Origin: an uncultured Bacteroidota bacterium
GTDB taxonomy: Bacteria; Bacteroidota; Ignavibacteria; Palsa-1295
Direction of reading: 5' to 3'
Assembly: GCA_963702215.1 (NCBI GenBank)
Contig: OY969726.1
Location: 3,288,609 to 3,352,608 of the forward strand
DNA: 64,000 nt
The translations under genes were made by a program, and so were the position numbers. How positions within the stretch are numbered: position 1 is the stretch's first letter; the number at the start of each line of letters is the position of its first letter. The notes under the pieces were generated by a model. It worked only from the letters and a program-made list of their open reading frames with translations. It did not search any database and was not told where the DNA came from. This document shows, one piece after another, positions 1 to 64,000 of this stretch.

Positions 1-428
1 ATGGCAAGATCATTCGGCAGTTCCCAAATTCCCTCATGGTTCTCCGAAATACCAAGCTCGCGTTCGGAGCAAAGCATTCCTTCGCTCGACTCGCCGCGAA
101 TTTTGGCTTTCTTTATTATGAATCCCTCGCCCAAATCAGCGCCGATTCTTGCAACCGCCACGCGCAAGCCTTCGCGCACATTCGGCGCGCCGCAGACGAT
201 GCGCAACGGCTCGCCATCGCCGATGGTAACTTTCGTGAGGTGCAGTTTATCCGCGTTCGGGTGCGGCAAAACTTCGAGCACTTCGCCGACGACGATGTTG
301 TCCCACCGTGCGCCCACGTGCTCGATCCCCTCGATTTCGAGGCCGAGCATCGTCAGCCGGTGCGCAAGATCATCTGGCGCAAATGGAACGGAGATATACT
401 CCGACAGCCAATTAAGAGAAATTCGCAT
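1..428 (-). CDS. pheT: phenylalanine--tRNA ligase beta subunit, N-terminal part; the gene runs off the window start
   Basis: Reverse-strand translation from the ATG at 428..426 gives MRISLNWLSEYISVPFAPDDLAHRLTMLGLEIEGIEHVGARWDNIVVGEVLEVLPHPNADKLHLTKVTIGDGEPL, which matches the PheT N-terminus (MKFSELWL...ITMAGLEVDGVE...VVGEVVE..HPNADKLRVTKV). No stop codon falls inside the window, so it is absent from the ORF track. The listed + strand ORFs at 1..480 and 36..434 are antisense artefacts. Confidence 0.75.
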   Translation of the reverse strand, partial: MRISLNWLSEYISVPFAPDDLAHRLTMLGLEIEGIEHVGARWDNIVVGEVLEVLPHPNADKLHLTKVTIGDGEPLRIVCGAPNVREGLRVAVARIGADLGEGFIIKKAKIRGESSEGMLCSERELGISENHEGIWELPNDLA

Positions 429-600
429 TGGTGAATACTACGCACAAGAGGCGCTCGTAGTGCCCGGAAAGTGTGTTTAGACCGGGATTTGGAGAGATTT
501 TCCAGATTCGTGAGACGGATAGCTCGTTTGGCAAATGCGGAACGTTTGCGCTCCTCGAAAACTTTGGTGATTATCGAACCAATTCCAACTTCAGACGACC

Positions 601-1992
601 ATGATTGAGACCGAATGTACTCTCGATATCCAGGCAATCCGCAAACAGTTTCCGGCCATCACGAAAGGCCGGATCGTAACGAATAACGCGGCCAGCACGC
701 AGGCGCCGAAGAAGCTTGCCGATCTTTACCAGGACCTATTGCCAGATTATGAGAACGTGCACCGTGGGCAATCGAACGCCTCGCGCGCAATGACACGATT
801 GTTCGAGGATGCGTATCAAACGATCGCCCGGTTTATCGGTGCCCCGTCCTGGCGAACCATCTCGCTCTACCGAAATACTACGGAAGCGCATAATGCTCTT
901 ATGTATTCGCTGCTGACCGAATTCCGCGATGGCGATAACATCGTGCTAACAATGATGGAGCATAATTCGAATTACGTTCCGTGGTATGGGATGTGCCGGG
1001 AGATTCTTCCAAAATTTGGTGTGAATGTGGAATATCGAATCGTAAAATTCGATCCCGAAACTGGTGAATTGGACATGGAGCACTTGGCTTCACTCGTCGA
1101 TAGCCGCACGAAGCTTATCGCGGCGAGCGGCGCCTCCAATTTTTTTGGCACAAAGAATCCCATCGGAAAAATCCGCGAGATCGCGAACGCGAGCGGGTAT
1201 GCGCAGCCAACTGGCGAGCAGAGATCCTATCTCTTAGTCGATGGCGCACAATTGGTGCCGAGCACCTATGTCGATGTCGATGCAATGGACGTAGATTTCC
1301 TTTCTTTTTCGTTTCATAAGGTGCTTGCGCCGTTCGGGGTGGGGGTGCTCTATGGCAAACTGCACCTTCTGGAAGCGATGCGGCCGTTCCTGTATGGCGG
1401 CGACATGGTGGCGGGCCTCCCAGGTTCGGTAAAGCCCGATCGCGTGAATTACAACGATTTGCCTTGGAAGTTCAGCGCTGGAACCCCGAACATCTTAGGT
1501 GCGATCGTTAGCGCGCAGGCACTTCGGGTTTTGCTCGATTTGGCGCTCAATCCCGGCGAGGATGTGTACTTTATGTCGGAGAAAGAGATCGATCGAAGAG
1601 ACGTGAGAAACGCAATGGATCAGGTCACATCGCATACTCGGTCATTGACGAAACGCGCATTGGAATTAATATCTGAAATTCCTGGCGTTCATATCTACGG
1701 CCCGCGGAATGCAAAGCAGCGGACTTCGCTCGTGGCGTTCAACATCGATGGCCGCAGCCCATACGATCTGGCCGATGCACTGAACGAGTTCGGCGTGGAG
1801 TCGCGAGCGGGCTGCCATTGCGCCGGATTAGCCCACAACGATCTTCAGATTCCCGCAAGCTGCCGCTTGAGCTTTTATATATACAATACCATCCAGGAAG
1901 TGGAGACCGCGGTCGATATTCTCGCCAAAATAGTGCGCGAAGGGATTTATGCAAAATCTCCATCGCCGATAGGCGCACTCGCCACGAGCTAA
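601..1992 (+). CDS. cysteine desulfurase, SufS/CsdA-like class V aminotransferase
   Basis: 463 aa. Contains FSFHKVLAPFGVGVLYGK (PLP-lysine region) and ESRAGCHCAG (SufS-type active-site Cys loop). No sufBCD genes are adjacent. Confidence 0.7.
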   Translation: MIETECTLDIQAIRKQFPAITKGRIVTNNAASTQAPKKLADLYQDLLPDYENVHRGQSNASRAMTRLFEDAYQTIARFIGAPSWRTISLYRNTTEAHNALMYSLLTEFRDGDNIVLTMMEHNSNYVPWYGMCREILPKFGVNVEYRIVKFDPETGELDMEHLASLVDSRTKLIAASGASNFFGTKNPIGKIREIANASGYAQPTGEQRSYLLVDGAQLVPSTYVDVDAMDVDFLSFSFHKVLAPFGVGVLYGKLHLLEAMRPFLYGGDMVAGLPGSVKPDRVNYNDLPWKFSAGTPNILGAIVSAQALRVLLDLALNPGEDVYFMSEKEIDRRDVRNAMDQVTSHTRSLTKRALELISEIPGVHIYGPRNAKQRTSLVAFNIDGRSPYDLADALNEFGVESRAGCHCAGLAHNDLQIPASCRLSFYIYNTIQEVETAVDILAKIVREGIYAKSPSPIGALATS

Positions 1993-2011
1993 GCCTTGTT
2001 GGTTCGGGTTC

Positions 2012-3382
2012 CTATTTCTCGCTGTAGGATTTCAGAAGATAGGTGTCCGAACTCGTGGTATTGCCCTGGAGTATTCCTGAGTTTACGATCTCGTCCTGCC
2101 GCTCGGGATAGTACTTGAGCTGTTTTGAATACCAAACCGTCGTCGTTTGTGCGGAGGATGCAACCGGAACTAAGCCACCGAAGGCGGTCGCGGTAAGCGT
2201 TACCGTAATAGAGCCCTGCTCGCATGGGAACGAATGCCCGGCAGCCGTGATCGTCGCTGGCCCTAAATCCTTCGCTGTCGAGGTAAGACTCACGGCGACG
2301 GGCACGGTCGTCCCGCCATACGGCATCGTAATAGTCGAATCGAACAAGGAATTGGATTGCGGCGTCTTGCTCCCGATGGGAATGGTAAACCAACTCAATG
2401 TAATCCCGATCGGAATCGGGATCGAACTCAGGTCCGCGTAGATGGAAATATCGCCATTGGATTCGAGATGAAAATAGGAAATACTTCCATTGCCGCCTTG
2501 TACTTCAACTACGTTCGCCTTCCCACCAAACGAGAGTGTGTTGGTCACAACGGTGTAGGTGGAATCCGAATGCGGGCCGGTTACGCCAGTTGTATCGACG
2601 GCGGAATAATCGTAAGTAAACGTGCTGCCGGAGCTGGGTGTGTTCGAGGCCGAGACTCCCGTTGCGGTTAGCGTGCTCACGGCGTAATGCTGCGTGCCGC
2701 CGGCGGCGTAGTGAATCGAATCTATCGCTGATTGTGGGCCGGGCGCATTGGGGTTGAATTGGAGATGAATCAGGATATAGCCGCCGCCCTGGATGGTCAC
2801 GGGAAGGCGGAAATTCGTATCTTGCGCTTGAACGGAATTCACCGCACTCGAAAGAATCGTTACTGGCTGGTTCCCGGTGTTGACGAGGGCCACCGTGGTA
2901 TCGCGCCACACCCCGACTGCCACGGAACCAAAATCAACTTCTGCCGGCACGAAGAGGCTTCCTGAAGTTCCACCGGTCGTTCCGCCGCCGGTATCCGTCG
3001 CATCCAGCGTCAGTAGGGCCGTGTAGTTCTTCCCCGATTCGATGTAACGAAGCGTATCGGTTCCATTGGTCGTTTGCGATGAAGGTGTGAATCTTATCGC
3101 GATCGTGTGGGAACCATCCGGAGCCAGCGAGACCACATGAGTAAAGTTCGTATCCGTGACCGAGGGCGAAGCGCCACTCGCGGTAATGGTTACACTATCG
3201 ATCGCCTCATCGAATAACTCGACGGTGGTATCTTTGGGTTGGCCGCTTGGATCGGAACCAAAATTAATCGCATGAGGAATGATAACCAGCCCGCCGGAAC
3301 CGGCACCAGAGATGGGAGAACTCGGCGAGGAACAGCCCGCGAAGAAGGCGGCGACGAAGAGAGCCAGTAATGTGCGAGTCAT
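2012..3382 (-). CDS. lipoprotein with repeated Ig-like (choice-of-anchor-D-like) domains
   Basis: N-terminus MTRTLLALFVAAFFAGCSS is a lipobox. The protein is Gly/Thr/Ser-rich with repeated VDFGSVAVG...NTGN..VTI motifs. Confidence 0.45.
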   Translation of the reverse strand: MTRTLLALFVAAFFAGCSSPSSPISGAGSGGLVIIPHAINFGSDPSGQPKDTTVELFDEAIDSVTITASGASPSVTDTNFTHVVSLAPDGSHTIAIRFTPSSQTTNGTDTLRYIESGKNYTALLTLDATDTGGGTTGGTSGSLFVPAEVDFGSVAVGVWRDTTVALVNTGNQPVTILSSAVNSVQAQDTNFRLPVTIQGGGYILIHLQFNPNAPGPQSAIDSIHYAAGGTQHYAVSTLTATGVSASNTPSSGSTFTYDYSAVDTTGVTGPHSDSTYTVVTNTLSFGGKANVVEVQGGNGSISYFHLESNGDISIYADLSSIPIPIGITLSWFTIPIGSKTPQSNSLFDSTITMPYGGTTVPVAVSLTSTAKDLGPATITAAGHSFPCEQGSITVTLTATAFGGLVPVASSAQTTTVWYSKQLKYYPERQDEIVNSGILQGNTTSSDTYLLKSYSEK

Positions 3383-3457
3383 AAATTATTAGAATCGAAA
3401 ATTCTCAATTAACCGATGAATACGATGAGCAACTTTCGTCGCCGATTAGTTTCCGCC

Positions 3458-4509
<1,052 letters not shown>

Positions 4510-4544
4510 CGGGAATAGAACGCCAGCGAACGATAAATCGCGCC

Positions 4545-5948
4545 TTAGTCATTCGGAGGTTCCAGCGCCCCAGGACTTTCGAAGGCCGGTCCATATCGCT
4601 TCACAAAATTTTGGATGATCCCGGTAAATATAGGATCGACTCCCAACCCGGCCCCGCTGTGGATTGCGGCAGCGTTGAGGACCGCGTTGCCATTCGAGAG
4701 ATACATTAAACTCATTTCTCCGCCGCCGGAGCCATCCCACCGTGGGTCGTCCTGATTGTAGATAATTCCAATCGATTCGGTTTCGCAGTTCATTCCGGAG
4801 GCAATGATTTCTACGTTCTTTGTGCTCCGCCGTGTAGTTTTATCTGTTTCCGCGCCGCAGATCGGCTTTCCATCGATTCCGGCAAGACCAAAAAGATCGC
4901 CCTCACGAGCGCCAAGCCCTTGCAGGATCCAGTGGTCATGCTTTGCCGTGAGCCGGTAGGGTGCATAGGTATGCATCCCGGAGCCATTATACCGCCCTCC
5001 CAGATATCGTTCCTGCGGACGGAAGTGGTGTTTCCACATCCCTCCGTAAAAACGAGTGTGCTCAAAGAAGGTTAGGTCCTTCCGGCATTCCATGCGGGTG
5101 TGATTGCCGTTCCATTTAACGATCCAGTAAAGCTGGTTCGCCCCGAGCGAAATCAGCGAAGCGCCACGCACGATTCTCGATCGTATCGCCCAGTGCATCA
5201 GCTTCGAAATGTACTCGCAATGGTAGGCCAGCACGAGCAGCTTGCACCGATCGAGATGCCCGGCTTCTTCGAGCAGATAATCCGGAATAACTGAAACACT
5301 CGGATAGTTTGACGAAAACCAGTGAAAAATATTCGCTTCTACATGAATTGAGTGGTTGGTCTCAAACGCGGTATTAGGGCGCTCGGTCGAGACAAAATAG
5401 ACGGTTTTGTCTTGGAACTTATTCTGATACAACGATTTCCCTCCCCAGGTATTGTAGGCCGTCCACGTCGAGACTGGCGCAAGAATCACGATCGAAGCAG
5501 GTTCCCTCGTACCGATAATAAAATAAATTTCGAAGGTTTTGCCACTCGATTTATCAGTCAGGAGTGCCTGATAGTAGCCGACACTAAAATCGTCATCGAT
5601 GGACATCGTGAGGGTTGGCTTCCACGCACAGCCTTGTTCGGACGCGGTGGAAGAAATCGCTTGCGGGGCACGAGAAACCGAGACGGCGCGAACCTCCCGA
5701 TATTCGAAAGGACCGGCCATCTTCCGCACCGAGAGCGTATTTTCTGCGGAATCCGAGCGCAAAAAAAATGTGATGGTTTCACCCGCGTAATAAAATTGCT
5801 TGTCGGTGTAACCTTCGGGATTGTGGGGTTCCATGTCCGGCGTCGCCTCATTGCGGACGAAGGAAATGAAGCGGTAACGATAGTACCGCAAAAGGACAGC
5901 CATGACGGCCCCAAGGGCCAGAACTATCGCTACGAGAGAAAGAAGCAT
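4545..5948 (-). CDS. membrane-anchored hypothetical protein; tentatively resembles the N,N-dimethylformamidase beta-subunit-like / glutamine amidotransferase-like fold
   Basis: The ORF runs to 6017. The likely start is MLLSLVAIVLALGAVMAVLL (a TM helix) at 5948. Motif ILAPVSTWTAYNTWGG. The assignment is from memory of the family and is uncertain. Confidence 0.35.
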   Translation of the reverse strand: MLLSLVAIVLALGAVMAVLLRYYRYRFISFVRNEATPDMEPHNPEGYTDKQFYYAGETITFFLRSDSAENTLSVRKMAGPFEYREVRAVSVSRAPQAISSTASEQGCAWKPTLTMSIDDDFSVGYYQALLTDKSSGKTFEIYFIIGTREPASIVILAPVSTWTAYNTWGGKSLYQNKFQDKTVYFVSTERPNTAFETNHSIHVEANIFHWFSSNYPSVSVIPDYLLEEAGHLDRCKLLVLAYHCEYISKLMHWAIRSRIVRGASLISLGANQLYWIVKWNGNHTRMECRKDLTFFEHTRFYGGMWKHHFRPQERYLGGRYNGSGMHTYAPYRLTAKHDHWILQGLGAREGDLFGLAGIDGKPICGAETDKTTRRSTKNVEIIASGMNCETESIGIIYNQDDPRWDGSGGGEMSLMYLSNGNAVLNAAAIHSGAGLGVDPIFTGIIQNFVKRYGPAFESPGALEPPND

Positions 5949-6091
5949 CGAAGAAATGCGAAGCGGGAAATTGCGAATTCTAAAAATTATGCCGCGAGTG
6001 ATGTAACAATCCCACACCCTCTTGTGTCCCTGTTTTAGAACGCCGGCTTGGACCGCGACGAACTGTCGAACTTCTCGTTTTTTTTATTATT

Positions 6092-8863
6092 ATGAATATA
6101 GCAAGAATTCGCGGGCGAGAAATCGTCAAGCGCACTGTGGTTTTTCATTCCATTCTTTCCCGGCTTCGCGCCGGGACGCTCTTCGCTGTCGCGTTCCTCC
6201 TGGTTATCGGGGGCTATGCTGTTCTCGAAACGAGTGCGCATTCCGCCGGGATCACGGGATATACCCAAAAATCGACGAACGTCGGGTGTTACTGCCATTG
6301 CTCCTCGGCCAGCGGTGGCACCACGGTATCGATCACAACCAATGCGACGACGTTCTATACGGGCCAAACCTATCAGTTTACCGCGACGGTTTCGAACAGT
6401 GGCGAATCGGCTGCCGGAATCGACATCGCAACGGAATTTGGAACGTTGAGCGCCATCTCGGGACAGGGGCTCTGGCTATCGAGTGGGGAACTCACTCATT
6501 CAGCTCCCAAATCGCTCGCGGCGAGTTGGAACTTCAACTGGACCGCCCCTTCTTCACCGACCTACGACACCATTTTTGCGACCGGTAATGCCGTTAATGG
6601 CGATGGCGCTAATGATGGCGGAAATTGCACGGACAATTGGAACTTTGCCCCAAAGTATATTATCCATGTGGTCCCGGCACAAACGATGCGGCTTGCTTTC
6701 GGTCGAGGTTCGATCTTGCTGGGTTCTGTTCGCGTCGGCCACCGGGTTGCGGATTCGCTGCTGGTTCGCTCCACCGGCACGGGGGCGCTCACGATCAATT
6801 CGAGCGCGATGAAATCCGGGGCGCAATTTTCGAGGTACCCCAGCACGACTAATCGCACACTCGATGCCGGCACGATCGAAGTCGATAGCGCCATTTTTGC
6901 TCCCACGGCGCGGGGTACTTTCAACGACTCACTGATTTTTAGCACGAATTCCGATACCTTGCCCGAACAACGAACCGGTGTTTCTGTATCGGGTCAGGGA
7001 ATTCAAGCTATTTTTGCGGCGACAAATGGCACCAGCCTCTCCTTCGGAAACCTTCGTGTGGGCCGCACGGCTACCGATACGTTCCACTACTCGAATTCAG
7101 GCGACGATACGCTCTTTCTTCAAGCTCCAAGGATTTCGGGCAATGGGTTTTCCATCGTATCCGGCGGAACTGCCGATACTTTGCCGCCCAATCAAACAAG
7201 AAGCGTTGCCGTGCAGCTTGCGCCTGACGCGAAACAATCTTACAGCGGAACTTTATCTTTTACTGCTTCCGATGAGGTTACCACGCCAGCGGTGAGTTTG
7301 AGCGGAAATGGAACGCTCCCGCAAATCCAAGTTTTGTCTCGCCAAAACCTTGGGCAAATTCGTACAGGGCTGACCCTCGCCGGAACCGCTACATTCCAAA
7401 ACACCGGCAACGATACGCTGCATATTTCGAATGCGACCCTGACCCAGCTTTCGACAGAATTCTCATTGGGAGCCTACGATCAAGCCGTGGCCCCCGGTGC
7501 CATCGGAACGATTCACATTTCCTATACCGCAGACAGCGAGACCACGGACACTGCAACCCTGCATTTCATAACGGACGATCCCTCGGATTCCACGGTTGCA
7601 GTCACACTAACCGCGGCCGGGACTGCGCCGCACATGGCCATAACAGAGAACAGCGATACCCTCGATCTCGGCGAGGTCAAAGTGAATTCGAGCGTTACGC
7701 ACGACATTGCCGTTACCGATAATGGCATGGCTATCCTGACCCTCACCAACGTTGCAGCCGGCCCAGCGCCATTCGGTATTGCAGCGAATCCCGTTATTGT
7801 CGGCGCTGAGGGAACCGCCTATGTAACCGTAAGCTTTGCGCCCTTGACTGTGGGCACATTTTCTGGAATGCTCGTCATTCAAAGTGACGATCCCCAAAAT
7901 CCATCGGACACGGTTTATCTTTCCGGGCAGGGAATCAATAGTTCACTCACAATCTCTCCGGCCAGCGTTGCCTTCGGATCGATTTCGGTTTCCACCACGG
8001 CAGTGGATACGATCGAGTTGAGCAACACCGGTTCGGCCAGCCTGAATATCAATGGTTACGAGCTTTCTCCTGCCTCCGGCAGTTTTACGGTGGTCGATTC
8101 CTCGGCGCATCGGGTATCGGCGGGCGATTCGGTCAGCGTGATCGTGAGTTTCCATCCCGATACGTCAGGAAGCTATTCGGGAACCCTGACGCTGCTCACC
8201 GACGATGGCGGCGCGCCGGAGCGCACCATCGATCTTTCCGGGTATGGAGTTAAAGGCGCGCTTAGCCTCTCCGCTTCTTCCCTCGATTTCGGCAGCGTAC
8301 TCGTTGGCCGTGATTCGGCGATGAGGCTGATGCTTCGAAACAGCGGCCAGGCAAGCGTCACACTTAGTTCGATTAACTTCACCGGTCCCGGCGCCAGTGC
8401 CTTCAACGATGGTGCGTTTTCTACACCGTCGTCATTAACAGCCGGAGATTCAATCGCTTTGACGTTAACCTTCACGCCCTCCGCGTCCCAACTATATGAG
8501 GGAATGGTTCAGTTTATGCTTGGAGATGGGACAGATGTCGCCATTCCCATCAAAGGAGCTGGCGCGAGTGCGGAAGTTTCGTCGCCCAATTTTGGAAGCG
8601 AGGCGCTCTCATTCTCCATCACACCAAATCCCGCAGCAAATTTCGTTACCATCCATTCGACCGCCGAAAATGCCTCTGAAACACACCTGGATGTATTCGA
8701 TGCGAGCGGTCACGAAGTTCTTCACAAATCGCTCGGGATGCTGCCGGCGGGGGAGCACGATGTGGCCCTGCCGTTAACAACGCTCGTGAACGGCAGTTAC
8801 TTTGTCCGTATGAGGAATGGGAATGGCGATTGGGCGCAGCGAAGTTTGATTCTGGAGAAATAG
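6092..8863 (+). CDS. large secreted multi-Ig-like-repeat (choice-of-anchor-D-like) protein with a T9SS C-terminal sorting domain
   Basis: 923 aa. N-terminal TM/signal FAVAFLLVIGGYAVL. About 8 repeats of the L.FG.V.VG.....L...N.G...L.I.S pattern. C-terminus ...SFSITPNPAANFVTIHSTAENASETHLDVFDASGHEVLHKSLGMLPAGEHDVALPLTTLVNGSYFVRMRNGNGDWAQRSLILEK is a typical type-A T9SS C-terminal domain. Confidence 0.6.
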   Translation: MNIARIRGREIVKRTVVFHSILSRLRAGTLFAVAFLLVIGGYAVLETSAHSAGITGYTQKSTNVGCYCHCSSASGGTTVSITTNATTFYTGQTYQFTATVSNSGESAAGIDIATEFGTLSAISGQGLWLSSGELTHSAPKSLAASWNFNWTAPSSPTYDTIFATGNAVNGDGANDGGNCTDNWNFAPKYIIHVVPAQTMRLAFGRGSILLGSVRVGHRVADSLLVRSTGTGALTINSSAMKSGAQFSRYPSTTNRTLDAGTIEVDSAIFAPTARGTFNDSLIFSTNSDTLPEQRTGVSVSGQGIQAIFAATNGTSLSFGNLRVGRTATDTFHYSNSGDDTLFLQAPRISGNGFSIVSGGTADTLPPNQTRSVAVQLAPDAKQSYSGTLSFTASDEVTTPAVSLSGNGTLPQIQVLSRQNLGQIRTGLTLAGTATFQNTGNDTLHISNATLTQLSTEFSLGAYDQAVAPGAIGTIHISYTADSETTDTATLHFITDDPSDSTVAVTLTAAGTAPHMAITENSDTLDLGEVKVNSSVTHDIAVTDNGMAILTLTNVAAGPAPFGIAANPVIVGAEGTAYVTVSFAPLTVGTFSGMLVIQSDDPQNPSDTVYLSGQGINSSLTISPASVAFGSISVSTTAVDTIELSNTGSASLNINGYELSPASGSFTVVDSSAHRVSAGDSVSVIVSFHPDTSGSYSGTLTLLTDDGGAPERTIDLSGYGVKGALSLSASSLDFGSVLVGRDSAMRLMLRNSGQASVTLSSINFTGPGASAFNDGAFSTPSSLTAGDSIALTLTFTPSASQLYEGMVQFMLGDGTDVAIPIKGAGASAEVSSPNFGSEALSFSITPNPAANFVTIHSTAENASETHLDVFDASGHEVLHKSLGMLPAGEHDVALPLTTLVNGSYFVRMRNGNGDWAQRSLILEK

Positions 8864-8880
8864 CGATGAGGACAAATGGA

Positions 8881-8913
8881 CAAAAAAAGGGCACCCAACC
8901 GTGCCCTTTTTTT
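8881..8913. terminator. bidirectional rho-independent terminator between two convergent genes
   Basis: The sequence is AAAAAAA-GGGCAC-CCAACC-GTGCCC-TTTTTTT: a 6-bp GC stem flanked by an A-run and a T-run. It lies between the stop at 8863 (+) and the stop at 8932 (-). Confidence 0.7.
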
Positions 8914-8931
8914 GTCGCATGAAATTCGAGG

Positions 8932-9585
8932 TTACTGTGCCGAGCTCCGCTTCACGCCCTGATGCTCGTGGACCGCGGGTCTCGGAGCCTCTTTCTGCAC
9001 CGGCTTCATCGGCTTCGCTTCCTTCTTCTCGGTCTTTCTTTCCATCTTGGCCTGAGCTGTATCGGCTGCGTTTCCGGCAGCGGTTACCGCATATTGCTGC
9101 ACTTGCTGCGCGAGGCTGGTATGCGTGTCCTGAAAACTTTTCCATTTGTCATTCAGGTCGTTGAAGTTCGTGCCTAACTGATCGTCCGCGTTCTTGAATG
9201 CATCGGCGCCCTGGTCCGGAGTAGCATTCATATACGCCTTCGTGCTATCGATGAGTACGTTGATCGAATCGCCATTCGCCTCGTGTTTCGCAACATCGGC
9301 CTTGAGCGCGCCGATTTTCGCGGTATCCGCACCCGGCTTGACCGAGGCCATCGTGAGCGTAGCCAACCATTGGTCGTGATCCGACTTCATTGAGGTCATG
9401 CTCGTGTTAATTTGATTGATGAGCGTTTCGGCCGAAGCCTTCTTCGCGGCGTAATCCGTTTCGAGTTCCGTGTTCCGTTTGCTGCACGCCGCGAGGTTCA
9501 GGCTGAGGGCTGCGGCGGCCGCCAGGATCGAGAGATTCCGTTTGGAGAGTGTCATAGTGATTCGGGTTGATATGAGAAATTTCAC
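8932..9585 (-). CDS. hypothetical lipoprotein
   Basis: 217 aa with a lipobox (...AAAALSLNLAACSKR). It is Ala/Lys/Asp-rich and has a low-complexity charged C-terminus. Confidence 0.45.
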   Translation of the reverse strand: MKFLISTRITMTLSKRNLSILAAAAALSLNLAACSKRNTELETDYAAKKASAETLINQINTSMTSMKSDHDQWLATLTMASVKPGADTAKIGALKADVAKHEANGDSINVLIDSTKAYMNATPDQGADAFKNADDQLGTNFNDLNDKWKSFQDTHTSLAQQVQQYAVTAAGNAADTAQAKMERKTEKKEAKPMKPVQKEAPRPAVHEHQGVKRSSAQ

Positions 9586-9720
9586 AAGCTGGATGGCCGC
9601 ACGCGGTTCCTAAAATGCGGAGCAACCGGCCGCTTGTGGCGAATGGAAAAATTATTAATCGTACCGTAACATTGGGACACGTCACAAAAGTGCTCGCATT
9701 TCGGAACGAATATGCACGAG

Positions 9721-10404
9721 TTACTTCAGCGAGTCGATGATCTGACCCGTGCTTTGTTTGACGTGCGACTGCACTCGATCCCAGCGCGTCTCGAAAACAA
9801 TCGCGTAGGCAAAATAGGCCGCGAAGGCGAGCATGACGATCCCCGTTCCCAAATTGATTTTCCGTAGCGTCGATTCCGCGAAGCCGCGATGATGCCGCGA
9901 AATCCACCGGATGAGAAGACTGAACCATCCGAACGTTCCCGCGCCCGCGCCCAGGGCAAAAAAGACGTTCGTTACCACGCCCGTTCCCAACACACCCCAG
10001 CTTCGCCACAAGCCGGAGACGATGATCCACTCCGGCACGGCCATTACGTTCGTCGCATAAAGCAGGACCCCGATCAGGAACGATTCGGCGAAGCTTTGTC
10101 CATCCGGCTTTTTCTCTTGGTGGTGAAATGGGATGTGCTCTTCGGCGTCTTCAGGCGGCTTGCTTGGTAACTTAGTACGTAGCTGGCGAATTCCAAGCAA
10201 GAGAAGCGCGATAAATCCGGCCAGTTCGAAAAGCAGATTGATAACCGGCGAGGCAACGAGGAACTCGTTGATTTGCGCCGCGCCGCCGCAATAAATAATG
10301 TCCATCAACGCCGCGCCAGCGCCCACCGTTAGCCCGATCTTGTAGCCATATTTCAGCGTGCGCGAAATCGCCGACGTATTGACCGGGCCGATCGGCATGG
10401 ACAT
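9721..10404 (-). CDS. LysE/RhtB-type exporter family membrane protein (putative)
   Basis: About 6 TM segments. The PIGPV motif resembles the LysE SPGP motif. The frame is open upstream of the listed ATG through LITALIIGGITGWL (a likely first TM helix), so the true start is probably a non-ATG codon near 10440. Confidence 0.4.
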   Translation of the reverse strand: MSMPIGPVNTSAISRTLKYGYKIGLTVGAGAALMDIIYCGGAAQINEFLVASPVINLLFELAGFIALLLLGIRQLRTKLPSKPPEDAEEHIPFHHQEKKPDGQSFAESFLIGVLLYATNVMAVPEWIIVSGLWRSWGVLGTGVVTNVFFALGAGAGTFGWFSLLIRWISRHHRGFAESTLRKINLGTGIVMLAFAAYFAYAIVFETRWDRVQSHVKQSTGQIIDSLK

Positions 10405-10702
10405 AAGCCAGCCCGTGATGCCTCCGATGATGAGTGCGGTAATCAGGAATACGCGTTAACATAGTCAAGCGGTCCCAAAGTCCCCGACGGTTTTGAAAGA
10501 GCCTTAAACGCGCGCGGAAACACTAATTATTATTTTTTTTGAGTTTTCATTTAATGAAACGCATTCATAAATCTCAGGAAGTTCCGCAATTCCAGAAAAT
10601 TCGTGAGAAATTTTATTTTATTTCCCGCCACGCCTCCGGCTCCAAAAGCTGGCTCGGCTTCACGCCGAGGGCTTTCGCGATTTTAACCAAACAATTCCTG
10701 AA

Positions 10703-11305
10703 GTGACTATTTTTCACTTTTCTCACTTTTTGTTGAGCCAAAATCCTGACAATGACCTTTTCTTGGTAGAGCAAGCTTCTTTTTCGTTGACGCAGGTGAT
10801 ACCGGAGACCGAGTTTCTTCGCTTTTATGAGGTTCATCGCGCGCGCTTAGAGCGGGCGATATTGAGCTACGCCCGCCGCGACCGGGAACTTGCGAAGGAC
10901 GCGCTTCAGCATGGACTCGCCGCCGCGCTCGAAAAGTTCCGAGACCGGGAACTCGATGAAGCGACGCAGGGAGAATTCCTGCGGTACACCATTACGTGTG
11001 CCGAACACTACATCCAGCACGAGTGGAAACAGAGCGGGCGAGAACCGATTATCAAAGACGATGACGATGCGCCTATCGACTACGATCCGGACGGGAACCT
11101 GATGCACGAACGATTGGAGCAATCCATTCGGGAACTGCCGGAGAGCAAGCGAAGGGCTATTCAAATCCGGTTTTTTTCGGATGAGAACCTGACGCTGGAA
11201 CAAGGCGCGGCACTTTTCGGAAAATCCGTGGCGACGTTCAAGCGGGAGCTGACGAAAGCGATGACGACACTGCGCCAAAAAATGGATACCGAGGTAATGG
11301 CATAA
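10703..11305 (+). CDS. RNA polymerase sigma-70 factor, ECF subfamily
   Basis: 200 aa. Region 2 (FLRFYEVHRARLERAILSYARRDRELAKDALQ) and region 4 HTH (LTLEQGAALFGKSVATFKRELTKAMTTLRQKM). Confidence 0.7.
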   Translation: MTIFHFSHFLLSQNPDNDLFLVEQASFSLTQVIPETEFLRFYEVHRARLERAILSYARRDRELAKDALQHGLAAALEKFRDRELDEATQGEFLRYTITCAEHYIQHEWKQSGREPIIKDDDDAPIDYDPDGNLMHERLEQSIRELPESKRRAIQIRFFSDENLTLEQGAALFGKSVATFKRELTKAMTTLRQKMDTEVMA

Positions 11306-12187
11306 ATGCAAACGATGACAGATATTGATTTCAACGGACACGGAGACGCGGAGTACCTCGACGAACTTTTCGCCGACTATAACACCGCTCTCGGAACGAA
11401 ACTGCTGCTGGATACGGAGGCGCTAAAGGTAATTTATGCAAACGCCGCACCTCTCCGGCCGATCCCCAAATCGGTTACCTGGAAAGGCTGGCGCAGAGCC
11501 GTTGGGCCTCTCTTACTCTTCGTTTGGGCTGCTGTGCTGATGTCGGCTGTTTGGCTGGACGCGCGATTCGAGGTTGCGGGCGAACAGGATTCCGTCCCAG
11601 CGACATTGCACACTGAGGCTTTACCGCAAGTTCAAAGATATTCCTTCGCGCCAATCGAATCCGGGCGTATAAGTTCGCCAAAGCCAATCAACAGCTCTGA
11701 TGCAGGAATGGAAAGCTCAATGCGTGGATCCTTGCCCGCGGCCTCGCAGCTCTTTCGAGCCTCCGCGCTAGTCTATGCCGACAATGCCGATCTCGACTCA
11801 GCCGTGATACACGATCCCAGCCTCGGGCCGGAATGGAGATTGGCCGACTGGAACGACATCGTAAATGTCAGCAAAGACCATCCGATCCAAGAACTTATCC
11901 ATTCGTTGAAGTGGGACTTGGACACGGGCACACATTTCCCGGTCGCGCGGAATCAATTCTGGCTCCAGTACAACGGAAGAAGCACGACACGCAGTGTCGA
12001 GCAGCATTATGGCATCGCTTCTAATGAAGAGAATTCACACAGGCATTATTTCGTCGCGCGATTTGACCACAGAGTGCCTGATAATTTCAGAGTTGTCGCA
12101 GGAATTGAGGATAATGAAATCGTTCTCGGATCATGGTATGACTGGAAGTTCCCGGTGCTCGCAGTAAGGAGAGAATCAGCTCGCTAG
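11306..12187 (+). CDS. putative anti-sigma factor: cytoplasmic N-domain, single TM helix and a periplasmic C-terminal domain
   Basis: Its start abuts the sigma stop (TAA-ATG). One TM helix (GPLLLFVWAAVLMSAVWL). The C-terminal domain (DLDSAV..RLADWNDI...HYFVARFDHRVP...IVLGSWYDWKF) is paralogous to the next gene. Confidence 0.45.
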   Translation: MQTMTDIDFNGHGDAEYLDELFADYNTALGTKLLLDTEALKVIYANAAPLRPIPKSVTWKGWRRAVGPLLLFVWAAVLMSAVWLDARFEVAGEQDSVPATLHTEALPQVQRYSFAPIESGRISSPKPINSSDAGMESSMRGSLPAASQLFRASALVYADNADLDSAVIHDPSLGPEWRLADWNDIVNVSKDHPIQELIHSLKWDLDTGTHFPVARNQFWLQYNGRSTTRSVEQHYGIASNEENSHRHYFVARFDHRVPDNFRVVAGIEDNEIVLGSWYDWKFPVLAVRRESAR

Positions 12188-12213
12188 TTTTCACTTGATG
12201 ATAATTACCTGAA

Positions 12214-12700
12214 ATGAAATCCACTATATTGACAATTTTGGTTCTTAGCGCGCTTCTCGTCGGTGGCTGCAGTGATTCAACCCAACCCTCTTCGGGCGGC
12301 AGCCTCCAATTCGCGACTACGAAAGAAATGTACTCGGAAACGGATAATCTCGACTCGGCAGTCAAGGCGGATCTCGGATCGAGTTACCGCGTGGCTGATT
12401 GGAACCGACGTGGAGGAATATTGCTATCACAACCCTGTGGACAGCCTCATTGCCCACCTCGGCTGGGACGTAATGGGCGCCGCAGGAAGTGATACCACTA
12501 AAGAAAATTTTTTCGTGACCTGGGATAGCCAAGGCTTTACGCCCGATGATCCATCCCGCCATTACTTCGCCACTCGTTTCGATCATACCGTGCCGAGCAG
12601 CTGGGCTGTCCTTGACCAAGTCGATAGCAACCGGATCGTGCTGGGGTCGTGGAATGGGGTGCGGTTCCGGGTGCTCGGGTTGAAAAACGTTTCTCAGTAA
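12214..12700 (+). CDS. lipoprotein carrying the same domain as the anti-sigma C-terminus, split by a frameshift
   Basis: ORF 12214..12492 (lipobox LSALLVGGCSDS; ...NLDSAVKADLGSSYRVADWN) and ORF 12263..12700 (...DVEEYCYHNPVDSLIAHLGWD...HYFATRFDHTVP...IVLGSWNGVRF) together align to the anti-sigma C-terminal domain. The frame switch lies near 12404..12410. Confidence 0.5.
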
Positions 12701-12720
12701 CAAAAAATCAAAACAATACA

Positions 12721-14073
12721 ATGAAATCAACGCTTCTTACACTCGCACTTTTCCTTGCCTTTGTTGTGTGCGCAAAGGCGCAGATACCGACCGATGCTAT
12801 TATCTACTTACGGCTTAACGGCAGCGCTAATGACGCGAGTGGGAATGGCTATAACGGAGTCATTTATGGTACACCCGCTCCGACGGAGGACAGGTTCGGT
12901 GTTCCGGATGGTGCCTATTACTTTAATGCCGGAATGGGTAGTACTGTTTATGGGACCACACCCGGAACGGACTTCATTGATATTCCGGGCACAGAGGGCC
13001 TTAACTTCACTACTGGCGGACTTTCGCTTTGTGGCTGGGTTGAATACTCAGGGTATCTCGATGATCAAGCGATAGTAACCAAGCATGACCCTTGCGGTAT
13101 TCAACAAGGCTATGGCATCGGAATTTGGCATAATCAAGCAGTTTTTATCTATCCCGGAGCCGGCTGCGGGACGGGCGATGATCGAATTCGTTCCGGTCAG
13201 ACGTATGCAGATGGACAATGGCATTTCGTTGTTGGAACTTATGACGGGACCACTTCCAAACTATACGTGGATGGCGTCATGATGAATTCAATTAACAATT
13301 CATATACATGTTACAACAATGGAACGATACGCGTTGCCCGAGCTCACGATTGTGCATTTTTCCCGGGTAAGATCGATGACGTAAGAATCTTCAGTCGGCC
13401 ACTTACGCAATCAGAAATCACATCTCTTTTCCAAGAGGGTAATTGTCTCCCGCCTACGATTTCTGTTTCGCTTTCGCCAAACACACTCTGGCCTCCGAAT
13501 AACAAGATGCAGACAATCACGGCGGATGTTACAACTGCGGGTAATTGCACTCCGCTCAGCGTTCAGTTTCTTTCCGTCACTGCGAATGAGTCGATCGACC
13601 CGAGCGATATCCAAGCGACTAATGGTGAAGATAACAGGACGTTTGAAGTGCGAACCTCACGAAATGGCTATGGGAATGGTCGAGTCTATACGGCAACCTA
13701 TATCGTAACCGATGCGTCGGGTAATTCCGATACCTCAATAGCTACGGTCACCGTCCCGCACGATCGGGGGCTCAGAAGACATCTCGATGGGAACGATCCT
13801 TCGAATAATGTGACGTTCACGGTTTCCGTCCATCCAAATCCTGTGAAAGATCTCGTGCGAATCTGCGTTCCGTACCTGGCCGAAGGAGTGCCGGCAATGG
13901 TTCAGGTAGTCAATGATGCAGGTGAGGCAGTGGCGCAGCTTTATAATGCGACACCTGAAGGCGATCTCGGTCTATGCCTAAGCCTCGATTGCTCGAAGCT
14001 TGCTGCGGGAACCTATTTTGCTTTGTTCAAGGACGGGAACCAGGAACAGTCGGTAAAATTCGCCAAACAGTGA
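12721..14073 (+). CDS. secreted LamG/concanavalin-A-like lectin-domain protein with a T9SS C-terminal sorting domain
   Basis: The ORF is listed from 12649. The likely start is MKSTLLTLALFLAFVVCAKAQ (signal peptide). LamG motifs DGQWHFVVGTYDGTTSKLYVDGV and DDVRIFSRPLTQSEI. C-terminal T9SS domain ...VHPNPVKDLVRICVP...GTYFALFKDGNQEQSVKFAKQ. Confidence 0.55.
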   Translation: MKSTLLTLALFLAFVVCAKAQIPTDAIIYLRLNGSANDASGNGYNGVIYGTPAPTEDRFGVPDGAYYFNAGMGSTVYGTTPGTDFIDIPGTEGLNFTTGGLSLCGWVEYSGYLDDQAIVTKHDPCGIQQGYGIGIWHNQAVFIYPGAGCGTGDDRIRSGQTYADGQWHFVVGTYDGTTSKLYVDGVMMNSINNSYTCYNNGTIRVARAHDCAFFPGKIDDVRIFSRPLTQSEITSLFQEGNCLPPTISVSLSPNTLWPPNNKMQTITADVTTAGNCTPLSVQFLSVTANESIDPSDIQATNGEDNRTFEVRTSRNGYGNGRVYTATYIVTDASGNSDTSIATVTVPHDRGLRRHLDGNDPSNNVTFTVSVHPNPVKDLVRICVPYLAEGVPAMVQVVNDAGEAVAQLYNATPEGDLGLCLSLDCSKLAAGTYFALFKDGNQEQSVKFAKQ

Positions 14074-14104
14074 ATGGCATTTTAATTCCAAACTTTTTGA
14101 TAGA

Positions 14105-14962
14105 ATGAAACAAACCACAACCACCCTTCTTCTTCTCCTCGCGCTCGCCACGAGCGCCAGCGCCCGCATCCGATACGTCGATCCGGCTGGCATACTCGGC
14201 AAGCAATCCATTCAAGCCGTTATCAATGACTGCGTTGATGGAGATACGGTGAGAATTCTCGAAGGAAGCTATCCTGAGAATATCGTGATTCCCTTAAATA
14301 TAGTGGTTCAAGGGGCAGGGGCGGAAAACACCTTCCTCCATTCGAGTACTGGTTACACATGTACAATAACATCGGGAAAGATCATGTGGCTGACCATCTC
14401 TGGCTCAGTTTCAGCAGTCTCAATGCAAGCAGCCACTGTTACAAATTGTATAATTGAGGGCTGTGGCGGCGATGGAATTGACATTGCTGGTAATGGCGCA
14501 AGCGTGGTGAACTGTATAATTCTCGGTAATGGCGTGAGCGGGATCGCGGGTGGAATCGCGGGAGATCCCTCGGGCACTTCGGTCTTTTCAGTTACCAACT
14601 GCATCCTAATTGATAATAAACAGAATTCAATTCACGGTGATTATAGCCAATCTGGCTCCGAACGGTACTGTATTGAGTTCAACAACGCGAGCGGAGCATG
14701 GGGTATGAAGCAAGTCAGTTGTTTGTCATCCGATCCAGTGCTTGCAAGCAATGGGACATGGCATCTTTCCTCTGGATCTCCTTGCATTGATGCTGGTGAT
14801 CCAACGTTGCTCGATCTCGATGGGACTCGCTCGGACATTGGTTATTACGGTGGCCCGGATGCACCACTCATGCCATACATAGCGCCACCTCAGTTCCCAG
14901 CCGGCAGCCTTCAGGCAGATGGCACTATTCAATTCAATCTGACAGGAAAGGTGGGGTATTGA
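14105..14962 (+). CDS. secreted right-handed parallel beta-helix repeat protein
   Basis: Signal peptide MKQTTTTLLLLLALATSASA. Repeated NCII.G.G...I motifs typical of pectin-lyase-fold repeats. Confidence 0.45.
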   Translation: MKQTTTTLLLLLALATSASARIRYVDPAGILGKQSIQAVINDCVDGDTVRILEGSYPENIVIPLNIVVQGAGAENTFLHSSTGYTCTITSGKIMWLTISGSVSAVSMQAATVTNCIIEGCGGDGIDIAGNGASVVNCIILGNGVSGIAGGIAGDPSGTSVFSVTNCILIDNKQNSIHGDYSQSGSERYCIEFNNASGAWGMKQVSCLSSDPVLASNGTWHLSSGSPCIDAGDPTLLDLDGTRSDIGYYGGPDAPLMPYIAPPQFPAGSLQADGTIQFNLTGKVGY

Positions 14963-14963
14963 G

Positions 14964-15785
14964 GTGGGTAAAGCAATCATATTCTTCATTCTGCTTGCAT
15001 GCTGTGTCAATGTCGCGCGAGCACAGCTTCAAACGATTTCGCAAGCGGAATACTTTATCGGAACCGATCCGGGCGAGGGAAACGGACATCCGTTGACGAT
15101 TCCAAAAGGCAATGCGGTTGTTGATACCGCTGCTTGGCACCAAGCAGGGCTGCCACAGCTTAGGTATGGCGAAGTGATTTATGTTCGTATTAAGAGTTCG
15201 GGTTTCCCAAAGCATAGTGATGGCAGTACCGTGCAGGGCGCGTGGAGCTTTCCTACCCCAGTCATATTTCCGACAACTGCTGTGCTACTTAACGCGCAAG
15301 CGAAAATTGTAAGACCGACACTACAATACCCGCTCCTCGAAAATTGGAACATTTTTCCTCTGAGTGGATCGTATGATTCTTCCGTGCAACAATTGCGCGT
15401 AAAAATTCCGGCAGACAGCTTGCTACCAGGCGACACGCTGGAAGTGCGCCTGCAAGGCAAGGACGAACTCTGGGGTGATTGGTCGCACATCCCCATCACG
15501 CAGGATCTGTTCGCGGGCGTTACGGATAACTCAGCATCATCGAACGCGAGCCTCGATATTTATCCGAATCCCGCTCAGAACGAATTCACGATAAGACTTA
15601 CGAATTACCCGAGCGGCCTGGTTCACTACGAAATCTCGGACGCGCTCGGAAGAACGGTGGAGCATGGCGACATGGCTTCCAGCACTCTTCCTCTTTCCAC
15701 GCGCGATCTTCCCGCTGGCGTGTTCACCTTCCGCGTGGTGGCGAATGGCTCCGCCGCCTCGCGGCAGTTCGTGGTGGCGAAGTAG
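14964..15785 (+). CDS. secreted protein with a T9SS C-terminal sorting domain
   Basis: Signal peptide. C-terminus LDIYPNPAQNEFTIRLTNYPSGLVHYEISDALGRTVEH...GVFTFRVVANGSAASRQFVVAK. The gene starts 2 nt after the previous gene. Confidence 0.5.
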   Translation: MGKAIIFFILLACCVNVARAQLQTISQAEYFIGTDPGEGNGHPLTIPKGNAVVDTAAWHQAGLPQLRYGEVIYVRIKSSGFPKHSDGSTVQGAWSFPTPVIFPTTAVLLNAQAKIVRPTLQYPLLENWNIFPLSGSYDSSVQQLRVKIPADSLLPGDTLEVRLQGKDELWGDWSHIPITQDLFAGVTDNSASSNASLDIYPNPAQNEFTIRLTNYPSGLVHYEISDALGRTVEHGDMASSTLPLSTRDLPAGVFTFRVVANGSAASRQFVVAK

Positions 15786-15806
15786 CTGGCGATTTGGCAG
15801 GCCGCC

Positions 15807-17462
15807 CTATGTTTCCATCATTTCCGCCACAATCGCGATCGGTGGGGAGCCGAAGGAAAGCAGTGTGTTATGGAAATCGTAGAGGGAAAAGTCGTCGCCG
15901 GATTGGCGAATGAGGCGGTCGCGGAGTTCCTTAATCTGGAATTTGCCGAGCGTGTAAAACAAATAGCCGGGATCGAATACGCCGCGCTCGGCTTCGCGCC
16001 GCGCGGCTACCGGATGCAATAGCGCTTTCTCTTCGAAGAGCTGCTGGGCTTCGGAAAGCGTCATTGTGCCAGAGTGTAATTCGATCGACGAAAGATACCG
16101 CGCCACACGAATAAGGGCCTCCTGAATATACGCCAGCCGGATACGCGCATCGCCGTTGCCCCATCCGGCTTCGAGCATCATTTCCTCGGTATAATGCGCC
16201 CAGCCTTCGATGAAGGCATAGGACCAAAATGTCTTTCCCACCTTACTCTTCAGCTTTTGAAGATGAAGGAATTGCACATAGTGCCCGGGATATGCTTCGT
16301 GGATGGAGACGATTTCGAGCACGGAGCGATTGAGTCCGTGCAAAAATTCCTTGCGTTTGGCTTCATCCCAATCGGGTTCCGGCAGCGTTATGTAATAAAA
16401 CGCCTCTGTGGCAACCTTTTCGAAGGCGCCAGGGCTGTTCATCGCAGCGAATGCCCAGCGCATGTGCGGCGGCGTTTCCTGCACGATGCACCGCACCTCG
16501 GATGGAACCGCGATAATATCTTCCCGAATGATAAAGTCACGAATGCGTTCGAGCATACGCTCCGTTTCCGAAAGGATCTTGGGTTCGCTAAAATGCTCGC
16601 TTTCGATATACGTATGGAAAACTTCCCGCGGGCTTAAATGGGAATCGATTTCCTCGCACACTTGGAATAATTCCAGCGTCAGCCGATCGAGCTCTGCACG
16701 TCCTTTATCCAGAAGGGTTTCGAGGGAATCGGTGATGAGTTCGCTCGTTCGAATAAAACGTTCGAGGCGGTCTGCCCCAAGCCGGAATGAATTATACATC
16801 GCATTCGGCAGTACCACTGTCTGCACCGCTTCGATGAAGCTTGAAACCGCAAGTTTCGCTCCCTGCATCGCACTGTTTAATTCCTCGAGAAGCCCGGAAT
16901 CCTCAATGGAAGGAAAAAACCGGTTGGCAATCGTATCCAGGAATTCGAGACGGCCCTGGAATACTTCGATGGCGGTTTCGACGATAGTTCGGTCGAGACG
17001 GGCGCTTAGGTTTTGGCGTGCTACGGCGAGAACGCGCGGGTACGTACGCAGCCGCGCCAGGACGGAGCGCATCCGCTGGCTAAGGGGCGCAAAATCGCGG
17101 TCGGTGAGGTGTGTAAGTTCCAGATGATCGTTATAGACCATCGGGTTCCATTCGAAATCCCTTAGCTCCGTAAGCCTGAAAATCTCGTCGCGCAACTTCC
17201 ACTCGATGGCGCGGCACTCGAACCGGCCGAGATCGTCGGCAGGGGAGCGCCCGTTTCCTCGAAAATCGGTCTCGTAGGTTTCGAGCGCACACCGAAGCTC
17301 ATGGAGATATTGCTCGCGGCGAGTCGAGCTAAAATCCTCGACATCGGCGTCATATTCGTGCAGGCCGAGCGATGAGGCCGCCGTGGGATAATAATCGAGA
17401 TACAGCGTGAGCACAAAATCTCGAAATTGTGCGAAGGTAAAAAATTTTCGTGGTTTGAGCAT
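15807..17462 (-). CDS. DUF885 family protein (putative metallopeptidase-like)
   Basis: 551 aa with the HEAYPGHYVQ motif characteristic of DUF885. Confidence 0.65.
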   Translation of the reverse strand: MLKPRKFFTFAQFRDFVLTLYLDYYPTAASSLGLHEYDADVEDFSSTRREQYLHELRCALETYETDFRGNGRSPADDLGRFECRAIEWKLRDEIFRLTELRDFEWNPMVYNDHLELTHLTDRDFAPLSQRMRSVLARLRTYPRVLAVARQNLSARLDRTIVETAIEVFQGRLEFLDTIANRFFPSIEDSGLLEELNSAMQGAKLAVSSFIEAVQTVVLPNAMYNSFRLGADRLERFIRTSELITDSLETLLDKGRAELDRLTLELFQVCEEIDSHLSPREVFHTYIESEHFSEPKILSETERMLERIRDFIIREDIIAVPSEVRCIVQETPPHMRWAFAAMNSPGAFEKVATEAFYYITLPEPDWDEAKRKEFLHGLNRSVLEIVSIHEAYPGHYVQFLHLQKLKSKVGKTFWSYAFIEGWAHYTEEMMLEAGWGNGDARIRLAYIQEALIRVARYLSSIELHSGTMTLSEAQQLFEEKALLHPVAARREAERGVFDPGYLFYTLGKFQIKELRDRLIRQSGDDFSLYDFHNTLLSFGSPPIAIVAEMMET

Positions 17463-17481
17463 GAATCAAAGTGAAACAAAA

Positions 17482-18465
17482 CTATCGCAAGTCAATTTCC
17501 GAAGAATCGCCGGCGTTGATGTGGCGAAACGCGCCGCGAAGCTGAACCTTATTTCCCAAAATACTTCCTTCGAGGAGAACGCCTTCGATCACCGCGTCAT
17601 CTCCGATAATGGTATCTCGAATCACCGCATTGCGAACGGTTGCACCCGCGCCTATCGTCGCATAAGGCCCGAGCACCGCATCTTCGACGCTCGCACTTTC
17701 CGCGATAAAGACGGGTTCGTGGATGACCGCACTCGCGATTGATCGGCTCTGAGATTTGCGGTCCAGCAGGGCGCGGTTTGTGCTAAGCAGCGTTTCTGGT
17801 TTCCCGCAATCGTACCAACCATCGAGCTTGAAAACTGCAAACTTCTCACCGCGCTCGATCATCATTTGAAGCGCATCGGTTAGTTGATATTCGTTTTTCG
17901 TTCGCTGGTCTTTCGCAATAAGCTCGTCCAGGCACGACCTTAAAAGCATCGGATTTTGGAAATAATATGGCCCGGCTATCATGAGATGGCTCTTCGGATG
18001 TTCCGGTTTTTCGACGAGCTTGGTCGCAAACCCATCCTTGGCTTCAACCACGCCAAAACGCCGCGGATCTTCTACTTCATAGACACCGATCGCGCTCGAG
18101 GTAGCAGCGAATACCCTTTTCAGATCCGCTTCAAAAATGGTATCGCCGAGCGCAATAAGGAATGGTGAGCCATCGGTGGGAATATTCTTCCTCGCCGTCC
18201 AAATCGCATGGCCCAGGCCGAGTGGCTCTTTTTGCTCGACGAAATTAAGCGGAAACGAGGCATACCGCTCGCGTAAGTATGATTCCACTGCCTCGCCGAG
18301 ATAGCCGACAACGATCGTTGCGCTCGAGACACCGTCTTCGATGAGCCGATCGAGGATATGGGAAAGGATGGGCTTGCCGGCTACGTTGAGGAGCACTTTT
18401 GGCAGGCTATACGTATGGGGCCGAAGCCGCGTGCCAAAACCGGCTACGGGAATAATCGCATGCAT
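17482..18465 (-). CDS. sugar-phosphate nucleotidyltransferase with a C-terminal left-handed beta-helix (G1P thymidylyl/uridylyl/guanylyl-transferase family)
   Basis: N-terminus MHAIIPVAGFGTRLRPHTYSLPKVLLNVAGKPIL matches the NTP-transferase signature. The C-terminus has hexapeptide-like repeats. Confidence 0.75.
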   Translation of the reverse strand: MHAIIPVAGFGTRLRPHTYSLPKVLLNVAGKPILSHILDRLIEDGVSSATIVVGYLGEAVESYLRERYASFPLNFVEQKEPLGLGHAIWTARKNIPTDGSPFLIALGDTIFEADLKRVFAATSSAIGVYEVEDPRRFGVVEAKDGFATKLVEKPEHPKSHLMIAGPYYFQNPMLLRSCLDELIAKDQRTKNEYQLTDALQMMIERGEKFAVFKLDGWYDCGKPETLLSTNRALLDRKSQSRSIASAVIHEPVFIAESASVEDAVLGPYATIGAGATVRNAVIRDTIIGDDAVIEGVLLEGSILGNKVQLRGAFRHINAGDSSEIDLR

Positions 18466-18534
18466 ATCTTACAAAGATACGAAAATTTCCGGATTGCCGG
18501 GCGCGAGTCCGGCACATTTGGTGTTCCACGAAGT

Positions 18535-19587
18535 ATGATGCATTTACGCTCGAAGTTATTTGGGCTTCTTTTCTTCATCGTTATTCTGGGTGCGGCATTT
18601 ACCGGCTGCTCCTCGACGAATAATTCTGTTGCTTCCCAAACCATCGACGATCTTGCATGGCTTCCTGATCAATCCGGCATGCTGGCCATGATTGATCAGC
18701 TTACGATCTCTGCAATTGATGGCTCGACCTACGAGGCGATCAACCTCTTTTCGGTTGGTTCGGATGGCTCGGTGGGGAATTCGATCAATGCGGTGGCAGC
18801 AGCTCCCAATGGGTCGGGTTACACCCCGCTTATTTTTGTTTCGACGGATGGTCACACGGCGATCGAGCAATTTAGCACGGATATTTATCGAGTGGATCTC
18901 ACGAGCGGCAACACGACCGACATCATTCAATATGCGAACCTCCTCGGGGTTTCGCCGGACATGAAGTATGTGGTAACGACGACCGCTTCGGAGCAGCAAA
19001 CCGCTAAAATTATTTCCTTGTATGATATTTCAACGCCAACGGTCACGTTGTTGCTTCCACGGCAAACGGTCGTCGGCGTAGTGAGCACCAAGGCGATTTG
19101 GACGGACGACGGGCATTTCGCATTGGCGATTTCCGATTCCGTCGGCGCGGACAATGCTCCCTATTTTCATGTCGCGATATACGATACCGCGGGAACCATA
19201 ACACAAATCATTCCCAATGCCTCGATCGGCCTCAGCACCGGTGCCTACGCGGCAAAATCCGGTGATTTGTTTTTCGTAAACCACGCGCTTGGAATCGACA
19301 AAATCAATTTAATGTCCGGAACCCGTACGAGCGTCATCACGAACGATTCGGTGGAGAGCTTAGATGTGTCGAGCGATGGAACATTGCTCGTCTATTCTTC
19401 GCAGGAATCCTCGCAGCAGTTCCAGGGCTATTCCGTCAATGTGGCAAATGGTCATTCACAGAGCATCGCTGCGGGCATGGTTGCGCCGCATATCTCCCCG
19501 AATGCCGATAAAGTGGCCTTCATCCATGAAGTTTCAGGCAGCGACAATTCGGACATTCAGGTAGTTGGCGTCTCGCTGCCGAATTAG
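18535..19587 (+). CDS. hypothetical lipoprotein, possibly a beta-propeller
   Basis: The ORF is listed from 18358 but overlaps the divergent gene. The internal start MMHLRSKLFGLLFFIVILGAAFTGCSS is a lipobox. The protein is rich in S/T/G/D beta-strand-like repeats. Confidence 0.4.
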   Translation: MMHLRSKLFGLLFFIVILGAAFTGCSSTNNSVASQTIDDLAWLPDQSGMLAMIDQLTISAIDGSTYEAINLFSVGSDGSVGNSINAVAAAPNGSGYTPLIFVSTDGHTAIEQFSTDIYRVDLTSGNTTDIIQYANLLGVSPDMKYVVTTTASEQQTAKIISLYDISTPTVTLLLPRQTVVGVVSTKAIWTDDGHFALAISDSVGADNAPYFHVAIYDTAGTITQIIPNASIGLSTGAYAAKSGDLFFVNHALGIDKINLMSGTRTSVITNDSVESLDVSSDGTLLVYSSQESSQQFQGYSVNVANGHSQSIAAGMVAPHISPNADKVAFIHEVSGSDNSDIQVVGVSLPN

Positions 19588-19831
19588 GCTTGTCATCCAC
19601 GCCAGATACGGGATCTTGGGTTCCTGCAATGCAGTTCCAAACCCCAATGGGTAACCGGGCTTGGTGCGTTCGAAGAATGTCATCGCCGGAGTCCGGTTAG
19701 GTCTTACGGCCGAGCCAATGCGCCGAAATGAACATTCGGTTTTGCCGATGCGTTAATACCGACGGTCAATTTTTGTCGCCGGCCGGATTACTCTTACCAT
19801 CCCCGGGCATCTATAGAATATGGAATAATGT

Positions 19832-22226
19832 ATGGCAATACTTCGAGGAGACCATCACGCGTTTGGCTGGCCGGGCATTCCTCCGCGATGGACAGCCGGT
19901 AGCAAGGATGGAGTTGGAACCGCTTACGCGGACGCCAGCAAGGTGTGGTTCACACTATGGCGTGGCATCCTGACCGAAATCTACTGGCCGAGCGTGGATT
20001 TGCCGCAAACGCGCGATCTGCAATTTCTCATCACAGACGGGAAAACGTTTTTCCACGAGGAGAAGCGCGATTTGGATTCGAAGATGTCGCGAGTGGCTCC
20101 GCACGCGCTCGTTTATCAGAACGCGAAATCACGACCCGGAAGGCCGCTACACGATTGAAAAGGAATTCGTTGCCGATCCGCGGTTTCCGTGTATTCTCCA
20201 GCACACGAAAGTTCGTGAGTCTGAAACGCTTGCCGGCCAATTGAAATTATTCTTGCTCTTCGCACCGCATCTCAAATGCGGCGGCGCGGGCAACGATGCG
20301 ATGATTATGCAACATGCCGGGCGGAACCTGCTCGTCGCTCATAAGGACGCGGCTTGGTGTGCAATTGGCGGAACGATTCCCTTTTCGAAACTTTCGTGCG
20401 GCTTCGTCGGCGCAAGCGACGGATGGTCCGATATTTCCGAGCACCTGGGAATGGCGTGGGAATTCGATCAGGCCTTGAACGGGAATGTGGCACTCACCGG
20501 CGAACTCGATCTTGAGAAGAGCAAGGACTTTACGATCGGAATAGCTTTCGGGCATTCGCTGCAAAGTGCGATCGCTACGCTATATCAATCGCTCGGGTTC
20601 CCTTTCGAGTCCTCCCTTGGGTTGGCGCTGGAAGATTGGAAAGCGACGGAGTCGCTGTTCTTACCTCTTGGTTCTTATGCTTCCGACCACGGCAAACTCT
20701 ACACGAGCAGTACCAGCCTACTCATCGCCCATGAGGATAAGACGTTTTCCGGCGCCTTCATTGCCTCCCTTTCAATACCTTGGGGAGAGAGGAAAGGCGA
20801 CGAGGATTTGGGCGGTTATCATCTGGTATGGATGCGCGATCTTGTGAATTCCGCAATGGGCTTGCTCGCGGCAGGCGAGCGGGATACCGCGCTGCGCGCT
20901 CTAATTTATATCGCTGCCACGCAACAGGAGGATGGTGGGTTTCCGCAAAATTTCTGGGTCAATGGTGAAAGGTATTGGAGCAGCATCCAAATGGATGAGG
21001 TCGCCTTTCCGATCCTTTTGGCCCGCCATCTCGCGCTGGAAAAAGGCTTGCGCGATTTCGATCCGTATGAGATGGTTATTCGCGCGGCCTCATATCTGAT
21101 GCTCCACGGACCCGCGACGGAACAGGAGCGATGGGAAGAAGCGAGCGGATACTCTCCATCCACGCTTGCCGTGGTGATTGCGGCGCTCATTGCCGCCGCT
21201 TCCTTTGCCGAAGAGCACCATGACAAAGTAAGTGCGAATTACCTCCGCGATTACGCCGATTTTCTGGAATCCCATCTCGAACACTGGACGGTAACGAATT
21301 GCGGAACTCTTGTGGGCGGCATTTCGCGGCATTACATCAGAATCCTTCCGGCCGATCTCCATGATCCCGAAGCCGATGAGAATCCGGACACGGCCGTTCT
21401 CACGCTCAAAAATCAGGAACCCGGTGCTCGCACCGAGTATCCGGCCAAAGAAATTGTCGATACGGGTTTCCTGGAACTCGTGCGGAATGGAATTCGGTCG
21501 GCGAACGATCCGCTCATCGTCGATTCCGTAAAAGTAATCGATCGCATTTTGCGCCGAGAGACTCCGCGCGGTCCCGCGTTCTACCGTTACAATCACGATG
21601 GTTATGGCCAGCGCCCGGATGGAACGGGTTACGATGAATGGGGTTGCGGTAGGCTCTGGCCGTTGCTTTGCGGTGAGCGTGGGCATTATGAACTCGCCGC
21701 CGGCCGGGATCCGGTCGTTTATCGCGAAGCGATGGAACGATTTGCAACGGCTACCGGACTGCTGAGCGAACAGGTCTGGGATCGAAAGGCATCTCCAGCC
21801 GCATGGCTCAAGCTTGGTTTCCCGACCGGATCCGCGATGCCACTATGTTGGGCGCATGCGGAGTACATTCGATTGCTCCGCTCAATTCACGATGGAAAAA
21901 TTTTCGGTTTTCTGCCAGAAGTTGCAGAACGATACATCGAAAATCGCGGGCCAGGCAAGCGCATCGAATTGTGGAAGCCGAACCGGCACGCCAAGTCGAT
22001 GGCACACAACGAAACCCTGCGGATTCAGGCGGCCGAACCGTTTGTTCTTCATTTTTGCCTCGATGGCGGAACTTGGAACGAAATGAGATCGGCACAAACC
22101 GGCTTTGCAGTGGAGTTTGCGGATATTCATCCCCATGCCAACTCGAAAAAAATCACCCTTACTTTCTTCTGGAACGATCGGAACGAGTGGGAAGGAAAAA
22201 ATTACGAAGTAACCGTAACGAAATGA
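19832..22226 (+). CDS. GH15 glucoamylase/glucodextranase (glucan 1,4-alpha-glucosidase), split by a frameshift
   Basis: ORF 19832..20158 is the N-terminal beta-sandwich domain (GIPPRWTAGSKDGVGTAY...VWFTLWRGILTEIYWP...DLQFLITDG). In a +1 frame it continues as DPEGRYTIEKEFVADPRFPCILQHTKV...LFLLFAPHL and joins ORF 20241..22226, the catalytic (alpha/alpha)6 domain (GRLWPLLCGERGHYELAAG). The frame switch lies near 20128..20136. Confidence 0.8.
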
Positions 22227-23128
22227 ACATAGCAATGATCGGCTTAGGCCGCATGGGCGCAAACATGGCTCAGCGCCTGAAAAACGGCGGGCACATCGTC
22301 ATCGGATATGACCCGAACGCAGAAGCCAGAGCGAGGGTAGAAGCCGAAGGTCTTTCGACTTTCGCTTCCCTCGCGTCCCTTGCGTCCGCCCTTCCGCAAC
22401 CAAGGATTGTCTGGATCATGGTTCCGGCCGGGAACCCAGTGGATGAAACGATCGAGGCGCTTTCTCCGCTGCTCGCGAAGGGCGACGTTCTCATCGACGG
22501 CGGCAACTCCTATTACAAAGACACACTCCGCCGTGCCGAAATGCTTCGGAGCATTGGAATTTCGTATGTCGATTGCGGTACGAGCGGAGGAATCTGGGGC
22601 CTGGAAGAAGGCTACGGGATGATGATAGGGGGAGACGATGACGTCGTGAAAACCATCGCGCCACTCTTCGAGGCGCTGGCTCCAGAAAAGGATAAAGGGT
22701 GGGGGCGCGTCGGCCCGTGTGGCGCCGGGCATTTCGTAAAAATGGTTCACAATGGTATCGAGTATGGACTGATGCAGGCATACGCCGAAGGTTTTTCAAT
22801 ATTGAAGCACAAGCCAGATTTCGAGATCGATACTCACCAGGTTGCGGAAATATGGCGCTTCGGAACGGTGATTCGTTCGTGGCTGCTCGATCTTGCCGCC
22901 GATGCGCTGGCAAAGAATCCGAATCTCGATGGCATCGCACCGGTCGTTGCCGATTCGGGCGAGGGCCGGTGGACAGCCTTCGAGGCGATCGAAAATAACG
23001 TTCCAGCGCCGGTTATCACGCTTTCGCTCCTCGAACGCATTCGTTCCCGCGAAGTGGAATCGTTCGGCGATAAATTGCTCTCTGCACTTCGGAATGAATT
23101 TGGTGGACACCCGATCACGAAAGAGTAA
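22223..23128 (+). CDS. gnd: 6-phosphogluconate dehydrogenase (decarboxylating), short-chain (~300 aa) form
   Basis: MNIAMIGLGRMGANMAQRL (NAD(P)-binding Rossmann motif), GGNSYYKDT, CGTSGGIWGLEEGY. Its ATG overlaps the glucoamylase stop (ATGA). Confidence 0.8.
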   Translation: MNIAMIGLGRMGANMAQRLKNGGHIVIGYDPNAEARARVEAEGLSTFASLASLASALPQPRIVWIMVPAGNPVDETIEALSPLLAKGDVLIDGGNSYYKDTLRRAEMLRSIGISYVDCGTSGGIWGLEEGYGMMIGGDDDVVKTIAPLFEALAPEKDKGWGRVGPCGAGHFVKMVHNGIEYGLMQAYAEGFSILKHKPDFEIDTHQVAEIWRFGTVIRSWLLDLAADALAKNPNLDGIAPVVADSGEGRWTAFEAIENNVPAPVITLSLLERIRSREVESFGDKLLSALRNEFGGHPITKE

Positions 23129-24562
23129 TGCTAACCCATACCAAACCCGAATCCTGCATCCTCGCACTCTTTGGCGCGACGGGCGATCTCGCCCACCGTA
23201 AAATCCTCCCTGCACTCTTTGCCATGGCTGATGCCAAGGAGCTGCCGGAGGATACCGTCATCCTCGGAATTGGCAGGAACAAAGCCAAGAAGGATGATGC
23301 ATTTCGGCGAGGAGGTCCGCCGTTCAATCGAGCAATCCGGCGGGAAGGATTCAGAGAGAATCCAGTCTTGGTGTTCCACACAAATGTATTATTCGGGCAT
23401 CGATGCCGGAACAAAAGGGGATTATAACCGGCTCCGGGACCGCATCATCGCGCTCGAAAAGAAACACAAGTTGAATGGGAACCGAATTTTTTATCTGGCT
23501 ATCCCACCGCAATTTTTCGAGCCGACGGTTAGGTCTATCAGTGATGCCGGGATGAACGATTCCAAGGGATGGACGAGGCTCGTCATTGAAAAGCCGTTTG
23601 GCCGGGACCTTAAAAGCGCGCTCGAGCTCAATACGGTGATCACGAAATATTTCAGTGAAGAGCAGATCTATCGGATGGACCATTATCTCGGCAAAGAGAC
23701 CGTGCAGAATTTGCTCACTTTTCGCTTCGGAAATTCGATCTTCGAATCGTTGTGGAATCGGGAGAAGATCGAAAAAGTGGAGATCACAGTTGCCGAGCAA
23801 CTTGGTGTCGAAGAGCGAGCGGATTATTATGACCAAAGTGGCGCACTGCGTGACATGATTCAGAACCATCTTACGCAGCTAATGGCGCTCACGGCGATGG
23901 AAATTCCCGAAGCATTCGATGCGATCGACTTGCGCTACGAAAAAGTGAAAGTCCTGCGCGCGATTCGCGCGATTGATAACGAAGACGTGGTAATGGGGCA
24001 ATATGCCGAAGGCGAAATCGGCGGACACGGCGTCTATAGTTATCGGAAGGAAGATGGGGTAAAGCGTGGCTCGAAAACGCCTACGTTCGCGGCGCTCAAG
24101 TTGCACATCAATAACTGGCGCTGGAGCGGCGTGCCGTTTTACCTCCGCACTGGCAAGCGGCTAAAAGAAACGAAATCGGAGATTGTAATTACGTTCCGCT
24201 GCCCGCCGATTTCGCTCTTCAAGTCATCGGAGGGAGTGGGAACCAGAGCGAACGTGCTGGTCATTGCGATCCAGCCGAATGAAGGATTCAAAGTTCTTTT
24301 TCAAGTAAAGCGGCCTGGGCTTGCGATGGCCGTAAACTCGGAATGGATGCACTTTTCTTACTCCGAAGCATTCGGGCCAATTCCCGAAGCGTACCATACG
24401 CTCCTGCTCGATGTCATGCGCGGCGACCAAACGCTCTTCGTTTCCGCCGATGAAACGCTCGAATCATGGAAGCTTTACACGCCGGTGCTTCACCATCATC
24501 ATGATCTTCATTTCTATCCCGCGGGCTCGTGGGGACCGGAGCAAGCGGAGAAACTCGTGTAG
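23128..24562 (+). CDS. zwf: glucose-6-phosphate 1-dehydrogenase, split by a frameshift
   Basis: ORF 23128..23427 gives the N-terminus (LFGATGDLAHRKILPALF...DTVILGIGRNK). ORF 23171..24562 gives the rest (DHYLGKETVQNLLTFRFGNSIFESLWNR, RDMIQNHLTQ). The frame switches near 23290..23310 (KKDDAF | GEEVRRSIEQ). Confidence 0.85.
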
Positions 24563-24689
24563 CCGCGACCTTTAGGTCATGGCGAGTAGGTCATGGCGAG
24601 TTCATTGGCATTATTCGCCGTGACCTGAAATTCACGGCTACAAATGTGGAACCGCGGGCTTTCCAATGGAGTTTGGGAGCGGCACTTAG

Positions 24690-24771
24690 GCGGGAGTGGC
24701 GAAATTGGCAGACGCACTACTTTGAGGTGGTAGCGCCGCGAGGCGTGGGGGTTCAAGTCCCCCCTCCCGCA
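24690..24771 (+). tRNA. tRNA-Leu (anticodon GAG), type II with a variable-arm hairpin
   Basis: Acceptor stem GCGGGAG/CTCCCGC. D-arm GCG-AAATTGGCAGA-CGC. Anticodon stem CTACT/GGTAG with loop TTGAGGT. Variable arm CGCC-GCGA-GGCG. T-arm GGGGG-TTCAAGT-CCCCC. Discriminator A. No encoded CCA. Confidence 0.8.
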
Positions 24772-24828
24772 CACGTTGAGTAACGAGGAAGGAGTTGGGA
24801 ACAGCTCCTCACTCTCCCTATTTTCCGC

Positions 24829-26313
24829 TTAATACCCCGCCGACACCAGTTCCCTCCGTAACTCTTTAAGATACGTCGGATGCACGTCGCCGTAGTAAAG
24901 CGCGCTCGGTTCGAGCACGAGCGTTCCGAAACTCGAGGGATTGCCGGCTTCGTAGTGGCTCGTCGCCTGCACGGTTAATTCATTGGGCCGCGCGGGATCA
25001 TCGACATCATAGACGAGCGCGGTAAAACCGAGCGTCGCGGCATTGGTAATACTCGCGGTCGGTGCAGACGTTGCTTCATCGCTCGTAGTACTCACCGGTA
25101 CCGGCGTTTCGTAGTAATGTTCCGGGTTCGTCTCAAAGCCGAGGAAACTGAAAGGAATTCGAAGCGTGAGCCGATAGCCATCGGTGGCATTATTTAGCGT
25201 ATCGTACTCCATGACCGCGCGAACTCGAGCGAGACCCTGCTTCTCGAGCGGCGAGAGCGTGCTGGACGGGGTGCTGTAAGTAATTTGTGTTACCGGACCG
25301 GCATGAGAGGGAAGCACGAAGGTAATGCTGGACACGAGTGAATCCATATGCGTTCGGAAAACCGGAAACCCACCTTCTTCGGAAACAATACGGCGGTCGC
25401 GGTTGAGGCGGTCGCCGGTATATTTTGTATCAAACCAGAAGGTGACGCGGTCGTTTGCATCGTCATTCGAGTTGCCGCCGATTACATAGTCATCCCGCAC
25501 GCGAAGGGCAATATAAATATAGTCATCGGTATAAGCAGTCCGCATGGAACGAATGGAAAGATCGCTCGCATCGCGTCGAAGGCCGAGGCCCCCAATGATG
25601 AAATCGGTTGACGAATCGGAAAGGAGATCGCCGTAGCCTGGATAAAGTTCCCGCGTGCGCTCATACGACGGCAGGGTATAATAGGATTGCGAAAGCATCG
25701 GGCCGCCGGTTTCACCAGTAAAATAATTCTCGCGCGTGAGCAGCGATCGATAATTGCGATAGACATCGTGCCCCAGCGGATGCGGCTTCCCGTTTTTTGC
25801 CGCAAGCCCTATTTCCTGTGTCTCATAGCGGCTTACGAGGGTCACATCGCCATAGATAATTGAATAACCCTCCTGGACCCAATGGTTATCGCCGGTTTTT
25901 TGCGTGATAGTGATGATGGAACTATCGACATCGAGCCCCACTTCGATGGGCGATTCCACATAAGGAATTTCGCGCTCGAATTCATCGGCGAGCCGTTTGT
26001 TATCGACATTCTCGAATAGATAGACACGGACCTTATTCGAGGCAGATCCCGCATCATATACCGAAATAGCCAGATCGGGAAGCGAATCGTGTGTGAAATC
26101 CCCGATGGCGAGACCCCACACATGCGCGTTCGCATAATCGGGAATGAGGTCGCGAAGCTGCTCCGCGAGCGCCGGATTGTGTAGCTCCGTACCAATGCGC
26201 GGCAGGATGCTATCGACTATCATCCCTTGCGCGAATGACTGCGCGGGGCGCGCGATCACCTCGCAAAAAAAGAGTGGAAGCGCGAATGCCAGAACGAATC
26301 GGTGTGTTCTCAT
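24829..26313 (-). CDS. hypothetical secreted protein
   Basis: The ORF is listed to 26433. The likely start is MRTHRFVLAFALPLFFCEVIARPAQSFAQG (signal peptide). No recognisable catalytic motif. Confidence 0.4.
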   Translation of the reverse strand: MRTHRFVLAFALPLFFCEVIARPAQSFAQGMIVDSILPRIGTELHNPALAEQLRDLIPDYANAHVWGLAIGDFTHDSLPDLAISVYDAGSASNKVRVYLFENVDNKRLADEFEREIPYVESPIEVGLDVDSSIITITQKTGDNHWVQEGYSIIYGDVTLVSRYETQEIGLAAKNGKPHPLGHDVYRNYRSLLTRENYFTGETGGPMLSQSYYTLPSYERTRELYPGYGDLLSDSSTDFIIGGLGLRRDASDLSIRSMRTAYTDDYIYIALRVRDDYVIGGNSNDDANDRVTFWFDTKYTGDRLNRDRRIVSEEGGFPVFRTHMDSLVSSITFVLPSHAGPVTQITYSTPSSTLSPLEKQGLARVRAVMEYDTLNNATDGYRLTLRIPFSFLGFETNPEHYYETPVPVSTTSDEATSAPTASITNAATLGFTALVYDVDDPARPNELTVQATSHYEAGNPSSFGTLVLEPSALYYGDVHPTYLKELRRELVSAGY

Positions 26314-26455
26314 CGGCACAAAAATACGGTGCTTGGAATTTATAACTACAGTTTGTTTTACGTGCAAACTAAAAAGCACTACCTTGTCATTCCCGCTAAA
26401 ACGGGTATGACGATCAACGGTTTTCATTCGCAATTCGTAATTCCTAATTTAACAA

Positions 26456-29072
26456 TTGGCCTATCCTTTCTCCGAAATCGAACTGAAGTGGCAGGAATAC
26501 TGGAAGCGCCACGAGACATATCGGGTAGAACGCGACCCATCGAAGCCGAAGTATTTCGTCATGGATATGTTCCCATATCCTTCCGGGGAAGGCTTGCACA
26601 TCGGGCATCCGCTCAGCTATACGGCGACGGATGTCGTTATGCGCTTGAAGCGGATGCAGGGCTTCGCCGTGATGCACGCGACTGGCTGGGATGCATTCGG
26701 CCTTCCCGCCGAGCAATACGCTGTAAAGTACAAGCTGCACCCGCGCATCACGACGGAACGAAATATCGCCACCTATCGCCGACAGCTCGACTCACTCGGA
26801 TATGGCTACGATTGGTCCCGCGAAATCAACACGACCGATCCCAATTATTTCAAGTGGACACAATGGATTTTCCTGAATTTTTTTAATTCTTATTACAATA
26901 CTGAAAAAGATAGTGCTCGCCCGATAGAGGAGCTTATCAGCCTTATCGAAATAATCGGGACGCGAATTCTGCCATGCGCGTTGCCGCGGGACATCAAACA
27001 CTACAGTGCGGAAGAATGGCACTCCGCCACCAATAAACAGCGCGCCGATTTTCTCGCGAATTGCCGGCTTGCCTACGTTGCCGATGCGCCGGTTAACTGG
27101 TGCCCCGAGTTGGGAACCGTACTTGCGAACGAAGAAATTGCGGAACAAGAAGAAAAAGGCTTTACGGTCGTAAGACGCAACATGCGCCAATGGGTGCTGC
27201 GTATCACGGCGTATGCCGAGCGCTTGCTGCGCGATCTCAATACGGTGAATTGGCCGGAAAGCACCATCCATAGCCAGCGCAACTGGATCGGCCGAAGCGA
27301 GGGGGCTGAAATCGACTTCGAAGATCGCGGGCACAAAAGAAAAATTCCGCGTTTATACTACACGTCCCGATACACTCTTCGGCGCCACATACATGGTTCT
27401 TGCACCGGAGCATCCGCTGGTTGGCAAAATTACCACGCCTTCGCAGTCAGCATCGGTCGAAAAATACCTGGATGAGGTGCGCCGCAAAAGCGATTTGGAA
27501 CGAACCGACCTCGCACGCGAGAAAACCGGCGTATTCACCGGCGCCTACGCGATCAATCCCTCGAATGGAAAGCACATTCAGATATGGATCGCGGACTATG
27601 TGCTGATGTCTTACGGCACCGGCGCGATTATGTCCGTTCCGGGCCACGACGAACGCGATTTCGAATTTGCGGAAGCCTTTGCACTTCCCATCGTGCGCGT
27701 GGTGCAAGCGCCGGGTGTGGATGCAAACGAGCCGCTCCTCGTGCCATTCACGGACGATGGCATTGCGGTTCATTCCGGATTTCTCTCGGAGCTGCCCACG
27801 GCAGAAGCGAAAGAGAAAATGATCGAGTGGCTCGAAGCCAATGGCAAAGGGAACCGAGCGGTGAAATATAAGCTTCGGGATTGGCTGTTTTCGCGCCAGC
27901 GGTATTGGGGGGAACCGTTCCCAATTATTTATGTGAACGAGGGAGATGGCGAATATCCAAAAGCCTTGCCGGAAACCATGCTTCCGGTGATTTTACCAGA
28001 AGTGGAAAGTTACCAACCCTCCGGCACCGGCGAATCCCCGCTGGCCACCATCTCTGCATGGGTCAATACGACCGACCCGGAAACCGGCCATCCCGCCCGC
28101 CGCGAAACGAACACGATGCCGCAATGGGCCGGCTCCTCGTGGTATTTCCTCCGCTATCTCGATCCCCGCAACGATCGCGAACTGGTTTCTCCGGAAGCGG
28201 AACGATACTGGATGCCGGTCGATCTCTACATCGGAGGCGCGGAACATGCCGTGACGCATTGGCTCTACTCGCGCTTCTGGCATAAGTTCCTTTATGATTA
28301 TGGCATCGTTCACACACCGGAACCATTTAAACGCATATTCCACCAGGGAATGCTGCTGGGCGAAAACGGCAGCAAAATGTCGAAATCGCTCGGGAATGTC
28401 ATCAATCCCGATGAGCTGGTCTCGCAATACGGGGCGGATACCGTGCGTTCCTATGTGCTTTTTCTCGGGCCGCTCGAAGGAACGAAACCGTGGGATTCCA
28501 AGGGCATTATGGGCGTTCACCGGTTCCTGAATAAAATATGGAAAATTATTGTACGAGAGGATAACACGACCGATCTGAATACTCTATCCGATAAGGTTCC
28601 TTCGCAATCGTTCGAAAGATTACTCCATCAAACGATAAAAAAAGTTGGCGAGGATATTGAAGCATTGCGTTTCAATACCGCGATTTCCGCTTCGATGATT
28701 CTTCTCAATGCGATCGAAGATGAGCAGGGCGGGGTGCCACGCCTGGCATTCGAAGTGCTGCTGAAACTCATCGCGCCATTCGCGCCTCATATTGCCGAAG
28801 AGCTGTGGCAACGAATCGGGCACGATGGAACCATCTTTGATTCCCAGTGGCCGTTGTACGACGAAGCGAAAACCATTGAACATGTCGTCACGCTTATCCT
28901 TCAGGTTAATGGAAAGCTGCGCGACAAGCTCGAAGTGCCGCGCGGGCTTTCCGCCGGCGACCTCGAACAATTCGCGCGCGAAAGCCCGAATGTGATGAAG
29001 CATATTGATGGCAAGCAGATTCGAAAAATCATCGTCGTGCCGGATAAATTAGTTAACGTAGTCGCCACATGA
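26456..29072 (+). CDS. leuS: leucine--tRNA ligase, split by a frameshift in a poly-A run
   Basis: ORF 26456..27475 gives the N-terminus with HIGH ([13 protein letters not shown]). In a +1 frame it continues as [24 protein letters not shown] into ORF 27393..29072 (KMSKS region: [10 protein letters not shown]). The frame switches at about 27334..27350 inside CACAAAAGAAAAATT. Confidence 0.9.
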
Positions 29073-30088
29073 AACTCTGCATCCTCCTAGGCGGCCCGAG
29101 CGCCGAGCGTGAAGTCTCGCTTCTCACCGGCGAAGCGATGGCACACGCGTTGGCAAGCCGCGGGCATGATATTACGCTCGTCGATCCGGCAACGGCGCGG
29201 ACGATGCGTTTGGAAGAATTCCAAGCTAATCCGCCGAGCGCCGAGCCGCCTACGGCGCGGGAGCTCGGAGCATATTCCGGCGGCAGCGTCGTGCTCGAAA
29301 GCCTTATGCTGCCTGCGGTGCGGGAAGCGGAGGTCGTGGTGCTCGGCCTGCACGGAGTTCCCGGCGAGGATGGGCTAATCCAATCGGTGCTGGAACTTCA
29401 GGGCAAGCGCTACACGGGATCGGATGCACGTTCGAGTGCGCTCTGCATCGATAAGCAATACACAAAAATTATTTTGGAACATGCTGGCGTCCCCTGCCCT
29501 CGCGGACGAATTCTTTCACTTACCGATCATCCGCTCGAGCGCCATGCGGCGTGGGATTGGTCGGTGACCGAGCTTGGATTCCCGCTCGTTATCAAGCCGA
29601 ACGATCAGGGATCGACCGTCGGCCTTACGATTCTTCGCGAAGAATCGCAGGATGCGTTCAACCGTGCCGTCGATCTCGCACTGGAATATTCCTCGAAGGC
29701 GCTGATCGAAGAATTTATTGAGGGACGTGAACTAACCGTCTCCATTTTGGGCCGCGAGGCGCTACCCATTCTTGAAATTGAAACGAAGGGCGGCTTCTAC
29801 GATTACCTGCACAAATACACTCCGGGAATGTCATTCCATACCTGCCCGGCGAAACTCCCTTCGGAACTTTCGAGCGCCATTCAGGCAAGTGCTCTCGCGG
29901 CGTTTGAAGCCTGTAGTTGCCGTGGTTACGGGCGCCTCGATTTCCGCCTGCATCCGAGTGGAAATTATTATTGCCTCGAAATCAATACGCTGCCCGGGAT
30001 GACATCCACCAGCCTCATCCCCGATGCCGCCCGCGCCGCCGGGATTTCCTTCGAGGAATTGTGCGAGCGAATTGTTCAGGAGGCATAA
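29069..30088 (+). CDS. ddl: D-alanine--D-alanine ligase
   Basis: [21 protein letters not shown]..., ATP-grasp motifs, and a C-terminal GYGRLDFRL...LEINTLPGMT. Its ATG overlaps the leuS TGA. Confidence 0.85.
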   Translation: MKLCILLGGPSAEREVSLLTGEAMAHALASRGHDITLVDPATARTMRLEEFQANPPSAEPPTARELGAYSGGSVVLESLMLPAVREAEVVVLGLHGVPGEDGLIQSVLELQGKRYTGSDARSSALCIDKQYTKIILEHAGVPCPRGRILSLTDHPLERHAAWDWSVTELGFPLVIKPNDQGSTVGLTILREESQDAFNRAVDLALEYSSKALIEEFIEGRELTVSILGREALPILEIETKGGFYDYLHKYTPGMSFHTCPAKLPSELSSAIQASALAAFEACSCRGYGRLDFRLHPSGNYYCLEINTLPGMTSTSLIPDAARAAGISFEELCERIVQEA

Positions 30089-30160
30089 GCTATTTGTGCC
30101 GTTGGGGATAAATTCCTCTCGCCGCACTGTTTGAAGTCCCAAATTATCTAATCTTACGAC

Positions 30161-31927
30161 ATGCCGAAGATCACCATCGACGGAAAAGAACTCGAAGCGC
30201 AGGCGGGGCAAACCATCATTCAGGCCGCTCTCGACAACGGAATGGACATCCCACATTTTTGCTGGCACCCGGCGCTTATCATAGCTGGGAACTGCCGGAT
30301 GTGCCTCGTGGAAGTGGAGAAAATGGGGAAGCTGCAGATCGCGTGCGCGACCCCCGTGAGCGAGGGCATGGTCGTGAAGACGCTTTCGGACGCAGCCACC
30401 CGAGGCCGCGAAGATGTGATGGAATTTCTCCTCATCAATCATCCGCTCGATTGCCCGATTTGCGACGAGGCTGGCCAGTGCAAACTTCAAGACTATACCT
30501 TCGAGCATTCGCGCGGCGTATCGCGCTTCGTGGAAGAAAAGACGCATAAAGATAAGCGCGTTCCCCTCGGACCACAAATCTTGTTCGATGCCGAGCGCTG
30601 TATTTCCTGCTCGCGGTGCATTCGTTTCGCGCAGGAAGTTGCCGAGCAGCCGGTGCTCACCTTCGTTCATCGCGGCGATCACGTTACAATAGTTTCTAAT
30701 CCCGAAATGGGTTTCGATAACAATATGTCGATGAACGTGATCGATATTTGTCCGGTGGGCGCGCTGACGAGCCACGATTTTCGGTTCAAAGCGCGGGTGT
30801 GGGATATGTCGTTCACCGAGTCGATTTGCCCGGGCTGTTCGATGGGCTGCAATATCCGAGTGGGTGTGCGTAATAATGTGATCGAGCGGCTGGAACCTCG
30901 AAATAATCCGAATGTCAATACGTACTGGATGTGCGATCATGGCCGGCTCAACGCATACCCTCCGGTCAATAACGATCGCATCAGCGGTGCGCGCATGAAG
31001 GATGTGAACGGACTTCAGCAGCCCACCGATTATGATTCCGCCACACGCCGGACGGCGGATGAACTCTCGAGATACAACGAGAACGAAGTTCTCATTCTTG
31101 GCTCGGCCTATGGAACCGTCGAAGATAATTATGCGATGGCGAAGCTGGCGCGCGAGAAATTCGGCAAGGAAAAGATTCCCTTCGTTCCGCATTTCGTGGG
31201 GGAGAATGAGCGGCTGCTCCTGAAAGCAGATCGCCCGCCAAACGCGTTCGGCGCAACCCTCGTGGGTGCCGTGGCCGACGAGCACTATCAGCATATTCGA
31301 GGCGAGAAGCAAGCCGAGCAAACCGTGCTGGAACTGCTTCGCTCGCGCAAAATTAAAGCGGTTTTTGCATTGGCGGACGATTTCCTCGCCGATCCTCATC
31401 TCCTCGAAGCCTTCGAGAATGTAGAGTTTTTCGCGTGCGAGGCCACGAACGACTGCGTTACTTCACGACGCGCCGATGTCGTGTTTCCCGCATCGCAATG
31501 GGCCGAGCGCGATGGTGTTGTCGTAAATTACAATGGCTGGGCGCAGCAGCTTCGGCCTGCCGTGACGACAGAGTATTACATGCGCGGCATCGACCAGCTC
31601 CACATGTCGCGCCTCGACCGATTCGGCTCGCCGTTCGACGCCTGGGCGCGCGGCAACAAGCGCGACGCCCGCGAAGGATGGCGCTTCGTGCAGCTCGTTG
31701 CGAATGGACTGGGTTTAGATTGGAAGTATCTTTATACCGAGGACATTTTCGACGAGATCGCCGAACTCGTTCCAGAATTCAAAGGCATGTCCTACGATGC
31801 AATTGGCAATCTCGGCCTGCCCATTCAGGATGGCCGGCAAAAAGCCGAGCGAAAGGTTCCGATTTATGAAGAAGTGTATCAGGCCTCGACGGAACGAATT
31901 GAAAGCGTAGGAAGCGTAATCTTGTGA
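30161..31927 (+). CDS. nuoG: NADH-quinone oxidoreductase subunit G (75 kDa subunit homologue)
   Basis: N-terminal 2Fe-2S ferredoxin region (IIAGNCRMCLVEV) and INHPLDCPICDEAGQCKLQDYTFEH, followed by a molybdopterin-oxidoreductase-like domain. The long antisense ORF 29831..31399 is rejected. Confidence 0.8.
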   Translation: MPKITIDGKELEAQAGQTIIQAALDNGMDIPHFCWHPALIIAGNCRMCLVEVEKMGKLQIACATPVSEGMVVKTLSDAATRGREDVMEFLLINHPLDCPICDEAGQCKLQDYTFEHSRGVSRFVEEKTHKDKRVPLGPQILFDAERCISCSRCIRFAQEVAEQPVLTFVHRGDHVTIVSNPEMGFDNNMSMNVIDICPVGALTSHDFRFKARVWDMSFTESICPGCSMGCNIRVGVRNNVIERLEPRNNPNVNTYWMCDHGRLNAYPPVNNDRISGARMKDVNGLQQPTDYDSATRRTADELSRYNENEVLILGSAYGTVEDNYAMAKLAREKFGKEKIPFVPHFVGENERLLLKADRPPNAFGATLVGAVADEHYQHIRGEKQAEQTVLELLRSRKIKAVFALADDFLADPHLLEAFENVEFFACEATNDCVTSRRADVVFPASQWAERDGVVVNYNGWAQQLRPAVTTEYYMRGIDQLHMSRLDRFGSPFDAWARGNKRDAREGWRFVQLVANGLGLDWKYLYTEDIFDEIAELVPEFKGMSYDAIGNLGLPIQDGRQKAERKVPIYEEVYQASTERIESVGSVIL

Positions 31928-31946
31928 GTATCTAATCTTTATTTCA

Positions 31947-32967
31947 ATGGTTATCGAAGCTCTCATCAAAATCGTAATCGTTCTCTTCGTCGTGCTCACG
32001 GCGGTATCGTACACGGTGCTGCTCGAACGCTGGGTTAGCGCGTGGGTGCAGGACCGCATCGGGCCGAATCGCGTCGGGCCGCTTGGCCTCTTCCAGCCGC
32101 TGGCGGATGTGCTTAAACTCCTCCTCAAGGAGGACATCGAGCCCCGGCAGGCACAAAAATGGTTCCATTGGGTTGCGCCCGTGATTTCGATTACGATCGC
32201 GTTCAGCGTTCTCGCAGTCGTGCCGTTTGGCCACGTGCTGATGCTTGGCACGCGAGTGATCCCGCTTACAATCGCATCGAGCATCAATATCGGCGTGTTG
32301 TTTATCGTCGCCCTTTCTTCGCTTGGCGTGTATGGCATTACGCTGGCGGGCTGGTCGAGCGGTTCCAAATATTCGCTTTTAGGCGGCTTGCGTTCCAGCG
32401 CACAAATGATTAGCTACGAGCTCGTGCTTGGACTGGGCCTTATTAGCGTGGTCATGCTTACGGGCTCCCTTGACCTCAATACCATTATCGACTCGCAGGC
32501 TGCGGGGCTTTGGAACATTATTCGCGCGCCCTCTGGGATTTCTGCTGTTTTTCACTGCCTCATTCGCGGAGACCAATCGGTTGCCGTTCGATCTTCCGGA
32601 AGCCGAGCCGGAACTGGTTGGCGGGTATCATACGGAATACAGTTCGATGAAATTCGCACTGTTTTTCCTGGCCGAATATGCGAACATCATCACCGCAAGT
32701 GCGATAACCACCGTGCTCTTCCTGGGAGGCTGGCATGTTCCCTTCATTGACCATCTTGGAATTTCGAGCTTGTGGATGACGATTATCGGCATCCTTGCTT
32801 TTGCGCTTAAGACGATTGGCCTTCTCTTCATCTTTATTTGGGTTCGCTGGTCGCTCCCACGATTCCGCTACGATCAGCTGATGGACTTGGGCTGGAAAGT
32901 CTTGCTGCCGCTGGGTATCCTGAACATCGTTTGGACCGCGTTCGAAAAAATGTATTTAATGAGCTAA
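31947..32967 (+). CDS. nuoH: NADH-quinone oxidoreductase subunit H, split by a frameshift
   Basis: ORF 31947..32750 gives the N-terminus ([39 protein letters not shown]). ORF 32428..32967 gives the C-terminus ([50 protein letters not shown]). The frame switches near 32505..32530. Confidence 0.85.
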
Positions 32968-32978
32968 CCGTCGCCGAT

Positions 32979-33590
32979 ATGCCAACTACTTCAAAATACA
33001 ACAACCCTGCGCGCAAGCGCAAGCTCACGTTTTGGGAGCAGCTTTATCTTCCCGAAATTTTTCGGGGGCTGTTCACGACGTTCAAGCATCTCTTCCGCCC
33101 GAAGTTTACACGGCAATACCCGGAAGAGCGGTGGGATCCGCCTGCGTCATTTCGCGGACGGCCCGTGCTCGTGATGGAGGATAACGGCGTCGAGCGCTGC
33201 GTGGCGTGCGGGCTATGCTCGCGGGTCTGCCCGCCGCTTGCCATCGAAGTGCGTGCGAGCGAAACGGAACTATTAAAGGAGCGATATCCGGTAGTCTTCG
33301 AAATCAACATGCTCCGTTGTATTTTCTGTGGTTATTGCGAGGAAGTTTGCCCCGAAGAAGCGATCATTATGAGCAAGGATTACGAGCTTTCCTTTCGCGA
33401 TCCCGCCGATGGCATTTTCGGGAAGGATAAACTGCTGGTTCCCAAAGGCGCAGCTTCAGGATCGGCTCGATTACCTCGCCAAGATGAGGAACTAATATCA
33501 TTCATGCGTGGGAGACGAACGAGTAACAAGTGCATCGCCGCGCGTGAGCTGCGATTGCGAAAGCGGGGAGTTGTGCAGCCGTTACTTTAG
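32979..33590 (+). CDS. nuoI: NADH-quinone oxidoreductase subunit I (two 4Fe-4S ferredoxin motifs)
   Basis: The internal start [30 protein letters not shown] follows the nuoH stop. Motifs [12 protein letters not shown] and [12 protein letters not shown]. There is an unusually long ~45 aa basic C-terminal tail. Confidence 0.8.
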
Positions 33591-35427
33591 AGCAGCGTTT
33601 TATCTCGTTTTTCTAAGCCTGTGTTTCTTTGGGGTTCCAGCGGCGAGGGCCTCCGGGGAAATCAATTTTGTACGCGCTCCATCGGAAATTCCTGCTGGCG
33701 ATGATATTACAATCGCCGTCTCCGCTTCCGCGCGTGAGGCAAATGTGGATCGCGCCATTGCCATAGAATTTCCATCGACATGGAAATTCAAGCGCGCATG
33801 GCGCGTTGAAGCGGGAAGTGACCACCCAGATAAACTCGTTCCATTTGGGGAAGTCCGATCGCTGCTCTCGGCGGAATCCGGCGAGGCGGTGATTGCACTC
33901 GCGGATTACACGCCGGATTTCGATCCCCGCGCTGCCGGAATTGGATATTTTGTCGTATTTTCAACGGCGGCATTACATCCGACCGATGCGCCGGCGATTG
34001 TCAAAGCGGCACTCGTTGAGCGGATTTCGCTCAATGCAATTCCGAAAGTTGATCCCAAGACGAAACGCCTGATCGAGGAAAATCACGATTGGAAAATGGT
34101 GTTCCCGCCACAACCAGACTTTTCCTTTGTTGCGATTGTGGGCAAAAGACTCCTCGCTTCCATCCGTGTGGAACCAACGCCGCGGGTGCAGCGGGCACTG
34201 ACGGTACAAGGCGGGCGTGGTGCATTCGCACCGATGGCAGGTCGCCCGGAACTGATTCATGCATTTTTCCTCCATCCTTTCAGCCTTCAATTCTGGTATC
34301 GGACCACTACCGCCTCCGAGACGCTTCTGAGCTTTCATTCCGCCGATTATGCAACGCTGCACCTTTCCGTGGGTCTTCTTGGGGAACTCCGCGTGATGGA
34401 TGGAACGAAAATAATCGCTGCGAGCCGTGCGATTACGAATGATGGCGCCTGGCATTATGCTGTTGTATCGGATGATTCGGTGGGCACCCTCCGACTTTTT
34501 GTGGACGATGAGGTTTCCGCGTTAGCGCACCACAGCGCGGCCCTCTTTCGAAATGTCAACGGCGTCAGCCTTGGTGATTCTTCCACCACGCAAAAAATGT
34601 TTTCCATCGACGAACTGCATTTCGTACGCGGCGCATATCGGGAACCAATCGAGTTTGAATCGCGGATGCTACTGGAGACTTCGGACAGCGCCCATCCCGC
34701 ATTCGCTCTCTTTCATTTCGACGAATACGGCTCGCGCACAAATTCTGCCGTGCCGGAAAGTGCCCCGATCTATTTTCCGCTCGATAGTTTCGTTTCGATT
34801 CGCGAAACGACCTCGCCCGTCGAGTTGGAACCGGTTACGCTGACGGCCGAGCTTCCATCGCCCTCCACGGTGCATCTGGAATGGTCGCGAACAAGCGAGC
34901 TTGGTGTAAAGGAATATCGGCTCGAGCTTCGGGTTGGCGCGTATGGCTCATTCGAGGCGTTCTCGACAGTACCAGCACGGCGCGGGGCGAAAACGCCACA
35001 ACGCGGCGAGCCGATCCTCGCATGGGTTAAGTATAGCACCATGGAGGAATTGCCTAAGATGAACGGCGATATCGACCTTTACTTTCGCGTTGTTGCCATC
35101 GGCTTCAACAAGCGGGATTCGCCTGAATACAGCCTGCCGGCAAAGATCGAGTATGCCTCCGACCGCGATGTGTTCGTGGAACAAAATGCTCCCGAACCGT
35201 TCCACGATACGACGACCATCGGATTTACACTCACGAGGCCGGAACTCGTGCGGCTATCCGTCTTCGATATGATCGGCCGCGAGATTGCCGCGCTGGCTAA
35301 CGAGAAGCTCGACCCGGGCCGGCATGCTTTTCTACTGAATGCGGCAGGGTGGCCGGATGGAATTTATTTTTATAAGGTCAAAACGTCGCGGGCTACGATC
35401 ACGCGGAAAATGACAGTGATTCAATGA
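33508..35427 (+). CDS. secreted LamG-like/fibronectin-like protein with a T9SS C-terminal sorting domain
   Basis: C-terminus ...[75 protein letters not shown]. LamG-like region ([14 protein letters not shown]). The listed ATG overlaps nuoI. A more plausible start is the TTG at about 33571, giving the signal peptide (M)[26 protein letters not shown]. Confidence 0.5.
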
Positions 35428-35504
35428 AACGGGGAATGTGCCCGCATCGACGGTATGAGGAGTGGACGGATTTCGTCCATAGAGTGTTTAAATAACAGAA
35501 AGCT

Positions 35505-36476
35505 TTGGGAATGAATCAGCGTAATCCATCCAATCAGCACCCGGATTCGCTCCGCATCGTGTTTTTTGGGACGCCAGAATTTGCGGCATACATACTGCGC
35601 GATCTCACGCGGCATGGGGAGAATATTGTTACAGTGGTGACGACTCCGGATAAGCCGCAGGGCCGGGGAAGGAAAATGCGGGCGAGTGCTGTCAAAGAAG
35701 CGGCCATAGAACTCGGCATCCCGGTAATTTCGCCCGACAAGCATCGCGACCCGCAATTTCTGCAGGAATTGCGCGCGCTGGATGCGGACGTGTTCGTCGT
35801 CGTCGCCTATAAAATCCTTCCCAAAGAAGTTTTTGAAATTCCGCGTCTCGGTGCCTTCAATATTCACGCCTCGCTACTTCCAAAATATCGCGGGGCGGCA
35901 CCGATCAACTGGGCGATTATTAACGGAGAACACGAATCCGGGATTACCACTTTTCTGCTCGATGAGAAAGTGGATACCGGAAAAATGTTGATCGCTAAAT
36001 CCATCCCGATCGGCCAGGATGAAACCGCCGGCGAATTGCACGACCGTCTAATGCTGCTTGGAGCCGAAGCAGCCCTGGAAACGCTGCGCGCGCTTGCGAG
36101 CGGCACGCTCCAGCCCATCTCTCAACCGAATGAAGGAGTAACCCCGGCTCCAAAATTGTTTCCAAAAGATTGCGAAATCGACTTTAGCAGGCCGGCTCGG
36201 GAAGTCCATAATTTCACTCGCGGACTTTCGCCGCAACCTGGCGCGACCGCCGTGGTGAATGGAACGCGACTCAAAATACTCCGAACTCGGCTCGTCATGG
36301 ACGAGCGAATCAAGATTTCCGCCGGCACGTGGGACGTTTCTTCGGATGGAACGCGACTCTGTGCAGGCACGCTGGATGGTGCCATCGAAATCCTGGAACT
36401 CCAGCGTGAAGGGAAGCGAGCCATGACCTCCGAAGAGTTCCTGCGCGGGAATGCTGACCTCTTTCGCACTTCATAA
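35505..36476 (+). CDS. fmt: methionyl-tRNA formyltransferase
   Basis: LRIVFFGTPEFAAYILRDL..., formyltransferase core, and C-terminal domain. Confidence 0.85.
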   Translation: MGMNQRNPSNQHPDSLRIVFFGTPEFAAYILRDLTRHGENIVTVVTTPDKPQGRGRKMRASAVKEAAIELGIPVISPDKHRDPQFLQELRALDADVFVVVAYKILPKEVFEIPRLGAFNIHASLLPKYRGAAPINWAIINGEHESGITTFLLDEKVDTGKMLIAKSIPIGQDETAGELHDRLMLLGAEAALETLRALASGTLQPISQPNEGVTPAPKLFPKDCEIDFSRPAREVHNFTRGLSPQPGATAVVNGTRLKILRTRLVMDERIKISAGTWDVSSDGTRLCAGTLDGAIEILELQREGKRAMTSEEFLRGNADLFRTS

Positions 36477-36500
36477 TTCATATTTCATACTTTCCCCGAA

Positions 36501-37301
36501 ATGCTTCCACTCAAAGATTACCCTTTCGCCGCGCGGCCATTGATCGTGGCGCATCGCGGCGACACCTCCTTGGGCGCGCCCGGCAACAGCCTCGATGCCA
36601 TTGCTTCCGCGCTCGTTTCCGGCGCGGACATGATCGAACTCAATATCCAGCTTACCGAAGATCACGAATTTGTCTGTTATCACGATGAGGCTCATCCCGG
36701 GCTTGGTGTACCCCTTTATCGATCTATTTTTCCTGAGCTTAAAGCGAAGGGCGTTGCTTCCCTCACCGAGGTGCTGACCCTTGGGAAGAACCGGGTCTAT
36801 TTCAATCTCGAGGTGAAAGACTATTCCGACCGGGATCCAAAGCTTTACATGCACGCGCTCGTGCAGTTGCTGACGGAACTGAAGTGGGATCAATTCGTGC
36901 TTCTTTCCTCCTTTCGACCCGATTATCTTCGCGAGGCAGGCTGGACGATTCCGACTTGCATCATTCATCCGGACGAAGCGACGCGGGAACTGCTTGCATT
37001 CCGTTCGTACGGCGAACCGGTCGTCTTCGATCGCCCGATCGCGAGTTATCTTCCATCCGAGCTGATGGAGATCGCCCGTTCGACCGGCTATGCCTGCCAG
37101 CTTTCGGAACTTACACCGGATGCGCTCGCGGAGATCGAGAGGAAGAATATCTTCCTCGGGATTTATCCAATCGCGACGGAACTCGAATTCGATCAAGCCG
37201 TGGCGCGTGGCGCGCGCGCGCTCGTTTGCGAGCGGCCTCGAGAATTCGCGGAGCTTCGAAACGCTCGCTTTCCTTCATCGCAAACGATGCCGCGCGGATA
37301 A
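36501..37301 (+). CDS. glycerophosphodiester phosphodiesterase family protein
   Basis: [50 protein letters not shown] matches the GP-PDE signature. Confidence 0.7.
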
Positions 37302-37306
37302 CGGCG

Positions 37307-39313
37307 ATGGCTGGCACATTCACGAATCGCCTCGAGGGCGAGAAATCGCCGTACTTGCAGCAGCATGCGCACAATCCGGTAGCTTGGTTCCCGTGGGGCG
37401 AAGAAGCATTCGAAAAAGCTCGCTCGGAGGAGAAGCCGATTTTTCTCTCGATTGGGTATAGCACGTGCCACTGGTGCCATGTCATGGAACGGGAGAGCTT
37501 CGAGGATGAAGCGATAGCGGAGTTCCTCAACGCGCATTTTGTATCTATCAAAGTGGATCGAGAAGAGCGGCCGGATGTCGATCAAGTGTATATGTCGATC
37601 GTTCAGGCGATGACGGGTTCCGGCGGCTGGCCGATGTCACTCTTCCTTACACCTGAGCTACGGCCCTTCTTTGCCGGCACCTATTTCCCGCCGGTTTCCA
37701 TGCATGGCCGACCCAGTTTTTCGCAGCTCCTTGAACGGATTCACGAGCTGTGGTTACGCGAGCGCAGCGCCCTCGTGGAGTCGAGCGTGCAAATCACACA
37801 GGCTTTGAATCAACAAACGGCAAGTCGCGCCGGAGGCACTGATATGCGCAGTGCTATCGAAACCACGTATCGCTATTTCGAGCAGGCGTTTGACCGCACC
37901 GAAGGAGGATTCGGTGGCGCGCCGAAATTTCCGAGGCCCTCCCAATTCGATTTTCTCTTTAACGATTTTGCAGAATTCGGCAATACGCGCGCGCGTGAGA
38001 TGGCCCTCCATACGCTTCGCAAAATGGCGCACGGTGGAATCCACGATCACCTGGGTGGAGGGTTCCACCGCTACTCGGTGGATCGCTATTGGCGGATTTC
38101 GCATTTCGAAAAGATGCTCTACGACCAGGCGCAACTGCTTCATTCTTATCTCGATGCCTGGCAAATAACACACGATGATTTTTTTGCCGATGTCGCCCGA
38201 GCTATTTGCGAGTATGTCCTCCGGGACATGACGCATGATGGCGGCGCGTTCTTCAGCGCCGAAGATGCCGATTCGGAAGGCGAGGAGGGAAAGTTCTATG
38301 TGTGGGACCTCGCCGAAATTGAGGAACTTCTGGGTGAAGATGCCGCAGCCTTCGCAAAGTACTACGGGGTTACAAAAGAAGGCAATTTCGAAGATGGCAA
38401 AAATGTCCTCTACATCTCCGACCCGTCCCTCGCTTCCCCAAAGTCCTTGCCGTCCCTTAAATCCAAACTTCTGAAGATTCGCGAAAAACGTGTTCGCCCA
38501 CTGAGGGATGAAAAAGTTCTCACATCCTGGAACGGCCTCATGCTCGGCGCAATGGCGCGCGCAGGAAATATTCTGGAAGCGCCGCGCTACATCGAAGCTG
38601 CGCGCCGTGCCGGGGAATTCGTCTGGCACGCGCTTCGCCCAAATGGAGCGCTGCTCCATCGCTGGAGCGATCGCGATGAACATTCACACGCCGAGGCGCG
38701 ATTTGCCGCTGGCCTCGACGATTTCGCATTCCTCATTAAAGGCTATCTCGAACTTTACGAGGCAACGTTCGACACCTTCTGGATTCAGCGCGCCATGGAA
38801 CTGCAATTAGAACAAGATGAAGCGCTCTATGACTCGAGCAACGGCGCCTATTTTGATGCAAGTGCAGCGCCCGATCTCATCCTTCGCATGAAGAACGAGT
38901 ACGATGGCGCGGAGCCAAGCGGGAACTCGATCTCGGCGCAAAATTTATCTAAACTTGCAGTACTGACAGAGAATCCGGCCTACCGGGATCGCGCCGCACA
39001 AGTGCTGGAGTATTTTCTGGCCAGGATTGGTACGCATCCGTTCGCTATGCCGGAAATGCTCGCTGCGGCGTTCTGGTCGCTTCGAAGTCCCATGCAAATT
39101 GTTTTCGCCGGTGAAAATATTGCTCCGCTCAAAAAAGTGGTGAACGCAAAATATCTTCCAACGAGTGTACCCGGGCTCGCCTCGGATTCCGTTGGGGAGT
39201 TCGCGAAGTCATTGGCTTCCAAGAACGGCAAAGCGACAGCTTATGTCTGCCATGATTTCACCTGCGAATTGCCGATTAGTGAATCGGCAGAATTGGAAAA
39301 ATTACTCGCTTAA
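37307..39313 (+). CDS. thioredoxin-domain (DUF255/YyaL-like) protein with a C-terminal (alpha/alpha)6 N-acylglucosamine-epimerase-like domain
   Basis: The internal start [38 protein letters not shown]...[16 protein letters not shown] follows the stop of the preceding gene. The listed ORF start at 36884 is in another frame relative to that gene. Confidence 0.75.
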
Positions 39314-40948
39314 TCGATAAAGCTTCAGCGTATCCATTCCCTGCCGGAGCAATTCGCCCATGCTTGCGTCATAAGTTCGGCCATCGTCATAGAAAAATCC
39401 GATCGCTGTGTCGCGGATGGTTCCGATCGAATCCAGCACTTGCGGCAAAAGCGCTCGTCCCGGTTCGAAAGGTGCGCCAACCGGACTGGAACGGAGGATT
39501 ACGTAGTCGATCTTGTTCGACCGAAGTTTTTGAACGAGCGCATCCGCTTCGTGGGGCGGCTGGAACATATCGAGCGTAAGGTCTTTGCGCGAGGTATCCG
39601 TAAGCGCGCGATCCAACCCCGCAACATCGAGCAGGACGCGACTTTTTCGCGGCGCGGAAATGCTTGCTTCGTTTAGGAACTTTGTGATGGCCCCCCTTTG
39701 ATCGCGCGCGATGGCCTGGCCGAGCGGCCCGTTCGGAATCGCGCTTCGCCCACCAAGCGCGATGGCAATAGCGAAGAGGACGAGCGTCGCGTATCTGGTG
39801 GGCCATTTAGCTTGCAATCTGGAGAATGCAAGCGCCCCCGCGATTGCCATCATTGGAATAATGTGAAAGAGATAATAAGGCCGGGCGCCCTCGGTAAGTA
39901 ACCATGTGAGGGTGCAGAATGCAGCAGCGGCGAACCAAAATCTGCGTTTGGTTGGGCCCGGCTGGACCAATCGACCAATTTTTCTCTGCCTGGAGAGAAG
40001 ATAAATGATTCCCAGAAGAATGGTGCCGCAAACGATAACTAGAATTCCCGGCGCATCGCGCCCGAAAAGATGGAACCGTTCGACGAGATTCGAAACCTGC
40101 ACGTTCCGCGAAAACGGGCGAAGAAGGGGAATCTGATTTAGCACAAAGCTATAACTACCCTCGCTTCCGCCGCTGCCGAAGAGTGAAAATTCGTGAGCGC
40201 TCGCCCCATACGCAATCGAAAGAATTACTGCGCCAATGACGGAGCCTGTGAGCCAGTACCCTCCGTGCGAGGGTTGCTTCCAAACTCTCTTCTCAAATAG
40301 GAACGCTAACGATGCGGCAAGGCCGAGCAGCAGCATGTGCCGCGAGAAGCAAATCATTATTGCGCCGACAAGGCCGATGATTCCCATGCGCCAATGGGAA
40401 GGATTGTTTTCCCGCGAAAGAAAATAGCAAAACCAAATGAGTGTAAGGCCCGTGAGCAAATCGTATCGCGCGGAGTGCATGGCCCATAGGAATCCCCGAC
40501 AAGCGACAACCAACAGCACTGTAAGCGCCGACAAAAGTGGAGGAACTTTCAGCTTCCGCGAAATAAAGTAAATGCTTGCGAGGAGGATGAACGCAAGAAT
40601 AGCTGTAACCCCCCGCCCCACACTAACAAAATCATGAGCAGGGAAGAGCAACGTTCCGGGTAGGCCATAGATCATGGCATCGACCCACATGCTTCCGGCC
40701 AGTACGCCGTCGGTGCGTCTAGGCCCGCCAAAGGATTCTGGATAGGACATCGCGCCGTACTCGATCTGGTTCCCAAACTCTCGCATGAGCCACGTCTCGT
40801 CGCCGCCCCAGCGAACCGAATCGAAGACGGGAACAGTATAAAGGGAACGGAGCTGTAAGGCGAAAATGACGAGCGCCGCCGCAAGTACAAGCAACGCGCC
40901 GATTGACTCGAGGCGGATCGGGAGAGAACGCATCTCCAAAATTAACAT
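39302..40948 (-). CDS. multi-pass membrane protein, possibly a GT39/GT83-like (ArnT/PMT-type) glycosyltransferase
   Basis: The ORF is listed to 41461 but its first ~170 codons are antisense to the divergent acyltransferase gene. The likely start is [26 protein letters not shown]. About 10 TM helices, then a periplasmic C-terminal domain. Confidence 0.35.
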
Positions 40949-41020
40949 GCTTTCGGTACGGAAAGTTGGATATCGCAGCCGGAACCGAAAGCTTCGCGAA
41001 TGCACTTTTGGAGGCGAACG

Positions 41021-42208
41021 ATGCCCACCGCGCCTCCGCAACAATCCGCTTACGACCGTTTCCGCCGAACGAAGTACTTTTCTTCGCTCGATGGCTTGCG
41101 CGCGATCAGCATTCTCGCGGTTATGTGGTATCATGCGCCAGAACTCCGCCCGATCTGGCGAACCGGCTTTCTCGGAGTCCATCTGTTTTTCGTCATCAGC
41201 GGATTTCTGATCACGACAATTCTGCTCCGCGAAAAATCTGATTATGGTCGCATTTCGCTGAAGAATTTCTACATACGCCGCACGCTTCGCATTTTCCCGG
41301 CCTATTATCTCACGCTTGGGCTGTTCCTGGCAGCGTGCCTTGCTACTGTGGAACTTCGCGGCGCGCCGTTCGCTATTTATCTGCACAATCTGCCCTCGTT
41401 CCTCACCTATACCTCGAACTGGTTTGTGTTTCCGGGAGGGTGGTCGCCGGCGAATCCTCACGGGCGGGTGGTTTTTGTAGCGGCATGGTCACTTGCGACG
41501 GAAGAGCAGTTCTATCTTTTCTGGCCGTGGATCGTAGCCTTTACCCGCCGTTGGTTTACTCCCGTCATCGTAATGATTTTGCTCATTGCGGCAAATGAGC
41601 TTATCAAGCTTCGCGATGGCTACTCCTTTTTTCTGACGGGGTTTCCGCTCCCGATCATCATCATCAACAGTGTCGCGACAGCGATTTGCTTAGGCTGCCT
41701 CGCCGCGTATGCCTTGCACCATAAAAAAAGTTTTCGTTTTGCGTGGCGCATCTTTGGGCAGCGTTGGAGTGCTCCGATTTTTATGGCGCTCATGGTCTTG
41801 GTTTGCACCGTTCCGAACGAGGCGTTGCTCTATGTTGGCCGGATGTTCTATATTTGTATCGCCATGACTTTCGCGGTGATCGCGTGTTCGATTCGCGGCG
41901 ATCACGCGCTGGTTCCCGCACTCTCGAATCGAGTCATCCGCTATATTGGGAGCATCAGCTATGGGATGTATCTCTTCCATCCGTTCGGCATCAATCTGAC
42001 GGACAAGTTCTTCGCGTTCTCAAAAAGCTGGCCGGCTCTGCAATTCCTGTTCATCGTCGGAATCACGATGGCAATTGCCTCACTCAGCTATTGGACGTAC
42101 GAGCGATTTTTCTTGAATCTAAAGGCTAAATTTACCGCGGGCCGCGCCGCGCCGAGTGCGAAGCTGGAACCTTTGCCCGCTATTGTGCCCGCCGCTATCG
42201 AAGAATGA
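41021..42208 (+). CDS. acyltransferase family 3 (membrane O-acyltransferase)
   Basis: LDGLRAISILAVMWYHA...GVHLFFVISGFLITTILL matches the acyltransferase_3 signature. Confidence 0.75.
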   Translation: MPTAPPQQSAYDRFRRTKYFSSLDGLRAISILAVMWYHAPELRPIWRTGFLGVHLFFVISGFLITTILLREKSDYGRISLKNFYIRRTLRIFPAYYLTLGLFLAACLATVELRGAPFAIYLHNLPSFLTYTSNWFVFPGGWSPANPHGRVVFVAAWSLATEEQFYLFWPWIVAFTRRWFTPVIVMILLIAANELIKLRDGYSFFLTGFPLPIIIINSVATAICLGCLAAYALHHKKSFRFAWRIFGQRWSAPIFMALMVLVCTVPNEALLYVGRMFYICIAMTFAVIACSIRGDHALVPALSNRVIRYIGSISYGMYLFHPFGINLTDKFFAFSKSWPALQFLFIVGITMAIASLSYWTYERFFLNLKAKFTAGRAAPSAKLEPLPAIVPAAIEE

Positions 42209-44108
42209 CGAGATTGCGATCCACTACGACAACGCCGCTTTGGATCACGACGTGATACACGCCTGCCGGGAGCAGATGAATATCGAGCGAAATGGAATTC
42301 GCGCCGCTCGGCTGGATAGATTCATCGTGGCTCAGGACTTCATTCCCTTTTAGATCGAAGAGGCGAATACGCGCGGTGCGCGCTGCGCTCGAAGAGATGT
42401 TCATGGTGATGGCGTTCCCGCTCGCGGGGTCCGGATCAATCGCGCCGACACTGAATTCATCCGCATCGATGGCCCGCACCGACTCTTGTCCCGCAGCCGG
42501 TGCCGTTAGCGGGCCGGCAACATAGGCGAAAATATCGCCATCGTGGTAGCTGGGCTGGCGGTTTTCCGTCCAACTCGCGACGAAGTAGCTGCCGTAAGCA
42601 TCACTTGTAGCATAATCGCCAACGAAATCCCCGCCCTCCGCCGTGACGGTCAGAGGATTGAATAAATCAGAGCCCATTGTATTCAGTGTGGCGGGCGAAT
42701 TGTAGTTACACCAAACAGCGCGTGACTTCACGTTCAGTACCGTATCCTCCTCCGAGCTGCTCATCGAAATATACGCGGAATGCGTAACCGGGTCGATCGC
42801 CACCCACGGCATGTAGTGATCGTTGTTGATGCTTGACCTTGTGCCGATTTGTGCCGGAGCGCTCCAATCCTTGCCCAAATCGGTGGAACTAATCTCGTAC
42901 AACGCCGCGTCGGCGTTGAATTCGTCGTAGGTTCCATAGACGGCACGGATGGTGTTGCCAGAATCCACATCGAAGCAAGGATACGGCGAGGCGCGGAATC
43001 CATTCGGCCCTTTCAATCCGTTACGGCCCTGGTCGATCGGCGGAAAATCGGTGAAGGCATGCATCGGATAATCCTGAAACGTGGCGCCACCATCGGTAGA
43101 AATGCTCATTCCTTCGCTCTTGTCCGTAACCGTGGAATCGGTAATCGTTCCATAGTAGTGCATCGATGCGATGAACGCCGTTCCATGCTGGCCGACTCGC
43201 AGCAGTGCAAAATCGCCATAATAGGTGGAAAAAGGCATGGGCGAGGACCACGTCACGCCATGATCGTCGCTGTGGGCAACATAATGGATGGCAGAGTCCG
43301 CCAGAGTATTTCCTGTGTTATCATACTCGGTCCATGCGATATAGAGCCGGCCGTGATAGGGACTCGAGGGATCGTTGTCCACCGCGATGGTTTCCTTGTC
43401 TTCGAAGGCATTATTATTTTGATTCCCAACGACAGGGTTCCCAAGCGTCCAGTGTATGCCATCGGTGCTGTGCGCAACCATCAGATCGGAATATCCACCC
43501 AGTTCCGGATACATCAGGAACGAATAGTAGAACATGCCGGCATCATTGCAGACGATCATCGGGTCGCCCCATTCCTCCGCACCGGGATCGTTGGTTGCCA
43601 GCGGCAAGCGGTACGTTTTCCAGGTAAAGCCGCCATCCGACGTGAGGTAGGCGGGCATGCCCAGCGTATTCATGCCTGTTGCTTGACCATTCGATTTCAT
43701 TTCGAGATCGTTGGCGCCAGCGACGATCAGATTCGGGTTCCTGCGGTTAATCGCGATGCTCGGTTCGTCCTCATCCTCGATGGAGCGGCTAATATCAGTG
43801 TGAATATTGGTGTCGATCGATTGAACGGTAGCATCGTTCTTACCATGATTGGCATTGCCGGAACCGTAGCCCAACCCGAGCGCGAGCGCCGCCTTGCAAT
43901 TGATCCATCGCGAAAATCCATCGCAGGCATGGTAAAGCGTCAGTCCATGTGGGTAAGCCGCAAGCTCCTTTTGCACCTGCGCCTGGAACGCGGAATCCGC
44001 GCCACTTGGCGCGATGCCAGCCGCCGTGCGGCTTTGCGCGCGAGTTCCGGGCGAATAAAGCGTGACTGCCGCAAGAAAAACGGCAACCGAGAAGCGAAGA
44101 CTTTTCAT
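42195..44108 (-). CDS. secreted BNR/Asp-box repeat (sialidase/sortilin-like) protein with a T9SS C-terminal sorting domain
   Basis: Signal peptide MKSLRFSVAVFLAAVTLYSPGTRAQ. Asp-box motifs STDGIHWT, SDDHGVTWS, STDGGATF, STDLGKDWS. C-terminal T9SS domain ...RIRLFDLKGNEVLSHD...AGVYHVVIQSGVVVVDRNLVILR. Confidence 0.6.
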   Translation of the reverse strand: MKSLRFSVAVFLAAVTLYSPGTRAQSRTAAGIAPSGADSAFQAQVQKELAAYPHGLTLYHACDGFSRWINCKAALALGLGYGSGNANHGKNDATVQSIDTNIHTDISRSIEDEDEPSIAINRRNPNLIVAGANDLEMKSNGQATGMNTLGMPAYLTSDGGFTWKTYRLPLATNDPGAEEWGDPMIVCNDAGMFYYSFLMYPELGGYSDLMVAHSTDGIHWTLGNPVVGNQNNNAFEDKETIAVDNDPSSPYHGRLYIAWTEYDNTGNTLADSAIHYVAHSDDHGVTWSSPMPFSTYYGDFALLRVGQHGTAFIASMHYYGTITDSTVTDKSEGMSISTDGGATFQDYPMHAFTDFPPIDQGRNGLKGPNGFRASPYPCFDVDSGNTIRAVYGTYDEFNADAALYEISSTDLGKDWSAPAQIGTRSSINNDHYMPWVAIDPVTHSAYISMSSSEEDTVLNVKSRAVWCNYNSPATLNTMGSDLFNPLTVTAEGGDFVGDYATSDAYGSYFVASWTENRQPSYHDGDIFAYVAGPLTAPAAGQESVRAIDADEFSVGAIDPDPASGNAITMNISSSAARTARIRLFDLKGNEVLSHDESIQPSGANSISLDIHLLPAGVYHVVIQSGVVVVDRNLVILR

Positions 44109-44394
44109 GTTCGTTTGAAAAAAGTGAAACCCTCTAAATAGAAGACCCGCGAAACGGCAAAAGGTAACAGCCTTTTCGAAGAATTATTCCCTGAAAATGA
44201 AGCAGCGTTCATGCCGCCCAGTGCCGGAGGCACGCAGTAGCCCCGAAGGGGGGAAGTACCCGCAGCCCAGAGCCTGCCCTCGACCCGATCGCGGGTGGAA
44301 CGAAGTGGAACCCTGGGTACGCAAAGCCATCATAACCCGTTAGCCCTGCAAGGGCGATGTACGCCGATTCAGTCCCGTTAGGGACGGCATATTC

Positions 44395-44567
44395 GTAGCC
44401 CAGTGCGTAAGCGCTGGGATTGGGATTGAAAAAAGATTCCATAGCTCCGTAGGAGCGATATATTCCCCGCGTGATAATATGCCGCTCCTACGGAGCTTGG
44501 GATTCTTTGGCTTTTCGCAACCCAGCGCTTACGCACTGGGCTACGAATATTGCACTCCTACGGAGCT
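44395..44567. repeat. large nested inverted repeat (~65-nt arms) immediately after the last small ORF of the island
   Basis: Arm 1 at 44395..44457 consists of block A (GTAGCCCAGTGCGTAAGCGCTGGG), a spacer, then block B (AGCTCCGTAGGAGCG). Arm 2 at 44483..44544 is its reverse complement, with blocks A and B perfect and the middle divergent. A third B-like copy lies at 44553..44567. Confidence 0.6.
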
Positions 44568-44693
44568 GGGATTCGTTCCCCCCACAATCCTGATTTCCTC
44601 CGCGCTTAAACCGTAAAGCTGATAGACGAGTGTATCGATCTCCGCACGCGCGCCCGCGATCTGTCGGGTGAGGAGGGTGCGATCAGACATGCA
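44541..44693 (-). other. 50-aa ORF that consists only of the conserved C-terminal tail of a Type II/IIG N6-adenine methyltransferase (remnant)
   Basis: MSDRTLLTRQIAGARAEIDTLVYQLYGLSAEEIRIVGGTNPSSVGVQYS. It is about 80% identical at the nucleotide level to the 3' end of the R-M gene at 45751..45860. Its ATG overlaps the stop of the 203-aa ORF (ATGTCTGA). Confidence 0.4.
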
Positions 44694-45294
44694 TGAGTTC
44701 TCGGAACTTTGCCTCGACCTCGTGCCTGGTCGCTGCAATCTGACTCTCCAATAAAAGCAGCGCCTGTTGCGAAGTCTTAACAATGTCCAGCTGGCTATTC
44801 GCTCCAACACCAACGCCATACAAAGCATTTTGGAGCGGCGCAAAGGCGGCATCAATTTCGGAACGAAGTTTGTCGATTTGCTCGCAGAGCGAATCATTCA
44901 GCCAAATTTTGTTCGATTCATATGAAGCAACGAAATCTTTCAGGGCGTGCAAGAAATCATCCGCCTTAGGCCATTTGCTTTCGTGAGCCTCACCGGGAAC
45001 ACGTATAAGGTCCCTTCCTTTGCCAAACACCTGCGACAACTTAGAATATAGTTCCTTAAATACAACACCCTGTTCCTCTCGTAATCGAGCCAACCGGATC
45101 TCGTCCCACTTGTTGTTTCGGGCTATTTCACCTTTCAATTTTTCCAGTTCTCGATTTGAAGCACTGGCTAATTCGTTTTTGTATTTTTCCAAACCTTTCT
45201 CGGCTACCACTTCAGCCCGCTTCTTCACATAAGCGGGTATTCCGATCACTATCACAGCGAGAAGCGCTATGTCGATAATGTTTGATATGCTCAT
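44683..45294 (-). CDS. hypothetical membrane-anchored coiled-coil protein (cassette gene in the R-M island)
   Basis: 203 aa. N-terminal TM helix IIDIALLAVIVIGIPAYV, then Lys/Glu-rich coiled-coil. Its ATG overlaps the stop of an upstream R-M tail fragment (ATGA). Confidence 0.45.
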   Translation of the reverse strand: MSISNIIDIALLAVIVIGIPAYVKKRAEVVAEKGLEKYKNELASASNRELEKLKGEIARNNKWDEIRLARLREEQGVVFKELYSKLSQVFGKGRDLIRVPGEAHESKWPKADDFLHALKDFVASYESNKIWLNDSLCEQIDKLRSEIDAAFAPLQNALYGVGVGANSQLDIVKTSQQALLLLESQIAATRHEVEAKFRELMHV

Positions 45295-45400
45295 GCTTTT
45301 CCCTCCACTATCCTAATTTCCTCCTCGCTCAAACCGTAAAGCTGGTAGACGAGATTATCGATCTCCGCGTCCACGCCCGCGATGTGGCGGGTGAGGATAA
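45291..45400 (-). repeat. second copy (~92% identical) of the R-M gene 3' tail, an in-frame remnant encoding ...LTRHIAGVDAEIDNLVYQLYGLSEEEIRIVEGKA*
   Basis: Aligns to 45751..45860, the true 3' end of the R-M gene. It is preceded on the - strand by a terminator hairpin. Confidence 0.6.
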
Positions 45401-45429
45401 TAAAAAGGGCATACAATGATGTATGCCCT
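45396..45429 (-). terminator. rho-independent terminator for the - strand
   Basis: Read on the - strand: AGGGCATACA-TCAT-TGTATGCCCT followed by TTTTTATTAT. This is a 10-bp stem plus a T-run, downstream of the small SD-led ORF. Confidence 0.6.
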
Positions 45430-45437
45430 AAGTGGTA

Positions 45438-45599
45438 TCAAGTTTTCTTGACCCATGTCGCTCCGTGCGCGTTAGCATCGCCATTCACATTACACGGAGG
45501 GAACGTTTCCCCTGACTTAATGTAGATGGTATGAGTAGTGTGTTTCGAACAGTAATAAGTACCGCTAGATTCACATTTACCTCCCGTAGATCCGGTCAT
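45438..45599 (-). CDS. small (53 aa) Cys-containing protein with a canonical Shine-Dalgarno sequence
   Basis: AAAGGAGGTGATTAA-ATG; MTGSTGGKCESSGTYYCSKHTTHTIYIKSGETFPPCNVNGDANAHGATWVKKT, stop TGA. Not in the ORF track because it is under 60 aa. It sits in an AT-rich stretch immediately downstream of the R-M gene. Confidence 0.5.
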   Translation of the reverse strand: MTGSTGGKCESSGTYYCSKHTTHTIYIKSGETFPPCNVNGDANAHGATWVKKT

Positions 45600-45750
45600 T
45601 TAATCACCTCCTTTCATTAGCAATTATTATCACTCATGTTCAGTGAGTGCTAATATATTAACTATGTTTGGAGCCAAGTGAATCCTCGAAAACACGGTTG
45701 TTTATCCACATAAATGATAACGACTTCCCGTTTTTCCACATTCTAAAAAA

Positions 45751-48700
45751 TCAACCCTCCATTATCCTAATTTCCTCCTCGCTCAAACCGTAAAGCTGGT
45801 AAACGAGTTTATCGATCTCCGCATCCACGCCCGCGATCTGGCGAGTGAGGAGGGTGCGATTCTGGCCATCGCTCATCTTTTTAAGTTGGTTATGCAGATC
45901 GATTTCCCTTTCAACGTATTTTTCCATCAGCTTTATCTGCTTCGTTGAAACATCTTTTGGTACGGGAATCTTTCGCAAATCGCCGACCGATAATCGCGGA
46001 AAGGCATTCGCTACCATCTTGTTCGAAATGTACGGGTAAATTCTTGAGATTAATGTGGAATCTAAAATTCCCACAAGATATTTCATTGAGTAGTCGGATT
46101 CGGGAAGTGGATTGATGTTGAGGATGGTCTTGTAATTACAATATGTATCCTCCGTGTACGTTGCTTGCAGTGCGTGGGGTTGCTTTCCCGATATTTCGCG
46201 AATCAGAATTCTTGGCCCTTGTAGCCAGTCCATCGTTCGGTAATCGTGAAGCCAGGGGCCGTACTTAATCCACTGGCCTCTCACCCTCTCAAGCTCATAG
46301 CGAGAAACGTCACTACCCGCAAGCTCTGGAAGATATTCGGAAGACAGCTTTTTATCGGCATGAAAAACTCTGTTCTCGATTTGTTGTTTTGTGTGCTTAG
46401 AACTATTGTATGCCTGGCATCCGAGCGAAGCACGCGCGACCGTTCCCAGCGGAATCGATTGCTTTAGGATTTGATCCGCGAGTTTTCCCATAGGATCCAT
46501 CCTTCTCGTCTCAATGATGTGTCCTTCGTTTTTAAACCAATCAATCTGCTTTGCGTGGTATTCTTGCCCGCTCGTAGGATCGGAATCGGCGTCGATAACA
46601 CGCACTTCGTGCGAATCGCTGGCTACTATTTTCGAAAGAAAGACCAGCGCCGTGTTTACGGTTGCGGACTCGAAAACGAATCCTTTGAATGTTACGAGTT
46701 CGTCTATCTGAGTCTTTTCAAGAATATACTTCCTTAAGGACTTGGTAAAGACCTGAGTAAGCCAAGGATTTGGAACGATAAATCCAAGCTTTCCTTCTGG
46801 CTTGAGCAGTTCTATTCCTCGTTCGATAAAAAGCTGAAATAGGTCTGCCTTGTATTCTGCTGTTCCGAAGTGTAATAAATATTTGGCGGTTCTAGCATCG
46901 AACAGGTCTTTACCTATAACCACATACGGCGGGTTCCCAATGACGACATCGAAGCCGCCGTTTCGCATAATATCGGGGAAGGCTTGCTTCCAGTCCATCG
47001 GATTTATTTTGGCGGTGTCCGGGGAATAACCACCCCCTGCCCCCTCCTTGAAAAGGAGGGGGTTGTTGTAGTAATCGGTTCCGATGAGGGAGTTGCCGCA
47101 GAGGATGTTCCGGTCGAGATCGGGGAGCAGTCGCTCGGCGGTGTCGTAGGCAATGCGCTGGGTTCCTCCGTCGCTCCCGCCGCTCTCTCCGCCTTCGAGG
47201 ACTTTGAGCATCAAATTCAGCTTCGCCACTTCCACCGCGTTCCTGTCAATATCGACGCCGTGAATGTGGTCGAGCAAGATGCGCTTCCGCTCGCGCGGGG
47301 AAAGGCGATAATCTTTTTTCGTGGGGTCGGAAGTGGGAATGCGGTCGAGAACTTTCTTTTTTGTCCAGGATTCCGGCTCATTGGCGAGATAGAATTTGAG
47401 ATACCAATCGAGTAAATACTGATACGCTCCGAGCAGGAAGGAACCGGAGCCGCAGGCGGGATCTAAAATTGTGGGTGTGGGACATGCTTTAGCTTGTCCC
47501 TTCTTATCTTTGGACCAAGCTAAAGCATGGTCCACACCCAGCATTTTTCCGACGGTATTCTTCACAATATAATCGACAATATAGCTCGGCGTGTAATAGA
47601 CGCCGCCGGCTTTTTTTACTTCGGGCTTTTCTTCGACGCGGGCGTTGCCGCCTTTCGTCAGCGTGATGACTTGTCCCAGGAACTGCTCATACACGTGGCC
47701 CAGAATATCCGAGGGAACGATATCGAATGCATACGGACTTTCGGGATAATAAAGATGCCTGATGATGTCGGTGAGCACTTTATCGTCAATGGCAAGTCGC
47801 GGGGTGAGCGCGTCGAATCCTTCGCGGCTCTTCTCTTTCCTGAAATGGAAGAGACCGGAATTGAAGCGGTCGTCGGCGGCGCGGAAACGGTTGAGGAGAT
47901 TCTGGTAAACAGAACCAACCACCCCCCGTCCCCCGCCTTGAAAAGGCGGGGGAGTTTTTGTTTTTTGGGTTCCGTCTATGAGATAGCGCAGCCTGGCGTC
48001 GAGGGCAAGGTTCCCATATTGCTCGATCTTTCGGTCCCTCGCAGATGCGGAGCATGATAATGCGGTCGAGCGTAATTTGCACGGCGCTGTTTAGCTCGGA
48101 TTCGGACAGCCCTTTGTTGCGGAGCGCGATATTTTCGGCAAGCTTCTTTCGCCAGGCGATCATATCGGCGAGGAACTGTTTATCGAAGGGCGTGGTGCCG
48201 CGCTTGCCTTTTGCCTGCGCGGCGTATTTATCGAAGCGTCCTTTCCAGACGGCTTCGCGGGAAAACGTTTCCACGAGCCAGTCCCATTTCTCTTCGTACT
48301 GTTCGAAGTTGAAAAATTCGATGCGGTCTTTATAGGGCGCGTCGGTGGGTTTGGGAACGGAAGTAGTTTGATAAACGGCGAATTCCTCGAAATCGGAAAG
48401 CAGTGAGATGGAAAGTCCGGCGCTCCAGGCGTAGCGTTTCAATTGATAGGCCGGCGCGACGTCCGTTGCGAGGTGAACTTTGGGCGCTTTGCATTCGAGA
48501 AAGAATTTCTTCTCGCTGCCCACGCGGAAGGTATAATCGGGAGCCTTCATTGCGCCTTCAATGCGAAGCGAATCCTCGTGGATGACCTCTTTGTAGGCTT
48601 CGGCGAGTCCGGCACGATTCGTCATATCCCATCCGAGTTCCCACCAGAAGGGATTGATAAATTCCTCCCGAAGCTGCGCTTCTTTGTATTGGGCGCTCTT

Positions 48701-48766
48701 ATAGGATTCGCGGTGATCGCGAAACCGCTCGACGAGATCCTGAATTGTGCGAGGAAACATGTACAA
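45751..48766 (-). CDS. Type IIG restriction-modification enzyme (MmeI/Eco57I-like): N-terminal endonuclease, gamma-class N6-adenine methyltransferase and C-terminal target-recognition region, split by a frameshift
   Basis: ORF 47786..48766 gives the N-terminal nuclease domain (FINPFWWELGWD...LDRIIMLRICE). In a -1 frame it continues as DRKIEQYGNLALDARLRYLIDG...VVGSVYQNLLNRFRAADDRFNSGLFHF into ORF 45751..47922 (motif I DPACGSGSFLLGAYQ, motif IV DVVIGNPPYV, conserved tail LVYQLYGLSEEEIRIMEG). There is an extra G in the GGG run near 48036. Confidence 0.8.
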
Positions 48767-49104
48767 AAATACGAAAACATTGAACCTGGATCACGCGAAT
48801 GATCGCTCATCCGCTGCGGATTGGATGGATTTTCGGGATTACTATCGGAAAAAACGAAGAGTTCCAGTCCAAGGGGAACTATTAGATACGTATCTTATGT
48901 TTGATATTATGGAAGGGTTGTATTCGTTAAATGATTCGTATCTTTCATGAAGAAAGGATTGTGATTCTTTGAGAAATAAATATTGGTTCATGAACACGCA
49001 TCCAACACACACTATAAAACATTTTGGGCTTCTTTCTAGCAGAATGAAAAAATCAAACGTGCTCATTATGGATTTTTCCGATTTTTCTTCACTGCCTTCC
49101 CAGT

Positions 49105-50499
49105 TTATGCCCCGTATTTCTCCGGCCACAGCGCCTTCAATCGTTGCAGAATCGTCTTTTCGCGGCCTTGCTCGGTGGGGTGGTAGAAGACTTTATCCTG
49201 GAGCGATTCTGGTAGATACGTTTCGCCTTTGGCGAAATGTCCGGGCTCGGAGTGGGCATAGCGGTAACCTTCGTGGTAACCTAATTCCTTCATGAGCTTT
49301 GTTGGCGCATTGCGGAGATGAAGTGGCACCGGCTGGTCGGGATTTTGGCGGGCTTCTTCCATTGCCGCGCCGATGGCAACGGTCGTCGCATTGGATTTGG
49401 CCGCGGATGCGAGATATGCAACCACCTGCCCGAAAATAAGCTGCGCCTCGGGGTAACCGACGGCACGGACGGCATCCCAGCAGGCCGTGGCGAGCAGGAG
49501 CGCATTGGGATCGGCATTGCCGATGTCCTCGCTGGCGAAGATAATCATGCGGCGGGCGATGAATTCCAAATCCTCGCCGGATTCGATCATGCGGGCGCAC
49601 CAATAGAGCGCGGCGTTGGGATCCGATCCGCGCATGGATTTGATGAAGGCACTGATGATATTATAATGCTCCTCGCCGGCTTTATCGTAACGGGAAGCTT
49701 TTCGCCCGAAGGCGGCTTCGATGGTTTCAACGGTAAGGCCGAGCGAGGACGCTCGACCTACGCGTAGGTCGGTCGTCCTCGCCCGACTCTCCGGTTCTGC
49801 AAGCTGCACGGCGAGTTCCAGGGCGTTCAGCATCTTGCGAGCATCGCCGCCGGAAAGGGCCATGAGGGCGCGGCGAACATCTTCGGAGAGCGTAATGTCG
49901 AGCGATTTTAGTTCTTCGTCTTCTTTTAAGGCGCGGTCGAGCAGCGTTTCCAAATCTTCGCGTGAGAGACGTTCGAGCACGAAAACGCGGGCGCGGGAAA
50001 GCAGCGGCGAGATAACTTCGAAGGAGGGATTTTCCGTCGTCGCGCCGATAAGAGTTACCACACCGTGCTCGACCGCGCCCAAAAGCGCATCTTGCTGCGA
50101 TTTCGAGAAGCGGTGGACTTCGTCAATAAAAAGCACGCTCCGGTCTTCGGCGGTCGTGTTCGCTTCGCGCGCTTGTTCGATAGCCTCGCGCAAATCCTTG
50201 ACTCCGGCGCTGATGGCCGAAAGCGAAAAAAATGGCGCGCGGACCGAGCGAGCGAGAATATTCGCAATCGTCGTCTTGCCGGAACCCGGCGGACCCCAAA
50301 AGATCATCGAGTGCAGCTTGCCGCGCTCGATCATCATGCGGAGCGGCTTTCCTGGACCGACGAGCGCGCGTTGCCCCACAACTTCGTCTAAGGTTCGCGG
50401 GCGCATTCGTTCCGCGAGGGGAAGGAAGGAATGTGGATGGGTAAGCGCTAATGGGTCGGTTTCCGAGCATTCGAGCTTTGGTTGCTTTTGTCGTGGCAT
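49105..50499 (-). CDS. rarA: replication-associated recombination protein A (AAA+ ATPase MgsA/RarA)
   Basis: Walker A GPPGSGKTT, Walker B VLFIDEVHRF, and a MgsA C-terminal domain. Confidence 0.85.
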   Translation of the reverse strand: MPRQKQPKLECSETDPLALTHPHSFLPLAERMRPRTLDEVVGQRALVGPGKPLRMMIERGKLHSMIFWGPPGSGKTTIANILARSVRAPFFSLSAISAGVKDLREAIEQAREANTTAEDRSVLFIDEVHRFSKSQQDALLGAVEHGVVTLIGATTENPSFEVISPLLSRARVFVLERLSREDLETLLDRALKEDEELKSLDITLSEDVRRALMALSGGDARKMLNALELAVQLAEPESRARTTDLRVGRASSLGLTVETIEAAFGRKASRYDKAGEEHYNIISAFIKSMRGSDPNAALYWCARMIESGEDLEFIARRMIIFASEDIGNADPNALLLATACWDAVRAVGYPEAQLIFGQVVAYLASAAKSNATTVAIGAAMEEARQNPDQPVPLHLRNAPTKLMKELGYHEGYRYAHSEPGHFAKGETYLPESLQDKVFYHPTEQGREKTILQRLKALWPEKYGA

Positions 50500-50517
50500 G
50501 ATGTGCCTCCGTATGAC

Positions 50518-51228
50518 TCAACCAATTCTTTCGAGTGCTAATTCATATACGCGCTCCACCTGCCCTTCGATGGTCAGGTTCGTCGTATCGACTTGGGTAG
50601 CATCCGACGCTTTTCGAAGTGGGGAAATGGTGCGCTCGCGGTCGCGGTTGTCGCGTTCTTCGAGTTGCTGTCGCAATTCTTCAAGCGGAATATGAGTTCC
50701 CATCCGTTCAAATTCAAGCTGGCGCCGTTCGGCGCGCACTTGGGCATCGGCCACGAGAAAAATCTTAAGTTCCGCATCTGGAAACACGACCGTTCCTATA
50801 TCGCGTCCTTCCAGGACGACACCACCATCCCTGCCGATTGTCCGCTGTTTTTCGACGAGCTTCGCCCGCACCGCTGGATCGACGGAAAGCTCGCTCGCCA
50901 GCAGTGCAATATCGGGTTCCAGAATTTCTCGCGAGACATCCGCGCCATCCAGCATGATTTTGCCGTCGGAACCAAAGCCAATCTCCGCTTCCGAAAGTAA
51001 TTCGTGGATTCGTTCCGAATCGTGGCCGTGATGATCGCGCCGCCGGACCAGCAGCGCGAATGCGCGGTACATCGCGCCCGTATTCAGATGAAGATACCCC
51101 AGCCGCGCGGCAACTTGTTTTGCCGTCGTGCTTTTGCCGGAGGCCGTCGGGCCATCGATCGCAATGATGATGCCATTGTTCCGCATTCCAAATAACGAGT
51201 AACGAGGCGGAAGTACCGAGTCGTTCAA
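50518..51228 (-). CDS. cmk: cytidylate kinase
   Basis: IIIAIDGPTASGKSTTAKQVAARLGYLHLNTGAMYRA. Confidence 0.85.
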   Translation of the reverse strand: MNDSVLPPRYSLFGMRNNGIIIAIDGPTASGKSTTAKQVAARLGYLHLNTGAMYRAFALLVRRRDHHGHDSERIHELLSEAEIGFGSDGKIMLDGADVSREILEPDIALLASELSVDPAVRAKLVEKQRTIGRDGGVVLEGRDIGTVVFPDAELKIFLVADAQVRAERRQLEFERMGTHIPLEELRQQLEERDNRDRERTISPLRKASDATQVDTTNLTIEGQVERVYELALERIG

Positions 51229-51272
51229 TCGACGACCTGCTCGTTACTCTCCACCCGCCGTTCGGTATCGAG

Positions 51273-51926
51273 TTAACTCCGAAACTCGGTATTAACGATC
51301 GTGATTTGGCCAGGATATTGGAGGCTGAAACCCATGGCGGACATCGTTGGCTGCGCGAGCAACTGGACCTGCGAAGCGCCGCCTTGCCCGGAAAGCGCCA
51401 GCGCCAATTGCACTAATTGAGCGTAGCCTTGGTTCCCAAAAAATTGCTTGAGGTCAAGGGAAACTTGCAGCGGAATGACCGTGGTTGCACCGCCGGAAGG
51501 CACGCCAACGGGAGCGCCGATCCCGCCGCTGATTGTTTGTTGCCCATTTAAGAGCAGCTTCCATGGAAATTGGGTAACTTGCAGTGAGTTCACGAAGCTC
51601 GAGGCGCCAGGCGAGTTCGGATTCCGGGCATCGACATTCAGCGTAAATGTGAGTGGAAAATGCCCGGACGCAAATGCCGCGGCGAGGTTAATGCCATCCA
51701 TCACACTGAAATCCGAAATGCTGTGCTTGTTCGCGATATTGATTCCCGCGAGCTGGACGGATTGTACGTTATTCAGCTTGAATTGAATCCGCGAAAGTCC
51801 GGAAAGGGCGTTGAGCGTTGCGCACGAATTCAGACTTGCGGAAAAAACTCCGGCCCCGATTGCGAGTGCCGCTACCGCGCCGATGATACGAACCCCAAAT
51901 ATTTTCGATATGCTGAAATGTTTCAT
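51273..51926 (-). CDS. hypothetical lipoprotein or secreted protein
   Basis: The likely start is MKHFSISKIFGVRIIGAVAALAIGAGVFSASLNSC (signal/lipobox). Gly/Ala/Ser/Gln-rich. Confidence 0.35.
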   Translation of the reverse strand: MKHFSISKIFGVRIIGAVAALAIGAGVFSASLNSCATLNALSGLSRIQFKLNNVQSVQLAGINIANKHSISDFSVMDGINLAAAFASGHFPLTFTLNVDARNPNSPGASSFVNSLQVTQFPWKLLLNGQQTISGGIGAPVGVPSGGATTVIPLQVSLDLKQFFGNQGYAQLVQLALALSGQGGASQVQLLAQPTMSAMGFSLQYPGQITIVNTEFRS

Positions 51927-52094
51927 AAGTTCCCGTGGAAGTGAGTGCATGATTACTCATACACGATGAGATTATTTCAAATTTGAAAGCCTAATTCAAA
52001 ATCGCTGACCGGTCACGCGCGGAACGAAGGAATGCTGCATGAGAAGAGATTCCATGCAAGAGACGCGCCGAAGGGCGCGTCTCCAAGAATACTG

Positions 52095-52168
52095 CGGAGC
52101 GGACGGGACTCGAACCCGCGACCTCCTACGTGACAGGCAGGCGTTCTAACCAGCTGAACTACCGCTCC
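52095..52168 (-). tRNA. tRNA-Asp (anticodon GTC)
   Basis: The reverse complement reads GGAGCGGTAGTTCAGCTGGTTAGAACGCCTGCCTGTCACGTAGGAGGTCGCGGGTTCGAGTCCCGTCCGCTCCG. This is near-identical to bacterial tRNA-Asp, with anticodon loop CTGTCAC. Confidence 0.85.
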
Positions 52169-52237
52169 AGTACCAGATTGTGTCGATGGAAGCTCCTGCT
52201 TCCATCGGGGAAACAGTGGCGTCCCCTACACGCACTG

Positions 52238-52310
<73 letters not shown>

Positions 52311-52637
52311 GGCCAATGACAAGCATGAAGTATGAACTGCGAAAAAGGGCCCACCGCATTGCAATAAAACTCCCGATGCAATGCGATTCCCATTTCACAC
52401 TTCATGCTTCATAATTGCCCAATAGTGGCCGCACAAACGAGTAGAGCGCATTGCGCGGTTCCCCCCTATCAAAATTAACAGCTTGTGAACATATTAACGC
52501 CTGAACGCTGCGAACGACGAGATACAAACACTATCGGCGTCAATCCGTATTTTTCGGATTGACGCTCGCCTCAAAAAAAACATTCCAAAAAAATGCCAAA
52601 CACGCGACGCAGCCCCAACTTGGCAAGCCGAGTTCCC

Positions 52638-53081
52638 TCAGAGCTGGCTTCGCAGCCGCTCGCTTGCGCTCGAACCGAAATCCCCGGAGCCAAAGTCCGA
52701 TTCATCCTCGTAGGCTCGCGGAACGTATCCGCTTTCCTCGAATTCATCGCCAGAGAAGAAATCCTTGATCGGCTCGGTTGCGCGACTCAGCAAATCCCGA
52801 ACGAAATCCGTTTGCAGCAGGCCATAGCAGATCGCCCCGATCGCGATGCCCCCCACCGCCCACGGAACCCAGCCCGGCAGTCTGCTGGATGGCTTGGTGG
52901 TTTTGCCCATGCGACCGCTCCTCAAATCGAATTCCGATCCGTCCAGCATCGATCGCGATCCTTCGAAGCTTTTCGTGTGCGTCCCGTTGTGTGATATCGT
53001 CCGTGCAATTGGCATAATGACTTCAATAAAAATTTTAAAAGCTGATTGCAAGGCTAATGCCATTTGCTCCGGCGCGGTCAT
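52638..53081 (-). CDS. small hypothetical membrane protein with an acidic C-terminal tail
   Basis: Single TM helix GWVPWAVGGIAIGAICYGLL. The C-terminus is rich in Asp/Glu/Ser/Gly. Confidence 0.3.
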   Translation of the reverse strand: MTAPEQMALALQSAFKIFIEVIMPIARTISHNGTHTKSFEGSRSMLDGSEFDLRSGRMGKTTKPSSRLPGWVPWAVGGIAIGAICYGLLQTDFVRDLLSRATEPIKDFFSGDEFEESGYVPRAYEDESDFGSGDFGSSASERLRSQL

Positions 53082-53533
53082 TACGAGCCGCTCTTCGAGA
53101 AAACTGGCAAATGCCTGCGCCCGCGTTTGCGCTCATAAAATATGTCTTTTCCGAGCCAATTTCGCCACTCCGACTTTGTGGCTTTCTTTTTTTTGAATTT
53201 TCAGTTAATGAACTTTTGGACAGTTCCACTATTTTCGAATTTTTTCTTTCATAATTCATAATTGGCCCAAAAGGTGCCCATAAATGACGGTGCTAATATA
53301 ATATATTCAAATCGCAATGTCAAGAGGCCGGGCGATTATTTCTGAAATATTTTGATGCGGCGTTCCACAGCCCGCTGCGCCGGGCGGCATATTTGTAACC
53401 CTAGGTTCACCCGCACCCAGTCAAGCTGAGGGCGAGCTCAGGCTATAACTATTTCATCTCGGTGGGACTTGAGGTAATTTCCAGGATGGATTTTGCTGCA
53501 CAGCATGTTCTGCCGCCAAAATTATAGCATATC

Positions 53534-54736
53534 ATGTACGGAAAAGTCAAAGAGGAATTAACGAAGGAACTTCAGGCCATTCGGGACGCCGGTCTTTATA
53601 AGAACGAGCGGGAGATTACCACGCCGCAGGGTGTCGAAATCAAAGTCAAAGGTTCCGACAAAACCATTCTCAATTTTTGCGCGAATAATTATCTCGGGCT
53701 GTCGTCGCACCCGAAAGTGATCGAGGCGGCGCGGCGCGCGCTCGATACGCACGGCTACGGGATGTCCAGCGTGCGGTTTATTTGCGGCACGCAGGATTTG
53801 CACAAAGAGCTGGAACGCGAAATTTCGCGATTTTTGGGAACCGACGATACCATTCTTTACGTAGCCTGCTTCGATGCGAACGGCGGCGTGTTCGAGCCCC
53901 TTTTCGGTGAAGAGGATGCGATCATTTCGGACGAGTTGAATCACGCCTCCATCATCGATGGCGTCCGGCTCGCGAAAGCGAAGCGATTCCGTTACAAACA
54001 TGCCGATATGCGCGATCTCGAAGCGCAGTTACTGGATGCGCAATCCGCGCGGCGGCGCGTCGTCGTTACCGATGGCGTGTTTTCGATGGATGGCGATATT
54101 GCGAAGCTCTCGGAAATTTGCGATCTTGCCGATAGGTACGATTCGCTCGTGATGGTGGATGATTCCCATGCGACTGGCTTCGTCGGCAAAACGGGCCGAG
54201 GTTCCATCGAGCATGAAAATGTGATGGGCCGTGTCGATATGATTACTTCCACCTTAGGCAAAGCGCTGGGCGGCGCGGCGGGAGGGTTTACTTCGGGAAG
54301 GAAAGAGATTATCGAGATGCTCCGTCAGCGTTCGCGGCCGTATCTTTTTTCGAATACGCTTCCGCCGCCCATTGCCGGCGCCGCGCTCGAAGTTATTCAC
54401 ATGCTCGAATCCACGACGGAACTGCGCGACAAGCTCGAATCCAACACCCAATACTTCCGGGAACGAATGACCGAAGCCGGATTTGACATCAAGCCGGGAA
54501 TTCATCCCATCGTGCCGATCATGCTCTACGATGCGCCGCTCGCGCAGAAATTCGCCGCGCGTTTGCAGGACGAGGGAATTTATGTCACGGGATTTTTCTA
54601 CCCTGTCGTCGCCAAAGGGCAAGCACGTATTCGCGTCCAGATTTCCGCCGCGCACGAGCGGCATCATCTCGATCAGGCTATCGAGGCATTCACCAAAGTT
54701 GGCGAGGAGCTGGGCGTGCTGAAAGTAATGGCGTGA
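53534..54736 (+). CDS. kbl: glycine C-acetyltransferase (2-amino-3-ketobutyrate CoA ligase)
   Basis: Nearly collinear with E. coli Kbl: [56 protein letters not shown] (PLP-lysine). Confidence 0.9.
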
Positions 54737-54788
54737 ACTGTAGCCGCGGCTTTCAGGTCACGGCGAGCGATTCAAATTGCCGGAATGA

Positions 54789-55217
54789 ATGGCAGGCAAA
54801 ATTTCGTTAAGTACCGATCTTGTCAAAGACGCCTCGATCATGAGGAGCACTCCACTTCATACAAAGGTTCTCGCGCTCGTTGGGATTACGGCTCTGGTGC
54901 TGCAACTCAGCGCCGTGCCGTTCGAGGCGTTCCTCTTTCATCTTAATCAGGACTACATTGCCCGCCATTTATGCGAGCATAAGACCCCGAATTGCAACGG
55001 GCATTGTTTTCTCATGAAGCAAATGGCGAAATCGAGCAATGCGTCAAAAGATAAAAATACTGAACGCACCGGTGGCCAGCTCGACGGACATTTTTTAGTT
55101 TCGGCGTTAAATAGTCTAACGCTCTTCCCAGCTCCGGCGACTTATCTTGCGCTTTCCTCCGAGCCCGCAGTAGCGGGTTGGCGTTCGACACTCTTGCAGC
55201 CTCCTCGAATTGGATAG
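54789..55217 (+). CDS. hypothetical small protein with an N-terminal TM/signal segment and a Cys/His cluster
   Basis: The likely start is MRSTPLHTKVLALVGITALVLQLSAVPF. Cys/His cluster HLCEHKTPNCNGHCF. Confidence 0.3.
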   Translation: MAGKISLSTDLVKDASIMRSTPLHTKVLALVGITALVLQLSAVPFEAFLFHLNQDYIARHLCEHKTPNCNGHCFLMKQMAKSSNASKDKNTERTGGQLDGHFLVSALNSLTLFPAPATYLALSSEPAVAGWRSTLLQPPRIG

Positions 55218-55310
55218 TCTCGTTCCACTCTCTTCCATCCTTCGTTAGGAACTATAACCTCGAATAGGACAATGGACCGGCATCGAGAAGCCGGAGTTTG
55301 TGCTATTCGT

Positions 55311-55343
55311 GGATGAGCGATCATCCAGGATGAGCGATCATCC
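55311..55343. promoter_or_regulatory. two tandem copies of a 16-bp palindrome (GGATGAGCGATCATCC), a candidate operator, 20-55 nt upstream of the beta-barrel gene
   Basis: GGATGA-GCGA-TCATCC, an A, then GGATGA-GCGA-TCATCC. The half-sites GGATGA and TCATCC are exact reverse complements. Confidence 0.5.
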
Positions 55344-55365
55344 AGCTATCCAATTTTGACCGTTG

Positions 55366-56370
55366 ATGAAAACCTTTAGTATTGCATTTTTTTCGATTCT
55401 CCTTTTCAGTATCTTAACCAACGCCATTCGAGCACAGGCTCCGCCAGGAATTTATTCTAATTGCGATTTCTGCATGTGTTCGATGGGCATCGCGCCGCTC
55501 ACGATGAATGGTTCCTCGGTTCGATTCGATTCACGATACACCGTTCTGGGTAAGCAGTACCTGAATGGCGACGGAATTCCGTTCCCAACGGACAAAGCGT
55601 ACGTCTCGAACGAGTCGTTTTTCTCGAACATGCTGACGCTCCGAGGAAATCTTTCGGACCAGCTTTCGGCCACCGTCATGGTTCCCTTCAAACATACCTC
55701 CGAGACGACAGTCGATCCGGTTGCGGGAACTACATCCACCATCCACAATTCGGGGATTGGCGACATGATGCTCATTTTCCAGGACCGCCTCATTTCGGAT
55801 CACGAGTGGGCCGACATGCGCATCGCCGCGGTGACCGCCGGCGTAAAATTCGCCAATGGCTCGACCTCGCTACTTGACGATGGCGAGCCCGCCGACCCGG
55901 ATGTGCAATTGGGAACCGGAACGACCGATTTCTACGCGGGTCTCTCGGGTTTGCTTGGGTTTTCGAACTGGAATATTCAGGCCGATGCACTCGGGTTGAT
56001 CCACGGTTTCGGAACCGGCGCGAGTGGACACACGTATGGCTCGAACCTGAATTACGATGTGAAAGCGGAATACCGGCTCTATATCGATCCCAGCTTCCAG
56101 CCCTCGTTGCTCAGCCCGACCGTTTTTGGCAGCTTCGCGATGCGTGGCGAATGGCGAACTTACGAGATGCAGGATGGCCAGCCGCTCGATAATGATTCGC
56201 TCGGTTGGTCCGGCGGGAACGTTATCTATGCAGCGCCGGGATTCCAGCTCTATCTTGCGCCCCGCATTTCACTGGACGCGGCCGTGTGGATACCAGTCCT
56301 GCATGCCTTGCCGGGAAACCAATTGGGTGAGACGGTTAAAGCATTGGCCGGGATTAGTATCGGGATGTAG
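55366..56370 (+). CDS. putative outer-membrane beta-barrel protein
   Basis: Signal peptide MKTFSIAFFSILLFSILTNAIRAQA. Alternating amphipathic strands and an aromatic-rich C-terminus. Overall resembles the OmpP1/FadL-like or MetA-pathway transporter fold. Confidence 0.4.
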   Translation: MKTFSIAFFSILLFSILTNAIRAQAPPGIYSNCDFCMCSMGIAPLTMNGSSVRFDSRYTVLGKQYLNGDGIPFPTDKAYVSNESFFSNMLTLRGNLSDQLSATVMVPFKHTSETTVDPVAGTTSTIHNSGIGDMMLIFQDRLISDHEWADMRIAAVTAGVKFANGSTSLLDDGEPADPDVQLGTGTTDFYAGLSGLLGFSNWNIQADALGLIHGFGTGASGHTYGSNLNYDVKAEYRLYIDPSFQPSLLSPTVFGSFAMRGEWRTYEMQDGQPLDNDSLGWSGGNVIYAAPGFQLYLAPRISLDAAVWIPVLHALPGNQLGETVKALAGISIGM

Positions 56371-56435
56371 AGTAACGAATGATGATGTTCGAATGAGGGA
56401 TGCTGAAGTAGGTGCTCGTATTCCTCATTCAACAC

Positions 56436-58904
56436 TCATCCTTTCCAATTAACGCGACGGACTTCGTTCCCGTCACTCACGAGGAGCACGGCGCCATCGC
56501 GATCCGTTCGCAAGACGCTCGCGCCGCCCGCCATCCATCGCCGCACAATTGCCGGAGCCGGATGGCCGAAGTGGTTATACTCGCCCACCGAAATAACCGC
56601 ATACTGGGGGCTGGCCCCCGCGATAAATGCTCGCGAAGAACTCGTCAAACTACCGTGATGTGCCACTTTCACCACGTTCGTGCGGAGAAAGCTGCCGTAA
56701 TTCGCAAGCATCGCTTCCTCATCGCTCCGTTCGAGATCGCCCAAAAAGAGAAAGCTTGTATGGCGATAAACAAGTTTGAATGCCAGCATTCCGTTATGGA
56801 TGTTTTCTCCGTAGTCGGTAAGTTCCGACGTTCGAACGTGTGGATCGGGGCTGGTGACATACAACACCAAATCGGAATCGAGCTGTAATGTATCGCCGCG
56901 CGCAAGCACACGCGTGAGAACGCGGAAACTATTAGCTTCGGTATCCAATTGGCGGGCGAGGAAACCGGGAACACGCTCGCCGCTCGAATAAAGCGCTCCC
57001 ACGCTACAATGTTCGAGCACGGCCGGCGCGCCGCCATAGTGATCCACATGCATGTGGCTGATAAAGCCGGCATCGATCCTCATAATATCCTCAGCGCGGA
57101 GAAATGGCAGCGCTGCCTGCTCAATGGCTGCGCCAGAGTAATTCGCCTTTCCAAAGTCGATGAAATAGTTTTTTCCCGCGGGCGTGTGAAGCAGAATGCA
57201 ATCGCCCTGGCCGACATCGAAAAACATGACTTGAAGCTTCCCCTCGTTTCGCGCCAATACGGAATTCGAGAAGGGCACTCCGATTTCGAAGAGCGCGAAA
57301 AACGCTGCAAGCGAAAGCAGGATTCGTCCCGCAAATTGCGGCCTCGCTGTTGCACGAACGCAATATAGAATGGCGGCGGCAAGCAATGTGAGAAAAATCC
57401 AATTGGGAGGTGCTGCCGCGTGTGCCGCATGAGGGAGATGCGCTGAAAAATGTGTCAGCAGAAGGAGCGCATGTGTCAGATACGTCGCGGCCTCGCCATA
57501 AAGTTGGCCAAGCCATTGCGAGATGGCTGTGACCGGAATGAGCAGAAACCCAAGCGCGGTGATGATCGCGGAAAGGGGAACCAGCGGCACGTTCGCGGCG
57601 AGGCCAATGAACGAGATGCGATAAAAATGCGTCGCGATTACCGGATAGGATGCCAGCGAGGCGCCGATGGAAAGCGCGGTTGCAGTTCCCACTTCTCGCG
57701 CGAAGCGGGAGTGAAGCAGGCGCCCGTCGCTTCCCGCAGCAGGGAGCATATTCGGCGTTTCATTGCGGAAAAACCAGAGTATTTTCGGAGCAATCACAAT
57801 CATTCCCAAGACGCCGGCATAGGAAAGCTGGAACCCGACATCGAACAGATCGAAGGGACGCAATACCAGGTTGATCGCAGCCGCGCTCATCACAATGTTC
57901 AGCGGATCGGGTTTGCGTTCAAGGAGGCGAGCGGTAAGATAGAACTCGATCATGAGGAGCGCTCGAACGACGCTCGGCTGGAAGCCAACGATGGCGGCAT
58001 AGAGCAAGACCGTTCCCATCGTAATTGCCGTGCGGGTCCGGAACCCATAAATTCCGAAGAGACGGAGAAGCTGTGCAACGACGAGCGCGACGATCGCAAC
58101 ATTAAATCCGCTCACGGCCAAAATATGGGCCACGCCGGACGTTGTGAAATCGCCAAGCGTTTCTTTATCCATATCGCTCCGATCGCCGAGGACGACGGCT
58201 TCCACAAACCCTCGCGCATCGGGATCGGCAATTGCTGAATCGAGCAAGGTAAGAATCGCACTATGTGCGGCAGCCACCGTATTCGATATGCCGCTCAGGA
58301 TTCCGGGAGGCGGTCTGCTCAGAATGTAATAATCGAATCGCGATTCAATATGACCCTGCGCTTCCGCGTCGAGTTGGCGCTGAATCCTCCGATCACTGGC
58401 AAACTCGAATGGGTTGGTTGCACTCTGGAATGGTTCCAGTGAGCAATAGACGCGTAGCCGGGCTCCGGCATCCGGCCGGCGAACATGCCCGTGCGCGCTT
58501 TTGGAAAGATAAAGAATGATTCTACCGGCGATGGGTACCGCATGATCGCGTGAGATGGCAAGGCTGTCCGTTTCGAAAAGCCACTGGTATTCCCGTTTGG
58601 TTTCATCGGTCGAGAGGAGTGTGCCGGTAACGACAACGCTGGCAGGCTTCAGCGACGCGATGTTCGTGAGCGTCGTATCGCGATAGCTTGTCCATTCAAG
58701 CGAAGCGAGCAAAGCGCCGATGAGTGCAAGGGCCGCGGCGAGCGATAAAAGCCGCACGAGCAAATTTTGCCTGAGAACGAGTAAGAGAAGTATCCCGGCA
58801 AGCGCGAATGGACCGATCGCCGGGATTAGCGTTGGGAATTGCGCTGCCAGCGAAATACCGAGCGCAAGCGAAGCGGCTGCAAAAAAAGCGGGACGATGTA
58901 TCAC
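56436..58904 (-). CDS. comEC: DNA internalisation/competence protein ComEC/Rec2 (membrane domain plus C-terminal metallo-beta-lactamase domain)
   Basis: 822 aa, polytopic. C-terminus ...DAGFISHMHVDHYGGAPAVL...KVAHHGSLTSSSRAFIAGASPQYAVISVGEYNHFGHP. Confidence 0.8.
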   Translation of the reverse strand: MIHRPAFFAAASLALGISLAAQFPTLIPAIGPFALAGILLLLVLRQNLLVRLLSLAAALALIGALLASLEWTSYRDTTLTNIASLKPASVVVTGTLLSTDETKREYQWLFETDSLAISRDHAVPIAGRIILYLSKSAHGHVRRPDAGARLRVYCSLEPFQSATNPFEFASDRRIQRQLDAEAQGHIESRFDYYILSRPPPGILSGISNTVAAAHSAILTLLDSAIADPDARGFVEAVVLGDRSDMDKETLGDFTTSGVAHILAVSGFNVAIVALVVAQLLRLFGIYGFRTRTAITMGTVLLYAAIVGFQPSVVRALLMIEFYLTARLLERKPDPLNIVMSAAAINLVLRPFDLFDVGFQLSYAGVLGMIVIAPKILWFFRNETPNMLPAAGSDGRLLHSRFAREVGTATALSIGASLASYPVIATHFYRISFIGLAANVPLVPLSAIITALGFLLIPVTAISQWLGQLYGEAATYLTHALLLLTHFSAHLPHAAHAAAPPNWIFLTLLAAAILYCVRATARPQFAGRILLSLAAFFALFEIGVPFSNSVLARNEGKLQVMFFDVGQGDCILLHTPAGKNYFIDFGKANYSGAAIEQAALPFLRAEDIMRIDAGFISHMHVDHYGGAPAVLEHCSVGALYSSGERVPGFLARQLDTEANSFRVLTRVLARGDTLQLDSDLVLYVTSPDPHVRTSELTDYGENIHNGMLAFKLVYRHTSFLFLGDLERSDEEAMLANYGSFLRTNVVKVAHHGSLTSSSRAFIAGASPQYAVISVGEYNHFGHPAPAIVRRWMAGGASVLRTDRDGAVLLVSDGNEVRRVNWKG

Positions 58905-58946
58905 TGACGCACCTGAACCGGAATGACGCGGGTCGTAATCCTGGTT

Positions 58947-61900
58947 CTACTTCTGGATAATAAACTTCCTCGCGCTTCGGTAATTACCGGCGGTCATGCG
59001 GAGGAGGTAGGCGCCATTCGGCAAGCTTGACGCGGCGAGCGACGCGGTGTAATAGCCCGGCAGCTTCGTATCGCTTACGAGTGTGGCAACGATTGTTCCT
59101 TCGGCATCGGCAACGTCGATCGTGACTGGAACGTTCTCATCGGTGCTGGATGATCGGTCATCCACCAGCCCGATGTCATACGAGACGGTCACATTTCGAT
59201 TGGCGGGATTGGGGGTTGGGTTCCCGAGCATCATATCGGTCGGGAAGGCCGGTTGTTCTTCGAAGATACTGCGTATCGCAAGCGGGATCGACCTGCGCGT
59301 ATCCGCTATCGTAAATATGATCGGCACACGCGGATTGGACGAGCGAATTATCGAATATAATGTCAAACCGAATCGGGAACCCCTTTTTGAACGTCTGCGG
59401 GTCCGCGCCGGCGAGATTCGGTTGGAACTTTAGATAGAGGAGCGGCTCGCCGAATGGCGCGGGTGTTGCCGTTGGCCCCCCGCCCGTGATCGGGGTAACG
59501 GGGCCGGATATACCTTCACCGCCTTGCTCGCAGAGGATCGTGTCGCGGCCCGGCGGCGAGGATGCAAAAATCGCCGGATACGTCGAGGTTGGCGTCAGGG
59601 TCTGGTTCGTGATGACATCGACGAGCCTCAGGTTCAGCGAATCGTAATACACATGAAGCTGGTAGCCGCTCGGGGAAAACGGCGTTAAATCCGTTTTGGC
59701 ATAGATGGGTACCAGGAACGAATTATCGAGCGCGTACGCATGGACGTTCAGCTGAGCGGCGAGTTCGAGCGTAAGCTTATCGCCCGTCCCGGAAAGTTGC
59801 ACGGTATCCGGCGGTGTGTTTTTGGGAAGACTGAAGGAAAGAATCGCCATCGCATGCTTCACGCCTCGGCCGGTGGGAAGGAAACTTACCTGGATGGTTC
59901 CCGTCTGTCGCGCGGGGATCACGAGCGGCGTTTGCGTGGCCACGGCGAAGTCGGTTGCATCGGCTCCGGCGATGACGGCATTCGTTACCGTGACCGGCAA
60001 ATCGTTCGGATTCACGATGGGTACATTGAAGAAGGAATCGTCACAGACCATCGTCGTGCCCCATCCAACGGTATCGACCGCGGTCGAGAGCGGGGAAATG
60101 GTTTCGACTCGGCCCACGAGGTAAACTTTGTGCGAGCTCGAAAGAGATGAGATGGTGATCGAGTCGAGATAGGGTCCATTCCCCTGCCCGAACGGCAGGA
60201 ACCGGAGTCCCACACGGGCGGAACCGGAGGGCGGTTCCCCTATCGTGAACGGAAGGGTGGCGGTCGCGCCTCAATAGATGACTCCCGTCTGTGTAAAGAC
60301 GGGCGTGCTCGGTCCGGTAATGGAGTTGACCGTCATTGTAGCGGTTCCCGCATTGCCGACATATACCTCGGAATCGACCGAAGCGTCGCTCTTCGTGAAG
60401 GTTCCGAAGTCGATGGTATCGACGGTAACGGTCTTATTCGTATCGCTGAAGACACCCATATCGTCGGACACGCCTCGGCCATAGACATCCACCACGTAGG
60501 CGCGAAGATGGTCGGTGCTCGCGGTAATCTGGGTGTGCATCCGCCGATTCACTTCATGGGGCCAGAATTCGATCGTCATCGCCCCGGTCTCTCCCGGTTT
60601 GATCGTGTAAGCGGCGGTCGGCGAACATACGGGGTCAATCACATGGAATCGATCCGTATCCTGGATGCGGCGAGGAAATCCATAGATATTTACGGTATCC
60701 TCCGATATATTCTGAAGATAGACGGTCGTATCGAATGTGCCGCTCGGATACCCGTAATTATTGGTCGGCTGCGTCTCCGCGGTGGTAAGCTCCCGGTCTC
60801 CAAAATCAATGACCAGCCCGACGGTCTTTAGCGGCGTGATCGTTTTGAGCGATGTGCCGCCGGTATAGGCGTAGCTATCGACGGGCCCCAGCGCATAGAC
60901 GGTTATCCCAAAGGGCTTAGCGCCATAAATATTGTGGGTTCCCTGCGCGAGCAGTTGGTGCTGCGCATAAACGAAGCGCGAATTGGGGATTGGCTTGAAT
61001 TCGCTCGCATTCATAGGCTGGCCATCCAGCACCATCGTATTGATCGAACTGGCATCCGCGACGATATTCACAAAATTACCCGTGAACGCATCGGCATTGA
61101 CGACGCTGACGAATGTGTACGCCGTATCGTATTGCTCGACGGGATACACCAGCGCGAGCGCGGGGTCGCCATAGGCCAGGGGTTCGCCCGGCCGAGGCTG
61201 CAGGACACCATAGCTCGTGTGCATGTACTGCCCAACCTGAATTGGGTTCGAAGCCTGAATCGAGGTGACGCCCGAAAGCTGTGTAATCTCGTAAAAATCT
61301 CCGGCATTGAATGTCTGGCCCACATCCACGCCATTAACAGAGATGCGTGTGCCGTCCTCGGCGCAGATCGCCCGAACCAGGTCCGGCCTTGCGGAAGTGG
61401 CGAAGGGGACGACAAGCGCCGAATCGCCCCATGCGCTTACGGGCGGCAATTGCTCGACCAATAAGTCGCGACTCACTTCTCCATCCTTGTTCGCCGCGCC
61501 ATTCGGAATTTCCGTCCGCTTATGACCGCTTAATACCGCAATGGGATAATCGGATTCGATCAGGCTGCCGGTAAGATCGTTCGCACCATGCGTAGGGTCC
61601 CCCTGGACGAGATAGACATCGCCCGCGTTCATGCGTACTTGAACCGCGGAGTTGGCGGGTGTTCCGATCGAGGACGTTGCCTTGAGCGTGACGGTTACGT
61701 TCGTCGAATCGTGCGTGGCGACGATCACGAATTCGCCGGGTGTATCGCCGTCGCCGCGAGGATAGGCTTCAGGTTCGGAACGTTTGATAATTGATGGTCC
61801 GGTATTCGGTTCCAAGCACGTTGACGGGCAGCGCCATGAATGCATCGCTCGAATATTGTTTGTGATTCATGCCAAACACCGCGATTGCGCTATCGCTCGT

Positions 61901-62362
61901 GATATGAACCGCCATGCCATGCACAACTTGCTGATCGGCCGATTCCGGCAAGAGCACGCTAGGCCCATTAAAATTGGAGGGTAGGACGATGGTCGTAATT
62001 TGCCCGGGCGTGGTGTTGAAGGTTTGATAAAAGTTCAACGCGGGAATATCGACTTCGCCGCGAGCGGCAACGCGACTTGTCAGGTAGAGTGCATCCATAT
62101 TGTAGGATTCGTCACCGCTGCCTTCGTTCGGGAAAAACGCGACGTAAAACTCAGTGCCGAGGTTATTGCGGTTTGTGACTTGCGCGACGCTCCGCCGGGG
62201 ATGAACGATCATCCCGGCCACACAAAGTGAGGCGAAGAGCAATAGAATTGCGAACCTGCGATTCACGAGAAGCCGTGGGAAAATAAGAATGAGAAACCGA
62301 TGCGCCTCGGAGAATGATGACCCGTTCACCGCGCACCCTGGATAGAACCCCGGAAAACTCAA
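58947..62362 (-). pseudogene. large T9SS cargo protein (IgGFc-binding-like N-terminal domain, then repeats, then a T9SS C-terminal domain), disrupted by two frameshifts and one in-frame TGA
   Basis: Four consecutive - strand ORFs cover it: 61769..62362 (signal, then GTEFYVAFFPNEG...LGTEYRTINY), 60271..61845 (...PGEFVIVATHDSTNVTVTL...), 59176..60213 (in the same frame as the previous ORF, separated only by the TGA at 60271..60273) and 58947..59366 (T9SS C-terminal domain GNPTPNPANRNVTVSYDIGL...AYLLRMTAGNYRSARKFIIQK). Confidence 0.6.
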
Positions 62363-62417
62363 TAAGTTACAAGAAAAATGGAGAAAATATTTTTACCGGT
62401 CTCTGAAGAAAACCGCC

Positions 62418-64000
62418 CTACTTCTCCACTTCCACGCTCAACACCTTTACCGCCGGGATTCCGCCGATTGCCGGCGTAGCAACTACGCGGAGGAACGCAG
62501 CGCCCGAGCGGGGAAGCAGCTTCGGATTCAACTCGACCGTACCCGCTCCCACGCCAACACTCGTTTCCGATTCGCCCGTTTTTTCTCCGGTTTCGTTAAA
62601 CACTTCGGTCCGGATGAGACTTGGCTCAGCGGCCGTATATCCGAAGGAAACTCCGCCCGAATGATCCACTGGATTCGGCCACGCGCCAATTAACGTAAAG
62701 AATGGCGAGTCATGCCGCATGAAGGCGCGGATCGTCGGGTCGCCACAGTCATCGCCGTATGGAATCGAAAGCGTGAAGCTCTGCAAATTATAGGCACATG
62801 GATGGTGCGCCCAGGTGAATGTCGGTGTCACGGTAACGACGGTATCGGTCGTTAAATAGGCGCGCATCAGAATCGAAAGCAGGAGATCGTTCCTAATCTT
62901 GGCGGAATCCGAAACCGCAGAGCCGGTTACTACGATCGTGAAGGTGCGCGTGGCCTGATCCCAATGCGTGGTCATCGTGAATGTGGAATCGCCGCGCACA
63001 GCGAGCGCATTCGCCGTGTCGATGCCAACCGGTTCGAAGAGATCGTTCGAAAATTTAAGCGAGAGCGTCCAGCTATTTAATTCTGAAACGCCCGCGCGCG
63101 GGCCCTGAACCGTGAGGGGCAGTTTGAGGTCGTTCACATCGTTGGCGCTCGCCGGATAGGTGGGCAAATGCGCAAGCAGCGTAAATGTACGCTGCTTTCG
63201 CATGAGGATGGCCGTAACCGTATCGACGATCGCCGGCTCACCATCCTCATGCCGCTGGAAGAGTCCCATCTTTAGTATCTGCGGGCCATTCAGGCTATCG
63301 GGCGGAAAGGAAAAAACGATCGGAAGCTTATAGCTGCCATAAGGCGGAAGCGAAATTTGTGGAACGATATCCTTCGGAAGGCTGAACCCTGCGGTATCCG
63401 AAAGGAAGGCAATGCTATCGATATGCATCTCGACCGGAAACGGGTTATGGACGACAACAGTATCGGTCACCGCGTCACAGGTAGTGATGGTATCGAAGTT
63501 CAGCGTGTCCGGCCCAATGGCGCCAGAGCGGACCTTTGCCTTGAGGATAATTGCCGGCTGGTAATTCCGATATTGGGGATAGAGCCCGTAGCGGGTGTCA
63601 TTGGCGACGAAGAGGGTATCCATAAAATCGCCCTCTTCGGCGATATGGAACTGAATGGTTCCGGGAAGCGTCAAGCCGGTATCGAGCTTCTCGTTCAATG
63701 AATTTCCCGCTTGGTTTAACAAGACGGTGAAATGCTGAGCGGTATCGTAGGCAAGGTAATCCAGCAGACCTGGCATCGTTCCCATGTTGGAGACGGCGAA
63801 GGTTGTATCCGCGGCAGAATCGAGCATCGAAGTGGGAAGGATGTTTATCGTTCCGAAGTCGATCGTATCCGGGCTTACGAGGACGAGCGGTTCCACCCCG
63901 CGGCCCACGAACGTATCGTAGATCGTTCCCGCATCGAGGGTGTGAATCCGGAGGATAAGCTGCTTCATCCCAAGCGACTTAGGAATAAACTGCACCGTAA
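62418..64000 (-). CDS. T9SS C-terminal-domain secreted protein, 5' end probably beyond the window
   Basis: C-terminal T9SS domain ...AWPNPVDHSGGVSFGYTAAEPSLIRTEVFNETGEKTGE...AAFLRVVATPAIGGIPAVKVLSVEVEK. The frame is still open at the window edge. Confidence 0.5.
   Translation of the reverse strand, partial: TVQFIPKSLGMKQLILRIHTLDAGTIYDTFVGRGVEPLVLVSPDTIDFGTINILPTSMLDSAADTTFAVSNMGTMPGLLDYLAYDTAQHFTVLLNQAGNSLNEKLDTGLTLPGTIQFHIAEEGDFMDTLFVANDTRYGLYPQYRNYQPAIILKAKVRSGAIGPDTLNFDTITTCDAVTDTVVVHNPFPVEMHIDSIAFLSDTAGFSLPKDIVPQISLPPYGSYKLPIVFSFPPDSLNGPQILKMGLFQRHEDGEPAIVDTVTAILMRKQRTFTLLAHLPTYPASANDVNDLKLPLTVQGPRAGVSELNSWTLSLKFSNDLFEPVGIDTANALAVRGDSTFTMTTHWDQATRTFTIVVTGSAVSDSAKIRNDLLLSILMRAYLTTDTVVTVTPTFTWAHHPCAYNLQSFTLSIPYGDDCGDPTIRAFMRHDSPFFTLIGAWPNPVDHSGGVSFGYTAAEPSLIRTEVFNETGEKTGESETSVGVGAGTVELNPKLLPRSGAAFLRVVATPAIGGIPAVKVLSVEVEK

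Follow-up and report, generated by a model that had tools for sequence, protein, structure and literature searches.

Pairs of an ECF sigma and an anti-sigma factor rank with the most abundant signalling devices of bacteria, and the input of most of them is unknown. The standard ECF anti-sigma factor crosses the membrane once, N-terminus inside, and ends in an extracytoplasmic domain; some anti-sigma domains, of the CnrY and NepR types, are short and have just two helices. In the envelope-stress module RpoE-RseA-RseB, RseB binds the periplasmic domain of RseA and gates site-1 cleavage, and in RsiV-SigV the extracytoplasmic domain of RsiV binds its ligand (lysozyme) directly, leading to site-1 cleavage. 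RsgI anti-sigma factors use an extracytoplasmic carbohydrate-binding module, sensing an external polymer and turning on secreted-protein genes.

The locus analysed here lies in a 64-kb window (the whole stretch of DNA under analysis) from an Ignavibacteriota bacterium, and is most likely, with slightly better than even confidence in this explanation as a whole, a six-gene operon at about 10797-15785 whose core is an ECF sigma factor together with a single-pass anti-sigma factor. It is a new variation on a well-known type of signalling system. The order of sigma factor, single-pass anti-sigma factor and periplasmic accessory protein is that of RpoE-RseA-RseB of Escherichia coli, and the accessory role of RseB is the one proposed for the window lipoprotein. 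Unlike the latter, RseB is not a lipoprotein and is not paralogous to the periplasmic domain of RseA; neither RseA nor RseB is lectin-fold, and only the window operon runs on into secreted cargo genes. Pfam and NCBIfam searches gave no sequence similarity between the two systems and no RseB/MucB match for the lipoprotein, the resemblance being one of gene order and proposed role only. RsiV is a receptor-type anti-sigma factor, as proposed for the window protein, but has another fold and ligand (lysozyme), no accessory paralogue and a Gram-positive host. The SigI-RsgI systems of cellulolytic clostridia share with the window proposal an extracytoplasmic anti-sigma sensor linked to secreted-protein genes; they differ in being Gram-positive, in a sigma-I factor that is not ECF, in unrelated sensor modules (CBM, PA14, GH), and in having no paralogous free sensor next door. 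For PorXY-SigP-PorA of Porphyromonas gingivalis, the abstracts of three reports describe the T9SS cargo protein PorA as a ligand of the signalling system (PMC4800418, PMC7712824, PMC12152298). It resembles the window in being an FCB-group ECF sigma pathway tied to T9SS, and is a precedent for cargo feedback on an ECF pathway; unlike the window, it has a two-component input instead of a transmembrane anti-sigma factor, targets secretion-machinery genes, and has no known lectin-fold sensor. Bacterial C-type lectin-like domains include invasin D5, the C-terminal domain of Legionella Lcl and the fibre tip of Bdellovibrio Bd2740; Pfam and PDB profile searches gave no sequence-level kinship between these and the window domain, and none is known to serve as an anti-sigma sensor. 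Literature searches for lectin-type anti-sigma factors, in which PMC6582324 on SigI-RsgI came up, returned no such factor.

Sigma factor, membrane protein and lipoprotein genes

Features are given with window coordinates, strand and evidence; loci of other assemblies and lineages carry L numbers.

10725..10770, +, block conserved with L011 (TTTTTGTTGAGCCAA... / TTGAGCCAA...), candidate promoter only; pairwise alignment of upstream regions
10797..11305, +, ECF-type sigma factor gene; TIGR02937 just under cut-off, weak Sigma70_r2/r4, 65% identity to L011 sigma
11315..12187, +, single-pass anti-sigma-like membrane protein (290 aa, P0001); ORF list, AlphaFold2, identical database protein
11480..11572, +, transmembrane helix, residues 56-86; hydropathy window 61-85, AlphaFold2 helix 56-86 with pLDDT 83-92
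11573..11740, +, periplasmic linker, low-confidence, probably disordered, residues 87-142; pLDDT 50-63, no secondary structure
11741..12184, +, periplasmic domain of the anti-sigma-like protein, C-type lectin fold
12214..12700, +, lipoprotein gene encoding the paralogous lectin-fold domain, broken by a one-base insertion
12403..12404, +, extra A (AA, against a single A in two other assemblies), shifting the lipoprotein frame; DNA alignment with L001 and L002
12721..14073, +, secreted LamG (concanavalin-like) protein, first cargo gene, with a sub-threshold T9SS C-terminal tail; Laminin_G_3 E = 1.6e-24
14105..14962, +, secreted right-handed beta-helix protein with signal peptide; Beta_helix 25.6 bits, cut-off 25.9
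14964..15785, +, T9SS type A cargo protein; Por_Secre_tail 35.3 bits (cut-off 27), TIGR04183 33.7 bits (cut-off 23)

The open reading frame at 10703-11305 had been read as an ECF-type sigma factor from sequence alone, and this was supported by TIGR02937 (sigma70-ECF), which covered model positions 6-165 of 165 at E = 5.4e-11 and 42.4 bits, 0.5 bits under its cut-off of 42.9. Matches to Pfam Sigma70_r2 and r4 were weak and under the gathering scores; the same-position sigma genes of L004, L013 and L017 have recorded Sigma70_r2 and r4_2 matches. The frame is open from GTG 10703, but its 65%-identical L011 orthologue (168 aa) aligns from residue 33 onward, placing the probable start at about GTG 10797, and the resulting length of about 168 aa fits the ECF group. 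The motif of the conserved block upstream was not enriched elsewhere in the window.

The anti-sigma-like frame is open from ATG 11306, abutting the sigma stop (11303-11305), with a probable start at ATG 11315. The AlphaFold2 model comprised two short N-terminal helices (residues 12-26 and 34-42, pLDDT about 65-70, moderate confidence), a membrane helix (56-86), a disordered stretch (87-142) and a folded part (143-290), and so agreed with the topology first read for this frame, in which a cytoplasmic N-terminal domain and one membrane helix precede a periplasmic C-terminal domain. By hydropathy and AlphaFold2, the layout is that of a transmembrane anti-sigma factor, with one membrane helix and the folded domain beyond it, and the gene lies where such a gene is expected, directly downstream of the sigma gene in the same orientation. 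The linker, which differs in length and sequence among homologues, may be the site of regulated cleavage. No known anti-sigma domain family (zf-HC2/RsrA-like, RskA, FecR and similar) was found in the N-terminal regions of 11 homologues (Pfam E up to 1; NCBIfam). With no family match and moderate model confidence at the N-terminus, the anti-sigma label rests on context and topology. Used as query in a word-indexed homologue search, the full protein matched only itself, and an exhaustive profile search was needed to find homologues.

The third gene carries a lipobox (LLVGGC). It had been taken for a single lipoprotein gene at 12214-12700, but these 487 bases do not form one open frame in the window: one frame spans 12214-12492 and another 12263-12700, so that the motifs NLDSAV..RVADWN and HYFATRFDHTVP..IVLGSWNGVRF lie in different frames. 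All the motifs quoted in the sequence-only reading are nonetheless present in the sequence. At the insertion site, the window has GGAACC where L001 and L002, two independent assemblies, have GGACC and an intact gene for a protein of 161 aa; apart from that base, the sequences are 100% identical over 530 bp of the gene region. An intact gene of about 160 aa is thus present in these two assemblies, as it is in five related loci, and the intact version of the window protein occurs in two Logan assemblies only, not in the NCBI/ENA record of the genome. Across 4.2 kb, the window and L001 differ by three single-base indels, and since L001 is the broken one at the other two, indel errors in either assembly are plausible. 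The window insertion reflects an error of assembly or else the loss of the gene in this strain. Programmed frameshifting at 12403 was rejected, as there is no slippery sequence and the base is simply missing in two other assemblies. In a metagenome-derived genome, a frameshift can escape gene reading by eye, as happened here.

The shared periplasmic domain

Compared by BLASTP, the anti-sigma-like protein, through its C-terminal 147 aa, and the repaired lipoprotein gave 32% identity over 147 columns at E = 4e-24, far beyond chance, which bears out the earlier proposal that the two proteins have a domain in common. The domain is about 145 residues long, and the lipoprotein is essentially a second, anciently diverged copy of it; a recent duplication of the neighbouring anti-sigma domain was rejected by the tree. 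No further copy was found in the 64-kb window, and the third genes of L010, L011 and L013 do not encode a second copy.

The domain had been left unassigned, which holds at the level of named families, as Pfam-A 2025 and NCBIfam 20 contain no model matching the domain in the window proteins, in 10 typical family members or in the 11 anti-sigma homologues, and all database names of domain-bearing proteins are "hypothetical protein". It does not hold at the level of fold: the domain matched solved C-type lectin-like domains structurally, and represents an unnamed family with a C-type lectin-like fold, the fold assigned to the lipoprotein being lectin-like as well. A PDB sequence-profile search gave nothing below E = 0.19, and a Foldseek search of the PDB gave nothing significant, the best match being a snake-venom C-type lectin (E = 0.37). 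A disulfide from helix to last strand is typical of C-type lectin-like domains, and the wider family fits this pattern: in 44 of 47 cases, a cysteine in the first-helix column goes with one in the last-strand column. Both cysteines are missing from the anti-sigma and lipoprotein subfamily, window copies included. A disulfide from the second helix (Cys70 of the lipoprotein) to the last strand was rejected for lack of co-occurrence (9 vs 21). No member matched the canonical Ca-dependent lectin model (Pfam Lectin_C), EPN and QPD motifs were not found on reading the sequences, and ADWND belongs to the beginning of the second helix rather than to strand 4. A fold for a sensor domain that has no family name points to a testable class of ligand, namely a glycan or a protein surface.

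An exhaustive HMMER search retrieved 491 clusters (50% identity) bearing the domain, nearly all of them secreted proteins or lipoproteins. The sensor domain belongs to a family without annotation, about 500 sequence clusters strong, that is found in secreted and surface proteins. Most clusters lie outside sigma contexts, in orphan lipoproteins, tandem repeats and giant surface proteins; Ignavibacteriota, Poribacteria and Balneolaceae are the sources of the few members with organism names. The domain is thus widespread away from sigma factors but nameless, and the lipoprotein is kept beside the pair in five lineages.

Related loci and secreted cargo

An ECF sigma gene precedes the anti-sigma-like homologue in all eight lineages with readable upstream sequence (window, L003, L004, L006/7, L010, L011, L013, L017), and the called sigma and anti-sigma genes overlap in three related loci (L003, L013, L018). 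The paralogous lipoprotein directly follows the pair in five of nine anti-sigma lineages (window, L003, L004, L006/7, L017); the triad originally read in the window is real. The lipoprotein is missing beside the pair in the other four, among them the closest sigma orthologue, L011, and is therefore optional and not essential to the module. At L011, the third position is taken by a gene for a trypsin-like (Trypsin_2) protease, which fits control by proteolysis. The five pairs that precede lipoproteins belong to three different anti-sigma subclades, and the lipoproteins of the window and L003 are 78% identical while their sigma factors are 25% identical; the lipoprotein tree is thus out of step with the anti-sigma tree, which argues against a tightly co-evolving heterodimer.

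In the window, the lipoprotein gene is followed by genes for three signal-peptide proteins (LamG, beta-helix and T9SS-tailed) with gaps of 1-31 bp, and a generic promoter/terminator scan, whose output was at background level, predicted no plus-strand terminator within 11306-15785. All three had been read as T9SS-type proteins. This stands for 14964-15785, which is above both thresholds; 12721-14073 has a sub-threshold tail (Por_Secre_tail 25.0 bits vs a cut-off of 27, residues 370-446 of 450; TIGR04183 16.6 vs 23), and no T9SS sorting domain was detected in 14105-14962 with Pfam or NCBIfam. Secreted cargo comes right after all five triads: four of them (window, L003, L004, L006) have a T9SS-tailed protein there, and L017 has a LamG protein. 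Part of this cargo is orthologous to that of the window: the lipoprotein is followed by LamG homologues in L006 (45-58% identity) and in L017, and downstream of the sigma/anti-sigma pair in L010 lie orthologues of the beta-helix protein (45% identity) and of 14964-15785 (53% identity). For a phylum in which hardly any genetics has been done, the co-transcribed secreted proteins make a candidate regulon that is small and well delimited.

Proposed mechanism and competing explanations

Most likely, the anti-sigma factor is a lectin-type receptor that has an accessory paralogue beside it and controls the six-gene operon to which it belongs; we give this reading modestly more than an even chance. 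In the resting state, the sigma factor would be kept at the membrane by the short cytoplasmic part of the anti-sigma factor, with its two helices, and the periplasmic domain would act as receptor for a glycan or a protein, possibly derived from the cell envelope or from T9SS cargo. The lipoprotein would act on the same input, either by pairing with the anti-sigma domain (a common habit of lectin-like receptor domains) and shielding linker 87-142 from a site-1 protease, or by binding the same ligand and setting a threshold. With protection lost in a ligand-dependent way, the anti-sigma factor would be proteolysed, and the sigma factor thus freed would transcribe its own operon, secreted proteins included. 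The lipoprotein may be a competitor, co-sensor or decoy, as suggested at the outset, and as a conserved free paralogue it offers a simple experimental handle on whether a second sensor copy modulates signalling. A bolder version, which we hold only tentatively and think rather doubtful, is a switch made of the paralogue pair, in which the free lectin-fold copy heterodimerises with the tethered copy or competes against it for a ligand common to both, derived from the envelope or from cargo; in this way the cell would gauge occupancy of its own T9SS surface proteins or of an external glycan. If true, ECF signalling would gain a principle not yet described for it, that of a "self-paralogue decoy", built on an unnamed bacterial lectin-fold family that is widely used as a surface-binding module.

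The lipoprotein could also stand outside the sensor and simply be what the first regulon gene encodes: an envelope lipoprotein of lectin fold that works alongside the T9SS cargo on the same glycan or substrate, which it would bind, anchor or handle, with the domain in common because both proteins recognise the same class of molecule. This is possible, though on balance unlikely. It would account for how common the domain is in free lipoproteins and secreted modules that have no sigma gene nearby, for the incongruence of the lipoprotein tree with the sigma and anti-sigma trees, for the lineages that have the pair and no lipoprotein (4/9), and for the company the lipoprotein keeps with cargo, LamG being present in the window, L006 and L017. 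However, all five lipoprotein-clade genes of known context lie directly after a lectin-domain anti-sigma gene, in a triad, and never elsewhere, and in the tree no other part of the wider family is as close to the anti-sigma domains as this clade. Somewhat less probable still is that the lipoprotein gene is a true pseudogene in this strain and the system runs as a two-component sigma/anti-sigma module, like those relatives where the lipoprotein is missing. The insertion at 12403/12404 and the restriction of the intact protein to Logan assemblies agree with this, but apart from the one base the gene shows no further decay from the intact alleles, and the indels at which L001 is itself broken make an assembly error plausible.

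The accessory-paralogue reading further takes the 290-aa membrane protein to be an anti-sigma factor. That it is instead a positive regulator of the sigma factor, or an unrelated lectin-type membrane receptor merely co-transcribed with it, is compatible with a cytoplasmic part of only about 55 residues, modelled at moderate confidence, that matches no anti-sigma domain family in sequence. We consider this very improbable, because the place directly after the sigma gene is kept in every lineage with readable upstream sequence even though sigma identities are only 19-25%, the two frames abut in the window and overlap in three relatives, and N-in single-pass topology is the standard anti-sigma layout, short domains of the CnrY/NepR type being known as well.

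Gene block and sigma factor

The locus has an operon-like organisation: in the ORF list, every sizeable plus-strand ORF between 10703 and 15785 is co-oriented and closely spaced (gaps between consecutive genes of 0, 26, 20, 31 and 1 bp), a terminator scan found no plus-strand terminator-like site from 11306 to 15785, and the block is ended by a convergent gene.

Features of the locus (window positions)
10703-11305, plus strand: ECF-type sigma factor (TIGR02937 and weak Pfam regions)
ATG start at 11315 (more likely) or 11306, end at 12187, plus strand: anti-sigma-like protein, its ORF abutting the sigma stop codon
12214-12700, plus strand: lipoprotein, frameshifted
12721-14073, plus strand: secreted LamG protein
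14105-14962, plus strand: secreted beta-helix protein
14964-15785, plus strand: secreted T9SS-tailed protein
15807-17462, minus strand: convergent gene

The sigma ORF covers the whole TIGR02937 model (E = 5.4e-11, 42.4 bits, narrowly missing the curated cut-off of 42.9), and Pfam sigma regions 4 and 2 were weakly detected. Since codons 1 to ~32 have no counterpart in the aligned sigma genes of related loci, the start is likely GTG 10797, which would give a protein of about 168 aa; the orthologue at the related locus L011 is 65% identical and of similar length (about 168 aa). Upstream of the sigma start, a block common to window 10725-10770 and L011 about 1105-1150 (TTTTTGTTGAGCCAA...TTGGTAG) may be the autoregulated promoter; TTGAGCCAA showed no enrichment elsewhere in the window. 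Just upstream of the locus, with two minus-strand genes between, lies a gene for a 923-aa secreted protein (6092-8863, plus strand), which consists of repeated HYDIN/ASH/DUF1573-type Ig-like domains and bears, C-terminally, a T9SS sorting domain (33 bits).

The anti-sigma-like protein begins with about 55 residues that precede a single hydrophobic helix (56-86); the next 55 or so residues vary among homologues and are modelled at low confidence, and the domain at the C-terminus is about 145 residues long. Residues 1-55 had no family match, and two helices were predicted there with moderate confidence. The sequence-only reading had proposed that the C-terminal domain recurs in the lipoprotein, and this was borne out by BLASTP with the lipoprotein frame repaired (anti-sigma residues 145-291 against lipoprotein residues 28-160, 32% identity, E = 4e-24); the quoted motifs were all present, and these are the only two copies within the 64-kb window.

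Frameshift in the lipoprotein gene

The lipoprotein had been read as one ORF, which does not hold for the window: the 487 bases of 12214-12700 span two reading frames, with 12214-12492 encoding the signal peptide, lipobox and 'NLDSAV...RVADWN', and 12263-12700 encoding 'HYFATRFDHTVP...IVLGSWNGVRF'. Two independent Logan assemblies, L001 and L002, which derive from other sequencing runs and were retrieved via their identical anti-sigma protein, are 100% identical to the window over this gene apart from GGACC in place of the window's GGAACC (12401-12406), and encode an intact lipoprotein of 161 aa. These assemblies are the only database source of the intact lipoprotein; the 3.58-Mb record carrying the same anti-sigma gene is not one. 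Across 4.2 kb, three single-base indels in total separate the window from L001, and each of the two sequences carries frame-breaking indels, at different places. At 12403 the broken copy is the window's; at 13602 and 13785 (L001 about 2958 and 3140), neither of which is a homopolymer, the window has extra single bases within the LamG gene; its copy is one open frame of 450 aa ending in a C-terminal tail, and that of L001 is split into ORFs of 328 and 76 aa. Since five related loci also keep intact lipoprotein genes (158-163 aa), the gene is, judged from these reading frames, clearly functional in the population.

Fold and spread of the shared domain

AlphaFold2 modelling of the intact lipoprotein (51-sequence alignment) was confident, with a pLDDT averaging 88.5 overall and about 97 within the domain. 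Foldseek with the domain model returned nothing significant (best match a C-type lectin-like protein, E = 0.37), and a PDB sequence-profile search with the domain returned no match. Independently of the models, a cysteine in the first-helix column is accompanied by one in the last-strand column in 44 of 47 cases across the wider family, which fits the helix-to-last-strand disulfide typical of the C-type lectin-like fold; both cysteines are lost in the subfamily containing the anti-sigma and lipoprotein domains. Since the domain lacks the EPN/QPD and WND motifs with which canonical Ca-dependent lectins bind sugars, and its conserved 'ADWND' lies where the second helix starts, it was filed, on its predicted structure, as a C-type lectin-like fold outside the Lectin_C family, with a glycan or a protein as its putative ligand.

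The domain had been called unassigned, and indeed no Pfam-A or NCBIfam family matched either window copy, ten more typical family members or eleven anti-sigma homologues; it is, however, a lectin-fold module widespread outside sigma contexts. A word-indexed search with the anti-sigma protein matched only itself. An exhaustive HMMER search, run with a two-sequence profile on 1.84 billion representatives, yielded 491 clusters at E ≤ 1e-3 (147 at E ≤ 1e-10), and nearly all matches start with a signal peptide or lipobox. Architectures varied: the domain stands alone in proteins of 145-190 aa, is repeated in tandem, is fused to CarboxypepD_reg domains and T9SS tails, and recurs up to 3-4 times in giant surface proteins. 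Zinc-ribbon/membrane-helix/domain proteins also occurred, and the anti-sigma layout was found in about ten cluster representatives. Named database entries are 'hypothetical protein' (Poribacteria, Balneolaceae), and two orphan members lie in unrelated neighbourhoods without a sigma gene. The domain is therefore unnamed, yet neither rare nor sigma-context-specific, and the most useful by-product of the analysis is that this unannotated bacterial lectin-fold family is now defined. In proteins P0011, P0012, P0098 and P0107, the domain occurs 3-4 times within giant chains (3361 aa, 1177 aa) or behind a zinc-ribbon. The zinc-ribbon members, with the ribbon N-terminal, then a membrane helix and then the domain, may be another transmembrane sensor family using it.

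Related loci and putative signalling mechanism

Gene order around the anti-sigma-like gene (locus: upstream; next gene; then)
Window: sigma; paralogous lipoprotein (frameshifted); LamG, beta-helix and T9SS-tailed proteins
L003/L008: sigma; paralogous lipoprotein; 801-aa T9SS-tailed protein
L004/L009: sigma; paralogous lipoprotein; 849-aa T9SS-tailed protein
L006/L007: sigma; paralogous lipoprotein; fragmented LamG/Ig gene, T9SS tail
L017: sigma; paralogous lipoprotein; 607-aa LamG protein
L010: sigma; different 320-aa lipoprotein; beta-helix and T9SS proteins
L011/L012: sigma; 538-aa Trypsin_2 protease; contig ends
L013: sigma; 950-aa protein; contig ends
L018: 38-aa fragment only; unrelated partial ORF; contig ends

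The organism-named loci (L008-L010, including the contigs of L003 and L004) belong to Ignavibacteriota/Ignavibacteriae metagenome-assembled genomes. The triad of sigma, anti-sigma-like and lipoprotein genes is real. An ECF sigma gene precedes the anti-sigma-like gene in 8/8 lineages with readable upstream sequence. The proposed tie between lipoprotein and sigma/anti-sigma pair stood as a conserved association (paralogous lipoprotein 3' of the anti-sigma-like gene in 5/9 lineages; lipoprotein-clade genes with known context directly after such a gene, 5/5), but the lipoprotein is optional. Linkage to secreted cargo is also conserved, with a fragmented homologue of the window LamG protein at L006 (45-58% identity), a LamG protein at L017, and orthologues of the beta-helix (45%) and T9SS (53%) proteins at L010. 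Three T9SS-type proteins had been proposed downstream in the window; one is clearly T9SS-tailed, whereas the other two lack a clear T9SS tail. At L006 1743-4472, four successive short ORFs of 147, 167, 209 and 367 aa, with LamG, Ig-like and T9SS-tail sequences, appear to be a single large cargo gene split by frameshifts in the metagenome contig.

In a neighbour-joining tree built from the domains, the lipoproteins form a single tight clade (54-78% identity) apart from three anti-sigma subclades, and the closest relative of a lipoprotein is never its own neighbouring anti-sigma domain. Between the window and L003, the lipoproteins are 78% identical, the adjacent sigmas 25% and the anti-sigma proteins about 28-35%, and the adjacent sigma and anti-sigma genes are not orthologous; the window sigma's true orthologue, at L011, has no adjacent lipoprotein. 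Since such similar lipoproteins lie beside non-orthologous pairs, either the pair or the lipoprotein-cargo cassette was probably exchanged between paralogous loci. The tree and identities together indicate that the free copy is old, is under more constraint than the tethered copies, and has been joined to more than one sigma/anti-sigma paralogue. This pattern makes a tightly co-evolving heterodimer of the two domains less likely; the functional association is not weakened, because it persists across the exchanges.

The sequence-only observation was partly confirmed as a whole and its interpretation partly supported, the role of the lipoprotein being putative. Anti-sigma-like residues 1-55 would bind the sigma, the lectin-fold domain would serve as receptor, modulated by the lipoprotein as partner or competitor, and proteolysis of the disordered linker would release the sigma, which may drive its own operon. 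At L011 2589-4205 (also L012), a Trypsin_2 (DegP/DegS-type) protease of 538 aa replaces the lipoprotein as third gene; this enzyme is a candidate for the site-1 protease of such anti-sigma factors, and its position is suggestive of linker proteolysis. In function the arrangement comes closest to RseA/RseB in gene order and an accessory gating cleavage, RsgI/SigI in joining anti-sigma factors with carbohydrate-binding sensors to control of secreted enzymes, and RsiV as a receptor-type anti-sigma factor. That a T9SS cargo protein can be a signalling ligand has a precedent in PorA-PorXY-SigP of Porphyromonas (PMC7712824, PMC12152298). The likeness to these four systems is without sequence membership in their families.

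At L003 3757-6382 and L004 3707-6312 (minus strand), directly upstream of the triad, lies a divergently transcribed second sigma-70 r2/r4 gene (215-219 aa), which adjoins anmK and dnaA and after which come two genes without annotation (about 430 and 210 aa); the neighbourhood of the window triad differs (LysE exporter, lipoprotein). BREX genes BrxA/BrxB adjoin the triad at L017 (1904-3318), an IS66-family transposase adjoins the pair at L013 (2470-5088), and a second contig with lipoprotein-LamG genes has an IS66 transposase nearby. Since BREX genes and IS66 transposases adjoin them, there are hints that these modules occupy variable or mobile regions.

Follow-up and report, generated by a model that had tools for sequence, protein, structure and literature searches.

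Probable GTAG-tagged REP copies downstream of zwf and kbl in an uncultured member of the Bacteroidota

The elements that follow zwf and kbl in the window (the whole stretch of DNA analyzed, 64 kb in length) are very probably copies of a GTAG-tagged REP, present as a REPIN-like inverted dimer after zwf and as a lone unit after kbl. Every defining feature of GTAG REPs that could be tested was found, the source genome being represented by the 64-kb window and by three copies, all of them degenerate. The elements belong to a known kind (GTAG-REP/REPIN-RAYT) in an under-sampled lineage and not to a new kind. With this identification, a structure that looks conserved but had no annotation is accounted for, and neither a new RNA nor a new regulator is needed. 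REPs and REPINs are non-autonomous mobile DNA, and RAYT (TnpA-REP) is a HUH-Y1 enzyme of the IS200/IS605 superfamily.

Copies of the repeat in the window

By profile match, the genes upstream of the two elements were identified as zwf (TIGR00871) and kbl (TIGR01822). The zwf stop codon (TAG) is located at 24560-24562 and TAGCCGCGACCTTTAGGTCATGGCGAG at 24560-24586; the kbl stop codon (TGA) is located at 54734-54736 and TAGCCGCGGCTTTCAGGTCACGGCGAG at 54741-54767. A tRNA-Leu(GAG) gene lies downstream of the zwf dimer, at 24690-24772. All three window copies open with TGTAGCC, and the unit consists of GTAG, a palindrome and GGCGA. As the unit begins at GTAG, the repeat includes the zwf stop codon, and the TAG of the tag of unit A doubles as the stop codon (Table 1). 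At kbl, the GTAG begins 3 nt after the stop codon. Two observations on zwf itself are a 1-nt frameshift near 23300 and the best named relative of its product, 'Candidatus Kapabacteria bacterium' (69%). A Por_Secre_tail protein is also encoded in the window, and the source organism is a Kapaibacterium-like member of the Bacteroidota.

Table 1 REP copies and their parts in the window
Feature	Position	Strand	Sequence and remarks
REP unit A	24559..24585	+	GTAGCCGCGACCTTTAGGTCATGGCGA; differs from the family consensus at three positions, which give among others a C·A at stem pair 8/21 and a G·T wobble
Tandem partial duplication (14 nt) of the 3' half of unit A	24587..24600	+	TAGGTCATGGCGAG; template copy at 24573-24586
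Spacer between the inverted units A and B	24601..24614	.	Loop region of the long hairpin
REP unit B, full-length inverted partner	24615..24641	-	GTAGCCGTGAATTTCAGGTCACGGCGA (minus strand); two mismatches to the consensus
Whole inverted dimer, GTAG ends outside ('HH', REPIN-like)	24558..24642	.	Between zwf and tRNA-Leu(GAG); one long hairpin
Singleton REP unit after kbl	54740..54766	+	GTAGCCGCGGCTTTCAGGTCACGGCGA; three mismatches to the consensus

Three copies of the 27-nt unit GTAGCCGYGRNYTTYAGGTCAYGGCGA occur in the 64-kb window, and 0 are expected by chance. When the 25-nt pattern GCCGCGRCYTTYAGGTCAYGGCGAG was searched for with up to three mismatches, the window gave matches at 24562-24586 (+), 24614-24638 (-) and 54743-54767 (+), with 0.00 expected, and none of 100 dinucleotide-preserving shuffles of the window contained any match. 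A chance origin of the repeat was rejected on these counts. A CRISPR-like array was rejected as well, the spacing being irregular. A search of the window with Rfam 15 returned three tRNAs only, and the REP units stayed below the gathering score of any family.

The sequences and coordinates quoted for zwf and kbl in the original prediction were all correct when re-read in the window, as was its direct 14-nt repeat after zwf (AGGTCATGGCGAGT at 24574-24587 and 24588-24601). Its inverted 12-mer at 24615-24626 was correctly placed but too short, for the sequence is a complete second unit with a GTAG of its own. In place of the 12-bp hairpin drawn at 24588-24626, the whole inverted dimer folds into a single hairpin of ~34 bp (-50.8 kcal/mol, z -8.44, none of 200 shuffles as stable). 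The GTAG tag and the full inverted partner had been missed, and so had the probable nature of the elements, decayed mobile DNA rather than a locally selected structure.

Relative to the consensus of the family (see below), units A and B and the kbl unit carry three, two and three substitutions, respectively. T8>C is common to unit A and the kbl unit and puts an unpaired C·A into the stem, at pair 8/21. Folded as DNA, unit A, unit B and the kbl unit gave -4.4, -7.9 and -4.2 kcal/mol, compared with -11.2 kcal/mol for the consensus (z -6.4); folded as RNA, they gave -12.3, -12.0 and -11.6 kcal/mol, compared with -18.1 kcal/mol. The kbl singleton in its context is a weak fold (z -1.83; DNA fold z -0.6), and a search downstream of it yielded no recognisable partner (score 14 against 12.9±2.3; a score this high was reached by 215 of 500 shuffles). 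With their mismatches, the C·A and the weaker folds, the window copies are degenerate, worn REP copies.

The stems of unit A and the kbl unit differ from each other by one-sided transitions (A-T/G·T, C-G/T·G and G·T/G-C). Single transitions that leave a G·T are not evidence of selection, because about half of all stem transitions do so. The compensatory base changes that had been proposed between the two window copies, with the shared C·A overlooked, were thus not seen there; such changes were seen only across the family in other genomes, at five of the nine stem pairs. Half-unit tandem duplications like the 14-nt one in the window were also observed in related loci (L022 at 5400-5470 and 6009-6035, L008 and L014). 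The GCCGCG variant, which is carried by two of the window copies, gave one match in a scan of JGI metagenomes, an inverted dimer from a different organism (L034). With only this one match, the variant is not a widespread subfamily.

The repeat family and RAYT genes in related genomes

The family was searched for with the pattern GCCGYGNNNTTYAGGTCAYGGCGA in one genome per species (185,579 species). The window genome lies outside the scanned set, and its own copy was not returned. The scan gave 31 loci, 27 of them in six Kapaibacterium-like MAGs, which are labelled Candidatus Kapaibacterium, Ignavibacteriota/Ignavibacteriae or 'Bacteroidetes bacterium'. The number of loci per MAG was 13 (one fragmented MAG), 6, 4, 3, 2 and 1. 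The other four loci do not have the GTAG and come from one actinomycete, Chloroploca (two orthologous loci) and one Bacteroidales MAG. Their number is in line with chance, which gives about as many (~2 expected for a 39-bit pattern, by our estimate).

When units with up to six substitutions were counted in 30 related loci (~300 kb) plus the window, at least 86 units were obtained, of which 43 were distinct and almost all were situated between long ORFs according to crude ORF calls. One of the readings offered in the original prediction, a dispersed intergenic repeat, is borne out by this count. The family consensus GTAGCCGTGACCTTYAGGTCACGGCGA consists of GTAG and a perfect 9-10-bp palindrome with TY at its loop or centre, and the unit has 27 nt, with a 9-bp stem and a 4-nt loop. 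The tag was retained at G1 in 85, at T2 in 84, at A3 in all and at G4 in 84 of the 86 units, and in all three window copies. Both the asymmetric GTAG tag and the GGCGA tail are conserved in the family. The tag is not wholly unpaired, as its last G has a possible partner at C25, which gives a G-C pair in 22 and a G·U pair in 17 of the 43 distinct units.

Among the 43 distinct units, 94.8% of the stem cells were paired, and the proportion fell to 15-38% when the partner was slid by 1-3 columns. Two-sided changes were found at five of the nine stem pairs, in 16 cells compared with 3.3±1.6 in shuffles (none of 500 reached this number), and included G-C to A-T, C-G to T-A, A-T or G-C, and A-T to C-G. 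Paired changes are not favoured by the limit on mismatches in the search, in which two substitutions count as two mismatches whether or not they face each other in the stem. These compensatory changes indicate that the hairpin has been maintained across the family.

A plus/minus pair with the GTAG outside was present in 21 of the 23 clusters with more than one unit, and a pure minus/plus pair in none. The gap between paired units in the relatives was 11-153 nt and, in all but one, below 80 nt. Singletons and head-to-tail arrays were common among the fetched loci, and tandem arrays included seven units with a 48-nt period in L024 and an array with a 24-nt period in L008.

A RAYT gene was found in L022 with a RAYT probe. 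The ORF (5532-6013) encodes 160 aa and was recognized by NCBIfam NF047646 ('REP-associated tyrosine transposase', 93 bits vs a cut-off of 80) and by Pfam Y1_Tnp (PF01797, 26.9 vs a cut-off of 23). Its one match among solved structures was E. coli TnpA-REP (4ER8, 35.5 bits, E 8.6e-08). In the alignment of residues 21-145 with residues 15-135 of 4ER8, DHLH aligns with EHMH and YILNNP with YIYINP. REP units lie directly upstream of the gene (5289, 5337 and 5489) and downstream of it (6023 and 6072). The stop codon of the gene (TAG, 6011-6013) lies within a truncated 5' half of the repeat, GTAGCCGTGACTT (6010-6022), which abuts the first full downstream unit.

In total, 151 RAYT homologues were found, mostly in Bacteroidota and Ignavibacteria MAGs, and several of them carry the JGI name 'REP element-mobilizing transposase RayT'. 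The closest among the homologues listed are the RAYTs of L035 and L036, which come from other assemblies and are 83-84% identical to that of L022. REP units flank these genes too, three upstream and six downstream in L035, and two and three in L036. The RAYT gene is thus flanked on both sides by the repeat in three independent assemblies, which is the arrangement known as a REPtron. The suggestion of a protein-binding site in the original prediction survives in this form only, as an element of a type that is a RAYT substrate.

A second Y1 protein, encoded in L006, fell short of the NF047646 cut-off (74.2 vs 80) and had no REP unit within ~4 kb. A tblastn search of the 64-kb window with an approximate E. 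coli-type probe and with the L022 and L006 proteins gave no significant RAYT, and the source contig (3,581,381 bp) carries none of the 120 RAYT homologues listed out of the 151.

Position relative to genes and alternative explanations

The TAG of the GTAG tag is the stop codon of the flanking ORF in five clusters, that of zwf included (offset -4). In tandem gene contexts of the relatives the unit usually lies within 25 nt of the upstream stop codon. Units also adjoin gene starts and sit between divergent ORFs, and with the crude ORF calls the flanks comprised 32 gene starts and 31 gene ends, so that a general preference for 3' ends was not demonstrated.

In two relatives, the Zwf orthologues (71-72% identity) end in AEKM and AEKLE directly before the stop, and no REP lies downstream. 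The window Zwf ends in AEKL-V-TAG, with V-TAG contributed by the repeat. Taken together, these sequences point to an insertion after zwf that would be specific to the lineage of the window; the genes downstream of zwf in the two relatives differ from those in the window, and the comparison is therefore not one with a clean empty site. The two relatives also argue against a locus-specific functional RNA conserved across distant relatives. For annotation, this means that the last codon and the stop of zwf derive from the repeat. More generally, REPs can create or replace stop codons, sit within genes (as in rarA, see below) and confuse terminator and sRNA predictions.

It is possible, though in our view unlikely, that the elements are 3'-end signals selected by the host, that is, terminators without a U-tract or mRNA 3'-stabilisers that insulate zwf from tRNA-Leu and end the kbl transcript, the repeat having been dispersed by recruitment. 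Such a role would be compatible with a REP origin. The units lie 0 and 3 nt after the zwf and kbl stops, the zwf hairpin is very stable (z -8.4), and the proximity to upstream stops in tandem genes of the relatives fits as well. The scan for intrinsic terminators found no canonical terminator in 24300-24900; in 54500-55000 it found one, at 54915, which is unrelated to the kbl unit. A 2013 survey also mentions termination and mRNA stabilisation as hypothesised roles of REPs (PMC3733652). However, the original prediction had rightly noted that a U-tract is absent: the terminator scan gave neither a T-tract nor a call at either unit, and the hairpins are followed by ACAAATGTGG and GCGATTCAAA, without a run of U. 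The hairpin of the lone kbl unit is weak (z -1.8 in context), and the window copies have gained stem-breaking changes relative to the consensus, which is unexpected under selection for a strong hairpin. Moreover, the location of units by gene starts, between divergent ORFs, in the tandem arrays of L024 and L008 and around a transposase gene does not agree with a 3'-end signal. In comparison with Rho-independent terminators, the elements share a GC-rich hairpin directly downstream of a stop codon, but they differ in the absent U-tract, in the occurrence of the 27-mer at dozens of unrelated loci in both orientations, and in flanking a transposase gene.

A double-stranded palindrome unrelated to transposition, such as the operator of a dimeric host regulator or a nucleoid, gyrase or IHF site, was considered very improbable. 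The consensus does have a perfect 10-bp dyad symmetry, and BIMEs of E. coli are bound by gyrase, IHF and Pol I. On the other hand, compensatory changes that preserve pairing fit a single-strand hairpin and not a fixed double-stranded recognition sequence, the GTAG tag and the GGCGA tail are conserved and asymmetric, the sites follow stop codons beside unrelated genes, and RAYT genes are flanked by the repeat. A conventional MITE, a deletion derivative of an IS with a DDE transposase in which the inverted units would be terminal inverted repeats with a target-site duplication, can be dismissed as extremely improbable: the inverted arms with their short spacer (24559-24641) superficially resemble such repeats, but each arm is itself a GTAG-tagged palindrome, singletons and head-to-tail arrays are common, the flanks of the zwf dimer (left ...AAACTCGT, right AAATGTGG...) carry no direct duplication by inspection, and the only transposase that adjoins the repeats, in three genomes, is the HUH-Y1 RAYT, IS200/IS605-type enzymes not being known to make target-site duplications.

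Comparison with known GTAG REPs and proposed mechanism

The GTAG-REP identification was compared with the GTAG REP super-family of E. coli, Pseudomonas and Stenotrophomonas as it is described in the 2013 survey (Di Nocera, De Gregorio & Rocco 2013, PMC3733652). There, stems are mostly of 6-9 bp and many loops fit TY, HH dimers predominate and are able to form a single large stem-loop, many singletons are what is left of a dimer, and the GTAG termini often supply TAG stops to flanking ORFs. The present family is alike in the terminal GTAG, the 9-10-bp stem and the short TY loop, as well as in the preferred HH dimers, clusters, tandem arrays, TAG stops and REPtrons. It differs in its hosts, which are Kapaibacterium-like Bacteroidota, and in the last G of the tag, which can pair. 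As far as the families could be compared, the sequence was assignable to none of the 24 in that survey.

The 2013 survey recorded REPs of the GTAG type from Proteobacteria, Cyanobacteria, Chloroflexi and PVC; from Bacteroidetes and Chlorobi it had the CGTC type only (PMC3733652). Relative to that survey, the present results extend the range of the GTAG-type REP/REPIN-RAYT to uncultured Kapaibacterium-like Bacteroidota. A 2018 survey reported TnpA-REP subclasses 2.4 and 2.6 in Bacteroidetes (PMC6006769).

The L022-type RAYT (160 aa) did not match any one of the described subclasses cleanly. When compared by the motif table of the 2018 survey, its motifs (DHLH / WQ / YILNNP) mix features of subclasses 2.2 (DHLH/WE/YIHYNP), 2.5 (DH[LF]H/WQ/YI[VI]ANP) and 2.4 (NH[IFV]H/WQ/YIxNNP) (PMC6006769). 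It resembles E. coli TnpA-REP/RayT (YafM, 4ER8) in the HUH histidines and the YI.NP tyrosine motif and differs from it in the low overall similarity (35.5 bits) and in the cognate REP. The similarity to the REPIN-RAYT systems of Pseudomonas fluorescens SBW25 and Enterobacteria, in which REPINs are replicating doublets located beside RAYT genes (Bertels & Rainey 2011, PMC3116915; Bertels et al. 2017, PMC5581495), includes the inverted REPs with a short spacer and a long hairpin, the singletons that look like decayed doublets and the repeats immediately beside RAYT.

We infer the mobility of the window REP family from the anatomy of the family together with what has been published for E. coli and Pseudomonas. 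The 2013 survey considers RAYTs the likely agents that mobilise GTAG REPs, and E. coli TnpA-REP is established to cleave single-stranded REP DNA at GTAG (PMC3733652). By analogy, the RAYTs of L022, L035 and L036 are putative enzymes of the same activity, and the doublet is the putative replicating or moving unit of this family. In the proposed mechanism, RAYT would recognise the hairpin plus the 5' GTAG on single-stranded DNA, with GTAGCCGTGACCTTCAGGTCACGGCGA as the putative substrate form for the L022-type enzyme, and would cut and rejoin there. Its action would spread REP copies into intergenic DNA, often at the 3' ends of genes. The window copies were probably deposited by RAYT-mediated transposition in an ancestor and would have decayed later, by two to three substitutions each, the C·A mismatch and a slippage duplication.

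In the mRNAs of zwf and kbl the resulting 3' hairpins would do no more than passively stabilise the 3' end or hold back part of the read-through, and the hairpin of the zwf dimer may impede read-through into tRNA-Leu. With the stop codon 0-3 nt away, the hairpins may also hinder translation termination. This last suggestion relies on Liang, Rudd and Deutscher (2015), who reportedly found that a REP within ~15 nt of a stop codon lowers translation via ribosome stalling and tmRNA.

A broader proposal, which we regard as speculative and rather improbable, is that Kapaibacterium-like Bacteroidota possess their own, still living GTAG-REPIN/RAYT system. It would comprise a RAYT lineage that fits no described subclass cleanly and several coexisting GTAG families per genome (three kinds in the window, one of them with identical arms). 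Insertions would routinely overwrite the stop codons of core genes, as at zwf, and the host would possibly tune translation termination or mRNA decay by hairpins that overlap stop codons, in a phylum with few canonical intrinsic terminators. Together with its RAYT, the family would also form a compact system for probing RAYT specificity outside Proteobacteria.

Two further GTAG-tagged palindrome pairs were observed in the same window. In the pair at 44389-44550 the arms are identical and a further pair is nested within (-121.9 kcal/mol). The other lies inside rarA/mgsA (49729-49796), where an 11-residue insertion sets the product apart from E. coli RarA. This insert may be compared with the intragenic REPs that the 2013 survey noted in replication and repair genes (PMC3733652).

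Tandem arrays and Y1 proteins in related genomes

Tandem arrays of the zwf/kbl family, the GTAG-tagged 27-nt REP unit, were observed in the loci L024, L008 and L022 of related genomes (see table). In L022, which carries a RAYT gene with REP units on both sides, six tandem half-units (AGTCACGGCTACA) lie immediately upstream of that gene. Partial tandem duplication of half-units, as also seen at 24573-24600 of the window after zwf, seems to be typical of this family. A second, longer Y1 transposase-like protein was found in the related locus L006. It scored 74.2 bits on NF047646 (REP-associated tyrosine transposase), which is below the cut-off of 80, and no REP units of the zwf/kbl family were found within ~4 kb of its gene.

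Coordinates of repeats and of the Y1 transposase-like protein
Sequence	Positions	Strand	Feature	Details
L024	2797-3206		seven REP units, head-to-tail	48-nt period, plus one inverted
L008	7238-7312		three REP units	24-nt period
L022	5400-5470; 6009-6035		tandem REP half-units
L006	6477-7142	minus	Y1 transposase-like protein	221 aa; NHIH / WQ / YILNNP
Window	44395-44418; 44521-44544	plus; minus	outer arms GTAGCCCAGTGCGTAAGCGCTGGG	identical, GTAG outside
Window	44443; 44483		inner inverted pair AGCTCCGTAGGAGCG	nested within GTAGCCCAGTGCGTAAGCGCTGGG arms
Window	44553		third AGCTCCGTAGGAGCG copy
Window	44578; 45301; 45755		106-nt segment, three direct copies	80-87 % identical, span 44578-45860
Window	47033-47062; 47923-47952		similar C5...G5 hairpins (CCCCCNNCCCCCNCCTTGAAAAGGNGGGGG)	separation 890 nt
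Window	47465-47547		inverted repeat	32-nt arms, 88 % complementary, 19 nt between
Window	49729-49796 (49734-49761; 49764-49790)	minus; plus	GTAG-tagged palindrome pair	GTAG ends inside

Other GTAG-tagged elements in the window

The palindrome pair at 49729-49796 is located within rarA/mgsA, an AAA+ ATPase gene (ORF 49105-50499, minus strand), and coincides with an insert of 11 residues that is absent from E. coli RarA (3PVS). The pair has the appearance of a REP element inserted in frame into the coding sequence of this replication-associated gene.

Besides the zwf/kbl family, a second GTAG-tagged REP family was observed in the window at 44389-44567. The region 44380-44575 has a predicted fold of -121.9 kcal/mol (z -13.5). 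The identity of its GTAGCCCAGTGCGTAAGCGCTGGG arms suggests that this element is younger than the zwf/kbl family.

The zwf reading frame and unrelated repeats

A 1-nt frameshift within 23122-23310 splits zwf. The frame from 23122 encodes the N-terminal ~55 residues, including the GATGDLA NADP motif, and the remainder is encoded in the next frame. The called Zwf protein (421 aa; 474-481 aa in relatives) begins at position 51 of the TIGR00871 profile. Either zwf is a pseudogene here, or the assembly contains an error.

The copies of the 106-nt segment are close to the 3' ends of neighbouring minus-strand ORFs and may encode a common C-terminal domain; a Pfam search of ORF 44683-45294, the single ORF examined, gave no match. 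Neither the 47465-47547 inverted repeat nor the two C5...G5 hairpins show a sequence relationship to the GTAG repeats. The second hairpin lies just beyond the start of the minus-strand ORF 45751-47922.

Follow-up and report, generated by a model that had tools for sequence, protein, structure and literature searches.

What is the segment of about 5 kb that separates rarA from a BNR-repeat gene in this genome, and how did it get there and take its present shape? Within the 64,000-nt stretch of DNA that we analysed (the window), an earlier sequence-only reading had described this segment as a horizontally acquired defence island built around a Type IIG restriction-modification (R-M) gene. Our own account, to which we assign a probability of roughly 0.78, is that the segment is a small R-M islet gained horizontally at a variable spot downstream of rarA in a Kapabacteria-like genome, that its R-M gene is a frameshifted mosaic, and that the repeated tails behind this gene are scars. 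Coordinates of all features are given in Table 1.

The closest relative found is a soil contig (locus L194) with a RarA identity of 88% and the same gene order as the window, cmk-rarA-BNR(T9SS)-acyltransferase, in which rarA and the BNR gene are spaced 70 nt apart. Both flanks are collinear with the window at 71-75% DNA identity (blastn). Collinearity ends at 49112 and restarts at 44191, and 28 unaligned nt in L194 take the place of the window's 4,920 nt, in a comparison made between genera or species (~73% DNA identity) and not between strains. The proposed insert between the BNR gene and rarA is thus borne out from 44192 onward, whereas 44110-44191, which had been counted as part of it, is conserved BNR-promoter sequence outside the islet. 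The DNA downstream of rarA varies among six further relatives, none of which has an R-M gene adjoining rarA, and in L199 it holds about 5 kb of additional DNA that encodes an HD-CE protein and a PIN toxin. Synteny at this junction therefore favours an acquired island and suggests that the indel is a gain in the window lineage. Comparison with L194 revealed no direct repeats at the islet borders, no integrase or transposase ORF was found in the islet, and no tRNA target lies at its borders, the nearest tRNAs being 3 kb off. The R-M gene is the sole PADLOC match, so that at least two adjacent recognised defence systems are not present, and neither the 53-aa ORF nor ORF203 has a match above threshold in PADLOC, Pfam or NCBIfam. 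Horizontal gain is accordingly the part of the earlier description that is supported, but "defence island" is a generous term for a segment in which one frameshifted R-M gene matches a defence family.

Table 1. Features of the islet and its surroundings (window coordinates).
Feature	Position	Strand	Remarks
Islet	44192..49111	-	4,920 nt between last rarA codons and conserved BNR-gene promoter; missing from closest relative
AT-rich non-coding stretch	48767..49104	-	Presumed promoter region, upstream of R-M gene
Type IIG R-M gene	45751..48766	-	1,004 codons after removing one G; likely start ATG at 48760
+1 frameshift	48036..48038	-	GGG run with one extra G
36-nt GC hairpin and G-run element	47917..47952	-	In-frame insert (TPPPFQGGGRGVV)
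In-frame palindrome	47465..47547	-	83 nt; 32-nt arms, 88% complementary
Second copy of hairpin element	47028..47062	-	Different reading frame (PLLFKEGAGGG); compensatory stem change
Mosaic module boundary, NPPY	46924..46935	-	Codons 611-614; GC3 change point and partner switch
Tail 1	45755..45860	-	Working R-M 3' end, ending in RTLLTRQIAGVDAEIDKLVYQLYGLSEEEIRIMEG and stop
Cargo A	45407..45750	-	GC 0.407; 53-aa ORF, then terminator-like hairpin
53-aa ORF	45438-45599	-	Preceded by SD AGGAGGTGA
Terminator-like hairpin, cargo A	45406-45429
Tail 2	45301..45406	-	Orphan copy of R-M 3' end
Cargo B, ORF203	44683..45294	-	203 aa; GC 0.466
Tail 3	44578..44683	-	Orphan copy of R-M 3' end
Nested palindrome	44371..44567	.	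Central hairpin 44430-44510 between two inverted modules; 44389-44550 by repeat search
Acido-Lenti-1-like modules	44371-44418; 44521-44567	-; +	Rfam

The drop in GC on which the earlier description had leaned is real for the interval as a whole. Positions 44110-49104 have a GC of 0.490 against 0.538 window-wide, which is practically as low as GC gets over this length in the 64 kb: across all 4,995-nt windows the mean is 0.537 (sd 0.015) and the minimum, found at 44301, is 0.489. The decrease is uneven, however. GC is 0.455 in 44701-46950 (z about -4 among 2.25-kb windows), whereas it is backbone-like in 44110-44700 (0.548) and in 46951-48766 (0.537), which makes up the 5' 60% of the R-M gene. 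Composition is atypical in 44701-46950 and 48767-49104, and not in 46951-48766 or 44192-44700. The backbone itself is moderate in GC, at 54%, and not high as had been supposed. Both AT-rich examples hold, namely cargo A and the 338 nt upstream of the R-M gene, whose GC of 0.373 is the lowest of any 340-nt stretch in the window and which contain one sigma-70-like site (49038-49011) and no convincing ORF. SD-like motifs precede few real gene starts in the window and are present before both cargo genes, in agreement with the earlier remark that the small ORF with a strong SD is atypical here.

The R-M gene is real by both PADLOC and Pfam profiles. The protein matches PADLOC REase_MTase_IIG (PDLC03604; 2.2e-173, residues 7-740) and the Pfam families Eco57I (4.6e-40; 137.9 bits, cutoff 25.3), N6_Mtase (3e-21) and TaqI_C, a C-terminal target recognition domain (TRD; 8.7e-14, residues 813-935). 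It has thousands of homologues of ~960-1000 aa, the best of which are 53-56% identical, and the PD-(D/E)XK nuclease residues D77/E91/K93, methylase motif I DPACGSGSF (435-443) and motif IV NPPY (611-614) all sit on invariant columns of the family alignment. These matches predict a Type IIG enzyme composed of an N-terminal PD-(D/E)XK nuclease, a gamma-class N6-adenine methyltransferase and a TaqI_C-type recognition domain. Eco57I/MmeI-type enzymes methylate their own asymmetric site and cut unmethylated incoming DNA at a fixed distance; the window gene resembles them in domain order, catalytic motifs and Pfam matches (Eco57I, MmeI_Mtase, TaqI_C), a likeness of profiles and motifs, and differs in that its ORF is interrupted.

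The interruption, which the sequence-only reading had missed, is a +1 frameshift, which may be an assembly error. In place of the single uninterrupted polypeptide of a Type IIG enzyme, there are two ORFs, one of 326 aa with the nuclease (47786-48766) and one of 723 aa with the methylase and TRD (45751-47922). Dropping one G gives back LRICEDRKIEQYG, which matches the family consensus FLRICEDRGIE. Because the extra G parts the nuclease from the methylase-recognition portion, restriction has probably been lost from the locus as sequenced, and at most methylation would be left. We take seriously, while not favouring it, the alternative that the extra G is a sequencing or assembly error and that the locus encodes a fully active enzyme: this is the lone lesion, it falls in a 3-base G run, the remainder of the 1,004 codons is free of other stops and motif losses, and a single source contig of 3.58 Mb points to long-read assembly. 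Nevertheless, the deposited genome has the identical split ORF (P0001, 675 aa, 100% identical), and R-M decay commonly begins with a single frameshift.

The two halves of the gene have different relatives. P0063, P0047 and P0053 show 64-71% similarity upstream of NPPY that collapses past GNPPYV, and P0008 and P0010 remain similar beyond it. Across 119 homologues, the identities of the N and C parts are negatively correlated (Spearman -0.41 to -0.49), and the nearest relatives of the two parts differ. The best-supported break in GC3 lies at codon 613, where the value goes from 0.646 to 0.501 (chi-square p 1.6e-5). Judged by these sequence relationships, the R-M gene is a mosaic of modules that changes partners at NPPY. 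The N-half also contains two hairpin elements of the host lineage. The first of these (47917-47952) is missing from the closest N-half homologues and is identical at 36/36 positions to a copy within rarA of a relative (L202), and P0063 has a degenerate copy at the site matching the second (47028-47062). The two copies show that the gene either spent time in the lineage or had a related donor. The 83-nt palindrome, the longest inverted repeat of the window, lies in a hypervariable, insertion-prone linker ahead of methylase motif I.

These features could also have arisen in two steps in place, a history that we consider possible and rather doubtful. A resident R-M gene would have had its 3' part replaced later by a low-GC block comprising the recognition half, tail 1, cargo A, tail 2 and ORF203 (about 44700-46930), its left crossover lying within conserved NPPY sequence and its right joint at the start of a resident tail 3. 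Such a replacement would fit a GC3 change point exactly where the nearest relatives switch, a tail 3 richer in GC than tails 1 and 2, and the confinement of the hairpin elements to the N-half, but the GC3 step itself is a family trait. The N part exceeds the C part by 0.07-0.31 in 16/16 close family members, whose hosts range from 30 to 67% GC, and the values in L081 (0.648/0.503) are nearly equal to those of the window gene, so that the step does not date a second import. Since the step is common to the family, the mosaic may predate arrival, and composition says little about when the R-M gene arrived; the compositional argument for transfer was to this extent half right.

It is improbable that the segment was ancestral at the rarA-BNR site and was deleted in the L194 lineage, with no horizontal gain. 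This would accommodate the single empty-site genome, the lack of an outgroup with the same flanks, the lack of mobility genes and border repeats, and an R-M N-half that is backbone-like in GC and carries host-lineage hairpins, but it sits poorly with six further relatives that have no R-M gene near rarA, with cargo genes that are low in GC and SD-led, unlike host genes, and with R-M homologues that are spread over many unrelated contexts and phyla.

Downstream of the R-M gene, the layout is tail 1-cargo A-tail 2-cargo B-tail 3, and the repeated tail fragments recognised earlier prove to be the terminal ~100 nt of the gene, present three times. Over 96 nt, tails 1 and 2 share ~94% identity; tail 3 has an identity of 87% with the former and 80-85% with the latter, and tail 1 is nearest to tail 2. 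The tail 2 stop overlaps the ORF203 start (ATGA), tail 3 (GC 0.594, above the other tails) begins at the ORF203 stop codon, and tails 2 and 3 have 5' borders only 8 nt apart. Direct repeats of >30 bp (the ~97-106 nt tails) thus flank cargo A and cargo B, inserts without mobility genes. The 53-aa ORF is conserved, with homologues in 60 cluster representatives at E<=1e-3; stand-alone proteins of 50-57 aa share 53-59% identity with it. A YjzC-like assignment (PF14168) was rejected at 17.4 bits against a Pfam gathering threshold of 25, the relatives scoring 14-23.5 bits. Among 5.8 billion clusters, ORF203 has no relatives and matches only itself. A single hydrophobic segment is present at its N-terminus (residues 1-19 have a hydropathy of 2.3), as the hypothetical membrane protein of the earlier description should, and its AlphaFold model is all-helical (pLDDT 61.5); the predicted product is an orphan with an N-terminal membrane anchor and an all-helical body. 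A second tail is rare, at 1/~76 other family loci. The same layout is present on an unrelated contig (L111), where the R-M gene and its tail are followed by an AT-rich 488-aa ORF and a 198-nt orphan tail (88% identity). No relative with this R-M gene and without cargo was found.

According to the horizontal-gain account that we prefer, the islet with its R-M gene would have arrived just downstream of rarA, and the 3' end of the gene would have been rebuilt at least twice, each rebuild adding a short foreign unit and displacing a copy of the final ~100 nt to a place farther downstream. One such rebuild would have brought cargo A, a small SD-led gene with its terminator, and cargo B, the membrane-anchored ORF, would formerly have had its start coupled to the stop of an R-M gene. 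Scars of repeated insertion or displacement at the 3' end, and not working parts, are what the tails look like; we infer the order and place of these events. As a long shot, the strongly conserved ~35 terminal codons shared by this Type IIG family might be a recurrent landing pad on which small foreign genes with surrogate tails stack, free of recombinases and anchored by homology, and this would offer a way to collect accessory genes, possibly defence-related, behind R-M genes. The window and L111 are independent cases for such a pad. Very unlikely is a role of the tails as functional attachment sites, with tail-cargo units excised as circles and captured at Type IIG 3' ends, for which the 8-nt spacing of the two 5' borders and the recurrence in L111 might speak, given that no recombinase lies in or near the units, that repeat length varies by locus (about 100 vs 198 nt), that the layout occurs in only 2/~78 loci, and that the repeats stop on their 3' side just where conserved coding sequence runs out.

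Insertion with long target duplication was reportedly described by Nobusato in 2000. R-M gene indels between conserved flanks have been described, with R-M systems regarded as mobile units (Furuta et al. 2010, PMC2853133), and the islet resembles them in being present in one genome while a close relative has just a short empty site, in its partly atypical composition and in its lack of classical mobile-element genes; it differs in having neither a long target duplication nor an inverted repeat at its borders, and in a comparison that spans genera or species rather than strains. Long target duplications with R-M genes, one with the repeat inside a methylase gene (PMC2853133), are like the tails in that direct repeats of ~100-200 nt, far exceeding transposon target duplications, flank an insert without mobility genes. 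In the islet, by contrast, what is duplicated is the 3' end of the R-M gene itself, small non-R-M genes were inserted in two serial events, and the tails may be donor-borne, with no cargo-free allele found for comparison. [quoted passage not shown] The orphans of the islet, however, retain the last ~35 codons only, so that re-expression as alternative modules is impossible, and none of the genes downstream is a known immunity gene. Allelic substitution of Type IIG recognition domains and frameshift cases in R-M genes have also been noted (PMC2853133); the former shares with our gene a conserved nuclease-methylase and a C-terminal recognition part of separate history, although the present case is based on incongruent nearest relatives across a metagenomic family and not on alleles at one locus.

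For defence biology, the islet is an ordinary, routine case, a small and probably decaying R-M islet in an uncultured Kapabacteria-like lineage. It is useful as a clean worked example of assembly, with an empty site, a switch at NPPY, displaced 3' ends in series and recombination scars that are unusually clear. The GC3 drop within the gene resembled a fresh import but recurs in all close family members tested, a warning against reading compositional steps within modular R-M genes as transfers that can be dated. Among the by-products, the 36-nt hairpin element has the most potential; it inserts in frame into different proteins of the lineage, namely RarA in relatives and the R-M enzyme in the window. 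The nested palindrome reported at the end of the segment is also present, with a predicted RNA fold of 44360-44580 at -128.6 kcal/mol (z -13.5) and no further copies in the window or the fetched loci. Its modules were rejected as Acido-Lenti-1 RNA (RF01687), at 34.7 and 27.7 bits against an Rfam gathering threshold of 37; both Acido-Lenti-1 hairpins and the linker align to them.

The segment between rarA and the BNR-like gene (window 44192-49111) is an ordinary restriction-modification (R-M) islet that was acquired horizontally, is of mosaic make-up and is probably in decay; it constitutes a further example of an already known type rather than a novel kind. Horizontal acquisition, as proposed by the sequence-only reading, was supported by the synteny test it had suggested. 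Among species-representative genomes, the best RarA relatives reached 68-80% identity and shared no synteny, so that the junction was not informative there; an exact-sequence look-up of the window's own proteins returned no record. Closer RarA relatives were obtained from a large protein collection. The closest, the forest-soil contig L194 (RarA 88% identical), retains the order of the window: cmk, rarA, a BNR/Por_Secre_tail gene, an acyltransferase gene on the opposite strand and one further gene, with 70 nt separating rarA and the BNR gene. DNA alignment matched window 52169-49112 to L194 4011-7067 (75% identity) and window 44191-39991 to L194 7096-11291 (71.5% identity), leaving 28 nt in L194 at the place of the window's 4,920 nt. 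The left border of the islet falls within the last rarA codons (EKYGA* in the window versus EKYGPRQQ* in L194) and the right border immediately upstream of the conserved BNR promoter; neither repeats nor att-like sites were found at the borders in this comparison.

In the other relatives (RarA 84-87%), a different gene lies upstream of rarA and the downstream content is variable; an R-M gene at the rarA 3′ side was absent from all of those compared. The interval from rarA to HslV/HslU in the L199 locus (9406-15305) carries additional genes amounting to about 5 kb; among them are those for a 1,073-aa HD-CE protein and for a PIN-domain toxin accompanied by small partners. This suggests that the 3′ side of rarA is a recurrent integration spot in the clade. 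The synteny outcome, with its empty site in L194, thus favors an islet at a variable spot. Its polarity, a gain in the window rather than a loss, is read from that one empty site and from indirect evidence.

Features of the rarA-BNR junction, with base composition of its sub-intervals (window positions)
Feature	Position	Strand	Remark
cmk	50518-51228	-	
rarA	49105-50499	-	
Palindrome inside rarA	49729-49796		68 nt, 34-nt arms, 76% complementary
AT-rich spacer	between rarA and R-M gene		338 nt
R-M gene	45751-48766	-	Type IIG
36-nt element	47917-47952		in-frame insertion in R-M gene
36-nt element	47028-47062		in-frame insertion in R-M gene
Palindrome in R-M gene	47465-47547		83 nt, 32-nt arms; in frame, in hypervariable linker before methylase motif I
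Tail 1	45755-45860		
53-aa ORF	45438-45599	-	
Tail 2	45301-45406		
203-aa ORF (ORF203)	44683-45294	-	
Tail 3	44578-44683		GC 0.594
Hairpin block	between 203-aa ORF and BNR-like gene		
Nested palindrome	44371-44567		
BNR-like gene	42195-44108	-	T9SS-sorted
Sub-interval	48767-49104		GC 0.373; lowest 340-nt stretch
Sub-interval	46951-48766		GC 0.537; backbone-like
Sub-interval	44701-46950		GC 0.455; lowest 2.25-kb stretch, about 4 sd under mean
Sub-interval	44110-44700		GC 0.548; backbone-like

All genes from cmk to the BNR-like gene lie on the minus strand. The R-M gene matched the PADLOC model REase_MTase_IIG (2.2e-173) and the Pfam families Eco57I, N6_Mtase, MmeI_Mtase and TaqI_C. It spans two frames owing to a surplus G in the run at 48036-48038. 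Deleting this G restores LRICEDRKIEQYG, the FLRICEDRGIE block that is invariant in the family, and yields 1,004 uninterrupted codons that preserve the D/E-x-K motif of the nuclease as well as DPACGSGSF and NPPY. The deposited genome, a single contig of 3.58 Mb, shares the split, since the gene is called there as a 675-aa protein with 100% identity; the extra G may be either biological or an assembly error.

The case for the islet had also been argued from base composition, and this reasoning held only in part. The drop itself is real: GC is 49.0% over 44110-49104, essentially the lowest value reached at the 5-kb scale in the window (stretches of this length: mean 0.537, sd 0.015, minimum 0.489). 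It is nevertheless patchy, two of the sub-intervals being backbone-like, and the supposedly high-GC backbone is of moderate GC (window mean 53.8%). GC is also lowered, to about 0.48-0.49 per kb, in two other parts of the window, 12600-15000 and 52700-54000, the latter adjoining tRNA-Asp and tRNA-Ala (52094-52310).

Within the R-M gene, GC3 drops at NPPY: the best change point is codon 613, inside that motif, with 0.646 on the N-terminal side and 0.501 on the C-terminal side. Sequence relationships change at the same motif: the N-terminal part is 64-71% identical to the homologues P0063, P0047 and P0053, with similarity ending directly after GNPPYV, and the C-terminal part is nearest to another set (e.g., P0008 and P0010). 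In a set of 119 homologues, the more similar a protein was to residues 1-600, the less similar it tended to be to residues 601-960 (Spearman -0.41 to -0.49). As a control, 16 close members of the family (loci L081-L108; hosts of 30-67% GC) were compared for GC3 on either side of NPPY. GC3 was higher before NPPY than after it in all 16, by 0.07-0.31 and regardless of host GC; P0063 has nearly the window's values (0.648/0.503), and three hosts with 43-54% GC share an N-terminal-half GC3 of about 0.65. A recent second import of low-GC DNA was accordingly downgraded as the source of the step, which is a property of a modular gene family whose modules are shuffled at NPPY. Being family-wide, the step says nothing on when or where the shuffling of this gene happened, and the backbone-like GC of the N-terminal half is no evidence for long residence; the compositional step tells of module shuffling, not of the date of transfer. 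A metagenome search for the donor lineage, made with the C-terminal half as query, reached no more than about 55% identity for full-length matches and 66% for fragments.

Relative to its homologues, the R-M gene holds three in-frame palindromic insertions, two of which are copies of a 36-nt element consisting of a GC hairpin plus a G-run, CCCCCGCCTTTTCAAGGCGGGGGACGGGGGGTGGTT. The 83-nt palindrome in the same gene is the longest inverted repeat in the 64-kb window. Specificity of the 36-nt element to the R-M family was rejected, because a DNA-identical element occurs within rarA of relatives: L202 carries one copy at 8345-8380 (+; 36/36 identity) and a second, inverted copy at about 8396-8428 (-), and L199 carries a variant at about 8718. 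The peptide footprints of the element (TPPPFQGGGRGVV and TPPPL[KR]EEGAGGW) were present in 6 of 120 RarA homologues, the site being the RarA linker in Kapabacteria-like relatives. Similar elements lie in or beside the R-M homologues of L198 (four copies), L108 and L111. Given these occurrences in rarA, the element, which resembles the Rickettsia palindromic elements in its behavior, belongs to the host lineage, where tolerant loops of proteins receive it in frame. That the R-M gene carries it too shows either a period of residence of this gene in the lineage or its origin from a related donor. The window's own rarA contains a 68-nt palindrome in the RarA linker, where about 10 residues are extra compared with L194; L202 and L199 have their hairpin element in this very loop.

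The nested palindrome that closes the islet comprises a central hairpin between two inverted Acido-Lenti-1-like modules, which scored 34.7 and 27.7 bits, just below the gathering score of 37. Acido-Lenti-1 has been described from Acidobacteria and Lentisphaerae, a range outside which the window's phylum lies. No second copy of the palindrome was detected in the window or the fetched loci, and Rfam miRNA matches were rejected as palindrome artefacts far under threshold.

The last ~100 nt of the R-M gene are present three times in direct orientation. Over 96 nt, tails 1 and 2 (GC 0.52-0.54) share about 94% identity; tail 3, of higher GC, is less similar, at 87% with tail 1 and 80-85% with tail 2. 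Similarity among the three stops at one 3′ point, after GGAGGG (V/M-E-G), where the conserved coding sequence stops in any case; the joints that carry information lie at the 5′ borders of tails 2 and 3, the orphan copies. Tail 2 starts immediately after the terminator hairpin of cargo A, the unit containing the 53-aa ORF, and tail 3 starts at the ORF203 stop codon, 8 nt further upstream in tail coordinates. The stop codon of tail 2 overlaps the ORF203 start as ATGA, the usual mark of a gene pair translated together, which suggests that ORF203 was once paired with an upstream R-M gene of which tail 2 is the remnant. The simplest history we infer would have three steps: an operon of the R-M gene and ORF203; insertion of cargo A at the gene end, duplicating ~100 nt into tails 1 and 2; and joining of this block to the tail of another allele (tail 3). 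The last step could have been a second insertion with long duplication, or else homologous recombination on one side combined with an illegitimate joint on the right; both processes have been described for R-M and Rhs/T6SS loci (PMC2853133, PMC5361080).

The 53-aa ORF is a genuine gene. At E≤1e-3 its homologues comprise 60 cluster representatives, among them stand-alone proteins of 50-57 aa (53-59% identity), with the family pattern TG.KC..SG.Y.C..H....I..G.TFPPC....HG..W; the family also forms tandem C-terminal domains of membrane-anchored proteins of ~220-233 aa (P0122-P0124, P0127). Likeness to YjzC is weak and under threshold, leaving a small-protein family without a name. ORF203 has no homologue except itself among 5.8 billion clusters. 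It has one N-terminal hydrophobic segment, and its all-helical AlphaFold model is of low confidence (pLDDT 61.5), too weak for a fold search. Both genes have Shine-Dalgarno motifs, uncommon before real starts in the window, and GC3 values of 0.44 and 0.50 compared with 0.59 ± 0.05 in host genes; a foreign origin is likely. Neither had a match in PADLOC, Pfam or NCBIfam, defense families included; a defense role is unsupported, and the term defense island was an overstatement.

The tail-cargo-tail pattern recurs but is rare: when about 76 further loci of the family, drawn from metagenomes and viral contigs, were screened, the unrelated metagenomic contig L111 alone had a second tail, the others carrying a single one. 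In L111 (2187-4296), the R-M tail is followed by an AT-rich cargo ORF of 488 aa with an R-x4-H motif, which had no family match in PADLOC, Pfam or NCBIfam, and then by an orphan tail (198-nt repeat, 88% identity). A GC hairpin element lies at the joint of cargo and orphan tail, and two putative, tRNA-like sequences lie just downstream of the orphan tail.

Follow-up and report, generated by a model that had tools for sequence, protein, structure and literature searches.

The locus analyzed in this study raises the question of why the 3' end (the tail) of a Type IIG restriction-modification (R-M) gene occurs three times in succession, and how unrelated small genes came to lie between the copies. 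The window, as the term is used here, is the whole 64-kb stretch of DNA that was analyzed. The original prediction attributed the arrangement to repeated recombination at the tail, which would have added cargo genes downstream while duplicating the tail, and likened the process to integron cassette capture and to hsdS/TRD shuffling. The duplication is borne out below, and it recurs in other loci, with a homology boundary at the tail end; the two likenesses are not supported.

The R-M gene and the copies of its tail

The R-M gene is located on the minus strand and is divided between two open reading frames. The 5' part, which encodes the nuclease domain, is a 326-aa ORF (47786..48766) that matches the PADLOC profile REase_MTase_IIG (PDLC03604) over profile positions 9-251 with an E-value of 1e-70 and has a weak match to Pfam HSDR_N. 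The N-terminal PD-(D/E)xK-type nuclease region is present and scores 128 bits against the N-terminal profile. The remainder is a 723-aa ORF (45751..47922) that contains the methyltransferase, a TaqI_C specificity domain and the C-terminal tail (Pfam Eco57I, 3e-40; N6_Mtase, 1e-21; TaqI_C, 4e-14; PADLOC Type IIG, 7e-97). The NPPY motif, within the string VIGNPPYVV of the translation, identifies a gamma-class N6-adenine methyltransferase, and the C-terminal TaqI_C-type domain is followed by a conserved helix that scores 67 bits against the tail profile. The separate listing of the 326-aa ORF is due to a +1 frameshift near 48037, where GAGGGACCG (48035..48039, minus strand) contains one G too many. 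This frameshift parts the nuclease from the methyltransferase; as read, the gene does not encode the single polypeptide expected of Type IIG. The frame of the 723-aa ORF is open upstream as far as the frameshift. Deletion of one G yields a single 1004-aa ORF, and the repaired protein aligns end to end with its homologues through ...RICEDRKIEQYGNLA... in the joined region. The same split between nuclease and methyltransferase was found in five other loci. The frameshift may indicate a pseudogene or a sequencing error.

The repeat search of the window returned one family of direct repeats, with three 106-nt copies at 44578-44683, 45301-45406 and 45755-45860, all on the minus strand. Nucleotide identity is 92% between tails 1 and 2 (over 99 nt), 81% between tails 1 and 3 and 85% between tails 2 and 3, close to the approximately 92% and 80% first estimated for the two extra copies. 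A 50-nt pattern derived from the tail gave no chance matches in 100 shuffles, and six-frame motif scans found no tails in the 64-kb window other than these three. Repeat search, alignment and six-frame scans therefore confirm three copies with different small genes between them. Direct repeats of 99-114 nt lie on either side of both cargo segments, and the space between the tails is wholly taken up by genes unrelated to the R-M gene.

Tail 1 (45751..45867), identified by repeat search, alignment and the tail profile, is the functional 3' end of the R-M gene and ends in ...RTLLTRQIAGVDAEIDKLVYQLYGLSEEEIRIMEG and a stop codon; the R-M ORF itself reads ...IRIMEG to its stop at 45751. Tail 2 (45291..45406) is a relic copy, …ILTRHIAGVDAEIDNLVYQLYGLSEEEIRIVEGKA, that ends in IVEGKA. 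It has no ATG start, the sole candidate being an upstream in-frame TTG, and its TGA stop overlaps the ATG of a 203-aa ORF (ATGA). Tail 3 (44541..44693) is a relic copy within a 49-aa ORF (MSDRTLLTRQIAGARAEIDTLVYQLYGLSAEEIRIVGG followed by TNPSSVGVQYS), in which the likeness to the R-M tail spans 44577-44690 and the 3' extension enters a palindromic element. This ORF has its own ATG, its start overlaps the stop of the 203-aa ORF at ATGTCTGA, and its exact 49-aa sequence is present in the public protein collection (NCBI, ENA) from the same 3.58-Mb contig.

Cargo genes and surroundings of the array

Reading of the sequence upheld the predicted order on the minus strand, which is the R-M gene, the 53-aa ORF, a terminator, the ATGA overlap, the overlap at the stop of the 203-aa gene and the palindrome. 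Cargo 1 is a Cys/His-rich 53-aa ORF with an AGGAGG ribosome-binding site (45438..45599). A putative promoter, TTAGCA-16-GATAAT, lies upstream of it (45626..45653) as a pattern match in a consensus scan. An intrinsic-terminator-like hairpin with a 10-bp stem and a T-run (45406..45429) closes the unit and directly abuts tail 2. A word-based homology search found no homologue of the 53-aa protein, and its match to Pfam YjzC (E 0.0055) fell short of the cut-off.

Cargo 2, a candidate abortive-infection or membrane effector in the original prediction, is the 203-aa protein (44683..45294), a membrane-anchored helical protein that belongs to an uncharacterised family of about 200-220 aa, with 202 representative homologues in an exhaustive HMMER search. 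The protein itself had no match in Pfam, NCBIfam or PADLOC. An N-terminal TM helix followed by a coiled coil had been proposed. The AlphaFold model (pLDDT 90.9) agrees with the TM helix and, in place of a simple coiled coil, predicts a continuous N-terminal helix (residues 3-97, including the TM segment) and a four-helix bundle. Nine of 35 family members weakly matched PDLC03799 (best E 3e-6), the PADLOC profile RTasTM, which denotes a TM protein associated with defence reverse transcriptases. No reverse transcriptase was adjacent to genes of the 203-aa family in any genomic context examined, and with no PADLOC match of its own the protein was not assigned to RTasTM. Two relatives from other metagenomes are also associated with tails. 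The gene for P0006 (31% identity) has tail copies on both sides, and that for P0004 (37% identity), located beside an unrelated XamI-type R-M system, follows a decayed tail that contains an in-frame stop.

Tail 3 is directly followed by a composite palindrome (44371..44567), which includes a palindrome with 53-nt arms at 44389-44550. A central hairpin separates its two Acido-Lenti-1-like copies, which are in inverted orientation (inverted repeats I1, I2 and I4) and score 34.7 and 27.7 bits against Rfam RF01687, below the gathering score of 37; the element is the only one of its kind in the window. Pfam scans of the genes within ±10 kb identified RarA, Cmk, ComEC, Fmt, an acyltransferase and a T9SS protein, and no integrase or recombinase. 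The cargo proteins of the window likewise had no transposase or integrase match in Pfam or PADLOC. GC content is 41-48% in the cargo region versus 53-60% in the flanks.

Tail relics in related loci

The survey set comprised 105 non-redundant related loci for which 1.5 kb or more of downstream sequence was available. Relic tails were found in 21 of them (about 20%), spread over many phyla, with cargo that differs by locus; the arrangement is therefore not confined to the window. The relics show polarity, as all 28 are on the R-M strand and 27 are downstream of the gene. Only three N-terminal relics, in two loci, were detected with an N-terminal profile of equal sensitivity. L029, L092 and L120 contain complete or partial tandem paralogues of the R-M gene, and in L139 one N-terminal fragment is fused to a tail and other N-terminal fragments are present; setting these four aside, the extra R-M-like pieces comprise at most the last 8% of the protein, and none comes from the middle of the gene. 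Tails within a locus are 74-98% identical in nucleotide sequence versus a mean of 66% (95th percentile, 77%) between loci. This excess far above background supports the copies as true duplicates of the R-M tail.

The cargo includes toxin-antitoxin pairs, PIN, NYN and PD-(D/E)xK nucleases, AAA ATPases and small membrane proteins (MNT/HepT, DUF6932, DUF2283, PIN_12, NYN, PDDEXK_3, YhcG, AAA_15/21, DUF3800, KilA-N and membrane orphans), which is typical accessory or defence material, and housekeeping genes begin past the last relic. In 8 of 51 functional or relic tails, the end overlaps an ORF of 100 aa or more by 4 nt (ATGA type), and relics therefore retain the native partner downstream of them. 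Homology stops exactly at the tail end in four pairs of close R-M alleles (about 71-92% nucleotide identity over 1.2-3.3 kb), and directly after the single tail the downstream DNA is unrelated in all four. For the window locus, the genome and metagenome collections held no relative above 54% amino acid identity, and no empty site or cargo-less allele was seen in the collections searched.

Origin of the tail arrays

Several explanations of these arrays were weighed. The tails could derive from tandem Type IIG paralogues that lost their bodies by deletion, with the intervening genes being original or later fill, which is the case that had been named in advance as refuting cargo insertion. Tandem paralogues are known in the family, and the fused fragment in L139 demonstrates that such decay happens. 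However, the N-terminus is at least as conserved as the tail and easier to detect, and the rarity of its remnants (three, versus 28 tail relics) means that plain decay fits poorly. The small size of the relics and the unrelated genes that fill the inter-tail space of the window also count against it, as does the finding that relics retain their high identity to the neighbouring functional tail when the tails of the divergent L029 paralogues are 61-63% identical. We regard this explanation as unlikely. Less probable still is retention of the tail copies for function, either as small R-M-interacting proteins or as a leader or ribosome-binding site (…GTGGAGGG…) for the next gene. The relics are in frame, tail 3 has its own start codon and its database entry, and ATGA overlaps with downstream genes are frequent. 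In addition, GGAGG lies in the final 24 nt in 20% of these R-M genes versus 2% of internal windows, and the pooled dN/dS of relic versus functional tails is 0.27, lower than free decay predicts, although protein-profile detection biases this figure. Many relics, however, have no start codon, are shortened to 12-25 codons or contain in-frame stops (for example in L025, L141 and L168), and the last relic often has no coupled gene after it, as with tail 3 of the window. Glu codons in the tail show no GAG bias (0.50 vs 0.46), so the Shine-Dalgarno-like string follows from the amino acid sequence.

If the tail were the attachment site of a site-specific recombinase supplied in trans, the result would be integron-like accretion or tandem accretion at the gene 3' end like that of integrase-less elements (CIMEs). 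The layout is array-like and compact, with repeats of about 100 nt; in a greedy ORF census 27 of 40 cargo ORFs of at least 100 aa were on the R-M strand; in the window and L141 the preceding cargo's stop codon or terminator is where a relic begins; and in L025 and L141, which carry homologous cargo, the relics begin at nearly the same tail position. Integron arrays are similar in their mostly co-oriented one- or two-gene units, their repeats of about 60-140 nt downstream of a fixed anchor and their common toxin-antitoxin cargo. They differ from the present arrays, in which cargo 1 carries a promoter-like site and a terminator of its own and the repeat is a coding tail. No IntI was found within ±10 kb, and both strands of the three tails folded as single-stranded DNA no better than shuffled sequences (z -1.15 to +0.27), without an attC-like fold; with no recombinase nearby and no such fold, the locus is not an integron. 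In e14 and phage 21 in icd, tRNA-gene islands, and ICESt1 and CIME accretion at fda, an element inserts into the 3' end of a gene and carries a replacement end, by means of a tyrosine or serine recombinase and a fixed crossover core. These elements also leave the target gene intact with a partial copy of its 3' end on the far side of the insert, and successive insertions form tandem arrays parted by direct repeats of the gene end. In the present loci, by contrast, inserts are 0.2-3 kb, the 5' repeat boundary varies over profile positions 1-27 and the repeats are 59-173 nt long, with no fixed crossover core, and no recombinase was found within ±10 kb in the window or among the 25 families listed of the 46 Pfam families matched by 47 ORFs downstream of the arrays. 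Homologous genes of the 203-aa family in the window and in L173 also have unlike repeat boundaries. A recombinase system of either type is therefore distinctly improbable.

The likeness to hsdS/TRD shuffling is confined to the use of conserved flanks, as the tail forms the conserved flank to the right of the TRD. Recombination that moves domains and exchanges TRDs in Type I and Type IIG specificity regions uses conserved sequences on either side of the variable parts of R-M genes. Such exchange is reportedly the subject of work by Furuta and colleagues from 2011 (PMC3077401) and 2012 (PMC3467074). Here unrelated genes rather than alternative TRDs lie between the repeats, no scanned cargo protein matched the TRD (TaqI_C) family, and the inter-repeat ORFs of the window also had no Methylase_S match. 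In addition, the repeats are direct rather than inverted as in hsdS shufflons, there is no evidence of phase variation, and no recombinase is encoded within ±10 kb, all of which led us to reject a shufflon. PrrC within a Type Ic locus is an example of a defence gene that forms part of, or is added to, an R-M operon, and nucleases, TA modules and ATPases beside the R-M gene, often co-transcribed, are common to both cases. We know of no description of such genes that involves duplicated gene ends, whereas here tail scars form a structural record of cargo arrival.

The best reading is recombination keyed on the tail, because of the duplication, its recurrence, the scarcity of N-terminal relics and the homology break at the tail end. 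The copies are probably scars of successive recombination events that used the conserved tail as their anchor; each event would add downstream cargo and displace the old tail, and on this explanation tails 2 and 3 are likely to be non-functional. In this family of Type IIG R-M genes, the 3' end of about 100-130 nt encodes a conserved C-terminal helix (QIDxLVYxLYGLTxEEIxIVEG). It is the last DNA that diverged alleles still have in common, and so would be the homologous anchor when R-M-linked DNA meets a resident R-M gene. In each event the R-M frame would keep a complete tail, followed by the newly arrived gene or genes, and the former tail would be moved downstream, still joined to its earlier 3' neighbour. 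Repeated events would then build an array of tail, cargo, tail, cargo, tail. In the most economical order for the window, the R-M gene would have ended at the present tail 3 beside the palindromic element; the 203-aa gene, translationally coupled to the R-M stop, would have come in with tail 2; and the self-contained 53-aa transcription unit would have been inserted latest, between the most similar tails, 1 and 2. In the multi-tail array of L067 the two distal relics resemble each other more than any other pair does, against the expectation that the newest copy lies next to the R-M gene; relic tails may therefore be hit as well, or R-M alleles may have been swapped later.

Candidate pathways are RecA-type single-crossover integration of a circularised tail-plus-cargo fragment and one-sided homology-facilitated illegitimate recombination, either of which would formally be an insertion with long target duplication. 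Insertions of this kind that lack mobility genes have been documented as a class near R-M genes (Nobusato et al. 2000; Furuta, Abe & Kobayashi 2010, PMC2853133). The present arrays share with this class the lack of a mobility gene in the insert and long, variable direct repeats (>30 bp) that duplicate the target, and some R-M genes of this family (L118, L063 and L019) are flanked by repeats of their own 5' flank. The close allele pairs, which come from other lineages, are compatible with it, though they are not empty sites. Unlike the documented cases, the target here is the R-M gene's own 3' coding tail, the inserts are small non-R-M cargo rather than the R-M inserts of the 2010 survey, and one target is struck repeatedly to give arrays.

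These results suggest that recombination recurs at the conserved end of the R-M gene and adds accessory genes there, often of a defence type. A broader reading, which is offered tentatively and with some doubt, is that the LYGLTxEEI tail of Type IIG-type methyltransferase genes might serve as a recombinase-independent docking site. If this were true, recombination between flanking tails would release tail-cargo units as circles, and homologous recombination would insert these again into any R-M gene whose tail is similar enough. R-M genes would then seed and enlarge small defence islands, and toxin-antitoxin and nuclease genes would pass between phyla along with R-M alleles.

Tail array and R-M gene of the window

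The 3' end of the Type IIG restriction-modification (R-M) gene is present three times on the minus strand of the window. The R-M gene ends at 45751, where its functional tail (tail 1) reads ...LVYQLYGLSEEEIRIMEG before the stop codon. It is followed by a promoter-like site identified by pattern (45653-45626), an AGGAGG-led ORF of 53 aa (cargo 1, 45599-45438), a strong terminator-like hairpin (45429-45406) and tail 2 (45406-45291), which is a copy of the final ~33 R-M codons and ends in IVEGKA and a stop. The TGA of tail 2 shares bases with the ATG of a 203-aa ORF (cargo 2, 45294-44683), whose stop shares bases with the ATG of the third copy, tail 3 (44693-44541). A large palindrome follows tail 3 in this reading direction. 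The repeat search detected a single direct-repeat family of three copies of 106 nt each, with pairwise identities of 92% (tails 1 and 2), 85% (tails 2 and 3) and 81% (tails 1 and 3). No further tail copies were found in the 64-kb window, and the 50-nt tail pattern gave zero chance matches. Both the repeat search and reading of the sequence confirm that the three-copy array was described accurately in the original prediction.

The palindrome (44371-44567) consists of two inverted copies resembling the Rfam Acido-Lenti-1 motif around a central hairpin. These copies score 34.7 and 27.7 bits, just under the gathering score of 37, and the palindrome is the sole such element in the 64 kb. Short repeated elements directly after tails are also present in three of the fetched loci (L008, L030 and L054). 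The 53-aa ORF, a putative gene, has no homologue and no NCBIfam match, and its Pfam match to YjzC is below threshold.

Pfam and PADLOC identify the R-M gene as an Eco57I/N6_Mtase/TaqI_C Type IIG enzyme. A +1 frameshift at 48035-48039 (minus strand), due to an extra G near 48037, splits the gene in two, with the nuclease on a 326-aa ORF and the methyltransferase and TRD on a 723-aa ORF; deletion of this G restores a 1004-aa protein colinear with its homologues. A comparable split between N-terminus and body occurs in five related loci (L085, L094, L127, L151 and L159), and this recurrence suggests either recurrent loss of restriction, with methylation possibly retained, or sequencing errors. 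Two 30-nt GC-rich hairpin-like repeats, CCCCCnnCCCCCnCCTTGAAAAGGnGGGGG, lie within the R-M coding region (47033-47062 and 47923-47952). They are 87% alike, and both are in linkers that represent insertions relative to most homologues.

The GC content of the 3' half of the island is 41-48%, compared with 53-60% in the flanks, which is consistent with horizontal acquisition. The GC content falls to 41-48% at 44800-46800 and 48600-49200; these positions take in the TRD, the two cargo genes and the DNA upstream of the R-M gene. The island is flanked by rarA/cmk on one side and a T9SS-secreted protein on the other, and no recombinase was found within +-10 kb in the window. A ComEC/Rec2 competence-channel gene with Competence, DUF4131 and Lactamase_B domains (56436-58904, minus strand) is also encoded in the window. 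Its presence makes DNA uptake plausible, and the source organism may take up DNA naturally.

Recurrence of tail relics and their cargo

The tail array is real and generalises beyond the window. A total of 160 loci from many phyla were fetched, whose R-M relatives share 36-54% amino acid identity over the best aligned segment, and a tail profile of 40 positions was searched in all six frames. Counts were made in the 105 loci with at least 1.5 kb downstream, after removal of ten duplicate records. At least one extra tail was present in 21 of the 105 loci, about one locus in five, including Planctomycetota, Chloroflexota, Nitrospirota, Bacteroidota, Desulfobacterota and archaea. All but one of the 28 relics are downstream of the R-M gene, and none is on the opposite strand. 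Arrays of three or four tails occur in five loci (L067, L123, L139, L054 and L077). Nucleotide homology among copies covers 59-173 nt and ends mostly within ~25 nt of the stop codon. Over a core of 57 nt, tails of one locus are 74-98% identical, whereas tails of different loci have a mean identity of 66% (95th percentile, 77%), which indicates that the tail copies are local duplicates and not unrelated alleles. In addition, a search of a plasmid collection with the consensus tail gave 11 haloarchaeal or methanogen matches with incomplete annotation, none of which was an informative array. No description of a tail array was found in the open-access literature on the motif, on Type IIG cassettes and direct repeats, and on defence hotspots with duplication; with a search confined to open access, this absence is not proof.

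The cargo between tails is diverse. It includes paired genes (a HepT/MNT pair, a DUF6932 nucleotidyltransferase pair and a DUF2283 pair), nuclease or ATPase types (the YhcG PD-(D/E)xK nuclease, PIN_12, NYN, PDDEXK_3 and AAA_15/AAA_21), other families (DUF3800, KilA-N, FGE-sulfatase, rubrerythrin, T5orf172 and a DDE transposase) and a number of small membrane proteins that match no family. No integrase is among the families listed downstream of the arrays, and the genes past the last relic are housekeeping genes. Among the 40 cargo ORFs of 100 aa or more counted in a greedy ORF census, 27 were on the R-M strand. At 8 of 51 tails, functional or relic, a 4-nt start/stop overlap joins the tail to an ORF of 100 aa or longer. 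Thus, a relic stays joined to the gene that came after it while it still formed the end of an intact R-M gene. L025 and L141, whose R-M proteins are 49% identical, carry homologous membrane-protein cargo (31% identity). In both loci this cargo is coupled to the stop codon of the R-M gene, and a relic beginning at profile position 20-22 comes after it.

The tail end is also a boundary between alleles. In four pairs of close R-M alleles (~71-92% nucleotide identity over 1.2-3.3 kb), similarity breaks off precisely where the tail ends, and the genes beyond it show no relationship in either DNA or protein sequence; one pair, L062/L158, has its upstream flank in common. Different cargo in related strains, the check proposed in the original prediction, was therefore seen in these sister lineages, a comparison made outside the window's own lineage. 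Genome and metagenome contigs were scanned for loci related closely enough to the window's for an empty-site comparison, and none exceeded 54% amino acid identity. Sequence look-up of the exact 203-aa protein returned no contig on record.

The relic tails might instead be debris of decayed tandem Type IIG paralogues. Such decay does occur, since in L139 an N-terminus is fused to a tail, and L029, L092 and L120 contain complete or partial tandem genes. Outside these four loci, however, the pieces detected by tblastn with whole R-M proteins cover no more than the final 8% of the protein. With a profile of the N-terminus, which is equally conserved, only 3 relics in 2 loci were identified, compared with 28 tail relics, and in the window the DNA between the tails is occupied by unrelated genes. 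Decay of paralogues cannot account for this strong asymmetry. The original proposal, that recombination at the conserved tail adds cargo and duplicates the tail, is supported by the polarity of the relics, their recurrence and the boundary in the allele pairs.

In L139 there is a mini-relic of an R-M gene, in which an internal deletion has fused an N-terminal fragment to a tail, and there are more N-terminal fragments (2963-3265, 852-1010 and 9431-9541), all on top of its tail relics; the locus shows directly that tandem paralogues of the R-M gene decay too. L029 (4755-17685), on a Candidatus Parabeggiatoa contig, comprises one N-terminal relic and a tandem series of four Type IIG paralogues that runs off the contig within its last gene; two of the tails in L029 are 98% identical.

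The 203-aa membrane protein family

A word-indexed search found only the 203-aa protein itself, and its apparent orphan status was overturned by an exhaustive HMMER search, which identified 202 representative homologues, all of ~200-220 aa. The family matches no Pfam or NCBIfam entry. The AlphaFold model built with this alignment (pLDDT 90.9) predicts a continuous N-terminal helix (residues 3-97), which includes the N-terminal TM segment, and a four-helix bundle; its PDB structure matches are generic four-helix bundles (FAT domain, chemoreceptor 4HB) with E >0.02. A PADLOC profile that describes TM proteins partnering defence reverse transcriptases is weakly matched by nine of 35 family members (best E 3e-6) but not by the window protein, and no reverse transcriptase was near family members in any context examined.

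Distant members stand alone in variable regions or islands rich in TA genes, with no tails beside them, which indicates that the gene does not generally carry a tail along. The closest members show an architecture like that of the window. P0006 (31% identity) has a tail on each side, the upstream one overlapping its start. Ahead of P0004 (37% identity) lies a decayed tail interrupted by an in-frame stop; the adjoining R-M system is of the XamI type, unrelated, and its methylase has no LYGL tail. The tails beside both genes share an unusual (R/H)KCxYL variant. These contexts and the shared variant indicate that this subfamily has long been immediately downstream of LYGL-tailed R-M genes, and that R-M bodies around it have been displaced or replaced. 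At L168 (4209-6660; also L169 and L170), a XamI-type REase and an Eco57I-type methylase without the LYGL tail precede an orphan decayed tail and the gene most similar to that of the 203-aa protein, after which come a 245-aa ORF and a HEPN_Cthe2314 protein. One R-M type appears to have been substituted here by another, with the old tail left behind.

Probable recombination at the tail and its significance

Several features bear on the mechanism. The tail copies are direct, co-oriented and only downstream; the 3' boundary of the repeat is the gene end, while the 5' boundary is variable; the functional tail and the relics are both natively joined to their own downstream genes; and the R-M frame is kept intact. 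Recombination anchored in the tail fits all of these features, along with the absence of a recombinase and of a hairpin site. We infer the recombination pathway, as well as the function of the cargo. One route would be single-crossover integration of a circular fragment bearing a tail plus cargo, which could arise from tail-tail recombination in another array or from circularisation of R-M-linked DNA. A second would be one-sided homology-facilitated illegitimate recombination of linear DNA. ComEC in the window is a weak pointer to DNA uptake for such recombination. A model in which insertion always occurs beside the R-M gene is opposed by L067, where similarity is greatest between the two distal relics, and by a pooled relic dN/dS of 0.27, a value biased by detection.

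The suggested analogies to integrons and shufflons were not supported. No recombinase was present in the regions scanned, and DNA folds of both strands of all three tails gave no signal of an attC-like structure. Retention of the tail as a ribosome-binding site was also rejected; GGAGG is enriched, yet Glu codon usage is unbiased. A tail mosaic as proof of crossover is suggestive in L067 only, where the tails have 1 difference in the first 38 nt versus 16 in the next 79 (counted by hand; hand-calculated binomial P ~0.01), and no mosaic was found in the window.

Descriptively, the tail-cargo arrays belong to the class "insertion with long target duplication," which has been reported for R-M systems themselves (PMC2853133). 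The classical picture of this class is seen at L118 (579-752 and 3605-3778), L063 (8997-9169 and 12814-12986) and L019 (6-103 and 3375-3472), where whole R-M genes of the family are bracketed by direct repeats of their own 5' flank that are 98-174 nt long and 87-94% identical. A metagenomic contig, L088 (1-3356), has identical 54-nt ends and a unit of 3302 nt with a 5'-truncated R-M gene (668 aa) that includes the tail; the R-M stop is overlapped by a 318-aa ORF. This weak pointer may represent a circle or tandem unit of excised or amplified R-M plus cargo, or an assembly artefact.

Because many defence islands have no recognisable mobility gene, their assembly is an open problem. Relic tails preserve in the structure of a locus the gain of genes at a single defined place, namely the 3' end of genes of a widespread R-M family. 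If the tail is a portable homology arm, this would account for the clustering of TA modules and small nucleases beside R-M genes, and the mechanism would be open to laboratory test with a non-replicating tail-plus-cargo circle. An orphan LYGLTxEEI tail would then be a simple signature of recently acquired accessory or defence genes, and would also flag uncharacterised genes such as the 203-aa membrane protein family.

Follow-up and report, generated by a model that had tools for sequence, protein, structure and literature searches.

Gene-less derivatives of IS200/IS605 elements (PATEs/MITEs) are known, and the two ends of the classical members are not inverted copies of one another and contain no 100-nt three-hairpin module. 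In the REPIN-RAYT systems (Nunvar 2010; Bertels & Rainey 2011, PMC3116915; Di Nocera 2013, PMC3733652), a REP is a single 20–40 nt palindrome with a 5' (G)TAG foot, inverted copies flank a gene for a Y1 HUH enzyme, and gene-less intergenic dimers fold into long hairpins and gather in BIME-like clusters. TIRtrons (TIRYT) are Acidobacterial Y1 genes with long inverted repeats, and these TIRs also occur singly, as dimers and in groups (Di Nocera et al. 2013, PMC3733652). A Y---Q--HH signature defines subclass 1.2 of the TnpA-Y1 proteins, which generally lacks IS200-type terminal structures and IS properties and is found mostly in Cyanobacteria and Bacteroidetes (Quentin et al. 2018, PMC6006769). 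The Rfam family Acido-Lenti-1 (RF01687) was described from 89 sequences with no function assigned, the only genomic context noted for it being an occasional proximity to group II introns (Weinberg et al. 2010, PMC2864571). A 2026 preprint treats it as a possible regulatory ncRNA, and our literature search found no link between Acido-Lenti-1 and a transposase.

The window analysed here is a 64,000-nt stretch of DNA, for which an earlier note had described a nested palindrome of ~150 nt at the edge of a genomic island. Based on the comparisons that follow, we consider it likely that this palindrome derives from a compact IS200-type element and is a non-autonomous form of it, resembling a REPIN or MITE. 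The arm blocks were found as described, each exact twice and on opposite strands. The copy search proposed for them, run in the 64-kb window, returned the 24-nt block GTAGCCCAGTGCGTAAGCGCTGGG exactly two times, at 44395-44418 (+) and 44521-44544 (-), a result seen in none of 100 shuffles, and placed the 15-nt block AGCTCCGTAGGAGCG at 44443-44457 (+) and 44483-44497 (-). A further copy of the 15-nt block at 44553-44567 (-), AGCTCCGTAGGAGTG, stands where the earlier note put a third copy, with one mismatch and thus not identical. The GGGATT motif is repeated as reported (44416, 44422, 44499 and 44568). The term nested is apt, since both blocks fold into small hairpins of their own, CCCAGTGC-GTAA-GCGCTGGG for the 24-nt block and GCTCC-GTA-GGAGC for the 15-nt block. 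A repeat finder resolved the inverted repeat into outer arms (44389-44441/44498-44550, 53 nt, 79%) and inner arms (44432-44464/44476-44508, 33 nt, 85%), which leave a truly unpaired centre of ~11 nt in place of the 25-nt loop proposed earlier.

The palindrome is also real in its folding, which is much more stable than that of shuffled sequence. RNA folding of 44200-44600 gave z = -9.3 for one strand and z = -10.5 for the other, the latter being the - strand (401 nt, -212.7 kcal/mol), and DNA folding of 44366-44572 gave z = -16.2. The ~150-nt extent was slightly underestimated, as the structure reaches outward to 44366-44572 through two outer hairpins, 44372-44385 and 44554-44566, that are unlike in sequence between the arms and keep the fold. 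Additional repeat material lies at 44217-44362 (Table 1).

Table 1. Positions of the repeat units, neighbouring ORFs and insertion in the window (H1–H3, hairpins of a unit; R1, covariance model described in the text)
Feature	Positions	Strand	Remarks
BNR gene	42195-44108	-	
Insertion	44196-49104		L202 synteny, BNR-upstream homology, composition, Pfam
Lone H1/H3-type hairpin module	44217-44233	+	AGTGCC-GGA-GGCACG; R1 partial, positions 70-86, 6.2 bits
Unit 3, decayed	44234-44362	+	tandem, upstream of unit 1; R1 with filters off, 26.9 bits, E 6.6e-7
Unit 1 (left arm)	44366-44472	+	R1 69.3 bits, E 1.9e-15
Unit 1 H1	44372-44385	+	GTCCC-GTTA-GGGAC
Unit 1 GTAG foot	44395-44398	+	
Unit 1 H2	44399-44418	+	CCCAGTGC-GTAA-GCGCTGGG; A-rich spacer after
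Unit 1 H3	44444-44456	+	GCTCC-GTA-GGAGC
Centre between the two H3 hairpins	44458-44482		site of the 441-nt Y1 transposase gene in complete elements
Unit 2 (right arm)	44468-44572	-	R1 75.6 bits, E 5.4e-17
Unit 2 H3'	44484-44496	-	
Unit 2 H2'	44521-44540	-	
Unit 2 foot	44541-44544	-	
Unit 2 H1'	44554-44566	-	closing G.T pair on - strand only
118-aa ORF	44541-44897	-	other frame; overlaps the 203-aa gene and runs into the right arm
203-aa ORF	44683-45294	-	called protein
Eco57I-type methylase ORF	45751-47922	-	723 aa as listed; 675 aa in source annotation
HSDR_N-like ORF, Eco57I-type	47786-48766	-	326 aa

Each arm represents one repeat unit of ~100 nt, whose anatomy was drawn from 140 lined-up instances: AG-H1-CG-RCA, ~6 nt, a TAG foot with H2, an A-rich spacer of ~20 nt, and AG-H3-CG-RCAC. 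Units 1 and 2 are convergent, with their H3 ends facing and touching each other. To describe the family we used an alignment (A1) of 84 homologous units from at least seven phyla and the covariance model R1 built from it. In A1, 93.9% of the cells are paired compared to 83.9% in shuffles, double-sided changes number 133 as against 42.8, and in slid controls the paired cells fall to 22–48%. All three hairpins covary: every pair of H1 and H3 does so, and the variable H2 pair is distributed as GC47/CG28/UG5/UA2 across the 84 units. The TAG of the foot is invariant, which for most rows of A1 was imposed by the search pattern, and the base before it varies (T46/A19/G13/C6), so that the foot is NTAG and not strictly GTAG. 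Exactly two strong R1 matches occur in the window, both full-length at 69–76 bits; the 64 kb hold this one unit cluster, and R1 matches nothing elsewhere in them.

An Rfam scan at a relaxed threshold matched RF01687 to unit 1 (44371-44418 (-), 34.7 bits, E 3e-6) and unit 2 (44521-44567 (+), 27.7 bits, E 2e-4), the gathering score being 37. In each arm, the 46-nt model is covered in full (positions 1-46) by H2, linker and H1; both stems form, and the conserved GCUA of the linker, equivalent to the TAGC of the foot, is in place. The window copies are clear relatives of Acido-Lenti-1 just under the cut-off. The Rfam model differs from the unit in that it omits H3, runs on the reverse strand and is listed as an sRNA. 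The neighbourhood of the lone module also has a weak RF01687 match (44220-44251). Matches to mir-5728, MIR391 and MIR398 in Rfam were rejected as generic long hairpins far below thresholds.

In unit 3 the H2 loop is swapped for an insertion of ~40 nt (44266-44317) that starts with GCCTGCCCT. Similar insertions of 25–40 nt with this start replace GTAA in other loci (L257:3239, L264:1923, L293:3124) and form a small hairpin of their own, CCCT...AGGG. They may represent a subfamily with a long hairpin, or else a tiny second insertion that has the H2 loop as its target.

A search with the H2 motif, using one genome per species, found at least 120 loci, mostly in Acidobacteriota among the matches listed; other hosts among these matches are Verrucomicrobiota, Planctomycetota, Armatimonadota, a Limnocylindrales MAG (L107, which we take to belong to the Chloroflexota), Hydrogenedentes, Ignavibacteria and Prevotella. 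A metagenome scan with a 23-mer also gave at least 120 loci, with none closely related to the window among the matches listed, and a 30-mer specific to the window, ATATTCGTAGCCCAGTGCGTAAGCGCTGGG, had no match in the metagenome scan. No paper matched a full-text search with four H2 sequence variants. The distribution of the units is intergenic, with 11% of them inside long ORFs compared to 60% of random positions. Of the 47 neighbouring pairs in the genome loci, 20 are convergent dimers whose units lie at most 25 nt apart, more than in any other arrangement, and the six-hairpin dimer of the window is present in Opitutia, Planctomycetota, Hydrogenedentes and IMG/VR viral contigs as well. Immediately ahead of the start of one conserved gene, orthologous positions in Acidobacterial MAGs hold either two tandem units (L171:1890-2300) or one (L115:5580-5790 and L201:2750-2960); such natural filled and empty states could be used to delimit the unit.

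Variants of the dimer were also noted. On the IMG/VR contigs (L006, L011, L026, L041, L065 and L067; several of ~100 kb, from sample 3300045988), H2 reads CCCAGGGC-AWC-GCCCTGGG, the H2 copies are spaced at a constant 128 nt, and RF01687 matches are weak. The Opitutia MAG 336R_metabinner_52 has many unit copies. In this MAG, dimers lie within a second, larger palindromic family, GGGCCAAGGGG...GATAGCGATTT... (L124:5790-6350 and L169:5750-6350), of which another copy is free of the dimer (L118:4020-4320); by its arrangement, this looks like a nested insertion into another repeat.

In the window, the element lies between co-directional genes, 110 nt after the stop of the 203-aa gene and 258 nt before the BNR start. 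The BNR start at 44108 and the element from 44366 agree with the ~280 nt given by the earlier note. The partial overlap with coding sequence that it proposed finds no support: the ORF concerned, the 118-aa ORF, is uncalled, and since the 203-aa ORF is called, the nearest supported gene is 110 nt from the element. The 118-aa ORF has no Pfam or PHROG match, and its exact sequence is absent from the called proteins; it is a spurious short 'hypothetical protein' of the type that such GC-rich hairpin repeats generate. A phage tail remnant was rejected for both ORFs, as neither the 118-aa nor the 203-aa ORF has a tail-related PHROG or Pfam match.

Given the position between two co-directional genes and the very stable fold of the - strand, we considered that the host, whatever the origin of the palindrome, uses it as a terminator, insulator or mRNA-stabilising hairpin between the 203-aa gene and the BNR gene. 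REP elements can influence the stability of mRNAs and the termination of transcription, and some E. coli REPs act in this way. A passage in PMC3733652 describes such an effect. The present element, however, has no T-run after any hairpin and no terminator-like site in 44200-44600, and the two terminator-like sites in 43900-45400 are both inside the BNR gene. Nor do the units of the family favour gene 3' ends or any convergent, tandem or divergent order of their flanking genes. In the related locus L202, rarA and the BNR gene are separated by 70 nt without any such structure, so the BNR gene needs none. A role as terminator, one of the options of the earlier note, is not supported, and we regard this host function, also as a secondary use, as unlikely.

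At several loci in other genomes, a unit runs directly into an ORF that starts with MSHTYAQNVIHVVFSTK. This ORF matches PF01797 (Y1_Tnp) at 92.5 bits and thus encodes a Y1 HUH transposase; it scores 70.5 bits with the NCBIfam model transpos_IS200 (cut-off 55) and 25.7 bits with the RAYT model REP_Tyr_transpos NF047646 (cut-off 80), which places it outside the RAYT (TnpA-REP) clade, and its closest solved structures are the IS608 and ISDra2 transposases. In 246 loci (1.67 Mb) we counted 39 Y1 domains and ~33 IS200-like genes, an enrichment measured on a biased sample, since the loci were picked by the H2 motif. The base-precise geometry of unit and Y1 gene is not explained by this selection bias. 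For most complete Y1 genes, a unit in the same orientation ends at the start codon and an inverted unit follows 0–4 nt past the stop. The complete packing, [unit→]ATG…147 aa…TAG[←unit], was found in at least 13 cases, with a spacing of 0–5 nt, and corresponds to an element of ~650 bp with a gene of 441 nt. We read 13 junctions base by base. On the left of these 13 complete elements, H3-CG-RCAC is followed directly by ATG/GTG TCC CAC; on the right, the stop TAG is followed directly by GTGYCG-H3'. The gene-flanking ends score 43–59 bits with RF01687, over the gathering score, and the arms in the window are homologous to them. Complete elements occur in Verrucomicrobia (L092), the Limnocylindrales MAG (L107), Hydrogenedentes (L159) and Acidobacteria, among others, and their Y1 proteins carry the Y---Q--HH signature, e.g., RYIQNQPAHH.

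The left and right ends of complete elements differ in H2 by a compensatory change, CGC/GCG vs CCC/GGG. The respective stems are CCCAGYGC..GCGCTGGG and CCCAGCCC..GGGCTGGG in L093, L107, L227, L249, L256, L279 and others. A GGAGG lies inside H3, 7 nt ahead of the Y1 start codon. In IS200, a hairpin is known to sequester the ribosome-binding site. The H2 difference together with the GGAGG in H3 suggests, by analogy with IS200, distinguishable left and right ends and hairpin-controlled translation.

The filing of Acido-Lenti-1 in Rfam offers another explanation, namely that the units are a structured small RNA gene or element whose hairpins act as sRNAs or as 5'/3' UTR structures. The RF01687 matches fit this explanation, the H1 and H3 loops would be UNCG tetraloops on the Rfam strand, and H3 could sequester the ribosome-binding site in the Y1 mRNA through its GGAGG. 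The motif was rated as probably RNA on the basis of covariation (PMC2864571). Covariation, however, does not distinguish RNA from ssDNA. The wobble pairs point to the other strand than the one annotated in Rfam, since on the NTAG strand H2 and H3 together have 22 G.T pairs vs 7 A.C pairs, and on the Rfam strand UCCG, rather than UUCG or UACG, would be the most frequent loop. On the NTAG strand the loops read C-GNA-G and GTAA, both of which are stable DNA mini-hairpin loops. Furthermore, units occur in both orientations relative to genes without preference and in inverted pairs around a transposase gene, and beside the window units there is no site resembling a promoter or a terminator. A structured RNA is an improbable reading of the element; a free-standing sRNA is disfavoured, and H3 may still act in the Y1 mRNA.

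To place the palindrome in its genomic context, we compared the window with loci that carry BNR homologues. L202 carries cmk, rarA, a 70-nt gap, BNR and acyltransferase in this order, with no island and no unit at the locus; its BNR ortholog (P0002) is 69% identical to that of the window, and the sequence upstream of the BNR gene is homologous up to ~44192. This synteny without the island defines window positions ~44196-49104 as an insertion of ~4.9 kb. L202 alone is informative on the island, since the upstream gene order differs in L203-L206. The insertion has a G+C content of 0.49–0.50 vs ~0.54 and contains a split Eco57I-type R-M gene, small ORFs, the 203-aa ORF and the repeat cluster. Eco57I-type homologues are single proteins of ~970 aa with both parts, and judging from this, the type IIG R-M gene has probably been frameshifted or otherwise split. 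Homologues of the methylase reach no more than 55% identity and come from scattered taxa, which does not allow a donor of the island to be named. The repeat cluster (44217-44572) forms the BNR-side end of the insertion, within ~20 nt of the point where homology to L202 resumes, which bears out the boundary position proposed by the earlier note. The contrary case named there was a relative that lacks the island and keeps the palindrome; L202, the one syntenic relative, carries neither.

This edge position raises the question whether the palindrome is an attachment or recombination site, or a terminal repeat, of the 4.9-kb R-M island that mediated its integration. REP/BIME clusters are hot spots for insertion and recombination, and no other units occur in the window or in the related loci sampled. 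However, the far edge of the island (48767-49104) has no unit or GC-rich hairpin, the two edges share no repeat, direct or inverted, that reaches 10 nt, and the island holds no Y1 gene, with no integrase or recombinase in or beside it. The nearby tRNA genes (tRNA-Asp and tRNA-Ala, 52.1-52.3 kb) are 7.5 kb off behind rarA, cmk and another ORF, i.e., behind housekeeping genes, and units are known hundreds of times elsewhere without an attached island. With no att-like repeats either, the attachment site suggested earlier finds no support, and we consider a role of the palindrome in the integration of the island very improbable. The proposal of a terminal inverted repeat was right as to the kind of structure, the arms being ends of a small Y1 element with its gene missing, and wrong as to the object, as they are not the ends of the 4.9-kb island.

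The reading as a non-autonomous derivative of an IS200-type element accounts for the window dimer as follows. The dimer has the orientation and the H3-to-H3 geometry of the ends of complete elements, with ~15–25 nt where the gene would be. No Y1 gene was found in the 64-kb window, and with no Y1 ORF there and ~25 nt between the arms, the element is at most non-autonomous. A complete element consists of a gene for a 147-aa Y1 (HUH) transposase between two inverted ends of ~100 nt, each with three GC-rich hairpins, the middle one having the conserved NTAG foot. In the window, two such ends would be joined with the gene missing, and a third, decayed end would lie alongside, an arrangement known from REP/BIME clusters. 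From what IS200/IS605 TnpA and the REP-associated Y1 enzymes do, we infer that a Y1 transposase supplied in trans would read the hairpins on single-stranded DNA and would cut and rejoin beside them. The element is rare in this lineage and lies at one end of the foreign R-M island, and most likely it arrived with the island or inserted beside it.

The comparison with REPIN-RAYT systems extends to the TAG-footed hairpin, the inverted copies around a Y1 HUH gene, the gene-less intergenic dimers with their long-hairpin fold and the BIME-like clusters, and the foot GT[AG]G that characterises REPINs is present in the window as GTAG at 44395-44398 and as its complement at 44541-44544. In contrast, the unit arm is ~100 nt with three hairpins where a REP is one short palindrome, the enzyme is IS200-type, H2 is shared across phyla whereas REPs are lineage-specific, and the copy number in the source genome looks very low (one cluster in 64 kb). 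No units were found in ~83 kb from the five loci with BNR homologues (L202-L206); the source genome is Kapabacteria-like, and the named relatives of the window BNR protein are Candidatus Kapaibacterium (Kapabacteria). This apparently low copy number, set against the tens to hundreds of copies typical of REPIN/RAYT hosts, fits a fossil better than an active population, and the window element may now be an inert fossil. With IS200/IS605 elements, the unit/Y1 elements share a Y1 HUH transposase of ~150 aa, hairpins at both ends, slight differences between left and right H2 that recall LE and RE, and a Shine-Dalgarno sequence inside a hairpin as in IS200; they differ in that their ends are inverted three-hairpin units of ~100 nt. 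TIRtrons are probably the same phenomenon as these elements, and the unit sequence had no match in the supplements of PMC3733652. The Y1 proteins share their signature with subclass 1.2, and the genes differ from the published description of that subclass in their highly structured ends and their location mostly in Acidobacteriota, which for these members disagrees with PMC6006769.

On balance, we lean towards the view that the Acido-Lenti-1 'sRNA' is not an RNA gene but the ssDNA recognition end of an IS200-like element of ~650 bp with a subclass 1.2 Y1 transposase, and that the gene-less dimers constitute a REPIN-like population in at least seven phyla and in phage contigs. As part of this view, the H2 hairpin and its TAG foot would be conserved far beyond the lineage-specific REPs. 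For the window, the palindrome becomes an ordinary object, a gene-less pair of transposon ends that marks foreign DNA. For Acido-Lenti-1, it would give a testable identity to an Rfam family to which no function has been given in 15 years and which recent genome papers continue to interpret as a regulatory ncRNA, and it would supply a DNA partner for a subclass of Y1 transposases thought to have none. If confirmed, genome annotation should drop the sRNA label for these units, and the unit/Y1 pair would be a new system for hairpin-guided ssDNA transposition outside the Proteobacteria.
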